The notes under the pieces are model-generated. The model worked only from the letters and a program-made list of their open reading frames with translations. It was not told where the DNA came from and searched no databases. 64,000 nucleotides of DNA. Origin: Octopus sinensis (Eukaryota). This document shows positions 1 through 64,000 of the stretch, in pieces. The DNA lies in assembly GCF_006345805.1 (NCBI RefSeq), contig NC_043002.1, positions 77,996,001 through 78,060,000 of the forward strand, read 5' to 3'. Positions within the stretch are counted from its first letter, which is position 1, and each line of letters opens with the position of its first letter. Position numbers and translations under genes: made by a program.

Positions 1-129
1 GCTTCTATTTTGACAAGATCTTGGTGTAAGCAGTAAAGAATAACCAGCTAAGAGTACAACATATTTTCATAAAACATTCACAAAAACATCAACATCAAAA
101 TAAAAATCAAATGGAAATTGTAGTTGTGA

Positions 130-462
130 TACCCGTGCCGGTGGCATGTAAAAAGCACCATCCGAACGTGGCCAATGCCAGCGCCACCTTAATTGGCTTC
201 CGTGCCAGTGGCACGTAAAAAGCACCAACCAATCATGGCCGTTTGCCAGCTTCTTCTGGCCCCTGTGCCAGTGGCATGTAAAAATCACCCACTACACTCA
301 CAGAGTGGTTGGCATCAGGAAGGGCATCCAGCTGTAGAAACACTGCCAGATCAGACTGGAGCCGGGTGCAGCCTCCTGGCTTCCCAGACCCCAGTCGAAC
401 TGTCCAACCCATGCAAGCATGGAAAACGGACATTAAACTATGATGATGATGATGATGATGAT
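130..462 (+). mobile_element. RTE-LINE-type 3' tail / derived non-autonomous repeat ending in (GAT)n
   Basis: Internal GTGCCRGTGGCACGTAAAAAGCACC repeats, the GGAAGGGCATCCAGCTGTAGAAAC motif and a (GAT)n tail; several related copies in the window. Confidence 0.7.
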
Positions 463-974
463 TCACAAGGTCATCTAAAAAGGTAGGAAACAGGTCAAGT
501 ACTGAACTTTGTAGGACTGATGCAGTGATTTATAGTTCCTCACATATCTCCCAGTTACCCAGCTCAATGCTGAGTTCACTGTACAATGCCCTGCAAAAGA
601 CTATAACATGTATTTCTTGACTCATGTCCAAATAAGTGATCCATATCAGGAAGAGACTGATCAAAAGTTCTATTATGGTTTTATTAGAATCCCAATTTCC
701 TTTTATTATTGGTGCCTTTGGTTATATTCATAAACATCTAAAAGTGATAATCTGGAAAGCTAAGGTTTTCAAGCAAAGAAAGAAACAAGTTAAAACACAC
801 TGCGGATACAATCTGTAAGCAGAAAAGTAACGATATGCATGATCGTTCTAAAGTTCAACAGGTCACAATTTTATTATTATCCAAATTCTAGTGTAGGGGC
901 ATTGTTTCTTTGTTAAAAATCAGCTCCTTCTTTCTAGGAAGAATTCTAATAAATATCTTTAAAAAGTAAAGAAA

Positions 975-1225
975 TGGACACAGGTTTGGCTGTGTGGTAA
1001 GAAGCTGGCTCCCAAACCACATGCTTCCAGATTCAGTCCCACTCTGTGGTAGCTTGGGCGAGTGCCTTCTACTATAGCCTTAGGCTTAATAAAACCTTGT
1101 GAGTGGATTTGGTAGACAAAAACTGAAAGAAAGCCCATCCTTTTAGTGTTCGTCTACCAAATCCACTTATGTGGCCTCATTCGACCCAAAAGAGTATAGT
1201 AGAAGACACTTGCCCTAAGTGTCAT
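975..1225. mobile_element. Two tRNA-derived SINE 5' fragments in inverted orientation
   Basis: Plus copy with A box TGGCTGTGTGGTAAG (~997) to GAAAGAAAGCCC; minus fragment 1146-1225 (TCTACCAAATCCAC...GAAGACACTTGCCC). Confidence 0.75.
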
Positions 1226-1229
1226 AAGA

Positions 1230-2010
1230 ATAAACCATTGTATTTGGCATTTATTGACTTAGAAAAAGCTTTTGACATTGTACCCTTCTGTGTGATATAG
1301 TGGGCTCTGAGGAAGTTAAGGGTAGATGAGCAGTTTGTGAAAGCTGTTCAAGCCATGTACAGAGGTGTTGTCAGTAAGGTGAAAGTTAACCATGAATATA
1401 GTGATGAATTTAGTGTAGATGTAGGCATTCATCAGGGTTCGGTTCTCAGTTCTCTCCTATTCATCATCATCCTCCAGACCATAACAGAGGAATTCAAGAC
1501 CAGCTACTCCAGGAACTATTGCATGCATGATGATCTTGCTCTTATAGCAGATCTTCTTACAGAACTAGAAAAGACATTCCAGTTGTGGAAGTAACACCTG
1601 GAATCAAAGGTCCTTAAGATCAATTTAGTAAAGACTAAGGTTCTACTAAGCAAGAAAACAGACAGGACCCATCTCCCCTCAGGTAAATGGCCCTGCTCAA
1701 TATGTAGAAAAGGTGTTGGCAAGAATTTTGTATGATGTACCCAGTGCAAGCTATGGACATACAAAAGGTGCCATGGTTATCAGAGAAAGTAGTATTTGTA
1801 TGTGGAAGATGCACAGGAGCCATAAAAGCTACAGTTATTAGGGAAATTGATTTTCTTAAATGCCCCAGGGGGCTCTTTACAAGTAGCAGATAATTCCTGC
1901 TACCTAGGGGACCTAATTAGCAGTGGGGGAGGATGCACAGAAAGTGTCATCACTAGAATAAGAATAGAATGAAGAAAATTCAGAGAATTTTTACCACTGT
2001 TGGCAACCAA

Positions 2011-2057
<47 letters not shown>

Positions 2058-2400
2058 AATGCAAGGGAGATTGTATGATGCATGTATATGGACAGCAGTT
2101 CTATATGGTAGTGAGATGTGGGCCCTGAATTCAGATGACATGTAAAGGCTAGAGAGGAATAAAGCTAGTATTCTCTGTTGCATGCGCAATGTCAGTGTAC
2201 ATGGTTGACAGAATGCTAGTATTTCGAGGGAAAAGTTGGACATAAGAGGAATTAAATGCAGTGTGCAAGACAGAAGACTGTGCTACTTAAATCATGTGAT
2301 GCATCTGGATATAGGCAGTTGCATATAGAAGCGCCAATCACTTAAAATGGATGGAACTTGAGGAAGAGGGAGATCGAGGAAGTGGATGCTTGAGGTTGAG
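1230..2400 (+). mobile_element. Degenerate RTE-clade LINE reverse transcriptase fragment
   Basis: Interrupted motifs YLAFIDLEKAFDIVP, GIHQGSVLSSLLFII, HDDLAL, LYGSEMWAL; stops, frameshifts and a (TC)n insertion at ~2014-2055. Confidence 0.85.
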
Positions 2401-4411
2401 TTATTGTGTGAAAAGGGGGCAGGGAACCATATCACATCATATTTCATGCTAATTGATCCATTTGTGGATTAATCACGTGGAACTGTGGTGGTTTACTCAT
2501 GATCCCTAACTTAATATCTTGTAATTGAGGTTTCATTGACAACATCAGGTTCATTGACAACAGAGTAGATTTACTGAAGACATCCCTGTCCTCCCTTTTG
2601 ATATTTTTGAGCCACTGCTAATTACATGTGTTATGTGTTATGTATCATAAAAGAGTGAAATAATCGATGTTTACAGTTGCATCATTGGAGTTTATGGGTT
2701 TCAGCATCTCATTCACTAGGTATTTCATAACTCTCTCCTTTTCTTGGATTATATATCCACAAATGTTATCCAAGCAACGTTTATGGAAAGTATTGTCTAT
2801 AAGAAATCCAAGTTTTGGTTTTGTAAAGCAAGATAGAAAGGATTACAGCTGAATACACGTCAATTTTGTTGAATAACTTCCATTTGCTTAAAGTTTTATG
2901 GTTAGATCAAAGGCTTACCTACAAGGTATTTGTCAAACCGATGTTACAGAAAATAACATGGCGGCTGTGAAGCAGGTTCAAATCTAGAACACTGTAGCTC
3001 TGTAGCAAACTACTTGACTACACAACCTTATTGGTTTGTGATTTGATTGATCACCTCTAGATTACCACTTATATATATAGTTATCACAAAGGCTGTCTTC
3101 CTCTAGTTTCAAAATATATTACAGCAAATGAAATAAGTAACACTTAGAGCTAGTTAATTTCTTGCAATATACTATGGTTTTGGCAGGATTTAATTCAGAC
3201 AGGTGAGTTTAACAAGATAGCTTCATGATAGCTTTTTGTTGGGAAATAAGGAGATAATTTTTGTAACATTGTATCAAGAGATTGCCTGATGTTTAACTCT
3301 TAAATAGCAGGAAAGGGTTGCATGAATGTATCTGCTAAATGAGCAAATGATATTTAACTCTCTTAGATTATATAGATAAAGACAAAAAAGGCAATAAAAT
3401 CGTTTGAGCATGAATTCATTTAAGATACCCACATTGTGTTGTCAAAACAATGGAGAAATGGAGAAAAATTGGTGCACTTTTTCATTCAAAGTTAATTGAA
3501 GCATCACTTCCTCCTGTGCTCTTTAGAGCATCATCATCATCATCATCATCATCTACTTCATCTGATTATAAAGGAAAATCAGAAAGACCTTCTTCACCAC
3601 TGTATAAATTTTCCATTTGTGACTTGGCTTCCCCCATTGACAAGGGTAACTTATGCTTAGGTGCATTTGATGAAGGAGACACTTAGGCATTAATGGATGA
3701 TGGCTCTATCCATGTAAATTTCTTGCAACATCAATTGATGACGTCTGCTATAAAATATATTCAAGCTACAGTTTATGGGAATTCAGAGTAATACTGTCAT
3801 TACAGTATGAAAGGATCTTATGTACAAGAATGACTTAGTTTTACAACTGTATATACCTTCTCAATGTCTGGTGACATGAGTCAGGGATTGAAGGGGAACT
3901 TCCTGACTTAACATAACTGAAACCATCTTATTAGATGAAGTGTAGGCGTTCAACAGTTGTGTGTACAAACATCTCATCACTCTCACACTCAACAATGCAA
4001 CAATTGGCTCATTGGACATTGTTTGGACTTTTATATGTCCAGCTAGGCTATTGGTCATGAGTATATGTACAATATTCATTTGCATATAAGATGCACTTTT
4101 TTTTCATGTAAAACATGATTATGTGATTTCCACATTGCTGGCACTACATCGTATGTATTTATATGTATTACACTGATAAAGTTCAAAATTTACTTTTGAA
4201 TTTGCTTTGTTGCACTAGTATGCAACTGCACATTATTTGAGAACCACAGATATAAGATTTCACTCTGGTACTCAGCTTGGTGCATGCTTACTTATAGCAG
4301 GAATAGTTGTAAGCTAATGAAAGTGTTTATGTAACTCCTGTTCTTTTATCATTCTTTACTAATTGATGTTACACTCTGTACTTAGCTGATGCTTTACTGT
4401 AAAGTATTAAG

Positions 4412-4963
4412 TACAAGGTGGTATCAAAAAGTTCTCAGACTAGTTCTGATGCCAAGTGACATCATTGTGTTTACTTTGGAAGTTGTGAGATATGTGTGCT
4501 TGGGATCGCATGTATGCTGTAGTCAGCAATTTTGTCATGGACAGAATCAAAGAGCCAACATGACATTTTGTGTTAAACTTGGGAAGTCTGCTACAAAGAG
4601 ATTGGGCATGCTCTGGCAAGCTTACGGTGATGAGGCAATGAGTCATATGCTATGTTCTGAGTAGCATGGATGCTTCAAATGAGGAATAACGACCCTGGAA
4701 GACAATGAGCCCTCTGGAAGGCCTGCCACGAGTGCCATCCTCAGAAATGTAGTATTCTTTTACTCTTTTACTTGTTTCAGTCAGTTGACTGTGGCTATGC
4801 TGGAGCACCACCTTTTAGTCGAGCAAATCGACCCCCAGGACTTATTCTTTGTAAGTCTAGTACTTATTCTATCGGTCTCTTTTGCCAAACTGCTAAGTTA
4901 CAGGGACGTAAACACACCAGCATCAGTTGTCAAGTAATGTTGGGGGGACAAACACAGACACAA

Positions 4964-5039
<76 letters not shown>

Positions 5040-5665
5040 CGTCGGGCTTCTTTCAGTTTCTGTCTACCAAATCCACTCACAAGGCTTTGGTCGGCCTGAG
5101 GCTATAGTAGAAGACACTTGCCCAAGGTGTCAAGCAATGAGACTGAACCCGGAACCATGTGGTTGGTAAGCAAGCTACTTACCATACAGCCACTCCGTGC
5201 ATTGTGAATTTGTCTCTCCGGGCTGGACGATCAATTGAGAGTTCTAGTACTATGTTTTGAAGCATTTGAGGGAGGAAATTCAGCAAAAGCAACTGGATCT
5301 GTGGTGCACAAAGAATTGGATTCTTCACAACAACAATGCACACTTGCAGGTTTCTTGCCAAAAGCAACACGGTATCACGTCTGCACTTGCCCTATTCACC
5401 CGATTTAGCACCTGCAGACTTCTATATTTTCCCCAAAATGAAAATGCAGCTCAAAGGTCATCATTTTAACACTGTTGTTGAGATCAAGATTGAATCACAG
5501 AAGGTCCTTGACTCACTGGAAAATGACTTCCAGGCCAGATTCCAAAAGTGGCAGGAATGCTGGGCAAGGTTACTCTTTTGAAGGAGATAATGTTAAATCT
5601 TAGGCAAATAAGTAATTTTTTAATTAAACATAACTAGCCTGGGAACTTTCTGATACCACCTCATA
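4412..5665 (+). mobile_element. Internally deleted mariner (Tc1/mariner) element with nested SINE
   Basis: TIRs TACAAGGTGGTATCAAAAAGTTCTCAGACTAG (4412-4443) and CTAGCCTGGGAACTTTCTGATACCACCTCATA (5634-5665); transposase relics QRANMTFCVKLGKSAT and LPYSPDLAPADFYIFPKMK. Confidence 0.88.
4755..5197 (-). mobile_element. tRNA-derived CORE-type SINE (octopus OR/OK-like)
   Basis: Minus strand has A-box and degenerate B-box head, a CACCTTGGGCAAGTGTCTT CORE-like motif, an internal (TA)n tract and the conserved tail. The family name is an inference. Confidence 0.85.
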
Positions 5666-6049
5666 TATTAGAAGTTATTACTACAACTACATGGAATCAT
5701 AATATATATTACACACACACACACATGCTTTAAATTCTATTTTCCATGCTGGCATTGGTAGGATGGTTCAACAAGAGCTGGCAAGCCAGAGGATTGCATC
5801 AGGCTCCAATAAAAGTCAAAAGAATTATATTTAATAGTTTCACTTTAGGAAACATAAAAACTTTCCCTTACCATCTTCATCTTCATTTTATTTTTCTATT
5901 TAACAAAGCTATATTTAAAAATCCCCCACCCCATCCCTTGCACAAATGATCTTCAATGTATACATGGTCTATCAACCACTATTTATTAAACAAAACTCTT
6001 CAATCAACCATTGGCAGGAGAGACACAGAAGTTCTTTACATCATTGATT

Positions 6050-6438
6050 CTTCTTTTATTCTTTAACTTGTTTCAAGTGTTTGACTGCGGCCATACTGGG
6101 GCACCACATTGAAGAATATTAGTCAAATAGATTGAACCCAATAATTTTATTTTTTAAGTTTGGTACTTATACCATTGATTCCTTTTGCCAAACTGCTAAG
6201 TTACAGGAACATAGACACACCAACAACAGTTGTCAAGCAGTGATGCAGGACACAGACAACTACACACACATATATACGGACAGCTACTTTCAGTTTCCGT
6301 TTACTAAATCCAATCAAAATCTTGGCCGGCCCGAACCTATAGTAGAAAACACTAGTCCAAGATGCCACGCAGTGAGACTGAACCTGGAACCATGTGGTTG
6401 GGAAATAAACTTCTTATCAGACAACCACTCCTGCGCCT
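6050..6438 (-). mobile_element. Diverged copy of the tRNA-derived CORE-type SINE
   Basis: Collinear with the 4755-5197 copy, with more substitutions. Confidence 0.8.
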
Positions 6439-6830
6439 CAACCCTTAACAAATATACATTCCCATGTTTACCGCAAAAAAAAAAAAGGGAAAAGAAATGG
6501 GAAAAAAAATTGATTATTTTAATCAAACAAATAAACTTTGTGCAGTGGTATATTATCCTGCAAATGGGGTGCATCACAGCCTGCTCGTGATAAAATATTT
6601 TATGCATTTTATATTCACGTTGTCGAACTGTCATTAATAGCAGAAAACGCAGCTAAGTCCATAATCACTCTTGCAACATGAAAAAAAAAAAAGAAAACTA
6701 AAAGAAATAACATGGGATACAAAGATTCCCCCCCCCCCGCAATGTATGAGAAACTTCTTGTTATTCTTCTTTAATCATGCAAGGAAAACTTAATCCTTAA
6801 GTCTAGTCTCGTTTTGAAATCTAAGTAATA

Positions 6831-6856
6831 GGCATGCGCAAAGTGCTACTTCCTTT
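6831..6856 (+). promoter_or_regulatory. RPL14 core promoter: NRF1-like GGCATGCGCA plus 5'TOP/TCT-like CTTCCTTT
   Basis: GGCATGCGCA at 6831-6840 and CTTCCTTT at 6849-6856, just upstream of the ATG. TOP/TCT initiators are typical of RP genes. The TSS is inferred. Confidence 0.6.
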
Positions 6857-6874
6857 ACGCGCTGCGGTAACGCC

Positions 6875-6877
6875 ATG
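6875..6877 (+). CDS. RPL14: 60S ribosomal protein L14 (eL14), coding exon 1 (ATG only)
   Basis: CGCC-ATG directly followed by donor GTAAGT, downstream of a pyrimidine tract. An ATG-only first coding exon fits RPL14 gene structure and joins in frame to exon 2. Confidence 0.9.
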
Positions 6878-7998
6878 GTAAGTAATGTGGAATTATTCTG
6901 TCGCTAAAATCTGCTCTAAAAAATGGTATTTGAGTTCTAAATTATGTTTATTTCTCCTTTGGCTTTAACTGGGGGAACTTAGAACGTGATTCTGTTATAT
7001 AAACCTTAGTTTTAATCTTGTGAAATTGTTTAAAATGTAAAATTTATTCCCATCATATTTCAACATGGCGTGATAGAAATCTTTCCTAATGTATCGTAAC
7101 CACGTTTATCTTATAATAACTATTTCCTTTTTGTCTCTCACGCGATTTCTAGTTAGTAAATATGATGGTTCTCCAAAGTCATGAATATTTGTTTAAAATT
7201 GATGTTTAAAAAAAGATGGTATGTGAAAATCCTAATTTTAAACCTTAAGCTTTAATCATCCACGTGTTATCAACTTTTTTTTTTTTTTTACCAGCCACAC
7301 TCGCTTACCAATCAAGTGAAAGGCTTTTTTTTTTTAAAGTCATATAAAGTTGTTGCTTAATTGTATATTCTAAATTTTTTTTTGGCAAACCCCCCCCAAA
7401 AATGATCTTTATGAAGGTAGATTTATGAATTTAAGCATCGCCTCTCGATCTGCACTTGTAATTTATCGAGAGTATTTTGGAAAAAATGAAATGAGTTTTA
7501 TTGATAATTTAATGGGGTGGGTCTATACGCGCATCTTTCCAGGCGGTTAAGTTTTTATTTACAGCTTACAATCCTGAAAATGTGTAGATTCTTGAAATAT
7601 ATATTTATATTTTTCAAGAATCTACACATATATATATAAAGTTGATTATGTGGCATGCTTCGGTAAAAATATATTCAAACGACTCCCTTCTGAACCCTCT
7701 CCCTTTTCTTTGAGGATCCAAATCTGCCGAAATTAATTAACTAGTTCCTAAGTTCGGATGCATCCTAGAACTTAAACCAGTCACGCATCCAGGATTTTAA
7801 AAAACAGTTACGATCTAAGATAAGAAGTGAAATTATTGTGTAAAAGGTTAATACGAAATGTTTTTATCCTGAAAGATGAGCCGTCGTCAGGAAAATGTTA
7901 TTAATTATGGATTCTAATTTTTATGAATACTGCATTGCTTGCTCTATGTTTGAAAATATAAGTTACACGTGCATCATTTCTTTTTTTTAATTCTATAG

Positions 7999-8103
7999 GT
8001 GTTCAATCGGAAATTCGTGGAGGTGGGTCGTGTGGCCTACATCGTGAAAGGCGTAGATTCTGGGAAATTGTGCGTCATTATCGACGTTATTGACCAAAAC
8101 AGA
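7999..8103 (+). CDS. RPL14: RPL14 coding exon 2
   Basis: ctatag|GTG...AGA|gtaagt; translates [35 protein letters not shown], matching the eL14 N-terminus (F-VEVGRVAY...DVIDQNR). Confidence 0.97.
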
Positions 8104-8208
8104 GTAAGTTAAAGTTTTTCTGAAGTACATTCAAGGTTTTGTAAAATACTATGTTGTAATGTTCTTTTTGTAGTCTGAAAATTGGTTTTCGTGCAGTTTC
8201 AAAATTAT

Positions 8209-8275
8209 TGAACATGATGTTAAAATACGGAAGTGGTCTGATTGATAAGGAAGACAATTTTCTTTACTGATATCA
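8209..8275 (+). ncRNA. Box C/D snoRNA candidate, family B copy 1 (RPL14 intron 2)
   Basis: C-like ATGATGT (8214), guide AAATACGGAAGTGGT, D' CTGA (8238), D CTGA (8267-8270), imperfect terminal stem; sense-strand intronic position in an RP gene. Confidence 0.7.
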
Positions 8276-9803
8276 TTAGTTTTGAAACTGAATGCTACAA
8301 AATATAGCAAATTATCTGATAGTTTAATGTAGTTTATCGGTATATTAGCGCTAAAACTCAAAAGATAATGTTTTCACAGTAGCGTGTTTTATACAGTAAT
8401 AATTTATATATACTGGTTTGTTTCTTATATTCATTTAAGAAACCATGACATTTTGTAGATATGAAACCGCGAACTGAGTAAAACACAGGTGAAAGGATAA
8501 ACGTGTAAAATGCGTTTGATTTATTATTTTCAATTAGTAAACTGGAATACAATTTATGCAAGATATTAATAATATCTAATGCATTTTTACACATATAATC
8601 TTTGCTTTCGGAGAAAAAACATTAAAACCGTGTTACATATGTTTATTGATGTATCTTTGCTTACAGAGTGCTCCATTTCAATCGATTGCATAGATAATCT
8701 TCGAAATAATTAGAAAATTGCAGTAATACTATTATATATTTTTTTACGAAATAACATGTAACTACGTGAACGTTTGTTTTATATATGCTTTGTAGTTGGA
8801 TGTCCTTCCTCTCGCTAACCCTAACATGCTTTTCAAGGGATTTATCATTCCATTTGTGTTTCAAAGCACAGCTAGTGAACGGTTTGTTGACAGTGAATTG
8901 TCAGCAGACGAAACTGCAGCGCAGCACTTTTCACACGAGACATATCGACATGTATAACTATATTTCATATTATTTGTCCAAATAAAGCTATCTATGATAA
9001 TTTCATTACAATCCTGTGTAATTATATTTTGGTTTACTAACTAAAATAATAGATCAAAATAGTTTCACAATTATTTAGCCACGAAAAAGCAAAGAACAGA
9101 CAGTTTTCTGCACATATTGATGCAACAATCGAGTACTTCCTCAAACTAGTTTTGTTGTATAAGTAAAATTATCATAAGTTACATTGTAGCAGCATATGTA
9201 CTTTCATTTAGATTTTTCAATGTTTTTTTTTTTTTTTTTTTACTTTTTCACTCAGATAGTAAAAGCCATATTATATTACTGGTTTCAGTCATTTGGCTGC
9301 AGAGATGCTGAGACACCCATTTGAAGAGTTTTGGTCATATTGATACCCTACTTACAATTCAGTCTAATATTTTATCAGTTAACAAGATTATGTTTTGATA
9401 GAGTATTCACAGAGACAACACAGACCTTTGAATATTTTGTGTATATCCTTAATATTTGTCAAGTTTAAGTACTATCCTAATATATGCTTGGCATCTTAGG
9501 TAGTTGTCTTCCATTATATCCTTGGGTTAAATATATTGTGAATGAGATTTGATGGAGAAAGAAAATCTATCAGACTTGTGTGTGCCTGTGTTTTTTTATA
9601 TGTCCTTTGACTTAGTGGCTTAACAAAAAGTGATTGATAAAATACCAGACTGCAATAAATACTGGGGTTGATATGATTGACTAGAACTGTTGAAGGTGGT
9701 GTCCCAGTATGACTGCAGTCTAAGGATTGAAGCTAGTAAAAGAATGTCAAAAGAAAACTTCTTTTTTTTAATTTTCTATCTAACCATGTTTTCATAATTA
9801 TAG

Positions 9804-9998
9804 GCTTTGATTGATGGACCATGCAGTGGTGTCTTAAGAAAAGCTATCAATTTCAATAGTGTGCATCTGACAAGATTTGTCATCAAGATCAGACACTCTG
9901 CAAGAACCATTGAAGTGAAAAGAGCTTGGGATACTGCTGACATAACTGGTAAATGGTCTCAGACGAAATGGGCTCAAAAGATTATGGCAAGACAAAAG
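9804..9998 (+). CDS. RPL14: RPL14 coding exon 3
   Basis: tag|GCT...AAG|gtttgt; translates ALIDGPCSGVLRKAINFNSVHLTRFVIKIRHSARTIEVKRAWDTADITGKWSQTKWAQKIMARQK. Confidence 0.97.
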
Positions 9999-11487
9999 GT
10001 TTGTTTTTATATATTGTGAATTCATTGCATTCAGAACAGATAAACAAGAAGTGTTCTCTGGTATTCCATTCTTGGGATCCTTTAGATTTTAGTGGGTTAG
10101 CATTATAGAACCAGAAGTGACCAAGGAATGAGTTGGTGTTAAAAAGATCAATCCACAGAATTCAATCTTTCTGGAAGTATGTTCATTATAAATTTTCTTC
10201 AAAATGTTGAAATGATGCTTTGTTTTTCTGTGTAATAAAAGTAGGTAATTCTGTACAAGTAGAGGATCAAAGTGTTTATAGTCATTTTATTTCCAGTTAT
10301 AAACCTCCATTCCCAAAACTATATAGGCAATGGTGATTGTATATATACGACATCTGATTAAATTGAATCTAGTAAATGCTTCAGTGTTTATTTCAGTGAG
10401 GCAAAGGCATCAAATGGTTTGCAATAAGACGTGGATTTAATGTGTTTAGATGGAACATGCTATGATAATTTCTGAAAACTAGTCAAGCTGATTGATATGG
10501 AATGAAATAGCTAAAGCAGTATAGACATGCAGATTAGTGGTGCATGCTGAGGAAAGTCTAGAAAATACTTAGATGTGATGAAAGTGGTGAGGTTTATCCA
10601 AATTGGGTTATAAGATATCTATGTTTTGCATGCATGATGACTGGGTTTAGATGATAGTGCCAACCATATGAATATTTTTTTTTGTCTCTGAAATCTAGTC
10701 TTATGCTTTGAAATTAGCAATACAAAAATGCTTCACTTTACAAGGACTTGATTTACGAGTTCTACTTTTCAAGCACAAGATTTAAATTTCGAATGAAGTG
10801 CAACAGTTTCTACTATCATAACAAATCCTTCTGTGTGTTACTGAGAAATTTATAGTGAAAAAAGTCTCAGCAAACAACTCTAGACTTATTTTTTAAAAAG
10901 AAATCCACAAGTCCATCTACAAGTGTTTGTGAATCAGCAATCATGTGTGCGAGTCAAATGCGACTGGAAGTTATTCAGAAAATAATTATAATAATTTTAA
11001 AATTTTTTTATGAATGATCTTGTTATTCCCTTTACATAGAATATTCTTTACATTCTACTGTTTTATTGCCATTTATTTATGAGTATTATAAATTTTATAG
11101 GTAAAATATTTTGTTTTGGAAACAAACGACGATTTATAACTTTGCTACTATGGGAAATTATTTCTATGCTTTATGAATGGTCTCTGGGAATAAAGTAACT
11201 CTTATATAGAGGCATTACTGTAGAAACTCGTGTATAAATAGGGAAATAAGTATCAAAAACTGAATGCACGTGTGTAATGAAGTCAGTATTTTTCTAAGTT
11301 AATACAACAATTCAAATGCATTCAACAATTCAAGACAGAGAAAGACAATAGGAGACGCATTGCTTTAATATGTATGGATTATCTTAACATTTTATTATAG
11401 TAAAAACCTACAAATATTTTTGTTTACATTGTTATTTGGCTTAAATATAATTTCCTGTAATCTAAGTCTTCATTGTTTCAAAATTAT

Positions 11488-11555
11488 TGAACATGATGTT
11501 AAAAATACGGAAGTGGTCTGATTGATAAGGAAGACAATTTTTTTTACTGATATCA
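11488..11555 (+). ncRNA. Box C/D snoRNA candidate, family B copy 2
   Basis: ATGATGT(11493)-TAAAAATACGGAAGTGGT-CTGA...CTGA(11547-11550). Confidence 0.7.
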
Positions 11556-11954
11556 TTAATTTTGATACTGAAGACTAGAAATATCTGATAAGTAATTTTA
11601 AGGGTATAATAATTGGCACAAACAATGGGAGAAATGTCAATGAAAAAGATTTTGCATCTTAGGTATTGATGATTATAAAAAATATTTTAAAGATAAGTAG
11701 TGGGTATATCTACAAGGAAGACATTTTTTCATGAAACATAAGTGTCAATTTGAAACATACTTAGTCTAATAATCACCATCAGAAACGTATAATTTGGTGG
11801 GTGTTTTATGCCATTTAGCGAATTAATATGTAACTTGTACATTACTGACTAAATTTCATAGTAATTTAAACTAATTTTGGTTACAATTTTGCAAAGTGTT
11901 AACAAAGGTAGTTATCATAAAAACAAAACAGATTTTTACACAAGTAATCAGTAA

Positions 11955-12090
11955 ATCTAGTGTTAGGCGTTGAAATTCCATTTTTGGCCTATAACTCCCA
12001 CCCTGTGTTAGTTTCCAGATATTTAGAAAAGAATGGAATAGGAGACAGAACTACATGGTTATGAAACATAATCTGTTAGCTACACATGCA
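11955..12090 (+). ncRNA. Possible H/ACA snoRNA-like element (repeated at ~13168, ~14314; diverged at ~15396)
   Basis: Two hairpin-forming segments (gttaggc/gcctataac; acaga/tctgt with ttatg/cataa), candidate H box AGAAAA or ACAGAA, and ACA near the end. The fold was done by eye only. Confidence 0.3.
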
Positions 12091-12122
12091 TCAATTAATT
12101 ATACACAAACACAAACCCAATT

Positions 12123-12187
12123 AGAACATGATGAGAAATGGAAGTGCCGTCTGAACCCTCAGGAAGATGCTTTCAAATCTGAGTCTA
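12123..12187 (+). ncRNA. Box C/D snoRNA candidate, family A copy 1 (RPL14 intron 3)
   Basis: C box ATGATGA (12128), guide AAATGGAAGTGCCGT, D' CTGA (12151), D CTGA (12179-12182), ttaga/tcta terminal pairing. Confidence 0.78.
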
Positions 12188-12311
12188 TAAGGGCATATAT
12201 TGTTAATAGCTTGAAGAGGATTAAATAAAAACTACTTATAGTGTTTTGGTGGGTTAAAAAAAAATAAAAATGTTAATTTTTATTGCTATAACAACAAAAA
12301 TATTAATAATA

Positions 12312-12475
12312 TTGCACAGATTTGTGGATGTTTGAGGTACTCATTATGAAGATGGTTTTATTGGTCTCCTCCTTGTAGTTCCTGGCTTTAGTTGGTACCA
12401 ATCTGTTCAGCTTTGATATTGAAATGTTAGATTAGTTGAGACATGATGCTCCAGTAATATCTGCTACACATTGTA
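12312..12475 (+). ncRNA. Possible H/ACA snoRNA-like element (copies ~13533 internally deleted, ~14677, diverged ~16280)
   Basis: cagatt/aatctg and gatatt/aatatc stems followed by ctACAcatt; retained in a diverged older copy; no clear H box. Confidence 0.25.
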
Positions 12476-12711
12476 AAGCCTATGTATTATTGTTGTTGGG
12501 TAAAATTTCTGACAGTCCGGCGCATGCAAGTTGCTGATGGTCATACAATAATTAATGAATGAAAAAGATAATAGCACTCTCATTGCTATAATATGTATGG
12601 ATTAGCATAGAATGTTACGGTAAAAACCTACAAATAATTTTGTTTACATTGTTATATGGCTTAACTATGATTTCTTGTAATTTAAAAGTGTCTTCAAAGT
12701 TTCAAAGTTAT

Positions 12712-12779
12712 TGAACATGATGTTAAAAATACGGAAGTGGTCTGATTGATAAGGAAGACAATTTTTTTTACTGATATCA
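12712..12779 (+). ncRNA. Box C/D snoRNA candidate, family B copy 3
   Basis: Same boxes and guide; C at 12717, D at 12771-12774. Confidence 0.68.
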
Positions 12780-13339
12780 TTAATTTTGATACTGAAGACT
12801 AGAAATATCTGTAATTTTAAGGGTATAATAATTGGCACAAACAATGGGAGAAATGTCAATGAAAAAGATTTTGCATCTTAGGTATTGATGATTATAAAAA
12901 ATATTTTAAAGATAAGTAGTGGGTATATCTACAATAAGACATTTTTTCATGAAACATAAGTGTCAATTTGAAACATACTTAGTCTAATAATCACCATCAG
13001 AAACGTATAATTTGGTGGGTGTTTTATGCCATTTAGCGAATTAATATGTAACTTGTACATTTACTGACTAAATTTCCCAGTAATTTAAACTAATTGTGGT
13101 TACAATTTTGCAATGTGTTAACAAAGGTAGTTATCATTAAAACAACAGATTTTTACACAAGTAATCAGTAAATCTAGTGTTAGGCGTTGAAATTCCATTT
13201 TTGGCCTATAACTCCCACCCTGTGTTAGTTTCCAGATATTTAGAAAAGAATGGAATAGGAGACAGAACTACATGGTTATGAAACATAATCTGTTAGCTAC
13301 ACATGCATCAATTAATTATGCACAAACACAAACCCAATT

Positions 13340-13404
13340 AGAGCGTGATGAGAAATGGAAGTGCCGTCTGAACTCTCAGGAAGATGCTTTCAAATCTGAG
13401 TCTA
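13340..13404 (+). ncRNA. Box C/D snoRNA candidate, family A copy 2
   Basis: C box GTGATGA (13345), same guide and D', D at 13396-13399. Confidence 0.78.
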
Positions 13405-13887
13405 TAAGGGCATATATGGTTTATAGCTTGAAGCGGATTAAATAAAAACTACTTTTAGTGTTTTGGTGGTTTTTTTAAAAAATAAAGATGTTAATTTTTA
13501 TTGCTATAACAACAAAAATATTAATAATATAGCACAGATTTGTGGATGTTTGAGGTACTCATTATGAAGATGGTTTTATTGGTCTCCTCCTTGATTGAAA
13601 TGTTAGATTAGTTGAGACATGATGCTCCAGTAATATCTGCTACACATTGTAAAGCCTATGTATTATTGTTGTTGGGTAAAATTTCTGACAATCCGGCGCA
13701 TGCAAGTTGCTGATGGTCATACAATAATTAATGAATGAAAAAGACAATAGCACTCTCATTGCTATAATATGTATGGATTAGCATAGAATGTTACGGTAAA
13801 AACCTACAAATAATTTTGTTTACATTGTTATATGGCTTAACTATGATTTCTTGTAATTTAAAAGTGTCTTCAAAGTTTCAAAGTTAT

Positions 13888-13956
13888 TGAACATGATGTT
13901 AAAAATACGGAAGTGGTCTGATTGATAAGGAAGACAATTTTTTTTTACTGATATCA
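13888..13956 (+). ncRNA. Box C/D snoRNA candidate, family B copy 4
   Basis: Same boxes and guide; C at 13893, D at 13948-13951. Confidence 0.68.
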
Positions 13957-14484
13957 TTAATTTTGATACTGAAGACTAGATATAACTGTAATTTTAAGGG
14001 TATAATAATTGGCACAAACAATGGGAGAAATGTCAATGAAAAAGATTTTGCATTAAGATAAGTAGTGGGTATATCTACAAGGAAGAATTTTTTTCATGAA
14101 ACAAGTGTCAATTTGAAACATTCTTAGTCTAATAATCATCATCAGAAACGTATAATTTGGTGGGTGTTTTATGCCATTTAGCGAATTAATATGTAACTTG
14201 TACATTTACTGACTAAATTTCCCAGTAATTTAAACTAATTTTGGTTACAATTTTGCAAAGTGTTAACAAAGGTAGTTATCATTAAAACAACAGATTTTTA
14301 CACAAGTAATCAGTAAATCTAGTGTTAGGCGTTGAAATTCCATTTTTGGCCTATAACTCCCACCCTGTGTTAGTTTCCAGATATTTAGAAAAGAATGGAA
14401 TAGGAGACAGAACTACATGGTTATGAAACATAATCTGTTAGCTACACATGCATCAATTAATTATACACAAACACAAACCCAATT

Positions 14485-14549
14485 AGAACATGATGAGAAA
14501 TGGAAGTGCCGTCTGAACCCTCAGGAAGATGCTTTCAAATCTGAGTCTA
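14485..14549 (+). ncRNA. Box C/D snoRNA candidate, family A copy 3
   Basis: C box ATGATGA (14490), same guide, D at 14541-14544. Confidence 0.78.
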
Positions 14550-15074
14550 TAAGGGCATATATGGTTAATAGCTTGAAGAGGATTAAATAAAAACTACTTA
14601 TAGTGTTTTGGTGGGTTAAAAAAAAATTAAAATGTTAATTTTTATTGCTATAACAACAAAAAATTAATAATATTGCACAGATTTGTGGATGTTTGAGGTA
14701 CTCATTATGAAGATGGTTTCATTGGTCTCCTCCTTGTGTAGTTCCTGGCTTTAGTTGGTACCAATCTGTTCAGCTTTGATATTGAAATGTTAGATTAGTT
14801 GAGACATGATGCTCCAGTAATATCTGCTACACATTGTAAAGCCTATGTATTATTGTTGTTGGGTAAAATTTCTGACAGTCCGGCGCATGCAAGTTGCTGA
14901 TGGTCATACAATAATTAATGAATGAAAAAGACAATAGCACTCTCATTGCTATAATATGTATTGATAAGCATAGAATGTTATGGTAAAAACCTACAAATAA
15001 TTTTGTTTACATTGTTATATGGCTTACCTATGATTTCTTGTAATTTAAAAGTGTCTTCAATGTTTCGAAGTTAT

Positions 15075-15142
15075 TGAACATGATGTTAAAAATACGGAAG
15101 TGGTCTGATTGATAAGGAAGACAATTTTTTTTACTGATATCA
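15075..15142 (+). ncRNA. Box C/D snoRNA candidate, family B copy 5
   Basis: Same boxes and guide; C at 15080, D at 15134-15137. Confidence 0.68.
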
Positions 15143-15553
15143 TTAATTTTGACATTGAAGACTAGAAATATCTGATAAGTAATTTTAAGCGTATAATAAT
15201 TGGCACAAATTACCGTCAGAAAGCTATTTCATGTCATCTAGCGAATTAATATGTAATTTTTACATTTACTGACTAAATTTCACAGTAATTTAAACCAATT
15301 TTTTAGAAATTAGTTAAAATTTTGCAGTGTTAACAAATGTACTTTCATTAAATTAACTAGTGAGTCTAGAGTTTTCTCCCTTCTGCAGCGATTTAAATCT
15401 AGTGTTGGGCATACATTTTTGGTTTATCAACATATAATGCCAACTCTGTATTAGCTTCAAGATATTTAGAAAGGATTGGAAGACAGCTACATGGTTACAA
15501 AACAATCTGTGGACATTTGACCATGCCTACATCAATTACACACAAACCCAATT

Positions 15554-15620
15554 AGAACGTGATGAGAAATGGAAGTGCCGTCTGAATTCATAAGAAGACA
15601 AATCTTCATCTCTGAGTGTC
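15554..15620 (+). ncRNA. Box C/D snoRNA candidate, family A copy 4
   Basis: GTGATGA (15559), guide, D', D (15612-15615); 8-bp terminal stem CAATTAGA (15549-15556) / TCTAATTG (15619-15626). Confidence 0.82.
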
Positions 15621-16127
15621 TAATTGATGTATACAAAGAAAAAATTTTGCTACCTGTATATGTCCAGTGGGGTGGGTGGTACCTAGCTATTTTAGAATTG
15701 TTTGTCAAGCCCATTATCAATCTGTTTTTTTCTTTCTGATAGATAGCTAAATATCAGGGGAAAGGTAAGGTGGTAGTGATCGGGATTCCAGAGCAAATTC
15801 AACAAATAGATATAGATTGCAGATCAGGAGCAGGGTGATTAAATATGGGTGGGAATGAAGGGTACAAAAGTGAAGGTTTGGTTTGAAGGAATATATCTGG
15901 GTGGCAAAGATTATGAGCAAGGCATATGAACAGTGTAGAGGATGAGGAATTACATTAGAGATGAAGTAAAATGAGACGAAATCACTGTGTTGTAATTGGT
16001 AGTTAGCATTTACTTGCATGACTTCACAGTTGCTTGAGAGCTATTTGGTCAGTTCTTAAAGGCTTATGGTTATTTGATATTAATTATGCTCCCTGCATTT
16101 ATGTGTGTAGCATAAATAAATTTCATT

Positions 16128-16192
16128 AGAACATGATGAGACATGGAAGTGCCGTCTGAATTCTCAGGAAGACGCTTTCAAATCTGAGTCTA
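16128..16192 (+). ncRNA. Box C/D snoRNA candidate, family A copy 5
   Basis: ATGATGA (16133), ACATGGAAGTGCCGT-CTGA, D at 16184-16187; flanks diverged from the other copies. Confidence 0.78.
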
Positions 16193-16993
16193 TACTCTTA
16201 GCATTTTGGTATTTTGTTTTTATTTTTATAGCTTTGACTTGATTACTGTTGTTGACAACGAAAATGTAACTAAGTAATTGCACAGATTTGTAAGTGGTGT
16301 ACTTATTATGAAGTTAGTTTTATTTGTTTCTTCCTTGTAGTTCTTGGCTTTAGCTGGTACCAATCGGTTCAGCTTTGATATTGAAATATATTAGATTGAG
16401 ACATGAAACTTCAGTAATATCTGGTACACATTATTGTTGGGTAAAACTTTGCATTGTCAATGAAAGTATGGATCCTGTTATTCTGTTAGAAACTAGATTA
16501 CTTTTGTCTATATGGTATGTTTAACAAAAAAAAAAAAAAAGATTTAAAAAGCCAGTACGTACACTTACCTCATGAATGAAATAATGTTGCTAGAGTTTCT
16601 ACACTATCATTTTTACAATTTTCTCCCCTTCCTAGTTGAATCTTCAAAAATTTTCAAATTTTAATTTGGGCATTTTCAGTATTGGAAAGGACAATGTTCT
16701 TGGTTCTTCCCTTGTATCAGTTTGTATTTCCTTCATTTCTAATTAATACTTCAATACTCTTGCACTATAAGTATTACATTCCATCCTTTCTTGATCTCCA
16801 TTGCTTCATAATTACTATCAAAGCTTTCCTTATAGTAATTTAGTGTTAAACTTTAGAACATGAAATATGAAGCACATGAACGTCTGTAATTTTGCACCTA
16901 ATGTTTACAGAGAACTGCTGGCATGTGTAGTGAAATGGAAGTGATTCTGTTAAAAATATTTTGAATATTTTGTAATATGATTTAAAACTAATT

Positions 16994-17059
16994 AGAACGT
17001 GATGAAATTTGGAAGTGCCGTCTGAACCAGTGTGATGACGATCTTCAAACCTGAGTAAT
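16994..17059 (+). ncRNA. Box C/D snoRNA candidate, family A copy 6 (all four boxes canonical)
   Basis: C GTGATGA (16999), guide TTTGGAAGTGCCGT, D' CTGA, C' GTGATGA, D CTGA (17051-17054); perfect 10-bp terminal stem ACTAATTAGA (16987-16996) / TCTAATTAGT (17059-17068). Confidence 0.88.
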
Positions 17060-17716
17060 CTAATTAGTGAAGTCATATTCATTTGAAATATCTTTAATGG
17101 AGTGTGAAATACTGATAATCTTGAAATTACAGGTTTTGAAATTCCGGCTCCTTTATATGGGGTTTGTGTCTACAAATAAGGGTGGCGCAAAACAGATACT
17201 GTCTTGAAATTGTGCATTTTTTCAGAAATGATCCTCAGTGATGTCAATCAGCATTTGGATATGAGGCTTTTTGAAAATCATGTTGATGTAACATTGGTTT
17301 TTATCCCTCTCTCTATAAACAAAGTTTTTGCTAGGATGCATTTAGTCTTCTATCTTTCAAATTGGCCAGTGTTTTAATTTTTCTTTAACCCTTTCATTAC
17401 TGTATTTATTTTGAGATGCTCTGTGTTTCTTTCAATTTTAAATATAAGAAAGAATTTAGCAAAATAACTTAGTTGTTATTAAGCTAGTGTTAGGAACATA
17501 AATTGTGACTAAGGTTTGGTGGAAGATTTTAATTCTAAATTTAGGAAACAAGACATTTGTACTACATAGCCAGAGCTGGTTTCAGCTGGGTTGGTAATGA
17601 AAGGGTTAATCATTAGTTATATATGATACATGGTTATTAAGTCATTTAGAAATCTGGTAATTTCCATATGAAGAAGTGAAGTGTAAGGTCATGTCCTTTT
17701 TTTTTTCTCTTTGTAG

Positions 17717-17770
17717 CGAGCAATGATGACAGATTTTGATCGATTCAAGCTGATGCGGGCTAAGCAGGCG
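17717..17770 (+). CDS. RPL14: RPL14 coding exon 4
   Basis: ttgtag|CGA...GCG|gtaaga; translates RAMMTDFDRFKLMRAKQA, containing the conserved MTDFDRFK motif. Confidence 0.97.
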
Positions 17771-17946
17771 GTAAGATAATTATTTTATACATTTCTTTCT
17801 CTAGTTAGGGCCATGGGCCAAATGTTAGTGCTTCAAATTTCTCATATTTCACTGTTTTGCTTTTTTAGAATAAATACTATGTATTTTAATATTTGTCAAA
17901 TTTATTCCATTTAATTAATGGAAAAAAATTTTTTTTCTTTTTTCAG

Positions 17947-18051
17947 AGAAATAGAATTGTTACTCAAGAATTTAAAAAGCTTAAAAAGAAGCAGAAGGTT
18001 GATAGAAAACTCAAACTCAAATCGAAGCCCAAGACAGTTGTAAAGCAATAA
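17947..18051 (+). CDS. RPL14: RPL14 coding exon 5 (to stop)
   Basis: tttcag|AGA...CAA TAA; translates RNRIVTQEFKKLKKKQKVDRKLKLKSKPKTVVKQ*. The spliced product is 153 aa. Confidence 0.93.
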   Translation, partial: RNRIVTQEFKKLKKKQKVDRKLKLKSKPKTVVKQ

Positions 18052-18052
18052 A
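18047..18052 (+). terminator. RPL14 polyadenylation signal AATAAA overlapping the stop codon
   Basis: cAATAAAg spans the last codon and TAA; a T/GT-rich tract follows. Confidence 0.6.
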
Positions 18053-18639
18053 GTTATATATGTAATAAGTTGCTATGAATACTTCTGGTGTTTTTCTTCT
18101 TTTTTTCTTCTTACGAAATCTAACAAACTGCAGTGATAGTGGAGATACAAGTGAACTAGATATTTTTGTGATATTGTAGTTTCTTATCTGAAAGCCATAT
18201 GAATTGTTGTGTTGTTAAGAAACCTGTGGGTGGGTGGTGGAGGCTCCTTGTCTTGATGTCACATGACGGTTGTCCATGTCTAACACTTCAATTTAAGTGA
18301 TGTTCCTTTCTGATCGTCTGTAATAAACAGGTCTGGCGATGGGGAAATACTACTTTAAAGACAGGTGCGATTTGCTGTCAAGGATGGCAATCTGACTATA
18401 GAAGACCTACCTCGAATTCTTTCTAACCCATGTCAACATAAGAGTTTAAAACTCTGGTTTCTATGTATACGACAACTGTGTCTGATGTTACAGAATCCTT
18501 CATATTGTATTAGTATTACAAGAGAATCGGCTTCATGGCCTTTGTAGACCTTCCCAGATTGATGTGGTTGATATTCTGTTTAAACATTTGTAGTTCAAAG
18601 TTGAAGTAATTTCGGGTTTGTACACTTAGAAGAAAAGTA

Positions 18640-18952
18640 TGAAAAACGACTGGTGGGCTTGTAAGTTTGTCCTCATCTTTGTTATTAACACAATGTTTCG
18701 GCTGATATATCCTTCAGCCTTTTTCAGGTGTCTTGGGGAAATTTCGAACTTGGGTTCCCATTCCCAAGTTATTTTTCGATATTATTATTGTTATTGTTCA
18801 GGTCACTGCTTAGAATAGAATTCAGAATCTTGGGGTTAGCCTGCGCTTTTAACTACTACACCATATGCCGTGTGTTAACAGCAAAGAAGATGAGGACAAA
18901 TATCTACCAAATGTACATAATTCCTCATCTCTTAAATATAGAAATGTTGATA
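18640..18952. mobile_element. Second tRNA-derived element family: minus copy plus inverted tail fragment
   Basis: Homologous to 54335-54880; head on the minus strand ends ~18870, then the plus-oriented tail GATGAGGACAAATAT...CTCATCTCTTAAATATAG. Confidence 0.75.
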
Positions 18953-19689
18953 TTTTGTCTTACTATTTGAGCAAAGCAGTTCTGGTATTGATTTCATGAC
19001 TGAAAAATCTATGCTTCTGAAGACCTATGGAATATGATTATCTCTTACCAGAAAATCAGGTTTAAGTTTGGAAGGAAGGGCAGCATGCCTCAATCACTTC
19101 CTGTTCAATACATGCTGGCATGGAAAAACAGACATGAAGGGAGGAGTAAAAATTTCATGTGACAGTAGTCATCTGGTAAGCTTGTAAGCCAAGTATGGCA
19201 TGATTATGAAGTTTCTTCTACATCCCTTTGGTTCTGTCTGGTGCTTTGTTTCACAGCCTTAGGGGTTGAACAATAAATACCTTGTGATTAGGATTTGGTA
19301 GGCCTGTTGTATGCGTGTATATATGTATGCTTGTATGTTTTGCTGGAAACTGTCTAGATGATATTTGAAGAAAAAATATCTTGTATGATATTTGTTCTGT
19401 ACAAGTTGCACAGAAAATCCTCTGTCAGAAATGGAGGTTAAACTTGTTGAAAACATCCATTAATGCTATGGAGTATCAAATGTGATAAAATATACTATAA
19501 GAAAATTTCACTTTTGGCTTGAATGAAAAAAATTTGATATATTGTCACAAAAAAATCTACTTTGGCTTTAACTGTTGGTCAGCTTGATCCTCACTTGAAA
19601 TACACTGTTTCAATTAATTTTGGAAATCATGAATTTGGTAAGAATATTTTGATAGATTAATATAGATCATTTTAAAACATGAAATTCAC

Positions 19690-22600
19690 ACCATACATAC
19701 AGGATTGTCATTTATATGAGGATGGGCTGTAAAGTTCATGGGTTGACTGAAGGAGTGCCGGAAGATGTGGCAGATCTGCAGGCATTCATTGGAAACACAG
19801 CTAGGGATCTCAGCTGTGTCCCTCCAAAAAGTGCTTCCCGACTTGGCCGACCGGGATCCAAACCCAGGCTGTTGTTTACGGGCTCTACTGAGGCGCGGAC
19901 ATTCCATCTGGCTGCTGACAGAGCTCGGCATGACAACATTATCAACTTTAGAACACGTCCTGGCCTACCACCCGATGTACGCCCAAAGATAAGATCCGTG
20001 GCTTCCCTAAATCGCAACTCTGTGCCACGGGAGAGTTTTAGCCTCCGCGATGATGGGCAGATCTGGAAATTTGTCAAGTCTGGTGAGTCGTGGATAAGGG
20101 ATGCCAGTTGGACTGAGCAGGCTACACCCACAACAACTGGCAATGCAAAAATCTTGGGAAACTAACCAAGAACAATCAGCCATCCCCTGTATATCATCAT
20201 CTGAAATCCAGATATAAACTGCTGTCCTTGAATGCCCGTAGTTTATGTAACAAGGTGCATCTTTTTGTCTCCTACGTCAAAAGTATCAACCCAGATTTCA
20301 TCACAGTCACGGAAACGTGGGCGCACTCTGTGATGGAGTTTTCAGCATAGCCGGCTACAACCTGTTCCACAAAGACCGCATTAATCGCCATGGAGGGGGT
20401 GTGATGATTTATGTTCGATCAAGTCTATCGGCAATCCCCTGTGATGATTTGAACCAATCTCAGTAGGAGGTATTTTTCTGCAATGTACACATGACCATGT
20501 CAACACTTCTGCTCGGAGTCGTTTACTGTCCTCCAAATTATCGGCAAGACGCACAGCTTTTTGATATCCTCAGGGCGGCTGCCATGAAAACAGCCACATG
20601 TGTATGTTGCGGGGCACTTCAATTTCCCTGAGATTGACTGGGAGGCCTTCCGTTGGCCGCAAAGTGCAGACGATTTCCTTGAACTGGTGCTGAATTCGAA
20701 TTGGTCCCAAGTTGTTACTTCCCCCACAAGGGGTAACAACACTTTGGATCTGCTACTTACCGCTTCTCCTGAAACAATCATTAGTGTCACTATCGAAGAA
20801 CCTTTGGGTGACTCTGATCATGGCCGACTTGTCTCTGATTGGTTGTAACAAAAAACACAACCATCTTCAGATTGCCCGCTTTGACTGGAATAAAGCAAAC
20901 TGGAGCTCTTATTGTACTGAGCTGCAACGCCCGAACTGGCGCGAATTTTATACCTCTGGAGATGTGGACACTATACTCCAGAACATTCTGAATTCAATAT
21001 GGGCAGCATGTGCAGCATCAGTACCACACAAGCACAAAAAAACCACCCAATAGTGCAATTTGGGAGACTGCAGCAGTCCGACTTGCCAGGAAAGAACGCC
21101 GTAATGCTGAATGGGAATACAAATTGCACAAATCAGAGAGCAACAGGAAAAAGCGCAATAGGTCAGCCAACCACCTCAAGCAGGTGACAAAAAAGGCAGT
21201 GCTTGAATTCGAACAACGCATTGCAGCTAACCCTGACAGCAAAGGGTTCTGGAAGCATGTGCACTCAAAGCAGAGACCCCACTCTCCTGTTGGTCCCCTT
21301 CGCAATCCCCACACAGGACAGATTACTGGCAATCCCAAAGAATGTGCAGAAATCATTGCTGGATGCTATGCCGGTATCTTTACTGTCGAAGACCAAAATG
21401 TTCCATCATCATCACCACTGACATCGGACTCTATATCTTCTATGCAATTTACACCAGCAATGCTGCAACGCCACCTAAAGAATAAACGCAATTATGCCTC
21501 TCCTGGTCTCGATGGTGTTACATACCTACTTCTCAAACGCGGTGGGTACTTTCTTCTAAGCCAACTTTCTCTATTCTTCCAATTCTGTCTTGACAATGGT
21601 GTTACTCCAGAACAGTGGAAAACTGCCAGTGTCATCCCTCTGTTCAAAAAGGCGACCGCACATCGCCTGTCAACTATCGCCCCATCAGTCTTACCAGCTG
21701 CATCGCCAAACTGATGGAATCCTGTATCAGAGAAACCTTCTGGAAGTCTCACAGCCTCATCCAGCCGTCACAATTCGGATTTATTCCTAACTCCAGCTGC
21801 TGTAATCAACTCATCGAGTTTCTTGAGGATGTTACCCAAATCACTGATCGCGGATCTTGGGTGGATGTTGTTTACCTGGACTTTGCTAAGGCTTTTAACT
21901 CTGTGCCACACAAAAGACTTATGGTGAAGCTTTCTGCGTTGGGTGTAAGAGACAAACTCTATAACTGGTTAAAGTCCTTTATTTTCGTCCGAAAAGAGGT
22001 TGTCACAGTTCTAGGACAGCACTCTTCGCCCTATGAGATGGCATCTGGTGTGCCGCAGGGATCTGTTCTTGGCCCCCTTTTATTTGTTGCATATGTTAAT
22101 GACATAGATGCCAACTTAAAGAATGCCACAGTGCTGAAATATGCAGATGACATCAAGCTGTACCTCGAAATAAAGAGGTCAAATCCTATACACTATGGAT
22201 CTCTATTGCAAGCAGACCTGGACACAATGCAGCAGTGGATCATGGACTGGCAACTCAAGCTGGCTGTGGAAAAATGTACCACCATACATTTTGGGAGGAG
22301 AAACCTAGCGTCCACCTACTCCCTCCACAACACTAGTTTCAAAAAGTCTTCAAGTGAACATGACCTGGGTGTTATTGTCGACAGTGATTTGCGTTGGACA
22401 AAACACATCGCCAAAATTGTTAAGAGGGCTGAGGGTGTCTTGGCATCACTCACCAAATCCTTTGTGAGCCGCTCTCCGGCTATCTATCTGCGGCTTTATA
22501 TAGCTATGGTAAGACCTCACCTGGAATTTGCATCACCGGTCAGGAACCCCTATCTTGCCCAGGACATCAATTGTCTGGAAGCTGTTCAGCGACGTGCAAC

Positions 22601-23090
22601 CAAAAGAATACCCTCCATCAGGCATTTGCCATATCCTGAACGCCTTACTTCCCTGGGCATGGACACATTGAAACTCCGACGTCTGGCAGCTGACCTGGCA
22701 GACACCCATAAAATTATCAACCATCGCACAAACAATAACACTGAGCACCTCTTCAAACTCCACCCATCTAACACCCGTGGACATATTTACAAAGTAAGAA
22801 AACAGCACAGCTCCCATGACTTCAGGAAACATTTTTTCACGCTGAGAGTTGCTGAAGCGTGGAACAAACTGCCGGCGTCAGTTGTTAGTTGTCGGAGCAC
22901 TGCATCCTTCAAGACTTCCATCCTTCCTGAGATTCGCCAACACTACACTTGATTTTCTCCCCTCCATACACACACAAGCATGTTCACTTTCCAGACATTT
23001 CTACATTACTGCATGTACTTTATATGCACTTTCTGACAAGTTGTGGTGCACCTGAGCACTGTATACAATAATTTCATTATTATTATTATA
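19690..23090 (+). mobile_element. Near full-length CR1-clade LINE: ORF1 remnant, APE endonuclease and RT, frameshifted
   Basis: ORF1-like 19716-20165; APE motifs NARSLCNK, TETW, GYNLFHKDR..GGGV, GHFN, TLDL, SDH; RT motifs DVVYLDFAKAFNSVPH, SGVPQGSVLGPLLF, YADDIKL (ORF 21615-22952); (ATT)n tail. Confidence 0.95.
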
Positions 23091-23100
23091 GATGACATGC

Positions 23101-23895
23101 CGGATATTTACCTTTTGACTGGCAGATTTAGAAAATAATTTTTTGTAGCTAAACACTTTCAAACTTGGGTATACTGGTAGACAGTGTCATATAAAACATC
23201 TTTTGCTCTTAGCGTTTTTGGGAAAAGTTTATATTTATGAAGTTATTTTGTGTTAAAGTTGTCGTATTTCAGTAATTTCAACCAATCAATGACCTGTATT
23301 CAGCTGAATAAAATTACTGCTGTTGTTTGTCAACAACTTCCAGCGGTGTATATTTCGTTTGTCACTGTTATTTATGACATATTTCATCTCATTTACTTTT
23401 GTATGAATAAATGAGTGTACCTGAAGCATGTTTACTTCATGGCACCACCATAGTTGTTCGAGCATTTCTACTGCTTTTAGTTTCTTCTTGTTTTGCAGCT
23501 ACTATTTTCGGAAATACTTTTTTGCTTCCCAAACCCCTACCCCTCCAATTTCTTCATTTTTCATTTTATTCCATAACTCTAACCCTAACTCTAAAACCAG
23601 TACAAACGCACAAACGATGTTATAAATAACAGTGACAAACGAAATATACATCACCGATAGTTGTTGACAAACAATGGCAGTAATTTTATTCAGTTGAATA
23701 CATGTGATTGATTGGCTGAAATTACTGAAATATGACAACTTTAACACAAAATAACTTTGTAAATATAAACTTTTCTCAAAAACGCTAAGAGTAAAAGATG
23801 TTTTATATGACACATTCTACCAGTATCTGAAGTTTGAAAGCATTTAGTTACAAAAAATTAATTTCTCGATCTGCCGTTGAAAGGGAAAAGTTCCA
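23101..23895. mobile_element. Foldback MITE 1 with ~280-bp imperfect TIRs
   Basis: 23101-23380 is the reverse complement of ~23617-23895; ACATGC lies on both flanks; internal CTAACCCTAA. Confidence 0.85.
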
Positions 23896-24044
23896 ACATG
23901 CTTAAAGTGTTGTAAAATGACATGAAACTTCGAACCACATGGTTGCAAAATCCATTCCTGTGCCTTTCATCATAGTCTGGGTTTATATATTTTCCAGAAA
24001 GTACCCCTGCATTTGCCAAGTGGTGTCCAAAAGATTGGAATAGC

Positions 24045-24600
24045 GGATCTTTTCCTTTTGAACGACAGACAATTTCTAGTTAACTAAACATTTTTTTCTC
24101 TTGGCTTTTTTGAGAAAATTGTAATTTGTTTGTTTAACGTAGTTTAATTTTTCGAATTTTAACCAATCCCATGCTCTCTTTTGAGCTAAAATCATTTGCT
24201 GTGTCTAAAACTGAGACAACATCCTGTAACTAACCCTAAATATTTTTTTTCTTAATTGTTACGTGTGTAAAAAAAACTAGAGCAATGGAATTAAATTAAT
24301 TTAACAATTAAGAATAAAAAAAATTTAGGGTCAGGGTTAGGGGGGAGGTTTAGGGTTAGTTACAGGATGTCTCAGTTTTAGATGCAGCAAATGATTTTAG
24401 TTGAATGGTGGTAATCGATTGGTTAAAATTGCTGAAATGCTCGGATTTTCAGACGAAATATCTTTCAAACCATAGAATTTTCTCAATAAAACCAAGAGAA
24501 AACGATGTTTTATAAACACATTCTACCAGTATACGAAGTTTAAAAGTGTTTAGTTAACTAGAAATTGTGTTGACATCTGCCGTTCAAAAGGAAAAGATCC
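24045..24600. mobile_element. Foldback MITE 2, related to MITE 1
   Basis: TIR GGATCTTTTCCTTTTGAACG / CGTTCAAAAGGAAAAGATCC; direct repeat GAATAGC at 24038-24044 and 24601-24607; internal TAACCCTAA/TTAGGGTTAG. Confidence 0.88.
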
Positions 24601-24924
24601 GAATAGCCACTCAGAAGGACCCTATGATGATAGGAAGATGATTTAAACAATTTGGGGTAAGATGGAAAACAGGTTGCAATAAAAACCTTCAGTCAATACT
24701 ATTGACTGAAGTATATAATGTAGTTGAATTCAATGGTCATATATGAATTGAGAAGTTAGATCTGATGATAATGAGTTTTGTTTACTCTGTGACATAAAAT
24801 GAAATTAACATTACATTATTCATGTTGCATATTACACTTGGTGAAGAACATTATTGAATCTAACAATTCAATAAAATATTTTGAGATTCAATTGTCTTTA
24901 ATACTTACTGCACTACTGGAATAG

Positions 24925-25530
24925 ACATAAGTTACAGGGACCTAAAAACACCAGCATTGGTTGTCAAGCGATGTTGGGGGGACAAAAACACACATATATA
25001 TATATATATATATATACATACTTTGCCCAAACGACCTGAACATTAGCTTCAAGGTTCATCCAAGACTGGGACCACGGGCCATACGTCCCCTGCCCAATTC
25101 AAGATCACAGCATACACGTACACTGCAACATAATTTCTTTTCCTCATCAGGCCCTGCCCTATTTAACATTGTCCCGAAAGAGATCCAAGAAGAAAAGGAT
25201 CCCATCAACTTTAAACGGAGTCTGGATAGATTCCTTCAAAGAATACCAGATAAGCCACCCATAATTGGATACAACTCACTACTTGAATGGACCATAAACA
25301 AAACTTGACTTAAACAGGATTCGAATAATCCTATCAGGTGGTGCTATTAAGTTAGACATGGCCTGGACCAATCATTGGTCGAAACATATCTAAGTTTATA
25401 TACGATGGGCTTCTTTCAGTTTCTGTCTACCAAATCCACTCACAAGACTTTGGTCGGCCCGAAGCTATAGTAGAAGACACTTGTCCAAAATGCCACACAG
25501 TTGAACTAAACCCGGAACCATGTGGTCGGT
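24925..25530 (-). mobile_element. CORE-type SINE interrupted by a LINE 3' fragment
   Basis: SINE tail-side part at 24925-25020 and head-side part at 25396-25530, with unrelated sequence between them. Confidence 0.8.
25021..25395 (+). mobile_element. 5'-truncated LINE 3' end (CR1/Jockey-like ORF2 C-terminus plus 3'UTR)
   Basis: Translates ...GPALFNIVPKEIQEEKDPINFKRSLDRFLQRIPDKPPIIGYNSLLEW, resembling the LFNxLP...FKxxLDxFL...PD C-terminus of non-LTR ORF2. Confidence 0.7.
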
Positions 25531-26195
25531 GAACTGCTGTCTCTACAGTAGTACTTTCCAAACATTTTAACTACGATGCTCTTTATTTGACTAAACATAG
25601 AACACTAGATATACTTATTTTTACAATGAAATATTAAACAGCTGTTCATTGTTTATGTGCACATCAGTCTGTCTTTGGAGAGTTAGCAGTAGAATATCCA
25701 TTTTTCTGAGAAGAGGTTGCTAGTGTCTTACATAACTCTTCTCTCTTTTTGGAGAAAGAGTTGCTGAGTGACTTTCACAACCCTTCATACATTTAATATA
25801 GCTAAATATGAGAGATCATGAAGTGATGAAAAGCAAAGTTGACCTGTGTAGTACTTGAACTCGGAGTTTAAAGTATGAATGCTGCAAGGTACTGTATTCT
25901 GAGGCTCAAATGATTGTCAGCTCAGTCTTCAGATGTTTAGCTAAAAGTGGTAATCTTACAAGCACGGTTCTGTAAAGAAGCTTCCTTCCAAAACATTTGA
26001 GTTCAGTCCCATTGAGTGGCACCTTTGGTAAGCGCCTTGTGACTGGATATCATAGATGGAAATTAAAAGATGCCTCATATATATATGTGCATGTATCCTC
26101 ATCTAGACAATATGGGATGATTGTAAATGAGCATCATTATCATACAAGTGGAGGTTGTTCATGAAAAACATGTTTAGCTATAAGAAAATACCTTG

Positions 26196-26304
26196 CTTGG
26201 AAACAGGTGATGGTTAGCAACAGAGGAAGGGCATCCAGCTGTAGAAAATCTGCCATAAATTCCAATTGATCCATGCAAGCAGGGAAAAATGGACATCAGA
26301 TGGT
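26196..26304 (+). mobile_element. RTE-type 3' tail fragment
   Basis: GGAAGGGCATCCAGCTGTAGAAAATCTGCC...CCATGCAAGCAGGGAAAAATGGAC. Confidence 0.65.
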
Positions 26305-26764
26305 GTCATTATTTTTACATTCATTCTTTCATTATTAGTTGGCTGGTTTACATGGTCAAAGTTCATATTTGGAGTTACCACTCTCTTAGGCAGATCAATG
26401 ATCTCATCTTTTTATATTATCAATATAATTTGTATGGCTAGATGTCCTTCTTATTCAACATTTTTAATCTTCAGATGTGGGGAAAATTTGGTTAAACTAA
26501 CTTCAGACTGCAATTCAGGTTAAAAAAATACTGCTCTATTATAGGTAACAAATTTGAGATTTTTCTAATATGAACTTTATATGCTTCAAATCAGGCCTCA
26601 GTGCAATATACTGTATAACACATTGTATACCCCAATATTCCCTTGACATGGAGTGTTCTATATCTATGTCTTACTTTTAGAGACGAAGAGTATTTTGATT
26701 TATAAGTTGCTCTGCACAATGTGGTCCTTAACCCTTTAAACTGGCCTCACTCACCTTCCCAGTA

Positions 26765-26930
26765 ATCATCATCATTGCTTAATGTCCACCTTCCATGGGT
26801 TGGATGGTTTGACCGAGGACTGGCAAGCCAGAAGGCTGTACTGGGTTCCAATCTGATCTAGCGAGGTTTCTACAGCTTGATGCCCTTCCTAACACCAACC
26901 ACTCCAAGAGTGTAGTGGGTGATTTTTACG
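26765..26930 (-). mobile_element. RTE-type 3' tail fragment
   Basis: Reverse complement of the 130-462 tail, with (ATC)n at the left end. Confidence 0.7.
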
Positions 26931-28115
26931 TCATTCTAAAAAACTATTGCATCATTGTGACTGTTTGCCTAGAAGATAATGCAGGTTTAATTCAAAACAA
27001 TGTGAATATTACATTTGACAGAGTAGTCTGAATAAGAAAAGCTGACTTATCAGTTGCAAATTATCTGGCAAAACAAATTTTGCTTCGTCTTCATTGTAAC
27101 CAATGAAATGTTCTCATGATCAAAATCTTACCAGCACTTTGGATCCCTACCTCTTATATGAATAAAATCATCAGGTAATTGAATTTCCAACCTTGTGACA
27201 TTGTAAAATATGACCAATGGTTAAACCTTTTACTACATTGGTGTGGTTTCGAAGTTATCACCATCTATATATCAACAACTATACATTATTTACACAAAGT
27301 GATTATATTTCAAGCTGGTATTACAACCCAAATTATTGCACTATTAAACAAGACAAATCATTTCTGACTTCTCCATCTTCAAATTAAATTGTCACTGGCT
27401 TATTTGGTTGAGTATTTCATTTCAATATCTTTGCAATAGTGATCAAAATCTGTAGTGTTAAAATTTAATGGCATTGCAGGAGTTAAATGCACAAACCTTG
27501 AATACGAATTAGCTTTGTATATTTTTACTGTTATTCAACAGAAAGTTAATACACCAGCCCAAAACTTCATTAACAATAAGCTTAATGGTTCAATGCAAAG
27601 GAATGAATTGAAAAAAAAAAAAGCGTTCAATAATATACTGGTTAAATATTAGACTAGTATGCTTAAACCAGAAACCAATTTTGCCTTGTTTCCAAACAAA
27701 ACCATTCCATTACCTAGCTAATTCAACAATTTTTCAGAATACAGGTTAAAGTCATGAATTTGTAAGAACACATGCATATCTCATTTACTCGTTTCTATTT
27801 CTATTGCAAACAATGTATTCCTTGTACAGAATACTTCTTTCCAATGGGACTGTCATAATTTCGACTTGATCCATTCATAACAAAACAATGTGGAATTTAC
27901 CACATGCAGAGTATCAATCACCCTTTCATCAACTGACAGAGGTAGCTAAGCATATGTCCCTGGTGTGTTTCACCTTCACTAATACAATATCAACCTAACC
28001 AGCCATTTTTCAGGAGTCAAAATCCAACAATCCCATTCATCACTGTGAAGAACATATTCACCATAACTCAATATTTATATAAAAAAACCACACACACAAA
28101 TATCAATTTAAAATA

Positions 28116-28121
28116 TTTATT
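28116..28121 (-). terminator. RPL23 polyadenylation signal AATAAA
   Basis: AATAAA about 10 nt after the stop on the minus strand. Confidence 0.65.
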
Positions 28122-28130
28122 ACAGTGTCT

Positions 28131-28213
28131 TTAAGCAATGGAACTAGCATTTGAAGCAATACGGGGCCATAAATCTGCACATTCTTTAGCAACTGGTCCT
28201 GTGATGGCTGATC
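28131..28213 (-). CDS. RPL23: RPL23 coding exon 5 (to stop)
   Basis: ttcag|GA...GCT TAA; translates [27 protein letters not shown]. Total CDS is 423 nt = 140 aa. Confidence 0.97.
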
Positions 28214-29337
28214 CTGAAAGAGAAGAAAAAAAAATTAACCTAAATAATTTATATATTACAAGTAACATAATCAAGCGATCGAGATGTCCTCAGCATCTTA
28301 GGCCAACCATTTATAGTCTCTCTGATATAATAAATGTGAGTGAGTGTCACACCTTTTCAACTTTACTCCTACAGGCTGTAGCCCAACACATCATATCACT
28401 TTGGATTCCCAAGTTCTTATTACTTTTATTTTTTGTGTACCATAATTTTTATAATTGAAAGGCCGACTCCATGAGTAAATTAAAAACATCCTGGGCCAAA
28501 TCTAGACCAGCTATCCTGAAAATTTGGATTCTCAAGCTTTTGTCAATGCGATTGTTTTTGGCGATATTTTTACATGATAATTTTTATAACCTGGAAATAA
28601 ATTTTGGGAATAACCGAAATTGCAACAAATTCTCCAAAACAATCCTAACCTAAAATAAGTCAAGGATCTGTTAGCAGATCTCATTTGGGGTCAGTATAGC
28701 TAGTTACAAATATTGGGACTAGTAAAATTGGTCATGATGTACCAGAATTAGCATTCTTGCCAGTAAGTTCTAAAGCTTACACTCTGAACCAGCTAATTTT
28801 GTTGAGGACATCAACTGAGAAACACCAATGAAATATTTAAACAAAACCACCAGCCTGATTTTACCAATATAATTACCTCCCTTATCATTAACACACAACC
28901 CCATGAACCACCTTCAGTGACTTAGGCAAAAACCTTAAGGCGCCTCATACCAAGAGGATAGAAATCCTTTCAAATAAAAATTTTTGCTAAGCCCGTGCTA
29001 CAAATTTTAGAGGCAGTCACCCATTCATAATTCAAGCAAAAAACCGCCACCAATCAAACGGTTGTCCAAACCAGTCTGTCAAGGCAGAGAGTGGGTCACT
29101 TTAGAACAGAACATAAGCAACAAGTAAACCAAACTTTCAAAAACACTTTACTCTTTTTTGAAAATCAAAGAGGGGTGGGGAAAAAAAAAAACCGCATTTA
29201 ATAACACTTCGTCTAACATACGAACCAATAGTATCAGGTGATCGAAGAAACATTTAAAGAAAGAAAATGTATATTAACACTTAATACAGTTAACAATACA
29301 AAATTCTAACAGACATATGAAGCAACAAGGAAGTTAC

Positions 29338-29451
29338 CTTTCATTTCCCCTTTATTGTTGACAATAACACCAGCATTGTCTTCAAAGTATATAAAAACAC
29401 CATCTTTTCTCCGTAGAGGTTTCCGTTGCCGAATCACCACCGCTGGCATTA
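29338..29451 (-). CDS. RPL23: RPL23 coding exon 4
   Basis: ccag|TA...AAAG|gtaact; translates [38 protein letters not shown]; 114 nt. Confidence 0.97.
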
Positions 29452-30251
29452 CTGGAATTGAAATTAATAAGAACAAGATTATTATGTGCATTCTTACTGC
29501 GGCAATACAATACTCTCCACCATTAAATTATATCAATTTATGAGCTATTTTTCACTGCCCCTATAGAATAAACATTCAATAGCCACACTTCATGGTGTGT
29601 CTTTCTTTGGCATGGTTTTTATGGCCAGATGCCCTCTCTAATGCCAACCACACAACATATACTGGTTACTTTTTCCATGCTACTGTCAGCATTAGACAAG
29701 GGGTAAACAGGCCCTTGCCGCAGAGCAACCGCAATTACATTTAGTAGAAAGCGAATTTGATCAGTAGGGGCTGCAAGACAGGGTGATTTCTCAAGGTATA
29801 AGGTGAGTAGAATGCAATTAGACATGCAACATTCAAATTAAGATATAAGTGACCGATTCAAAGTTGGACTTCAACCATAACAGAGAGCTAGTTACAAGTT
29901 CTGACCCGAACAGTTATTGGAGTTTATCCAACCCATGCAAGAGCCTAACCAATGTCAAGCACTTGGTGCAGTGAGTTTTGATTCACAGAATGGGTGACAC
30001 ATTGTGTTGAGCAAAATAATTCATTTCACATTGCCCTTGTCCACTCAGGTGTCAAAAAATGAATAAGCACATTGGCGTCGCGTCCAGGGGGGAAATATAC
30101 ACCCGATGGAAACTAGCTCTATGAGCCTACATGACCCAGGAAGGAGCTAATACTATTTCGTAAGTATAAAGCTATACTACTTGTAGGACCCAAGTGAGAG
30201 AGTGAAAGAAAGAAAACAAACACATTTTAGTCAAGAGAATACAAAACCTAC

Positions 30252-30380
30252 CCTTTTTCCGTAACTCAGGTTTGCCTTTCTTTACTGTGGCTACCAACAT
30301 GTCCCCACATCCTGCAGCAGGTAATCTATTTAAACGTCCTTTAATTCCACTTACAGCTATTACATACAGGTTCTTTGCTC
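30252..30380 (-). CDS. RPL23: RPL23 coding exon 3
   Basis: gtag|GA...AAGG|gtaggt; translates [43 protein letters not shown]; 129 nt. Confidence 0.97.
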
Positions 30381-30926
30381 CTACAAATAAACGGACAAAA
30401 CAGAAGATTATCAATGAAATTGACGTCTCCCCACATATCAACATTTTAAGCATGCCCACCCCATACATCAATTACCAACAAAATGACAGTCATCTATATT
30501 GGGTACGCCAGGAAAATTAATTCTTCTATTACTTTTCCGCAACATCGATTAGTTTTACTATTGTTTCAAATCTTGACACAAGGATAGCAATTTCAAGGGA
30601 AGACAGTAGGCCTGTTATATAGACTTACCTCTTGACCGACCCCAAAAGTATAAAACGTTAAGTCGTCTTCGACGGCATTTAAACTCAGAAACCAAAGTTG
30701 ACTTTGTCTTTCATTCTCATGGGGTCCATAATATAAATAAAAGTTGAGCACTGAGGTCGATGTAATCTACTTTCCCATCGTCTCAAAATTGTCAGCCTTG
30801 TGCTAAAATTTGAAACAACTATTCTTGTAATATGCATTCGTTAACAACAGTTTCTGTTCATTGGCGTGAACGGAGTAATCAAATTATATAGTTGCAAGTT
30901 GGTTCAACATAAAAACGGACACTTAC

Positions 30927-31010
30927 CGGTATTGTCAGCGCAGTTAATGACTGCTCCGACAGGAAGAGCAAGAGAGATTTTGAATTTGCCTCCGGCTGTA
31001 CCACCACGTC
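30927..31010 (-). CDS. RPL23: RPL23 coding exon 2
   Basis: aaag|GA...ACCG|gtaagt; translates (G)[27 protein letters not shown]; 84 nt. Confidence 0.97.
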
Positions 31011-31876
31011 CTTTAAGGAATAAATAAATAAACCAGTTACTACTAAGTTAAAAATGAACACAGAGTGTAAAAAACAAATTTAAAAAAAGAAAGAAAAGTG
31101 TGCGGAACAAAGTTGAAGCAAGATCTTAAAGCTTACGTTGAATATGCAGCAACACATGGAGATGCGGAAACTAATTTCCTTAGAGAATGAAAACACTACC
31201 TTCAAGATAAAATTATATCATTCAAAAGCTCAACCAAACGCATAAAAATCTACTAGTTTCCTTAAGTAGAAACCGTTCAACTGATCACAAATATTTCATT
31301 AACCAGGAGTTTTCACATGATCAGACACACATCGGATTCCATTGTATATTGTACACATATGCATACCATTATGAATGTACACGCTCACGTGTACAGATAA
31401 TTCTAAGAGTAAAACTCGCATCCATAATAGCTAGCAGTTGATTTAGAAGCATTGGTCTTTTTCAGTAATTTTAAATGATGACCTAAACAGGTTTCCTCAA
31501 TATATTAACAAATATATTAAACGAGCCAAATTTTATTTCAACGCGAGACATTTCAATAGTCATTAATTGCACACACTCTGAACAACGTTAGCAATTTTAA
31601 TTCAGAATTTTATTCGATTAACTAGGTGTAAAAATACCCAAAGTATTCAGTTGATCTAGTTGACTTAAATTAGTAAATATAACCAAAGACCTCGTGCACG
31701 TACCAAGCAACTTGCACGGATTATTTAAACTTGTTTTAACAGTAAAAATCGGATTAATAATCAATGTAATATTTCATAGATACAACAAATTAATAAGCTA
31801 AACATATTTAAAATAAAAAGATCAATTCAAAACAACGATTTATAAAGATTATAATTAAAGGAAATTTAACACGTAC

Positions 31877-31889
31877 CTCTCTTCGACAT
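31877..31889 (-). CDS. RPL23: 60S ribosomal protein L23 (uL14), coding exon 1
   Basis: ATG TCG AAG AGA G|gtacgt (MSKR-G), preceded by CTTCCTTTTCCTG. Confidence 0.95.
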
Positions 31890-31896
31890 TTTTAAA

Positions 31897-31930
31897 CAGG
31901 AAAAGGAAGATGGATTGAACGCAAGCGCAG
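31897..31930 (-). promoter_or_regulatory. RPL23 5'TOP/TCT-like start and upstream NRF1-like motif
   Basis: Minus strand reads TGCGCTTGCG-ttcaatccat-CTTCCTTTTCCTG-tttaaaa-ATG. Confidence 0.55.
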
Positions 31931-32751
31931 AGAATAAAATGTTACCGGAAAAAGATACTTCACAGATTCAAAGCTTGAATTATTTCGAATAACTAAAACT
32001 GCAAAATAAAATACTTGTTTCATTATTTATATTCCTAAAATATTTTATTAAATGTATTAGAAACATTTCCGCTTTGAATAATGCATAAATAATAAATATG
32101 TTTACAATTACCATATAAGGTCAGAAAGCACGCTCAGCGTGTCAGATTTTCACATCGAAACTCTTAGTAGCATAACTATTTAAAAAAAAATATTTCACAA
32201 ACTGTTTTATTCAGAATATTAAAAAAATAAAGCGAGGTTTTAGAAAAGAAACACAGATAAAATATTTTAAGCTGATAAATTTAATAAGAATAATTATAAA
32301 AAAAGAAGTATTTTTATTTATTTGTTATGATTTCTAAGTGTGTAATGTGAAGGCGGTGGTCGAAATGAATTAGTAGAGAATGTGGATCTAACCAATGAAA
32401 TGTAGCGTTACATGTGTGTTGTGTTGAGTCAGTTGCGCTATCTACTAATAATACTAGCGCTAAAACAACAGCAGCAGTACAACATATCTACTGCTTGCTT
32501 TATTACACTACTTAATACTACTACTACTGCTTGATATAGTTGTGTAGAGCGAAGCTTGCATTTATTTGTATTGTTACCTTTCGGAGGGCACCACGCAACG
32601 GGAGCAACACTTACTAAAAACAACACGACTACCAACCTAAAACAAAACACAAACACATTCAAAATCTTATTGAAAGAGACAATTGGGGAAGCAAAATGAA
32701 TAAACGTTGTGGAAGGTGTTCGAAGCCCGTCTATCCCACAGAGGAGTTAAA

Positions 32752-32764
32752 ATGCTTAGACAAG
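32752..32764 (+). other. Candidate first coding exon segment of an unidentified gene divergent from RPL23 (MLRQ-)
   Basis: AAAATGCTTAGACAAG|GTAAGT: strong donor, A at -3, in a CpG-containing region ~850 bp from the RPL23 start. No downstream coding exon identified. Confidence 0.4.
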
Positions 32765-35700
32765 GTAAGTTTCTTTCTATATGCGTGGGTAGGTTTTTTT
32801 TTTCTCTTAAAGGGTAGGTTGTAGTTAATTGATTGATTAATTAATAATATTCGTTTTTCTCGTCTGAATTTTGTGTGTGTTTCACTTTGTAGAAAACTGA
32901 ATAAAAAGATCTGGTCGGAGTTTCAATAAAAGTAACTGAAGCGAAAAAGATCATGACTACAACTTTATTATAGCAGCCTTACAGTTTCTGAATAGTTTGA
33001 GTCATGCGGGGGGAAGAGTGGGGAAATTTATTCTTGGCTACATACAATCTGTAATTCCTTTTTAAGGGATCTCTTGACTCTTTGGATTATTTGGGTCTAC
33101 TTTGAATTGGTGTAGATTTCCAAGGTGGGAAAGTTGTTGTTTTGACTTATATACTTATTGCTACTAGTTTTTATCTCTATGCTATCTATGATTGTAATAA
33201 ATTGTACAGTTCATTGCGTTATAAAAATTGATCAATGATAAATAAAAAACTGTCAAGCGAATACTTGTCAAATTGCTATGTTAAGGGTTTATTAATCTGA
33301 TGTGTCTTACTGAACATAAACCGGCAGTGATGAAGGGTTCTTCTGCTCTAAGCGTTAGAACTTCTCATCTTCTTCATGGCATCAAAATGAATTAACCGTT
33401 TGAACTATCTGTGTTACAATTTGCCGACAGAGAACATTGCCAGTTTCTTCAGATTTTACTAGTGCTGTGTAGGCTTCAACACACGAATAGTGTGAGTGTG
33501 AATAAATGACATGGTGCTCTGTTAGTTTGGTGTATTATAATATGGTCTCGCTACGTTGGCGCTTCTTAGCAACATTACTCACACAACTCGCCGGTAGCAC
33601 TGCATTGTGCATACACACGCACTGGACTACAAATATTGCACATTGCGTTACACATGCTATTACTACGTCTACTACTACTACATAGATTAATATATATATA
33701 TATATATATATATTTATATTAAGGGAACCTCTACGTGATCTTTCGACCTACAAGAATTAGATTCTGAATTTCCTTTAAATTCCACCCTACCATCTAAGGC
33801 AAGAATATAATCTAAGTCTACGTTGGATAACGTAGTTATTAGATACACGATGCTTGAATAAAAGGAGGGTTGATCATGGCTAAAATGCTTTGATCATAAA
33901 TCCTACTTAAGCAAGAATTGTCTAGGGTTAGCATTGGACTATGCAGAGATTTTGAAAAAGCCGCACACATATTTCGTCAACCTCTTTTACGAGGGCGGGG
34001 GAAGGACCTTGTATGGTCGTTTGACCTGTTAGAAGTAGCAGTCAATTCCCCTTAAAACCACACCCTGCCATTTAAAAAGAAAAGAGACGTTATTATATAG
34101 TCCTTGTTTTATAAAGGTTTGAAATAAAAGATGAAATGGTCATGGCTGGAATGCCTTTGATGAAGGCTGACTTAGGGTGAAACTATTGCTGCTGCTGCTT
34201 CAAATGTTTTTCATCTTCTATCCTCTTGTTCTTCAATCGGGTTATACTGACATTTAAGCAACTACATATGTTTCTTGTAATGCTCATATATATGTGTGTG
34301 TGTATTTATATATGTGCATATATATGTATATGTGTGTATTTATGTATATGTGTGTGTATATACCTATACATGTGTATCTCCTCCCTTATAACGTATATAT
34401 GTATATGTGTATGTATATATATCTCATGTATGCACATATACACACGCAAGTTATCTATCTATATAAATACATACACACATGTATGGATATGCAACTTTTA
34501 GAAATATAATTTTGATTTTTATATGGAACACTGAATAATTAATAACCGTATCGAGTTGATTTTAATGGAACCCGTTCACTCAAAAAGGCATCATAATGCC
34601 TCCCTTTTATTGCAGAGACAGGGAATGAAAACTATGTATCGTTTTGTTTCATTCATACCTTTCTTAAGGATAGGAACAAACGAAACAATATCAACAGATT
34701 CTACATAATGTTAAACTTTTATCTTTGGCATCAGTCTAGTTCTTTCTCTCTCTCTAGAACTCCACTCCCCGGGTTCTTTCTACTTAGCCTGCTAAAGACG
34801 GCAAGCTGTTTTTTTTTTTTCCCCACACCTTTTTTGGGTAGCAGTAAAAAGACCGGCAATTCTTCCTCAGCGGATTCTGCTAGAGTAATATAGAAAGATA
34901 GGGGGAAATAGAGAAATCTTCTCTTTCTATCTTTCTCTATCTCTCTCCTGTCACCAGACGTAGATGTAAGATGAGTGCTATTTGAATAGTTTCGTTCATT
35001 TTTAGTTGGAGAGAGAGTTAGATCATTTCATTTGCCAATTAAATAGTGTGGGCTTCTTTTTTTATATACTTCTTTCACATTTTTCTTTTATATTTCTGTT
35101 TTTGCCTTTTTAGGGAAAAAAATTTTTTGTTTCATTATTAAACAAATATTTATATACTACTTCTAAGGCGTATGTATATGCATGTTTATATATATATATA
35201 TATATATGTAAGTAAGCATGTATTTCTAAGGAAGGTTGTATTGATATTAGTCATTGTTGAATGAAGATATCAAAAAAAAAAAAAAAAGCCGGCTTTTAAA
35301 AATTATATATATTTATAAATCAAAACATCTAAGTTAATCAGAATTCACATCATTTATTCTTTTATTACCTATTAATTTAGTTTATAAAAGCTTATATATT
35401 TTAGTTTGAATGAAGTTTTCTTATACTCTTGTCTATTCTCGAAGTTGGAAGCATTGTAAAAAAAGAAAAAAAGAGAGAGAGAAAGAGAAATTCATCACAT
35501 GAATTTGTCTTCAGATGTCGTCGAAAACAGCAATACCATTTACTACTTTAAACTCTTTGTCTGGTAATCAGAAGTGGGAGAAGATACAGGAGAAAACGAA
35601 ACTGTACAAAAGGAGAATTGTCATGTTGGAATGATGGTGGTATTCTTGGTGCTCACACAAGTGTCAGATATGTATTTTAGTTTACAAACCTAGGCTGCCC

Positions 35701-38700
35701 ACGCTCCTTTTGTATATTTGAATACTTAAAATAATAAAATAAAGTTTATTAATATTTATTATATAAGATGAGATAAAACTGCTTGAATTGATGTTGACAC
35801 TAGGTTATACCCTTTCCTTCTTTCTGTTTTCTCTACTGATGTTTTTCTCTTCTTCTCTATGGGGGCCGCTAATTCTGATGATAGAACAGCAGACAGAAAC
35901 TAATGTTAGTCATCTGGTATGCCAGAGACCGCCTTTCCATTCCCTTCTACATTCTCTCAGCGAATCTTCTCTCTAGTTTTGTTGTTTTCTTTTATTTCTT
36001 TCATAGAAAAATAGGGTGTGTAATCTGTATTATTGGAGTGTATGTGGGGGTTCGTATCAATAAGTAGTAGTATGTACATGTCAGTATTAAATGTGTGCAT
36101 TTTTTTCTTTTCTAAAACGGTAACGGTAATTATTAAACTAATTCCGATATTATAGCTTAATTTGCTCCTTGTTCATTGAGAAATTTTCCTTTTTTTCCCC
36201 CTTTTTATTAAGCCTGACTGCTTTTCCTGTTTATTATCATGCCGCTAATTCGATGCCTCTATGAACATTCTTGTCTATTCATTTTATCACATCCTCTCCT
36301 CCCTCGCTTCATTCTTTGACGATATTTGAACAAAATTCGACCCTTTTTTGAAGGTCTATTGCTCGTTACAAAACACGAGCCACACATCATCTTTTCGATT
36401 TGATAACATCTATTCATTTTTCTCTTTTGTCTTTAGAGTTTCCTTTCTCAATTTCTCTCACAGTTTTAGTTGTTAGAAGAATTGAATTTAACAGTAGGAG
36501 AGATGACTTTCGTTTATAAACCGCCCACCCAAAACGCGTATAGTCTTCCGTAAGGAAACTTGTAACACTTAAAGTATTTAGCATTAACAAAAAATCCGGA
36601 CTATTCCCGGTAGCGGAATTGAGTGGAATGTCCAGGAAGTTATTTATAATGCAAAATATGTAACATCAAGGTTAAATGCTCTTTTTGTCTTGTGCAACTT
36701 GTGTTGGTGATTTCTCACTCTCTTTCCCTCCACTCTTTTCACTTGATTTGGTTCACTGGTATTTATTTCATGTGATGTAACTCCTAACCTTTTGCTGGCA
36801 TGTGAATCACTTTTTCAATATCTCCTTGTCTGAATAGCAAGCTAACTGTGTACCTGTCTGAGAGCCATGCTTGAAATGGAATATTGCCAGGATATTGTAT
36901 ACTTTGCACTGCTACCTCTCCTGCTTTACATAGGAGTACTACACCGAGTTATTACCTAGAGTTTGTCATACCAACCAATTCATGTATCTATTCTACTAAC
37001 TTAAGCAAAACCACACGATCCCGGTGAGCGGTCTCTTGAAATGCAAAATTATATACATGGTCGTGTGTGAGCGAACGTAAATGCTTGTTCTCCAAAAGCA
37101 TGATTATTTGTCAATGGGTTATTTGTTCACTTAATTGTAAAGAAATGAAATGTAACGAGAACAATGATGAGGTAAATGAAGTGAGATAGCTACAACTGGG
37201 AATCAAAACTGGGTCACAGTCACGGCTTGCAGATGGAGAGGGGGGTGGCGCTTACCCTCTGCTCAGTCAATAACCTACCCACATACTTTTGCATTCTCTG
37301 TTTTTATGCATTTTGTTTTACTGTCTTCAGTTTATAATTTTCTTTTGTTTTGTAAGCTGAATTGATTTACTTAAAGGTTACTTACTTATTCTCAACTATT
37401 TTCTGTCTCATTAATGTTTTAAATAGGTAATTAGTAGGATAAATTCAATAAGCATAAAAAGAACCTAAATTAGATTCTTTGTATTTTTACTTTCTTTCTT
37501 TTACCATTTATTAAGATTTTTATCAAAATATATTAAGAAAAAGTTTATCTAGAAATGTCTATAACAGTCAATATAAAGGAATAGTGTTTTGATTTTCTTT
37601 TAAATTTCTGAACTTTGATTTGTGAACCAAGAGAAATACATATGTATGTGGCCATGTTCTGCAGTGCAATCTTGAGGTAAAGGAATGATTAGCCCACAAA
37701 AGCTGTTCAGACCAATCTCTTAGGATGTGAAAAGTAGGTTCTTCTATCTATCTGTCTTAAAAAATCTTTTTTTCATTACAGTCTATAAAGGAGTCTTGAA
37801 ACAGTTCAAAATGGATTGCCCCTGAGTACATTTATATGCTAACAGCTAATCTCTTATTGCAATATCTGCTAAATAACTGCAGAATTTCAGTAGTGTAGAG
37901 GTAAGCAGTGTCATCAAGAAGTATCCTTATGCTTGTATTTTAAGTGGGCAGGTAGCAACTATACGCAGGTATAGTCACTATAAACATGAAGTACACAAAG
38001 ATGTTGGGAATTTATTTAGATTAACAGATAGCTGAAATTTTGGGTATACCAGATGTTCTGAGGTAACATAAACAGTCAATGACTGCTTAAGACACCCTAC
38101 CCACGTTAGTTCTGTTATCTAGCTGGTGTAATTAACATTAGAAAGGAACTATTATCTTTGTTAGTAGCTGAGGATTTCTTTTGTTTCTTTATGTAAACTA
38201 CATTAGATGAGGATTTGTATAAAGTTTGATATCGTATGGCAGTGAAACAGTTGGCTGGGGAGGCAGAATTAGACCACAGTAAATTTGAGAAGTAGATGAA
38301 CTCAAAATGAGAAGATTGAGTCTCATAGGAGTAATGATGGCATGAGATCAGAAACAAAGCTGATCTGTAAAATTTTCTAATCTATTCCATTCCACATCTA
38401 TACTAAAACAAATATCAATGTTCAGATTTATTTGTTTATGAAATATCTTATTTCTAAAGTGTTTGAATTAGTAGTGTTAATTTTCCCTAAAAGTAAAGTT
38501 TCTGACAATTGTCACTATTTTTGGGTGGTAGCCAATGAAATTAATTGTTAGATTGTAGAAATACTAATTAAAGTATGATTGATATTTATAACTTGCACTA
38601 GTGAGTAAAATTCTCTGACCATGGGTTGTTGAACCACTGAAGGCATGTATATTTACATAATACATAAGGCCTTTTTTGAATTATTGTAAAAAAGAAAATG

Positions 38701-40249
38701 TAAATATTATCAGAGCCCTCTTTAGAAGCTTAACAGTGCTGTAGGCATTGATGGCTAATTTCAGCATATTACTGGTACCTTATCAATCTTGGGTGTTGGA
38801 AAGTTACTGTGATCATTGCAGAAAGGTTTAAACTAAAGAATCATAGTAAATGATAGTGTAGTACAGTATTGAACAATTTAAAGTTTAGCATGTAGAGTAG
38901 GTGAAACTACATTTTTAACAGCTTACCATTTCAACTTTACCTTTCAATTTTAGTTATGTTCCAAGGTAAGAAGTTGGTCAAACACCTGTCATTTCTCTTT
39001 GCGCTTGCTATCAGTTGTTTCTAGTACATGATGTTTTAGAAATATGTCCTGTATACATCTTATCTAAAGATTTTATTTGAACTGAAGTCCAATCATAGAA
39101 AATACTTTAACTGTTTAAATGGTTTCTCAAATTAGGAACACATGTGACTTTTTTTCCAGGTTGAGAAACACCTTGATAAACTTAGAAAGATACATACTAT
39201 TTCCAATACCAATTAGGATTCAACATTCATACACAATTCTGCAAATTAAACACCTTATCAGTAAATCTAATATTTAATGTAAGTTATTTGAGTAAACTGT
39301 TATCTATTTCATTGGTTTATTGCCTTAAATGGTTCTGATTCAATAATCTACAGTTGATCAAAGTTTAATGTATTCAGAGAATACATAGTTTCTTATTAAA
39401 AGATTATCTTTACTGATTAATTTTATAAGGTTTGTTAGTAAAGTTCTCTACTCAATTAAGATTGTTCAAGTTTAACAATGTATTTGAATACACTTGATCA
39501 AAGTTTAAAGTTTTATGACAGTATGCATTTTCTTGTAAAAAATGTCTTGCATGGTCAATTTTATAGTTTGTAACACTGAGAGAAGTGGCTAGGGAAACAG
39601 GTTTCATGTTGGAAAGGAGCTACATGACTACCCTTTGTCATTATTTATTTTTGGCACAAGAGTTGTTAGAAAGGCTCTTTTATATATCCATATAATATCA
39701 AAAGGTTAAATCAGCTTGCCAAATATGTTTTTGAACTATTGTAAAGTGAAAATATAAATGTGACCTAAAACCCATTGAAGCTCAGGTAGCATGTATATTA
39801 TATATAAATGTGTGTGTATATAGTGCAGGCATGCCTGTGTGGATACAGACTTAAATTTATTACAATGTGGTCTTGGATTCTATCTCTATATATCATCATC
39901 AGTTCTTTTTTCCATGCTGGCATGGGTTGGATGGTTCAAGAAGAACAGACAAGCCAGAGGGCTCCACCAGCTTTTAAGTTTGCTTTGGTATGGTTTCTAA
40001 AGGAGGGGTGAGGAAATAGGTTTCTTGCTGAAAAAGAGCTACATGACTACCCACCATCATCATTTATCTTCTCTGTTCCATGCCAGCATGGGTTGATGGT
40101 TTAACAGGATCTGATGGGTCTGAAATCTGCATCATATCCCAGTGTCTACTTTAGCATGGTTTGTATGGCTGGTTACCCTCCTTAATGGCAACCACACTAA
40201 GATCTCTTTTGACTGAGTGGGGATACATTGGAGAAGAGGATGGATGATG

Positions 40250-41070
40250 AGGGGCTCATGTGTGAGAGAAGTGGCTAAGAAAACAGGTTTCTTGTTGAAA
40301 AGGAGCTACACGACTACTTATGTTATAGTAGAAAGAGTGGGGGTGGGCTTGGTTGAAGCTGGAAAGAGATAGAAATATTAGTGACAAGGTATCGGTACAT
40401 CCTCAAGGTGAGTGTGGTCAGGGGAACATTGTGTGTGGGAGTGGGTAGAGGTTGCAAGGAAGTATGGGGGAAGTGAGAGGGATGGGAATGGGTGAGAGGG
40501 TGAATATAAGGAAGAACAAATGTTGAGGGATGATATAAGTTGGGAAAATAGGGAGAGAGTAGGTGACAACAGTAGGAGTTGTGTCTGATTGAGGGCTGGA
40601 TGGTGTGAATGGGGATAAGGAATGAGTGGGGGTGGTCTAATCTATAAACAAGTTGCAGAGGTAGAATACAGGAGATGACTAACATTGCCGAAAGAGGTAG
40701 GTGTGAAGAGCAGCAAAATAGCGATAATGATACAGTAGACAGGGGAAGGATGAGAGAGAGATGATATATGGTTGCATGGGTTGTAAGAGTGTGATGGGGA
40801 GAGATAGGCGAGGTAGGCACAAGTGGAGGGAGATAGGGAGAAACATTGTGGTGGAAGAAAATAATTTGATGACTTAGGAGGATAATTAATGTAAAATGTG
40901 GGTAGAGTGGACAGTACTAAGAATGTCATATGGGTATCAGGTGAAACGGTTCCAGGTAGTGAGGAAGATAAGTGGTATCGCTGATGAGGTGATGAAGTTG
41001 GCAGTTTTACTTGCATTTAACTTTAATTGCAGTAGCAGAATACTGCGGTCAGAAATATAAGTAGTTTGGA
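40250..41070 (-). mobile_element. Highly degraded non-LTR retrotransposon-like fragment (purine-rich plus strand)
   Basis: Strong strand asymmetry and broken pseudo-ORFs on the minus strand; no intact catalytic motif recognised. Confidence 0.3.
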
Positions 41071-41229
41071 CATCTTGAGGAGGAAATTGAGTGAGAGAAC
41101 ACACTTATGCATTCATATAAACATTGTATTTCCAAAATGTCTTATAGAGATGGATAGGTCTTCTTGAGAACTGCTAATCACCCACCATTCTGGTCCTTTA
41201 CATACATACATATTTAACATGGCCTATGC

Positions 41230-41703
41230 CAGGGGTGTAACCAGCCCATTTATGCTTACCTTTCCTTCATTGGACACTAAACTCTGCTTGCGAAGACCTG
41301 TTGAGGCAAGTGAAATCGAAATCAAATTCGATGACTGGCATCTATGCTAATGGAGCGCTAAGAGCACCATCCAAGCGTGATCATTGCCAGAGCGATTAAC
41401 TGGCTTCTGTGCTGGTGGCATGTAAAAGGCACCATTCGAGCGTGATCGTTACCAGCGTCGCCTTACTGGCACATGAAAAAACTTTCGAGCCAGGTCATTG
41501 CCAGTACCACCTGACTGGCCCTTGTGTGGGTGGCACATAAAAGCACCCACTACACTCTCGGAGTGGTTGGCATTAGGAAGGGCATCCAGCTGTAGAAACT
41601 CTGTCAGATCAAGATTGGAGCCTGGTGCAGCCATCCGGTTCGCCAGTCCTCAATCAAATCGTCCAACCCATGCTAGCCTGGAAAGCGGACATTAAATGAT
41701 GAT
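41230..41703 (+). mobile_element. RTE-type 3' region/tail, longer copy
   Basis: Same internal repeats and terminal motif as 130-462, ending ATGATGAT. Confidence 0.75.
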
Positions 41704-41861
41704 TATATGTATATGTATATCATGAGCCCTAAGGCTAATCTTGGAGATGCACATTGCACTATTCATATTGAATGATTGTAAATTCAGTGTTTATTATGAT
41801 ACATTTCAATTTCAAAATTTAATGGAATCTACAGGCAGAATTTAATTTTTGGGGGAAACAC

Positions 41862-42237
41862 CTGTATGCTGAGAAGTTTGCTTTCCAACCACATGGTTTT
41901 GGGTTCAGTCCCACTGCATGGCACCTTGGGCAAGTGTCTTCTACTATAGCCTTGGGCCAACAGAAGCTTTGTGAGTGGATTTGGTAGATGGAAACTGAAA
42001 AAATCCCATTGTATATAAGTGTGTATCTGTGTTTGTTCCCATCACTGCTTGACAACCGGTGTTGGTATGTTTATGTCCCCATAGCTTACTAGTTTGGCTA
42101 AAGAGACTGATAGAATAAGTACCAGGCTTTAAAAAAAAAATTAAGTACTGGGATCAATTCATTTGGCTAAATATTCTTCAAGGTGGTGCCCCAGTGTGGC
42201 TGCAGTCTAATTACTGAAACATATAAAAGATAAAGAT
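41862..42237 (+). mobile_element. CORE-type SINE
   Basis: B box GGGTTCAGTCCC, CACCTTGGGCAAGTGTCTT and conserved tail. Confidence 0.85.
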
Positions 42238-42335
42238 AACCTGTTTTCAAACTGATGACTATTCAGGCACTCCTGATAACATGAAGCGATAGCATTACAA
42301 ACATCAAGAAATATTTCATTCATTTTCTATGCACA

Positions 42336-42828
42336 TAGGCGCAAGAGTGGCTGTGCAGTAAGAAGCTTGCTTCCCAACTACATGGTTCTGGGTTCAGTCC
42401 CACTGCATTGCACCTTGGGCAAGTGTCTTCTACTATAGCTTCGGGCTGGCCAAAGCTTTGTGAGTGGATTTGGTAGACGTAAACTGAAAGAAGCCTGTTG
42501 TGTGTGTATATATATATCTTAGACTTTTTCACTTCCTGAGCATTATACTAATACTTCTGTTTGTTGTCTACACCACCTGTCTTCATCTTTTGGGGTTTTT
42601 TTTGTGAGTTCTCCTTATATATATGTTTGTGTATCTGTGTTTGTCCCCCTCCACTATCGCTTGACAACTAATGTTGGTGTGTTTACATCCCCGTAACTTA
42701 GCGGCTCGGCAAAAGAGACTGACAGAATAAGTACTAGGCTTACAAAGAATAAGTCCTGGGGTTGATTTGTTCGACTAAAGGCAGTGCTCCAGCATGGCTG
42801 CAATCAAATGACTGAAATAAGTAAAAGT
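42336..42828 (+). mobile_element. CORE-type SINE with ~100-bp insertion in its (TA)n tract
   Basis: A box AGTGGCTGTGCAGTAAG, B box, CORE motif and tail; extra sequence at ~42520-42620. Confidence 0.85.
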
Positions 42829-42859
42829 ATAATACTCATTCAATGGCTGTTTTCAATTT

Positions 42860-44290
42860 GTTGACTTTTGCTGGTTTTGTACAGCAAACTTTAAGTATTC
42901 CCATACAATAAGTCAAATGGTGAGTTCCAGTGAATGTAGTGGGTATACTACTAAACTTCATCTAATCTACTCATTTGGCAAAATTACATCATGATAGGCC
43001 TTTACAATACTATGGCTGCTTGTTTGGCAAAATTTCCATCTTGCTGGAAATAAAAAAAAACTCCATATCTTCAAAGTCCTCTTGAATGCTTGGCTTGGCA
43101 GACTGTCACAGCAAGTTCATGGCACCAGTCACAGTACCACCAAAAAACGAGGACTCAACTAATCCTTTTGATGATAAGCTGCACCATATAGTATGTAACT
43201 CCTGGAAAATTAACATGATGTTCTTTTATAAAATGCAGATCCTCAGCTACCCAGTAGGTGTAACTGGTGGTTAATTGAGTTATTTACCTTAAATCCTCGA
43301 GTATAATCCGCATTTTTTCCCCCAAAATTTAAAGGTCAAAATCCCTACTGCGTACTATATACGAGGTTAAAAATGAAAAAGATTTTCTAAGCAATGTCCG
43401 AGTCTCTATTTGCTGTCCGGCAATATTTATTCAAATACATTTTGTGATGTCAGGCGGGAAAATACCTTAAGCTAAACCTGAAAGCAATGAAGTCATAAAA
43501 GGATCATCCATAACTTGCAATAAGCAACATTTATTAAAATAAAAGTATTCAGAACACAGAAAAACATGTAACAAAAAGAATTTGCAAACATATTTACATT
43601 CCCATATAACAGTTAAGAACATCACCATTATTGTATTGTGCATGCACAGAAGCGTTTGTTCGACTAGGTGCTGCTGGCTTAATTACGCACGACTCAAGTT
43701 AGAGAAGGGGTGCATATTATACATACGGTTTAGGTTTTTCAGACGTACAGCTCCCTAAAAATCCGCTGCGTATTATACTCGAGGATTTACGGTAATTTAT
43801 ATGTAGTCTCATAGTTCTGATCAACTTTAGTTGGAAAGTATGCATCTTCTACATGATTTGACAAGTACCATTTGCAAAAGTTCACTCTTCAGTATCAATC
43901 ATCTTCATTGAGAACTTGGAATATAACTTCCCACTGACAATGCTTCAAAATGCAATGAATATTTGATTTTGAAATTCCTATTTTATGACTCTGGCAATAC
44001 ATTTATTAGTTTACCTCTTCCTGCTTTGCTGGACTCATTGATGCTTTGTTCTTCTGGAATGTTTCATGTGGACATTCTGAACTTTTTCATCTGCTTCAAA
44101 CTCATCACTAATTTCAGCGATGGCAAGTCACATAAGTGGATCTGTTTGAAACTCCTCTCTCTCCTAAAATGTCTTTGCACTTCAACTGTGTTTTCAAACT
44201 TCTAGTAACACTAAGATAAGCTTCCATTGTTCAGAGCTTACGTTATTTCCATACATTATCTCTAATGGGTATCTAGAAACAAATGAAAAT
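42860..44290 (-). pseudogene. Degraded Tc1/mariner-superfamily transposase relic, split by a MITE
   Basis: Minus-strand remnants GISKSNIHCILK (HTH), FFGGTVTG, YFQQDG and VWEYLK resemble the GISKS.VHRIL / FF.GTVTG / FQQDGA / WGYLK motifs of this superfamily. Confidence 0.65.
43285..43794. mobile_element. pogo/Tigger-like MITE
   Basis: TIRs TACCTTAAATCCTCGAGTATAAT / ATTATACTCGAGGATTTACGGTA with TA termini. Confidence 0.85.
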
Positions 44291-44344
44291 GAAGTTATCA
44301 TTTGTTGAAATGTGTGTGTGTATATATTTTTTCTTTTATTTATT

Positions 44345-44736
44345 TATTTATTTTCTTTCTTTTACTTGTTTCAGTCATTTGACTGTGGCCATGCTGGAGC
44401 ACCGCCTTTAATCGAGCAACTCGACCCCGGGACTTATTCTTTTGTAAGCCCAGTACTTATTCTATCGGTCTCTTTTGCCGAACCGCTAAGTAACGGGAAC
44501 ATAAACTCACCAGCATCGGTTGTCAAGCAATGCCAGGGGGACAAACACACACACGCATATATATATACATATATACGACGGGCTTCTTCCAGTTTCCGTC
44601 TACCAAATCCACTCACAAGGCTTTGGTCGGCCCGAGGCTATAGCAGAAGACACTTGCCCAAGGTGCCACGCAGTGGGACTGAACCCGGAACCATGCGGTT
44701 GGTAAACAAGCTACTTACCACACAGCCACTCCTGCG

Positions 44737-44740
<4 letters not shown>
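44345..44740 (-). mobile_element. CORE-type SINE (well-preserved copy)
   Basis: Full head-CORE-tail, collinear with the other copies. Confidence 0.9.
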
Positions 44741-44776
<36 letters not shown>

Positions 44777-44838
44777 CAAACAGAGCCGCTTGAAATGGTC
44801 ATATTGCATCACTTCTTGATATCCTGTTGCTTATTTTG

Positions 44839-44876
<38 letters not shown>

Positions 44877-45457
44877 AAATAAGAAAATGGAGAAATACAA
44901 ATGAATTAATTGCATTGCAATTCTTAACATTTATGTATTAACTTTGTTGGGTGCTTTACTGGCAGTATATTGGATATATGTTATCCCATGGTGGGTTGCA
45001 CTCACAACCCCTATCTCAATTTGTATATATATATATATATATGTATATACATGCATATTTACAAACTCACACACATCCAATAGGCTGCAGAAGATTGGAT
45101 GTATATGTCTGATGTGCTTGTTTATTTTTGTGGGTTGTTGATTGTGAACCTTTTACATTTTCATAGTTTCCTAGTTATTCTCTATGGAGATTCTGGCTCT
45201 TGTAGGGTTAAACATATTTAGGGAGTTATTAGTTTCTTATTGATTTTGTTGTGTGTGTGTATGTATATATATATATATACCATGCACTGTTATTGGGATT
45301 CTATTTCTGATGAGGCTTCTACTTGTTTAGGGGGTTTATATTTTGTGGAGCTTCTGTTGCATATAATGTATATATGTTTATGTGTGTGTACATATGCAAA
45401 TGTATATATATATGTTTGTTTTCATATGTATTTATATACACAACTGTGTGTGTGTGT

Positions 45458-45695
45458 CATCATCATCATCGTTTAATGTCTATTTTCCATGCTAGCATAG
45501 GTTTGACGGTTTGACTGAGGGCTGGCGAACCAGATGGCTGCACCAGGCTCCAGTCTTGATCTGGCAGAGTTTCTACAGCTGGATGCCCTTCCTAACGCCA
45601 ACCACTCCGAGAGTGTAGTGGGTGCTTTTATGTGCCACCGGCACGGGGGCCAGTCAGGCGGTACTGGCAATGGCCTCGCTTGAATCTTTTTACAT
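45458..45695 (-). mobile_element. RTE-type 3' tail
   Basis: Reverse complement of the 41230-41703 tail with (CAT)n. Confidence 0.75.
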
Positions 45696-48304
45696 ATGCC
45701 AATATATTAATATATAAAGTCAACAATGAACACACATTCACAAGGTATGTGTTTTGCCAGTTTGTGGGTAGACTATGATTTGTAGGCATGAGAGAAAATT
45801 TTTGCATCAATACACCTGATATAAAAACACCTAGAAGTCATGGACAAGTGAGATAATTCACACCAGGTCCCATAGCATGGGTAGTAGACCTTTGTGTTTT
45901 ATCATCTTCCTGACTTATTAATACCATGTACCTAGAATGAGGTCAGATGTAAGCTAAATCACTTTCTATGAATTGGTAGCTATTGCTTGCCACCACATAT
46001 AATTTCTATAGTATACACTACAGGTTTTTGTTGTCTAGATATTACCTCATAACACTAGAGATAATAATAATATTATTTGATCCTTGTTCTACAAAAGCAA
46101 GAATCAGGATCTTTTAGATGTATAAACATATACATATAAAAGTATATATTACATACTTGGGTATTATATATTATGAATGTTTAAATATAGCTGTACTAAG
46201 AAAAGGTCATCCTCTAAAAATTACCCAAATCGGTGAGTGAGCTCTTGAATATACAGTGACTAATAATTCATAGCTGACACAGAGCTATAAGAGCAGTGGA
46301 TATGAATAGTGCTGAGCTCCAATTCGTCAGTCTGACTCAGTTTTTCTTGGTATTGTGTTTGATAAAACAATTCACTGTTATTTTGTAATCATAAATTACA
46401 TCAACTATATCTTTTTCATGTAAAATCTCTTTAATATGCCTGTGTAAGAATTCTTTAATAATTCAGAGGTGATTGGAGTGACAATAATGTTAAAGTCTCA
46501 GACTAAATTACATACTAGTGTTTAGTTATAATAGGTATTATAAACACTAATTTCAGAGAAAGAACTAACCCATTAATGTCACTGAGCCTATTGCTTTATT
46601 CCATCACAAATTAGTGTTTATCATACTTAAGATCTTAACAGCTAATACATATTTAGTTACATTTAGTCATGTTCTGAGTTAAAATCCTATCAAATCACTT
46701 TTACTTTTCATCCTTCCAGTATCAATGAAATAAATGCCAATACTTATACTAGGAGATTGATGCATTCCAATATATTTTTACCCTACAAAATGTGTGCCAA
46801 TTTAAGAAATCATTATGTATTGATTCACAAAAGAGGGATAAAAGAAACATAGTCATCAATCTTTGATGTTAAATTGAAGTTAGTGGTGTGTTCTTTGGCA
46901 TGTTAATGAAATAATGAGCTACATCAAGTGCAATTTGCTGTTGGTATTTAGCATTCTGTTTCTATTTTTGAAATATTGAATTAAAATGATTAGAGTGCCA
47001 GCTGCTGGTCAAGTGAATAGGGTATTATTTAACCAGCTGAAATGCTTGTGGTTCATATCATTTGTGAACAGTTTTTTGAGAAAAAAGTTTGCTTCACAAC
47101 TCAATTGTATTCACTAAATTCCACTGTACAGCATCTTGAGGAAAAGTCCGCTACCATAACCTTGAGTGAATGAAATTTTGGATGTAAACTTTGTAGAAGC
47201 TCACTGAAGGGGTCATTCCTGTTTTTGGGTGGTAGACTTAATCATGGTTCTTGGACACCTTTATCAGGGCAAACTCTGTTGTAAACATTCAGGTCAGGTC
47301 TCAAGTTGGAATAACTTGGTCCCTTCCTGCCACTGGGTTTAGGAAGTTCTGAAAAGAGTTGTGGTTGTTTTCCTTCTTCAGATGACTGGGCAATAAAAAT
47401 AAATATGTAGCTAGTGAAAGCACTTTACTTGCATTGCTGTAGTTGAACTAGCCGTAAATAGATATATGTAGTAAATATAGTTTGCTGGCGGAAGCAGCAA
47501 AAGAAGTGCGTAAGTAATGCTTGATTGGTTAGCTGGCAGTTCATCTCCTGTCTGTCTATAGAGTTAAGCACTGGCTGACTGATATGCCTTTGATATTTCA
47601 TATGGAGATGAAATCTTCACTGATGTCCCACTTATCTAATGAGTCATAGGACTTGTCATTGTCCGGTTCATTATGATACTAGATATAGGTTTAAATTCAT
47701 AGCTGTTTCCCCAATAAGGTAAACTATCTACCTTACAATATAATACTGGTTCTTCTCTTGATCATATTTCCATTAAAACTTTTTTTTTTGCTTTAGTAAG
47801 AAGTGACTTGACTTGAGCTTAATCTACCAACACTTCTGTATTTTAGTATACTAATACTTCTTTTAAGGTAATGAATTAGCAAATTTATTAAAATAAATAT
47901 TTTCAACTGCTTATGTATGCATTGAGTTAAAATCTCCTGAAGTTAACTTTGTAGACACCCTTTCAGGGTCAATAGAAAAACAAAACCCCCAATCTTGAGA
48001 TTTGGATTGTAAGAACTGTTCAAGGATGGGATAGAGGTACCTTGTTCTTTCTGGTTCTTTGTGATCCGACAGCAATGACTGTGATAAATCTTTAACCTTG
48101 TCATTAGACAACATTGGTGCTATGGAGAGGGTAAAGTTGTATACATGAGCAGCTACTAGTCTTCCACAAAAGAAATCTTGTCTAAGTCTATACATACAGG
48201 TCCAGACACATGGCCAATCCTGTTAAACAGAGGCCTTATAGTATTTTAAAAAATTCTTTTCCCTGGATATGAAAGGTAACATCATCCATGATAGGGATTG
48301 AATT

Positions 48305-48460
48305 CATCATCATTTAACGTCCGCTTTCCATGCTGACATGGGTTGGACGGTTCAACTGGGGTCTGGGAAGCCAGAAGGCTGCACCAGGCCCAGTCTGATC
48401 TGGCAGTGTTTCTACAGCTGGATGTCCTTCCTAACGCCAACCACTCCGTGAGTGTAGTAA
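48305..48460 (-). mobile_element. RTE-type 3' tail fragment
   Basis: CATCATCATTTAACGTCCGCTTTCCATGC...CCTTCCTAACGCCAACCACTCCG. Confidence 0.75.
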
Positions 48461-48957
48461 TTCAGTTTATTAAATATCATAAAGCCATACTCTAGTCCTT
48501 TCTTTACAATTCCCTCTGATCAATAGCAAGAATATTTAATATAAAATCAGTTACTTAAAAAAAAAAAAGGATCCTGATTCTTGCTTTCATAGAACAAGGA
48601 TAAAATAATATCTCTAGTGTTATGGTGACGTCATAGATAATAGAGAACTGCAGTGTATACTATGGAACTTCTGTGTGGTTACTCAGCAATAGCTCCCAAT
48701 TCTCTCTCAAATCACACCCATCTTCAAAAAGGAAGAATGTATAAGACAGTGTTATTCTAGATATACACAGCTGGAACACTTTTCATTATAGACCCTGTTT
48801 AATCCCAAGGGGAAATGACAAAATTACAGTTAGATCCTCACACATTTGTGCTAAAATCATACAGTGAGGGATTTTTATTTTAATAATAATTGTATGCTGA
48901 GTCCACTCAGTAGCTAATTCATCCAGTGATGAATAATTTCATTTGTGAAACATTACT

Positions 48958-49322
48958 CTTTTACTTGTTTCAGTCATTTGACTGTGGCCATGCTGAAGCA
49001 CTGTCTTTAGTCGAGCAAATTGACCCCAGGACTTATTCTTTGTAAGCCTAGTACTTATTCTATCGGTCTCTTTTGCCGAACCGCTTAGTTACGGGGATGT
49101 AAACACACCAGCATCGGTTGTCAAGCGATGTTGGGTGGACAAACACACACATACATATACAATGGGCTTCTTTCAGTTTCCGTCTACCAAATCCACTCAC
49201 AAAGCTTTGGTCGATCCGAGGCTATAGTAGAAGACACTTGCCCAAGGTGCCACACAGTGGGACTGAACCTGGAACCCTGTGGTTCGTAAGCAATCTACTT
49301 ACAACACAGCCATTCCTACACC
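48958..49322 (-). mobile_element. CORE-type SINE
   Basis: Full-length copy collinear with 44345-44740. Confidence 0.88.
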
Positions 49323-52300
49323 TATCATTGTGTATGCTTGTTAAAAAAGTAATATTGTTATCTACCCAGCTTAACTTCTGTAGTTGTTACAAGACTGAAA
49401 TGCTATAAAGCTGACCTCGCTGTTGATTTGAACTTATTGATAAGATAATGTTTTATGGATGAAAGCCTTTTTTTTTTTTTTTAAAAAAAGAGAAAAGCTT
49501 GCTTACATTAAGGAATTAGTGGTGTTTTGTATTTTAATGTTTAGACGTATTAAATTCTGATTTTGAAATGAAGTATAAAGTAGTAGAAAAATTCTGGTAT
49601 TAATATCTGTGAAAGAGATTAGTTACCACTTAACATTTCAGAAATTCATTTTGTTAATTTCTGTTTCTAAGTTGGGTAGTAATCTTGTTTCTAATATTGT
49701 GTGACTAATGTATCAAAGATGAAATTAGTCTATATTAATATCATTGGTGCTGTTTGAGTTAAGTTTTTTTAAGAATTCAGAGCTTTCTCTTTTACTTGAA
49801 GACTCGTTTTGTAATTCACTATGTTTTTTGGTTTTTTTTTGATAACTAGTTAAATTCTATGTCTCTTGTCTCTCATCTAAAAAGTTTGTTCTATCTTTAC
49901 TTTCCAGAGATTTAAGCAACTGAGATAAACATGCCTTTATGGCTTGTTTGTTGTCTTATTTACATATATTTTTTTTTCCATCGTGGTAAATTACAGTACC
50001 TTGTTAATACTTTACAATAGATAAACATGAACCTGTATTACAGGTGTGTTACTTATGGTGTTAAATGTAAACATCTAATCCATTGTCACTAAATAATATT
50101 GGCTATTTTCAATGTGTCTTTCAGTTAGATCTCCAAATTACTCTAGAATCAGTTATTAAAAATATTGGTTAATATAAGATACACTAATAAAATGAATATG
50201 AAATTGATTACTTTTGGAGTTTTGGAATAACAAAACAATGTCGAACAAAATATCGTACAGTATTTATATCAACTTTACCATGAGAGTTCAAATCCTTCTT
50301 TGCTTAACTTGTCGCATTCTTCCAGAGTCAATAAAATTGACTCTTGTATTGGGGTTGATTGAGCTTATAATTTGTGTCCATTTGACAATGGGATTAACTT
50401 AGAATAAAAGATTGTCTGGCTACTGTTCAGTAATTAGCTACTGATGTATGGATTATTGTTGAATAGTTTTAGAGCTGAGTTGATCTGCGTCGATGAACTG
50501 CTGACGTTTTTTGGTGATTGCTTGGTAGAGATCTTTATCTCCAACAGCAGAGTTGTAAAACGTAACTTAGAGAGGATGGGTGACTTATGAACGTGCTGTA
50601 CAGATATGAAAATGATACCGTGATGCTTAGGCTAAAGTTATATTAATGTCTACTTTATTTTAAAATAGGTAGACTGGTTAACATGGTGTAATCATTGCAA
50701 AAGAATGACTGGCAAAGAGCTTGTAAACTTATATTAAACAAAAGAGAGATTTCTTACATAGGCATGTAAGCTTGTGTTTGAGAGGTGGTGGTAATGGGAA
50801 GTTGCTTCATATATGCCTACTTCGTGTGTATTAACTAAGTGGTTGGTTTAAGCTAAAAACTGAAAATGCTTTACACATTCAGTCTGCCATAAGTTCTTGT
50901 TTGTAACTGAACTGAAAAACATTGAGGTGTTTGTATGTGTGTGGAGGAGGAGGAGGAAGCAATGCTTCCTATTTGCTCATTTTATGCGTTTTCTTTTTTG
51001 TCTAAGCTAGTATGGCTTATTACTGAGGCATTGTTTTTAAAGGCAGGTACCCTCCCAGTCGCTGACCCTTGTGTTAGCAGGAAATGTCATCAAACTTTAT
51101 TGCTTTTTTTTTTTCTAGCTCAATATTTTACTTTCATGTAAACATTCACACATACAAACTTGCATACACACTCATATAAGATGGTAATATTAAGGACAGA
51201 GTAGAGTGGACCTTGGCGGAGTATAAGGCTGCTGTATGAGACCTCAAGTATGCGGTGAAGAATGGTTGGTGTGTTTGAACTCTCTCCCTTTGACGCTCAA
51301 CTATGAGGTTGTTCATTAATTTAGTTTTTATTGATATTAAGAACAAATAAGTGTTCTCATATAAATCTAAATTGCCAGTCAGACCTTAGAATATTGGACC
51401 TTGTTACTGACAACAAAATATTGAGATGTTGTGTAATATACAAGGCTGGCTTGTGTAATGTATGCCAACAGAGTTGGGGGAAAAATGGACATTAAAATGG
51501 TGATAATGAGGAAGAGTTATACATGAGTAAATTTGAAATTAGTTTTTATTGTAATAAAGATTTTTGTTTGGCATCTGAATAAATGGGTTACAAGATTTCT
51601 TTTCAATGTTAAAAAAAAAGTGGCTGTTAAAATTATGAAGTTTTCTTTTTCTCATTGCAAATCGAGTTTTAATGTAAAATTTAGGTGTTATTCATTTTGT
51701 TTAATAATAAAAAAGATGTATTGGCATATTGTATATGTGTGTTCTGAACAGAGACAAAAGAGGAGAAATAATTAAAACAGTATACTTAAAAGATGAAGTA
51801 GTAATTTTAGGACTAAGCTTTGCACACATGTACTTTGACTTCTTTATATACTAATGGGTATATTTATATACGCATTAGGTATATAAATACACCTAATAGA
51901 GTGGGCATAATGAAGTATGTACATTTAAGTATATCCAAAGCAGTCGGTATTGTTTACTTAACATTGCAAACAACACCACATCCAAATGAACCAGTGAGGG
52001 AGCCTCTACATAGTTGCTTACCTTGCTAGAAATAGCTGCCAGATTCCTGAATATCATATGCTACCATTTCAAAAATAGGAAGAATTGTAGTCTTAGATAA
52101 AAAAAACAAAAAAAAAAAACAAAGACGGTGGTTATGATTGTGTTGCCTTTGATCGTAAGGCTGTTTGATCAGTACAGGTGTGAAACTGAACACCATCACC
52201 ACCACTACATCCAGATGATATTTCAATTATACCCAATTTTTGCATATTTGTATCAGATGTAAAGGGTAAGCATCCATATGCTGTCAGCAAAAAAAGATTT

Positions 52301-53131
52301 CTCAGGTGCGTAACAATTAAGTTTTCACATGCCCACAATAAATAACTAAATATATATAAACCTCATCAGTAGGGTCATCTAGGACATTCAAGATTGATGA
52401 GAGTGGAATGAAAAGAACCAAACAAAGACTATACCAGCATCATCAATAGCTTTTCCTTCAACTTGTCTTTACTGTTGACCTACTTTTCTTGGTTGCCTGA
52501 CACTTAGTCCTGATACATTGATCTCTATTATTCCCATGCACTTATATCACAACTATAACTAACGAATTACACCTCACTCACTTCTATCTACTGACAAAAG
52601 TTAATACCTCTCTCTGCAAATATGGGAAGTAGAAAAATAAAATGGATACTAATTGAAATCTTAGCTGTAAAGACATATCAGTTGTGCTGTAACTAAGTTG
52701 CCATTTATATTTTAATTATATATAAACTGTCCAATGACAGGTCCTTGTGTATATCAAGAATTACATGATAAAAAATAGATATTGCTTCCACAATGCAAGT
52801 TTACAGTTGCTGAATATATAACAGCATGATGTATGAAAAGAACAACAAAAAAAAAAACCTCCCAAAAGCAGTAAATAACCAAACAGACGCCAATGGTTTG
52901 ATTGTAAGTTTCATTTCAGAATATAACTTATATAAAACTCATCTAATATATAATTTATATCCTATTCACTTGCCATGACACTAAATTGAATAGTATTGAA
53001 AAGAGCCTGAATCTATAAGCCAAGAATTATTGTGCAGTTGTTTGGAAAATCTCCATTAATAGTAGAGATTATTGACTTATTAATTAGCAAAGTTAGATAG
53101 CTTCCCACCCTAATAAATGAGTCTAAAAATG

Positions 53132-53175
<44 letters not shown>

Positions 53176-54334
53176 TGCATATGTGGATACAGGACATAAC
53201 CAACAGTGCAAATATCATGAAATATGTAAACAATAAGAAAAAATGGAAAATAGGACAAGTAAACACAGAGAAAGGACCCTTCGTCAGTTGTTGGCTGTCT
53301 ATCTACTCCTCATTTCAAGCATTCGATATATATATATATGTATGTATGTATGTATGTATATTTGTTAGCTGCTGCATCATCTGCTTATTATTAAGGCAAT
53401 GGGATTAGTAACATCATTAGAGCATTGGACAAAATGCTTTGCCTTTTGGTATTTCTTCTGGTCCTTTATATTCTAAGTTCAAATCTTGCTGCGGTTGCTA
53501 TTGCCTTTCATCTCTCTGGTACCAATGACAAATTACCAGTCAAGTGCTGGGTTAGTGGCATTGATCAATTCCTTTTCCATAAAAATCCTGTTCTTGTGCC
53601 AAAATTTGAAATCATTATCATCATCATCATCATCAATGTTGCAATTAAAGTTCATTGCCAAAAGCAAATGGAACTTATCACTATTTTGTCCAATAAATAT
53701 ATGCAATAAAACAAAAAAAAATGTATTTGCTTTGATGCACGAACAGAAAGCAAAATGCTTCAGTGGCAGTGTAACAGTGGATCTGATAAAAAGCTGTTGA
53801 TGTTAATGGTTCATAGTTGCAACTATTTTTCCATATGCCGATTAAAAGCCTAGCAGGAATTGCCAGATTGGAGAAAATAGATTTTTATAGATCTGAGAGA
53901 AGAGACAGAATATTTTAATGAGTTAAGAGATGAAGCCATATTTTGTCTTTTGATGAAAATATTTGTTTAGCACACAAAATATTCTCTGTGTGATTATTTC
54001 TTTTAAAGATCATTTAGTCTTAACCCTGAGGAAAAAGGGTGTTGAATTTATAAAGAATTATGAGCTTATATACCTGAATATAGGATTTCCTAGGAAGGAA
54101 AACTGTCAATATTATCATAATTTTGTATCTTATCATTCAGAAATGTTGAACATTTTCCATTTGAAACTGTGTTCAAATTTTGGAGAAATTATCTAAAATA
54201 GTTGTAGACCACAATCCTTTTGAATTCAGGTACAAAGAGAGGAAAATCAGACACAGAATTTGTGTATCCAACTTGGCTGACTGTGTCTTTATTTACTTGG
54301 TCTTCAATATTGAAAGCTAATTCCTATATTCAGC

Positions 54335-54880
54335 TCTATATTTAAGAGATGAGGAATTATGTACATTATTTACATTCGATGGATATTTGTCCTCATCTTG
54401 TTTGTTAACACAACATTTCGGCTGATACACCCATCAGTCTTCTTCAAGTATCTTGGGGGAATTTCAAACCTGGGTTCTCATTCCTAAGGTATTTTTTGAT
54501 ATTATTATTGTTATTATTCAGGTCACTGTTTGGAATCGAACTCGGAATTTGGGGGTTAGTAGCTCGCGCTCTTAACCACTACGCCATATGCCCAGTCCAT
54601 GCTCTTAACCGCTACGCCATATGCCCAGGGGCATATGGTGTAGCGGTTAAGAGCGCGAGCTACTAATCCCAAGATTCCGAGTTCGATTCCAAGCAGTTAC
54701 CTGAACAATAACATTAATAATAATAATAACATTGAAAAATACCTTAGGAATGAGAACACAGGTTCGAAATTTGCCCAAGACACCTGAAGAAGGCTGGAGG
54801 GTATATCAGCCAAAACATTGTGTTAACAACAAACAAGATGAGGACAAATATCCGTTGAATGTAAATAATGTAATTCCTAT
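54335..54880. mobile_element. Head-to-head inverted pair of a tRNA-derived element (~550-bp palindrome)
   Basis: Minus copy 54335-54593 and plus copy 54628-54880; A box TGGTGTAGCGGTTAAGAGC, B box GAGTTCGATTCC. Confidence 0.85.
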
Positions 54881-56107
54881 ATGTTATGGAGATTTTGGTA
54901 ATTCTGAGTTTGAAATTACTCAAGACAAATGCATGTAAGATCTTTTTTGGATTGGTGTAGGATGACCAACTAAAAGGGGTTGAAAATTAACTGCATATTA
55001 GTTGACTATTATGCTGGGTTAAATACTAAAGAACAGATTTCACTATTCCGATGTGGGAAAGTAGAGTACTCAGACATGAAGAGTTTTGAGACTATTATTG
55101 AAATAATGTCTGTTCAAACAAGGTTTTAATTTTTTCTATTGATTGAAGAATTAAGAAAAAAATAGAGGTGGGAAGTTTTTAAGCTCATTATATTGCGTAA
55201 CTTTTGAACTAAACTGTTATAGATTTTGTAGAAATATTTTTGGCTTTGATTTATCTATATAACTTTGAAAATTTTAATTAGATATTCATTTGATAAAATA
55301 TATGACCATAATGGTTTTAATGTTAAAATTCAGAGTGGCAAAAAATCGTAGTTGTTTGCATGTCAGATCTCAGTGTTTACTAATTTGTTTGGAGAGATAG
55401 ATTCCACTGTGATGCTTAAATGTTGGTTATATCAGTGAAAGACTATCCAGCTGGCATGTACTATAAACTTGACACATTTTGTCCATGACACCTCAAATTG
55501 ATATGTAGTTGTGAAGGTCACAAGTCTAGGAGAGGACTTAAATCATTGTTAGTTACATCATAAACACACTTGTCCATGTTTGTCCCAACAGTGGATCATA
55601 ATGAGAACAAATTGTAAAACTCCAAGCTGAAAACTCTTATATAATGTTAATGTAAGAAAGTAGGATGTCATTTTGCAGGCCTTTTATAAACATGTTTGCA
55701 TGCTGGCAAATTGGTAGTCATTAGAGGGTCAGATAGAAAGTCTTCTGGTATTTGTTTACACTCTCTGCTCTGAGGTCAGATTTGCCTTTCATTCTTTACA
55801 GCTCAATAAAAAATAGTATCGGTCCAGAACAGTGGCTTGACAGAACTGTAGCTGTGTTGGACATGGTGTCTTGTTGTATTTGTTCTAGCTCTTAGCATTC
55901 TGAGTTCATTTCCCCCCATGACTTACTGGGTAGTACACTTAGTCCATCACCCAGTTTAAGGCCACCATCTGGCACTTTCGGTACCTTTACTGGAGCCTAT
56001 TTTGTTGCAAGCCATCGAACTAGGTTTTTATCTTGAGGATAACCCACCACCACTTCTATAAGTCTCGGGCAATGTAAAAAGAAGTGGGCATTGTATTGCC
56101 GCCTAAT

Positions 56108-56485
56108 TCTTTTACTAGTTTGTCATTTGACTGTAGCCATGCTGGAGCACTGCCTTTAGTTGAATGAGTCAACCCCAGGACTTATGCTTTGTAAGCCTAG
56201 TACTTATTTTATTGGTCTCTATTGCTGAGCTGCTATGTTACGGGGGACATAAACACACTAACATTGGTTGTCAAGCGATGGTGGGGGGACAAACACACAC
56301 ACAAACATATATATATATACACGGCAGGCTTCTTTCAGTTTCCATCTACCAAATTAATTCACAAGGCTTTGGTTGGCTAGAGGTTATAGTAGAAGACACT
56401 TGCCCAAGGTGCCATGCAGTGGGACTGAACCCGGAACCATGTGGTTGGGAAGCAAGCTTCATACCACACAGCCACGCCTGTGCCT
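56108..56485 (-). mobile_element. CORE-type SINE
   Basis: Collinear with the other copies. Confidence 0.85.
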
Positions 56486-58545
56486 ACTTTTCACCTACGT
56501 GAAAGATATACAGGAAAATTAAAGAAAAATGAAGGCCATTGATAATGATGAATGTTTAAGTTCTTCAAGCCAATGTTACATAGAACATTAGCAAATGAAG
56601 AAGCATTAACTTTTCGTTTTATTTGGATTAACTTTTCGTTTTATTTGGATTAATTTGCATATTTATTTTTGTGTGATTAATTCCCAAAACTGGGAAATTC
56701 TCGTCTAGATTAATTTTCATGTTATATATTTTGTATGATTACTGTCTAAAACTGGGAATTCTTTTATTTTCTAAGAGTATGTCAGTCTTTTTATCCAGTT
56801 ATAGATTACAAAATATGTAAAGTGAACAGAATCATTCTAATCTGAATGCAGTCTCGATTTTATAGTTTTTTTTTTCAATGGAATAGAGGATATAGTTAAG
56901 AGAAAAGATATAGTAAACAAAAAGAAAAAAAAGACTATAAGATAGAGTAAAAATCACTATAAAGTTTGTTAATGCAGATACTGCATAGCATTGTGCTTAA
57001 TAGAGGATATCACTGCTTATCTATATACAACAGTATAATTTTGTGATTTGAAAGAATGATTTTTTTTTTATTATCATCATTGTTATATGCATATAGAAAA
57101 GGCCTCATGAATGAATCCCTTTAAATTGATTTATATTTAGTGGATGAATAAAGGACAGCATTTTAGGTCACTTAACTTGGAAATTGTGAATGAGGGTTGC
57201 AGAAAGGTTGGAAAACTATTTGAGTGAGTCTGAAATTTAATTGTTTTTTTCTTATATTAAATTTGCAGTTATGAAAAGGAAATCAAATTTAAAAAAATTT
57301 TCATTGAAATATTTGCCTGTAAAACAACCAGTGATATATTTTTAAATTCAAAATATAACTGGTTACAGGAGTTAGTCATCATTGGAAATTGTGTCCATCT
57401 GGAGAATTATTTGCTCCACTAAACACAAACCAGAAGAGAAACCAAGTGTAAGGGTGTTATGATTTGAGCATCTTTGAAAATGATTGATGGGAGTTTTTCT
57501 TTTCTCTTATATCATTGAAAAGAAAAGAAAAAACTTGGATAACTGTTTGGATGAGTAACTAAAGTGAAATTCCACAGATATGTTATTACAAGAATTTGTT
57601 GATTACTGTTTCTTCTGTTGGTTGACTCAAAAGGATTGTCATTTCAGCAACTGCCCTTCCATTGATATGATGGATTTGCAAAATAGTATCTTTTCAGATG
57701 CCATTATATTTGGCCATTTCTTGGATTAATCCTAGTTTTCTTAGGTTTAACCTAAATACCCCATTCTAGGGCTTTGTTGACACACTTTTTTATTGGCTTT
57801 ATTCATTAACAGTTTACATTCTTAATCACTATTCACTGTTGGTTTAATATTACTCATTTATAAATTATTTCTGTTTGTCCCACATAAATCTTCTGGTATT
57901 TAAACAATATATTGTCTGTGAAATTCTTCTCAGTTTTTTTTATTTTTTTTTTTAACTAGGTTGCCTTAGCCTATGTTGACTGTCACTTCATTTCCCTAGT
58001 TCAGTTAATGTTGTTCCTTGGTGGTATTCAGTAAAAAAGACCTAGGAAATTATCAGACGAACACACGACACTTTCGCAGATTGGTAAACTGAAGAGCAAG
58101 TGGCATATTCAGATACTGAATTATGTAAATTTGTACCAACAGAGAAACATGCTCGAATATTCTATTAAAAAAAAACAAAAAAAAACCCCTCAGAAAATGT
58201 GGAGTGCTGGCAGAATTAATCTTAGATAAGATGACAATTTCTCTGATGCCTTCACTCATTTATTAGTCTTTCTACATTAGATAGTATGGCTAATTGGCAG
58301 TTGGAAGCAGATTGTTACCAACATGGTAGGTAGCTTACTTTTGGATTCCGTCCAAACTTGAAACTGTTGAAGCAGCATTCTAAATATATGACATTCCCAT
58401 ATTGTTTTAGGCCAACACATCTCGGGTGTGATATTAATAAAGGATATTGGGAGTGTTGGGTGTGGAGTTGCTGGTTTGATATGTTGATTATAATTTATGA
58501 CAAAAACAGCATATCTGTAATATTTTAAGTGCCATAGATGTAGTT

Positions 58546-58557
<12 letters not shown>

Positions 58558-58610
<53 letters not shown>
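58558..58610. repeat. (TA)n microsatellite
   Basis: Long perfect TA run; others at ~4980-5040, 33690-33720, 44738-44770, 44843-44875 and 53138-53165. Confidence 0.95.
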
Positions 58611-58615
<5 letters not shown>

Positions 58616-59589
58616 TTCAGTTTCACCATGTTTTAAAATAGAACATGTGACTAGTCTTAACATCTATAGCTTATATGGTTCAGGTGAGTCATAGATTGTT
58701 GAAGAGACTTAATCAATTTTGCTTGCTTATGGAATTGAAGAAATTACTGAAATGCTGTATCATGATATGTGTTCTCTACACATTAGATATGGCATCTTTT
58801 TTTTCTTGTTGATTTATCCCAATTTTCTGTTTTATTTGCACTTCTTTTGGGCTAAATTTAAACCTTAGCCATATGCTATTGTCAATTATCTAACCAAGTA
58901 GGTGAGTTAATCAGAGGGTGATTTTAAATAGATAAATTATTAAATATAATAGAAAGTTGGCTGATAAATAGGCCATGGCTGGATATATATGCTTTTCAGG
59001 AATTTTTACTTATCCTGACAAATTCAAGTTTTAAAATTAAAAAAATTTAATCTAACCTTTTAAAAACATGTTGTTGGATGCTAGTTTTTTGTTTATTGTA
59101 ACATCTCTGTTAATTAGATATGATGGCTTTATAATGAATAAATTCTGTCTAATGCAACTGTAATTTAGAATGTAGCTTTTTATTTGGAAAGGGACAAAAG
59201 CAAATTTCTAAATTCAAAGACTTGACAACCCTCCCCACCTTCTTAATAATTTTTTTCTAATTTAGGCATGAGGCCAGTAATATTAAGGGGAAGAGTACCT
59301 CTTGATTACATCAGTCCCATTCTTTGAGAGATACTTTACTTTATTGACTCTTATGAAAGGCATAGTTTACCTCAGTGGGATTTGAACTCAGAATATAAAA
59401 CACTGGAACAAATACCACAAAGCATTTATTCTAAGGTTCTAATGATTCTGCCAATCCACTGCCCTTTGCCAATTATAATCAGATCAGGTGTGGGGGCATG
59501 CACTGTTGTAGCACATTGCTGCATTTATCATTTGTTGGTATATTCCGGAGTCCTCCCAGGCAACCCATTGAGCAGAGTCCAACTCAGTC

Positions 59590-60200
59590 CCCATCTCCAT
59601 GGAATGCCTCCTCATCTGCCTCAGACTGTGTCCAGGTCTCACAATTATAGAGTAGGATAGGGAAAACCAGAGACCTAAAGACCCAAACTTTTGTCTTCCT
59701 GCACAAAACTTGGCAGTGCCAAACAGCCTTGTCTAATAAGTCCACAACTGCAGCAGCCAATCCAAGTCTTAAGACTTCAGACTCGCAGCTAATGCCACCA
59801 TGAATCTCACTGCTGAGATAAGTGAAATGATCAACAACTTCATCATTCTCTCTCACAACAGAGACAGCCAAGGTGGAGTCCTTCAAGAAGCCAGCTAAGG
59901 ACTAGATCTTTGTCTAAACCTAAGAGACTCTAAAGCCAAAAGCACTCTTTAAGACATCCAGAGACTTAGCAAAAAAAAAACTGCATCATCAGCAAAATCT
60001 AGGTCTGTAATCTTAATTTCACCAATAAGTGCACCAGAACTCCAAGCAACCATCTGGCCAAGTTACCTGAGCAGGCATTGAACAGAGTAGGAGCAAAGAC
60101 ACAACCTTGGCAGACTACAGATCTAACTGGGAAAAAGTTAGATGTTGAATCTATCAAAGCACATTGCTGTCCACCTACTCAAATGCTTAGGCCCAATTAT
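59590..60200 (-). mobile_element. Degenerate RTE-clade RT fragment
   Basis: VCQGCVFAPTLFN, FADDA-like segment, VVDHFTYLSS, TKVWVFRSLVFPILLYNCETWT. Confidence 0.8.
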
Positions 60201-63200
60201 GTTAATGGTTTTAAATTTTGGTTCAAGGCCAGAAATTTTACAGGAAGGTTAAGTCAATTATATTGGTTCCCCAGTGTTCAACTGGTACTCATTTTATTGA
60301 TCCCTAAAAGGACAAAAGTCTGAGCTGGAAGAAATGTCTGAGACATGCCATAAGTGTTACCAAAATGTTTTTATGTGGTAAATAACTTTTTTAAGATCAT
60401 AACATCAAGCACTCAATTTTCATGAAAGAAAAAAGGAAAAAGAGAAGAAAAAGAAAATCTTCACTAACAAAAATGACTCTACTTAAGTTTGTTCCTTGCG
60501 TTAAAGGATCACTTTGAGTGATAGAAATATGATAGCGAAAAAGAAAATAATTTTTCTCATATGCCTTCTCTTGAGTTTTCTTCTAATTAATTTTGAACTT
60601 ATCAAAAATAACTTGTGTGTGTGTGTGTGTCTTGAGAGAATTTTTCTTTTTCATTCTGTAAGTTTGCATGTCAATAAAAAACAAAATTCTCATGTTAGCT
60701 TTGTATGATTGTTATTGTTTCGTGGGTGGAGTATAAAATTTTATAGTTGTTTTATTAGTGTTACATCTTTTAGGCCTGAGAGGGACCAATTTGCTTGTCT
60801 TTCTTCAACAACACAAATTTCAAAAGTAGGATGAATTGGCAGAAAAGGGTTGTAGAAGCTGCCCCTTTTCCAAATAAGTCTTATAAAAAAAAAACATTGA
60901 CAGTATTACTTACAAACCTAACATGCTAATTTGTCAGTAATTTTTAAGCCTAAGTTTTGGCACCTAATTCAATTAACCACAATTCCTTTTTTGGTAATGT
61001 ACCTAAAATTATTAAAAAAATAAGGATTGTGCCAAAATAGTTGGTCTAGCTGGTGAGCTAATGATATTTTCTTAAATCATAGAATTTAGTTATACTGAGA
61101 ATTGAACAAGAAACTTTATTTTACAGATTGCATATGTTGAAAATTCCAGTATTTGAGAGAGCAGATAGCAATTTAATATTTTTCTTGCCTCACAATTCTT
61201 GTGTTATTTTTGAGTTCTGTCTAAGGGGTGATAGTGTTTGAATATATTTATTTAGGTCAATGACTTCCAGCAGTTTCTCTCCTATTTTATAGTCCATAGA
61301 TAAAGCCTGTCCTCATGATTATTTTCAATAAAACATTTTAAACTTTGAAACTATGCTATTATTGTTGCTGATTACTATGTCATTCTAGTAGATATCTATC
61401 ATATTAGTTAGCAATGAGCTCATACTTAATATGTAACAGAGTTTTTATAAATTAGCAGTAGCATCATTCTCTTTGCTATTCATTCTTTTACCCATTTTTT
61501 TCTTCTCCTTCATACTATATTTACTCAGAATTTTAATTACCTCTTGGAAGAAATATTTGTTTTTCTTTCTATCTCTACATACATGAACGTGCACATGTGC
61601 AAAAATGTGAAATGCTTGTTTAAAGTTGTTAAAAAGCATTGGTTGTATTTGTAGTATTATTTTAGAGTGGAAATTAACTGCATAACAAACATTTGTAAAG
61701 TAAATCATATGTGATGACATGTTAATTGACTTAATGCTCTGAATTTTGAAAGGAAGCATTTAATTGACATACTTTTAATTTATGATACAGATCATTGCCT
61801 AATTGGTTCACATATGGCGGCATTATTTTGATGAATGAATTTGTCTCTTTTCTCCCATCTTGTTCTGTTAATCATGTTGGTTTCTCTTCTCTGGTTTAGG
61901 ATCTGATAAGCTTCTTTCCCTTCAAATCTTTAATCCGGTGACCATTCTTATGTGCTAATCTATTTGCACTTGCCATGTATTCCTTTCTATAATGTTAAAA
62001 TATACAGAATTTTCATTAGTCTTGTGCAGGTCTTTCATAAACTGGGGAATAAATCTTTTGTATTGTGTTTTTACAGTTGTTGTTTTTCTATTATCAAATG
62101 ATTCTCAAAAACTTTAAAATTCATTCCAATATTGCACAAGAATGAATCACTTAATTCTGTAATGTACACTGACTTTTTGGGTTTCAGGTAATCAGGAGGA
62201 TGGAATAATGTAGTTGGTGATTAGTTTGAACATCTGTTGGTTAACATTGGTAGGGAAAATGTAGATGGAAAGGAACTCTGAGTGTTTTTGTTGTAATAGT
62301 GTTCGGAATAATAGAGAAGCACCAGCACATCAGTGAGCCAGATGTTTGGTGAATGAGTCTTTTACTAATTAGTCAAATGGTAGTTTTTTTTTTTTTTCAT
62401 ATGGCACCCAAGTTATGGATCACTCTTGAGCTTTGTAAAAGATTGATAATTTATTGGGAGTGAAGTTTTTTTGAATTAGGAGAGGGGGCCTGGATTTTGG
62501 GATGCAGTTTTGGCTTTGTTATACATGTAGGGTTGCCATAAAAGATTTTGCAGTGATATTGAGATCTTTAAGTGTGTTGGTTGAGTCTAGGGAAGGTATG
62601 GAATAAAACTTCTTTTCTACATGCATTGACTTGGTGATTTTAAAGGAGATAATGTCCTCATTAGAAGATATTTATGAGGTCTCTGTTTATGAAGACATTG
62701 AAAATCAGAGATAAGACTGCATGTGGGTGATGTCTGTATGGAGAAGTGAAAGATAGTATCATTTCTATATGAATTTGCAAGTGGTTAAAAGTGAAGTAAG
62801 TTGCTACTAAGGTAAATTTTGGGGTTGTGTAGACAAATAGAATGGTGATCAGAAGAGAGAGCCAAGCAAGCACATGCTGCAAAATTTGTTGGTTTTAAAT
62901 TTAAGTGCAATCAAAATTAAATATCAGTATCATTTAGGGTTGAATTAAAATTTTACTCACACTCAATAAATGGGTATTATATGAAGTTGTAATACTAATT
63001 TTTTTTCATTAACAAAAGGGCAGATTTATAGGAGAGAGGTATTTATATTCAATTAAATTGGTTACTAGTATATTGCTAGTACTTAATTATTTTGGTTTTG
63101 GATAGATGAAAGATAAATGTGTAAGATGTGGCATTAACATAAATGGCTGTAACTAAACACTATAAGTTATTTTGTCTGGGGTCTTACTAAATTTGCCATT

Positions 63201-64000
63201 CATTCCGCTAATATTTCTTGTATTAGTGCAAGGAATATATTTTCAGGAAGTGGTTGTAATTGTTTGAAATGATCTCAGTAGTCCTCTTCTGTGTATTTTT
63301 AATGAACCTTGGATAACGAAAAGCAAAGTTGTCTCTGGCAAAATTTGAATTTGTTATATAAAGTGGTATGCAATACAAGGTGTTATTTTCAAAAATTTAT
63401 TCCTCCTACCATCTACTGTATCACTTTAAGCTTTTCAAATGTTTGAGCTTTGAAGCCATGGATTTGATATGCTACTTTCTTAGTTTCACTGATCTTCTAT
63501 ATAGCATTACCATTTACAATTGTGTTTTTAAGGAATGTCTCAAGACTTCAGCTATTCAACATTAGCCTATCTTGGAACATTGAAACTAATCCTTTGAATT
63601 GCATAAATCCGTAGCATCAGAGCTCTGCTCAGGTTTTATGTACTATTAAGTGGGTGATAGATAAATTGCTATGGAACAAAGCACTAGTTTGTTGCAGAAT
63701 AGATTTGTATCTACTTATTTCTCTTAGCTATTTGAACTGTAGTCATGAAAAAAAATGTAATCAGCTATCCAGAACTTGACAACATACTTGCTTGTGTAAA
63801 TAAATATGTAAGGCAAATTTACAGATATTTGTTTTCTAGTAAAATAACAATTTTAGCCTAACTGTGAAAAGTTGATAATTAACATTTTCGTCTGAAGTTG
63901 CTGCTCATTTGTCAGTACTCCTAGTATTTTAGCCATATCTAACTATTTCACTTCTAATCGGTAAAATGTAAAAAAAATACTGCCTTGAATTCCAGAACTC

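What the first reader, a model, noticed from the sequence alone, without database searches (positions are those of the whole stretch)
12123..17068. Six-copy intronic box C/D snoRNA family (A) with an invariant guide and no obvious target
Seen: six units in RPL14 intron 3 keep a C box, the 12-nt TGGAAGTGCCGT and D' CTGA, while the D-side guide and flanks diverge in copies 4-6. Terminal stems are kept with different sequences (8 bp and 10 bp). This pattern points to selection on a D' guide. Established: C/D snoRNAs methylate the base paired to the 5th nt upstream of D', predicting target 5'-ACGG[Cm]ACUUCCA-3'. Inference: I cannot find this in the conserved 18S/28S/5.8S or spliceosomal snRNA sequences I recall, and I know of no snoRNA hosted in vertebrate RPL14. 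It may be a lineage-specific or orphan guide held at high copy number.
Basis: partly seen in the sequence, partly recalled or inferred. Interest (0 to 1): 0.75.

Follow-up and report, generated by a model that had tools for sequence, protein, structure and literature searches.

The report
Six U49 snoRNA copies in RPL14
The six small nucleolar RNA genes in an intron of the ribosomal-protein gene RPL14 are real, but their "orphan" guide is the ancient U49/SNORD49 guide, which directs methylation of a 28S rRNA cytidine beside the peptidyl-transferase centre, so this is an amplified member of a known family rather than a new kind of guide.

Summary
Six box C/D units on the + strand (12119-17067) share C box, TGGAAGTGCCGT, D' CTGA and D box. 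They are the only such units in the 2.7-Gb genome. All lie in the 7.7-kb intron 3 of RPL14 (eL14).

The "no target / orphan / lineage-specific" reading does not hold. The guide core GGAAGUGCCGUC matches the Rfam consensus of SNORD49 (vertebrates), ceN22 (nematodes) and Plasmodium snoR28 exactly. All six copies hit SNORD49, though below its gathering score.

SNORD49 guides human 28S Cm4456. This genome's 28S carries that site (GUCGG[C]UCUUCC, 42 nt upstream of the A-loop U). The guide pairs with it through 4+5 Watson-Crick pairs and two U-U oppositions, and the Rfam consensus faces the same two. That is why a perfect-complement search fails.

In metagenome contigs of at least three other unidentified animals, the same snoRNA sits in the same RPL14 intron. 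Drosophila RpL14 is a reported snoRNA host, in a paper that cites a U49 study.

Copies A1-A3 are recent tandem duplicates (97-99% identical), so only A4-A6 bear on selection. Expression and methylation could not be tested.

Verdict: new member of a known kind; modest interest.

The parts
6853..6877 (+). RPL14 exon 1 (putative: CTTCCTTT TOP-like start; ends in ATG followed by GTAAGT)
   Evidence: Read from the sequence. Exon 2 begins right after a stop codon and an AG, so the ATG must come from an upstream exon.
7999..8103 (+). RPL14 exon 2 ([35 protein letters not shown])
   Evidence: tblastn finds homologous exons in other contigs.
9804..9998 (+). RPL14 exon 3 (ALIDGPCSG...KIMARQK)
   Evidence: Pfam Ribosomal_L14e, 62 bits against a cut-off of 30.5. 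Splice sites read.
9999..17716 (+). RPL14 intron 3 (7.7 kb), host of A1-A6 and of four 'family B' snoRNA copies
   Evidence: GT at 9999 and AG at 17715-17716.
12119..12190 (+). U49-like snoRNA A1 (C box 12128-12134, guide 12139-12150, D' 12151-12154, D box 12179-12182)
   Evidence: Model R1 88.1 bits. SNORD49 20.3 bits.
13336..13407 (+). U49-like snoRNA A2 (guide 13356-13367)
   Evidence: SNORD49 18.4 bits.
14481..14552 (+). U49-like snoRNA A3 (guide 14501-14512); scores the same as A1
   Evidence: SNORD49 20.3 bits.
15549..15626 (+). U49-like snoRNA A4 (guide 15570-15581); 8-bp terminal stem
   Evidence: SNORD49 26.5 bits, E=0.0086.
16124..16195 (+). U49-like snoRNA A5 (guide 16144-16155)
   Evidence: SNORD49 18.8 bits.
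16989..17067 (+). U49-like snoRNA A6 (guide 17010-17021); canonical C' box TGATGA and a 9-bp terminal stem. It looks most like the homologues elsewhere.
   Evidence: SNORD49 23.8 bits and snoR28 29.1 bits.
11800..15220 (+). Three tandem units of ~1.15-1.22 kb, each carrying one A and one B snoRNA (97-99% identical)
   Evidence: the repeat finder families D1, D2 and D4, spacing 1217/1145.
16927..16963 (+). Decayed remnant of an A-type copy (GTGAAATGGAAGTGATTCTG)
   Evidence: Weak R1 match, 5.3 bits; sequence.
17717..17770 (+). RPL14 exon 4 (RAMMTDFDRFKLMRAKQA)
   Evidence: tblastn homologues.
17947..18051 (+). RPL14 exon 5 (RNRIVTQEFKKLKKK... stop)

Best explanation
The six units are paralogous genes of the U49/SNORD49 box C/D snoRNA, carried in intron 3 of the ribosomal-protein gene RPL14.

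Shown here:
- Each unit has the C, D' and D boxes and a terminal stem.
- The D' guide core GGAAGUGCCGU is the one shared by vertebrate SNORD49, nematode ceN22 and Plasmodium snoR28.
- This genome's 28S rRNA carries the SNORD49 target GUCGG[C]UCUUCC. Its C lies 42 nt upstream of the A-loop U, which corresponds to human Cm4456.
- The snoRNA occupies the same RPL14 intron in other animals.

Inferred:
- The units are transcribed as part of the RPL14 pre-mRNA.
- They are freed from the spliced intron by debranching and exonucleolytic trimming. For an array this long, cleavage between units may also be needed.
- They are bound by Snu13, Nop56, Nop58 and fibrillarin.
- They pair with pre-28S rRNA through 4+5 Watson-Crick pairs interrupted by a U-U opposition. 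Fibrillarin then 2'-O-methylates the C paired to the fifth nucleotide upstream of D'.
- The D-side spacer has no rRNA match and is free to drift.

The array arose by tandem duplication. A1-A3 are very recent copies; A4, A5 and A6 are older.
For: - Six copies, far above chance. They are the only ones in the genome.
- Every copy hits Rfam RF00277 SNORD49 at 18.4-26.5 bits (best E=0.0086). A4 and A6 also hit RF01604 snoR28. GGAAGUGCCGUC is identical to both consensus lines.
- The ceN22 consensus has the same UAGGAAGUGCCGUCU.
- SNORD49A/B is assigned to 28S Cm4456, old numbering Cm4426 (PMC9941101). The chicken U49 homologue targets a 28S C 80 nt before the U35 site (PMC2653536). U49/AtU49 Cm4426/Cm2869 appears in a table of ancient snoRNAs (PMC3511168).
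- The 28S motif GATGTCGGCTCTTCCTATCATTG occurs 36 times exactly in this genome. The paired C is 42 nt upstream of the A-loop U.
- Predicted duplex energy is -15.7 kcal/mol with a 1x1 U-U loop.
- Synteny: tblastn with this gene's exons places a U49-type snoRNA between the exon 3 and exon 4 homologues of RPL14 in L040, L063, L079, L083, L096 and L101 (one group) and in L051. In L091 and L111 it lies just downstream of exon 3 and the contig ends there.
- Homologues keep terminal-stem complementarity with unrelated sequences. Cognate stems average 6.8 bp against 3.3 bp for non-cognate arm pairs.
- Several of these homologues pass the SNORD49 gathering score.
Against: - None of the six reaches the SNORD49 gathering score of 37 bits.
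- In this genome the pairing to the canonical site is short: 9 Watson-Crick pairs plus two U-U oppositions. The 5' extension AUA of vertebrates is missing.
- That site is not the most stable match in the rRNA. 46 overlapping windows score better. On complementarity alone the site would not be predicted, so the assignment rests on homology.
- C' boxes are degenerate in A1-A5.
- A1-A3 and A5 have only 4-bp terminal stems, and every unit lies at least 650 nt from the 3' splice site.
- The invariance of the guide among the metagenome homologues follows from the search pattern. Only the Rfam consensus lines and the L111 intron-2 copy are free of that bias.
Confidence: 0.8

Rival explanations
1. Orphan or lineage-specific guide. 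The invariant D' guide would target an unknown, non-rRNA or species-specific RNA with the perfect complement ACGGCACUUCCA, and would be kept at high copy number for that purpose.
For: No perfect 12-nt complement exists in the 18S, 5.8S or 28S pieces examined. No Rfam family reaches its gathering score.
Against: The guide is identical to those of SNORD49, ceN22 and snoR28, which span vertebrates, nematodes and apicomplexans. The same snoRNA in the same RPL14 intron occurs in other animals. The 117 genomic matches to the 12-mer are fewer than the roughly 320 I estimate for a random 12-mer in 2.7 Gb read on both strands (my estimate; one search gives the count).
Confidence: 0.03
2. Retargeted or dual-target guide. 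In this lineage the shortened guide also, or instead, pairs with ACGG[C]GCUUC in the D2 expansion segment of 28S and directs a lineage-specific methylation there.
For: The match is ten contiguous pairs (9 Watson-Crick plus 1 G-U) starting at position 1 from D'. Predicted energy is -18.1 to -19.4 kcal/mol, better than -15.7 for the canonical site. At least 19 rDNA copies carry the site, 11 of them matching the 23-nt pattern exactly. One copy reads ACGGCACUUC, fully Watson-Crick.
Against: A match this good arises for 49 of 200 shuffled guides against the same rRNA, so it is at chance level. The site lies in a variable expansion segment, and the C27 copy reads ACGGCGCTCTGA. Nothing is known about it in relatives.
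Confidence: 0.12
3. Mostly dead copies. Only one or two units (A6, perhaps A4) would make a stable snoRNA. A1-A3 and A5 would be young duplicates that are not, or only poorly, processed. The 'six-copy family held at high copy number' would then be a by-product of tandem duplication, not of selection. This reading is compatible with the best explanation.
For: A1-A3 are 97-99% identical tandem duplicates. A1-A3 and A5 have 4-bp stems and degenerate C' boxes, whereas A6 has a canonical TGATGA C' box and a 9-bp stem. A decayed remnant at 16927-16963 shows that copies do die here.
Against: All six keep intact C, D' and D boxes and the guide. A5 is old enough to have diverged flanks yet keeps its 5' half. 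Terminal stems of 4-5 bp are usual for intronic C/D snoRNAs (general knowledge).
Confidence: 0.3

Closest known systems
SNORD49A/B (U49; Rfam RF00277, clan CL00062), vertebrates
   Same: Box C/D architecture. The D' guide core GGAAGUGCCGUC is identical. The same 28S target site (human Cm4456, old numbering Cm4426). The same two U-U oppositions to the target. Intronic location.
   Different: The vertebrate guide extends by AUA, giving three more base pairs. The host is a non-coding gene that, from my own knowledge, it shares with SNORD65; the vertebrate-like contigs L039 and L062 show SNORD49 next to SNORD65. There are one or two copies rather than six. The copies here score 18-26 bits, below the 37-bit gathering score.
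Drosophila U49 snoRNA genes in RpL14 (Enerly et al. 2003, Hereditas 138:73; not readable here)
   Same: The host gene is RpL14, and there is more than one intronic copy. PMC4028297 reports 'two intronic snoRNAs' in RpL14 and cites the U49 paper.
   Different: Two copies against six, plus five B-type paralogues here. I could not read the paper or the fly sequence. That the two fly snoRNAs are U49 rests on my own recollection of the FlyBase names and on the citation.
ceN22 (RF01622, nematodes) and Plasmodium snoR28 (RF01604)
   Same: The consensus guide (U)AGGAAGUGCCGUC is followed by a D'-like box.
   Different: Different flanks, spacers and D' variants (CUUAGA, CCGA). Their hosts were not examined.
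U49-type snoRNAs in RPL14 introns of unidentified animals (metagenome contigs L040/L063/L079/L083/L091/L096/L101, L051, L111)
   Same: The same intron (between the Ribosomal_L14e exon and the MTDFDRFK exon), the same guide, D' CTGA or CAGA, and a C' box about 10 nt after D'. L051 also has three units in that intron.
   Different: Terminal stems have unrelated sequences (GTGTCAGT/ACTGACAC, GCACC/GGTGC). The L040-L101 group has one copy in this intron. Guide identity in this set follows from the search pattern.
Intronic snoRNA clusters of Drosophila and plants
   Same: Several snoRNAs share one intron, so they cannot all follow the vertebrate 'one snoRNA per intron, about 70 nt from the branch point' rule (general knowledge).
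   Different: Here the cluster is a tandem amplification of two related guides inside a ribosomal-protein gene.

Membership tests
Box C/D snoRNA (general class) | C box RUGAUGA near the 5' end, D box CUGA near the 3' end, with flanking complementary arms | tested here: met
   All six have A/GTGATGA and CTGA. Arms are 4 bp (A1-3, A5), 8 bp (A4) and 9 bp (A6).
Box C/D snoRNA (general class) | Internal D' (and C') box with a guide immediately upstream of D' | tested here: met
   D' CTGA directly follows the 12-mer in all six. C' is canonical only in A6 (TGATGA) and degenerate in A1-A5.
Box C/D snoRNA (general class) | Accumulates as a stable ~60-100-nt RNA bound by fibrillarin, Nop56, Nop58 and Snu13 | not testable with these tools
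U49 / SNORD49 (RF00277, CL00062) | D' guide sequence of the family | tested here: met
   GGAAGUGCCGUC is identical to the RF00277 consensus. It is also identical to RF01604 and RF01622.
U49 / SNORD49 (RF00277, CL00062) | Complementarity to 28S placing the Cm4456-equivalent C opposite the 5th nt upstream of D' | tested here: met
   The target GUCGG[C]UCUUCC is present. Its C is 42 nt upstream of the A-loop U. Pairing is 4 bp, U-U, 5 bp, the same mismatch pattern as the consensus guide against this site. It is shorter than in vertebrates and not the top thermodynamic site.
U49 / SNORD49 (RF00277, CL00062) | Score at or above Rfam's gathering threshold (37 bits) | tested here: not met
   The six score 18.4-26.5 bits. 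This threshold is Rfam's operational cut-off, not a biological feature, and from the rest of its consensus I take the model to be tuned to vertebrates. Homologues with the same guide straddle it: L061 scores 44.1, L100 scores 38.0 and 37.2, the L111 intron-2 copy 39.8, the L111 intron-3 copy 26.6 and L083 24.5. I therefore file these as U49 orthologues by guide, target and host synteny, not as certified RF00277 hits.
U49 / SNORD49 (RF00277, CL00062) | The target C is actually 2'-O-methylated, and the methylation depends on the snoRNA | not testable with these tools
   Needs RiboMeth-seq and a knock-down.
RPL14-hosted U49 (protostome arrangement) | Located on the sense strand in the RPL14 intron after the Ribosomal_L14e exon | tested here: met
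   Exon map. The same position is found in contigs of at least three other lineages.

The most novel reading that the evidence does not exclude
An ancient U49-RPL14 intron-3 linkage was amplified in this lineage into an array of about 11 intronic snoRNA genes. Within it, a duplicated U49 copy gained a new specificity. Family B differs from A in the guide mainly by loss of 'CC' (GGAAGUGCCGU becomes GGAAGUGGU) and now has a 12-bp match to a different 28S site, GCCA[C]UUCCGUA. The shortened A guide may in addition have picked up a lineage-specific site in the D2 expansion segment. If so, this would be a clean natural example of how tandem duplication inside one intron creates new rRNA-methylation guides from an old one.
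Probability: 0.25. Interest if true: 0.45.

Novelty: new member of a known kind. Interest (0 to 1): 0.25.

Why it matters
The finding removes a false 'orphan guide' lead. The guide has a known, deeply conserved target next to the peptidyl-transferase centre.

Three points are of modest value:
- Annotation. Rfam at its gathering thresholds misses all six copies, so genome annotations of this animal probably lack its only U49 genes.
- Evolution. The snoRNA sits in the same RPL14 intron in several animal lineages, while vertebrates use another host. The octopus-type locus shows tandem amplification and a probable derived paralogue with a new 28S target.
- Mechanism. Both U-U oppositions, one directly 3' of the methylated C, are kept in every U49-type consensus seen here. 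A perfect-complement target search will therefore always miss this family.

Tried and rejected
- Perfect complement. ACGGCACTTCCA gives 117 genomic matches, six of which are the snoRNAs themselves. None falls in the rRNA pieces examined, and the count is below the roughly 320 I estimate by chance.
- Rfam at gathering thresholds over the whole window: nothing.
- D-side guides of all six copies against 18S, 5.8S and 28S: no convincing site, best scores 7.6 or less.
- D2 expansion-segment site ACGGCGCUUC: better on paper than the canonical site but at chance level, 49 of 200 shuffles. Kept as a low-probability rival.
- The first 28S copy fetched (L015, contig C27) is interrupted after GGGAGTAACTAT by a stretch whose translation resembles a reverse transcriptase, and it lacks the 3' half. 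I replaced it with L016/L024 and L026.
- The genome search with RF02543 failed with a machine error. That pattern then found 36 exact matches.
- Tandem Repeats Finder found nothing because the period exceeds 500. The repeat finder found the 1.2-kb units.
RPL14 relatives from the search of protein representatives could therefore not be traced to genomic loci.
- The search of earlier findings returned nothing.
- The Enerly 2003 and Huang 2005 papers are not held.
- Human-related caution. Contigs L047 and L095 come from human-gut metagenomes and could be human DNA. I left them out of every script and comparison.
- L036, L039 and L062 look like non-human vertebrates: SNORD49 next to SNORD65, with sequence differing from the Rfam consensus. 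They were only scanned with Rfam and printed once, and were not pursued.
- The spliced RPL14 model was never joined. Exons were searched one by one, by reference.
- The MAFFT alignment of homologues (A3) does not keep the terminal stems in register. I compared stems with a script instead.

Full report
OBSERVATION

The 12-mer TGGAAGTGCCGT occurs six times in the window, all on the + strand, at 12139, 13356, 14501, 15570, 16144 and 17010. Chance expectation is 0.07.

Alignments of the six units show a common plan:
- 5' arm ATTAGA(A/G)C
- C box A/GTGATGA
- four nucleotides
- the 12-mer
- D' box CTGA
- a 24-26-nt spacer
- D box CTGA
- a 3' arm containing TCTA

The 5' half is almost invariant. The spacer and outer flanks differ in A4, A5 and A6.

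Two refinements are needed. First, A1-A3 sit in a 1.15-1.22-kb unit repeated three times at 97-99% identity. Their identity says nothing about selection, so only A4-A6 do. Second, the terminal stems share one core (TAGA/TCTA). It is 8 bp in A4, 9 bp in A6 and only 4 bp in A1-A3 and A5. A4 and A6 differ by a single compensatory pair.

A decayed seventh copy lies at 16927-16963.

Genome-wide, a covariance model of the six (R1) and a C-box + guide + D' pattern find only these six. The genome is 2.72 Gb in 13,516 contigs.

HOST GENE

Exon 3 (9804-9998) scores 62 bits on Pfam Ribosomal_L14e. The remaining exons can be read directly:
- Exon 1 ends in ATG|GTAAGT at 6877.
- Exon 2 is 7999-8103.
- Exon 4 is 17717-17770 (RAMMTDFDRFKLMRAKQA).
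- Exon 5 is 17947-18051.

The exons were searched one at a time by reference. The joined protein was never built.

IDENTITY

No Rfam family reaches its gathering score in the window. A permissive scan of 9000-20000 does match every one of the six to RF00277 SNORD49, at 18.4-26.5 bits with a best E of 0.0086. A4 and A6 also match RF01604 Plasmodium snoR28.

The printed consensus lines show why. SNORD49 reads AUAGGAAGUGCCGUCAGA and snoR28 reads AGGAAGUGCCGUCCGA. The units here read AUGGAAGUGCCGUCUGA. The nematode family ceN22 has UAGGAAGUGCCGUCU. The guide is therefore not lineage-specific. It is shared by vertebrates, nematodes, apicomplexans and this animal.

TARGET

SNORD49A/B is assigned to human 28S Cm4456, Cm4426 in the old numbering (PMC9941101). 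The chicken homologue targets a 28S C 80 nt before the U35 site (PMC2653536). That spacing matches human 4456 and 4536, the latter being Cm4506 in the old numbering plus the same 30-nt offset. U49/AtU49 Cm4426/Cm2869 is listed among ancient guides (PMC3511168).

The conserved 28S motif GATGTCGGCTCTTCCTATCATTG is present 36 times exactly in this genome. In the 28S 3' part L024 (Rfam LSU), the C of TCGG[C]TC is 42 nt upstream of the U of the A-loop TTGTTCACCC. From my own knowledge, that A-loop U is human Um4498, and 4498-42 = 4456.

The pairing, counted from D', runs as follows:
- position 1: U opposite U
- positions 2-5: Watson-Crick pairs, with position 5 opposite the target C
- position 6: U opposite U
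- positions 7-11: Watson-Crick pairs

The same two U-U oppositions follow from the Rfam consensus guide against this universal site.

A weakness must be stated. Here the guide lacks the AUA extension of vertebrates, which leaves nine Watson-Crick pairs. Predicted duplex energy is -15.7 kcal/mol, and 46 overlapping rRNA windows score better. The assignment therefore rests on homology, not on complementarity alone.

COMPARATIVE EVIDENCE

A pattern scan of metagenome contigs (C box, 2-14 nt, GGAAGTGCCGTCNGA) returned 85 stretches. Many are GC-rich chance hits. About twenty are convincing C/D snoRNAs whose terminal stems have unrelated sequences but stay complementary. Cognate arms average 6.8 bp against 3.3 bp for non-cognate arm pairs. 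Several pass the SNORD49 gathering score.

tblastn with this gene's separate exons gives these positions:
- In L040, L063, L079, L083, L096 and L101 (one group) and in L051, the snoRNA lies between the homologues of RPL14 exon 3 and exon 4.
- In L091 and L111, it lies just downstream of exon 3 and the contig ends there.

This is the same intron as here. L051 has three units in that intron. L111 has a further SNORD49-like unit in intron 2 (39.8 bits), with guide AGGAAUUGCCGU.

Other contigs with the snoRNA (L100, L110 and others) show no RPL14 exon, so hosts differ between lineages.

The literature agrees. Drosophila RpL14 carries two intronic snoRNAs, and that paper cites Enerly et al. [quoted passage not shown] PMC2817437 cites the same work for host switching. 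I could not read Enerly et al. That the fly pair is U49 is my recollection plus the citation.

One caution applies. Guide identity within the metagenome set was imposed by my search pattern.

HOW IT MOST LIKELY WORKS

Shown: gene anatomy, guide identity, presence of the target, host intron, synteny.

Inferred from what is established for intronic box C/D snoRNAs:
- The units are transcribed with RPL14.
- They are released from the excised intron.
- They are protected by Snu13, Nop58, Nop56 and fibrillarin bound at the C/D and C'/D' motifs.
- They methylate the 28S C paired to the fifth nucleotide upstream of D'.

Ten snoRNA units share this intron, and every unit is at least 650 nt from the 3' splice site. 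Processing cannot follow the vertebrate branch-point-distance rule for all of them. The long external stems of A4 and A6 may compensate, and A6 also has the only canonical C' box. Which copies are productive is open.

RIVALS

(a) An orphan guide is essentially excluded.

(b) A site in the D2 expansion segment, ACGG[C]GCUUC, gives ten contiguous pairs and -18.1 kcal/mol. It is present in at least 19 rDNA copies. However, 49 of 200 shuffled guides do as well, and the segment varies between rDNA copies. I give it about 0.12.

(c) Some copies may be inert young duplicates. This is compatible with the main explanation.

NOT DONE

- Contigs L047 and L095, from human-gut metagenomes and possibly human, were left out of all analyses.

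VERDICT

The units are new, unannotated members of the known U49/SNORD49 kind, in an arrangement (RPL14 intron) found here in other invertebrate-like contigs and, by my reading of the literature, already known from flies. They are amplified here to six copies. Interest is modest.

Noticed in passing
window 8204-8275 (intron 2); 11488-11557, 12713-12782, 13889-13958, 15076-15145 (intron 3), + strand: A second box C/D family ('B'), with five copies that alternate with A1-A4. It is a paralogue of A. Model R1 hits it at E 1e-5 to 1e-4, and alignment A4 shows shared flanks, D', and the AGGAAGAC spacer. Its guide UACGGAAGUGGU differs from A mainly by loss of 'CC'. It has a 12-bp match (11 Watson-Crick plus 1 G-U) to 28S GCCA[C]UUCCGUA at L024:67-78, 441 nt upstream of the U49 site. 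From memory, this region corresponds to the yeast snR64 / human U74 site; I did not test that.
   Followed up: partly
window ~10566-10700, + strand (intron 3): A possible third C/D-like element. It has TAGAT-GTGATGA at its start, an internal ATGATGA, and CTGA-AATCTA at its end. There is no Rfam match at E<=10 and no target was sought.
   Followed up: no
window 28134-29491, - strand: Exons of RPL23 (uL14; Pfam Ribosomal_L14, 53.6 bits) lie about 10 kb downstream of RPL14 (eL14), on the opposite strand, so the two genes sit tail to tail.
   Followed up: partly
window 21615-22949, + strand: A 445-aa open reading frame with a reverse-transcriptase domain (RVT_1, 126 bits). It is probably a retrotransposon, lying between RPL14 and RPL23.
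   Followed up: partly
L015 (G000:C27:19899000-19908700), - strand: This 28S copy is interrupted after GGGAGTAACTAT by a stretch whose translation resembles a reverse transcriptase (reads ...YADDTKV...), and the 3' half of 28S is missing. A second copy (L016, contig C2) has a 5.6-kb gap between LSU model positions 1888 and 1891.
   Followed up: no
G000, many contigs: rDNA pieces are scattered over most chromosomes-sized contigs. There are 40 5.8S hits and 73 matches (up to 2 mismatches) to the peptidyl-transferase-centre motif. Most 18S copies span about 2.6 kb, but one on contig C1618 spans 1667 nt and has the best score. That one might be a different rDNA type or foreign DNA.
   Followed up: no
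L051:3260-3330 and 3680-3750, + strand: In another animal's RPL14 intron 3, two extra U49-type units carry the guide but have an aberrant C box (ATGTGAA). Amplification inside this intron therefore also happened elsewhere.
   Followed up: partly
L111:1455-1523, - strand: A SNORD49-like snoRNA (39.8 bits, above the gathering score) lies in intron 2 of that organism's RPL14. Its guide is altered to AGGAAUUGCCGU. In position it parallels family B copy B0 in intron 2 here.
   Followed up: partly
L039, L062 (metagenome contigs MDSQ01...): These are vertebrate-like contigs with SNORD49 next to SNORD65 and snoR38. From memory, SNORD49 beside SNORD65 is the arrangement of the vertebrate non-coding host. 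I judged them non-human by sequence and did not pursue them.
   Followed up: no
window 17719-17768, + strand: The weak Rfam 'sR14' hit here is RPL14 exon 4. Its GCAATGATGAC reading frame mimics a C box, so it is not a snoRNA.
   Followed up: yes
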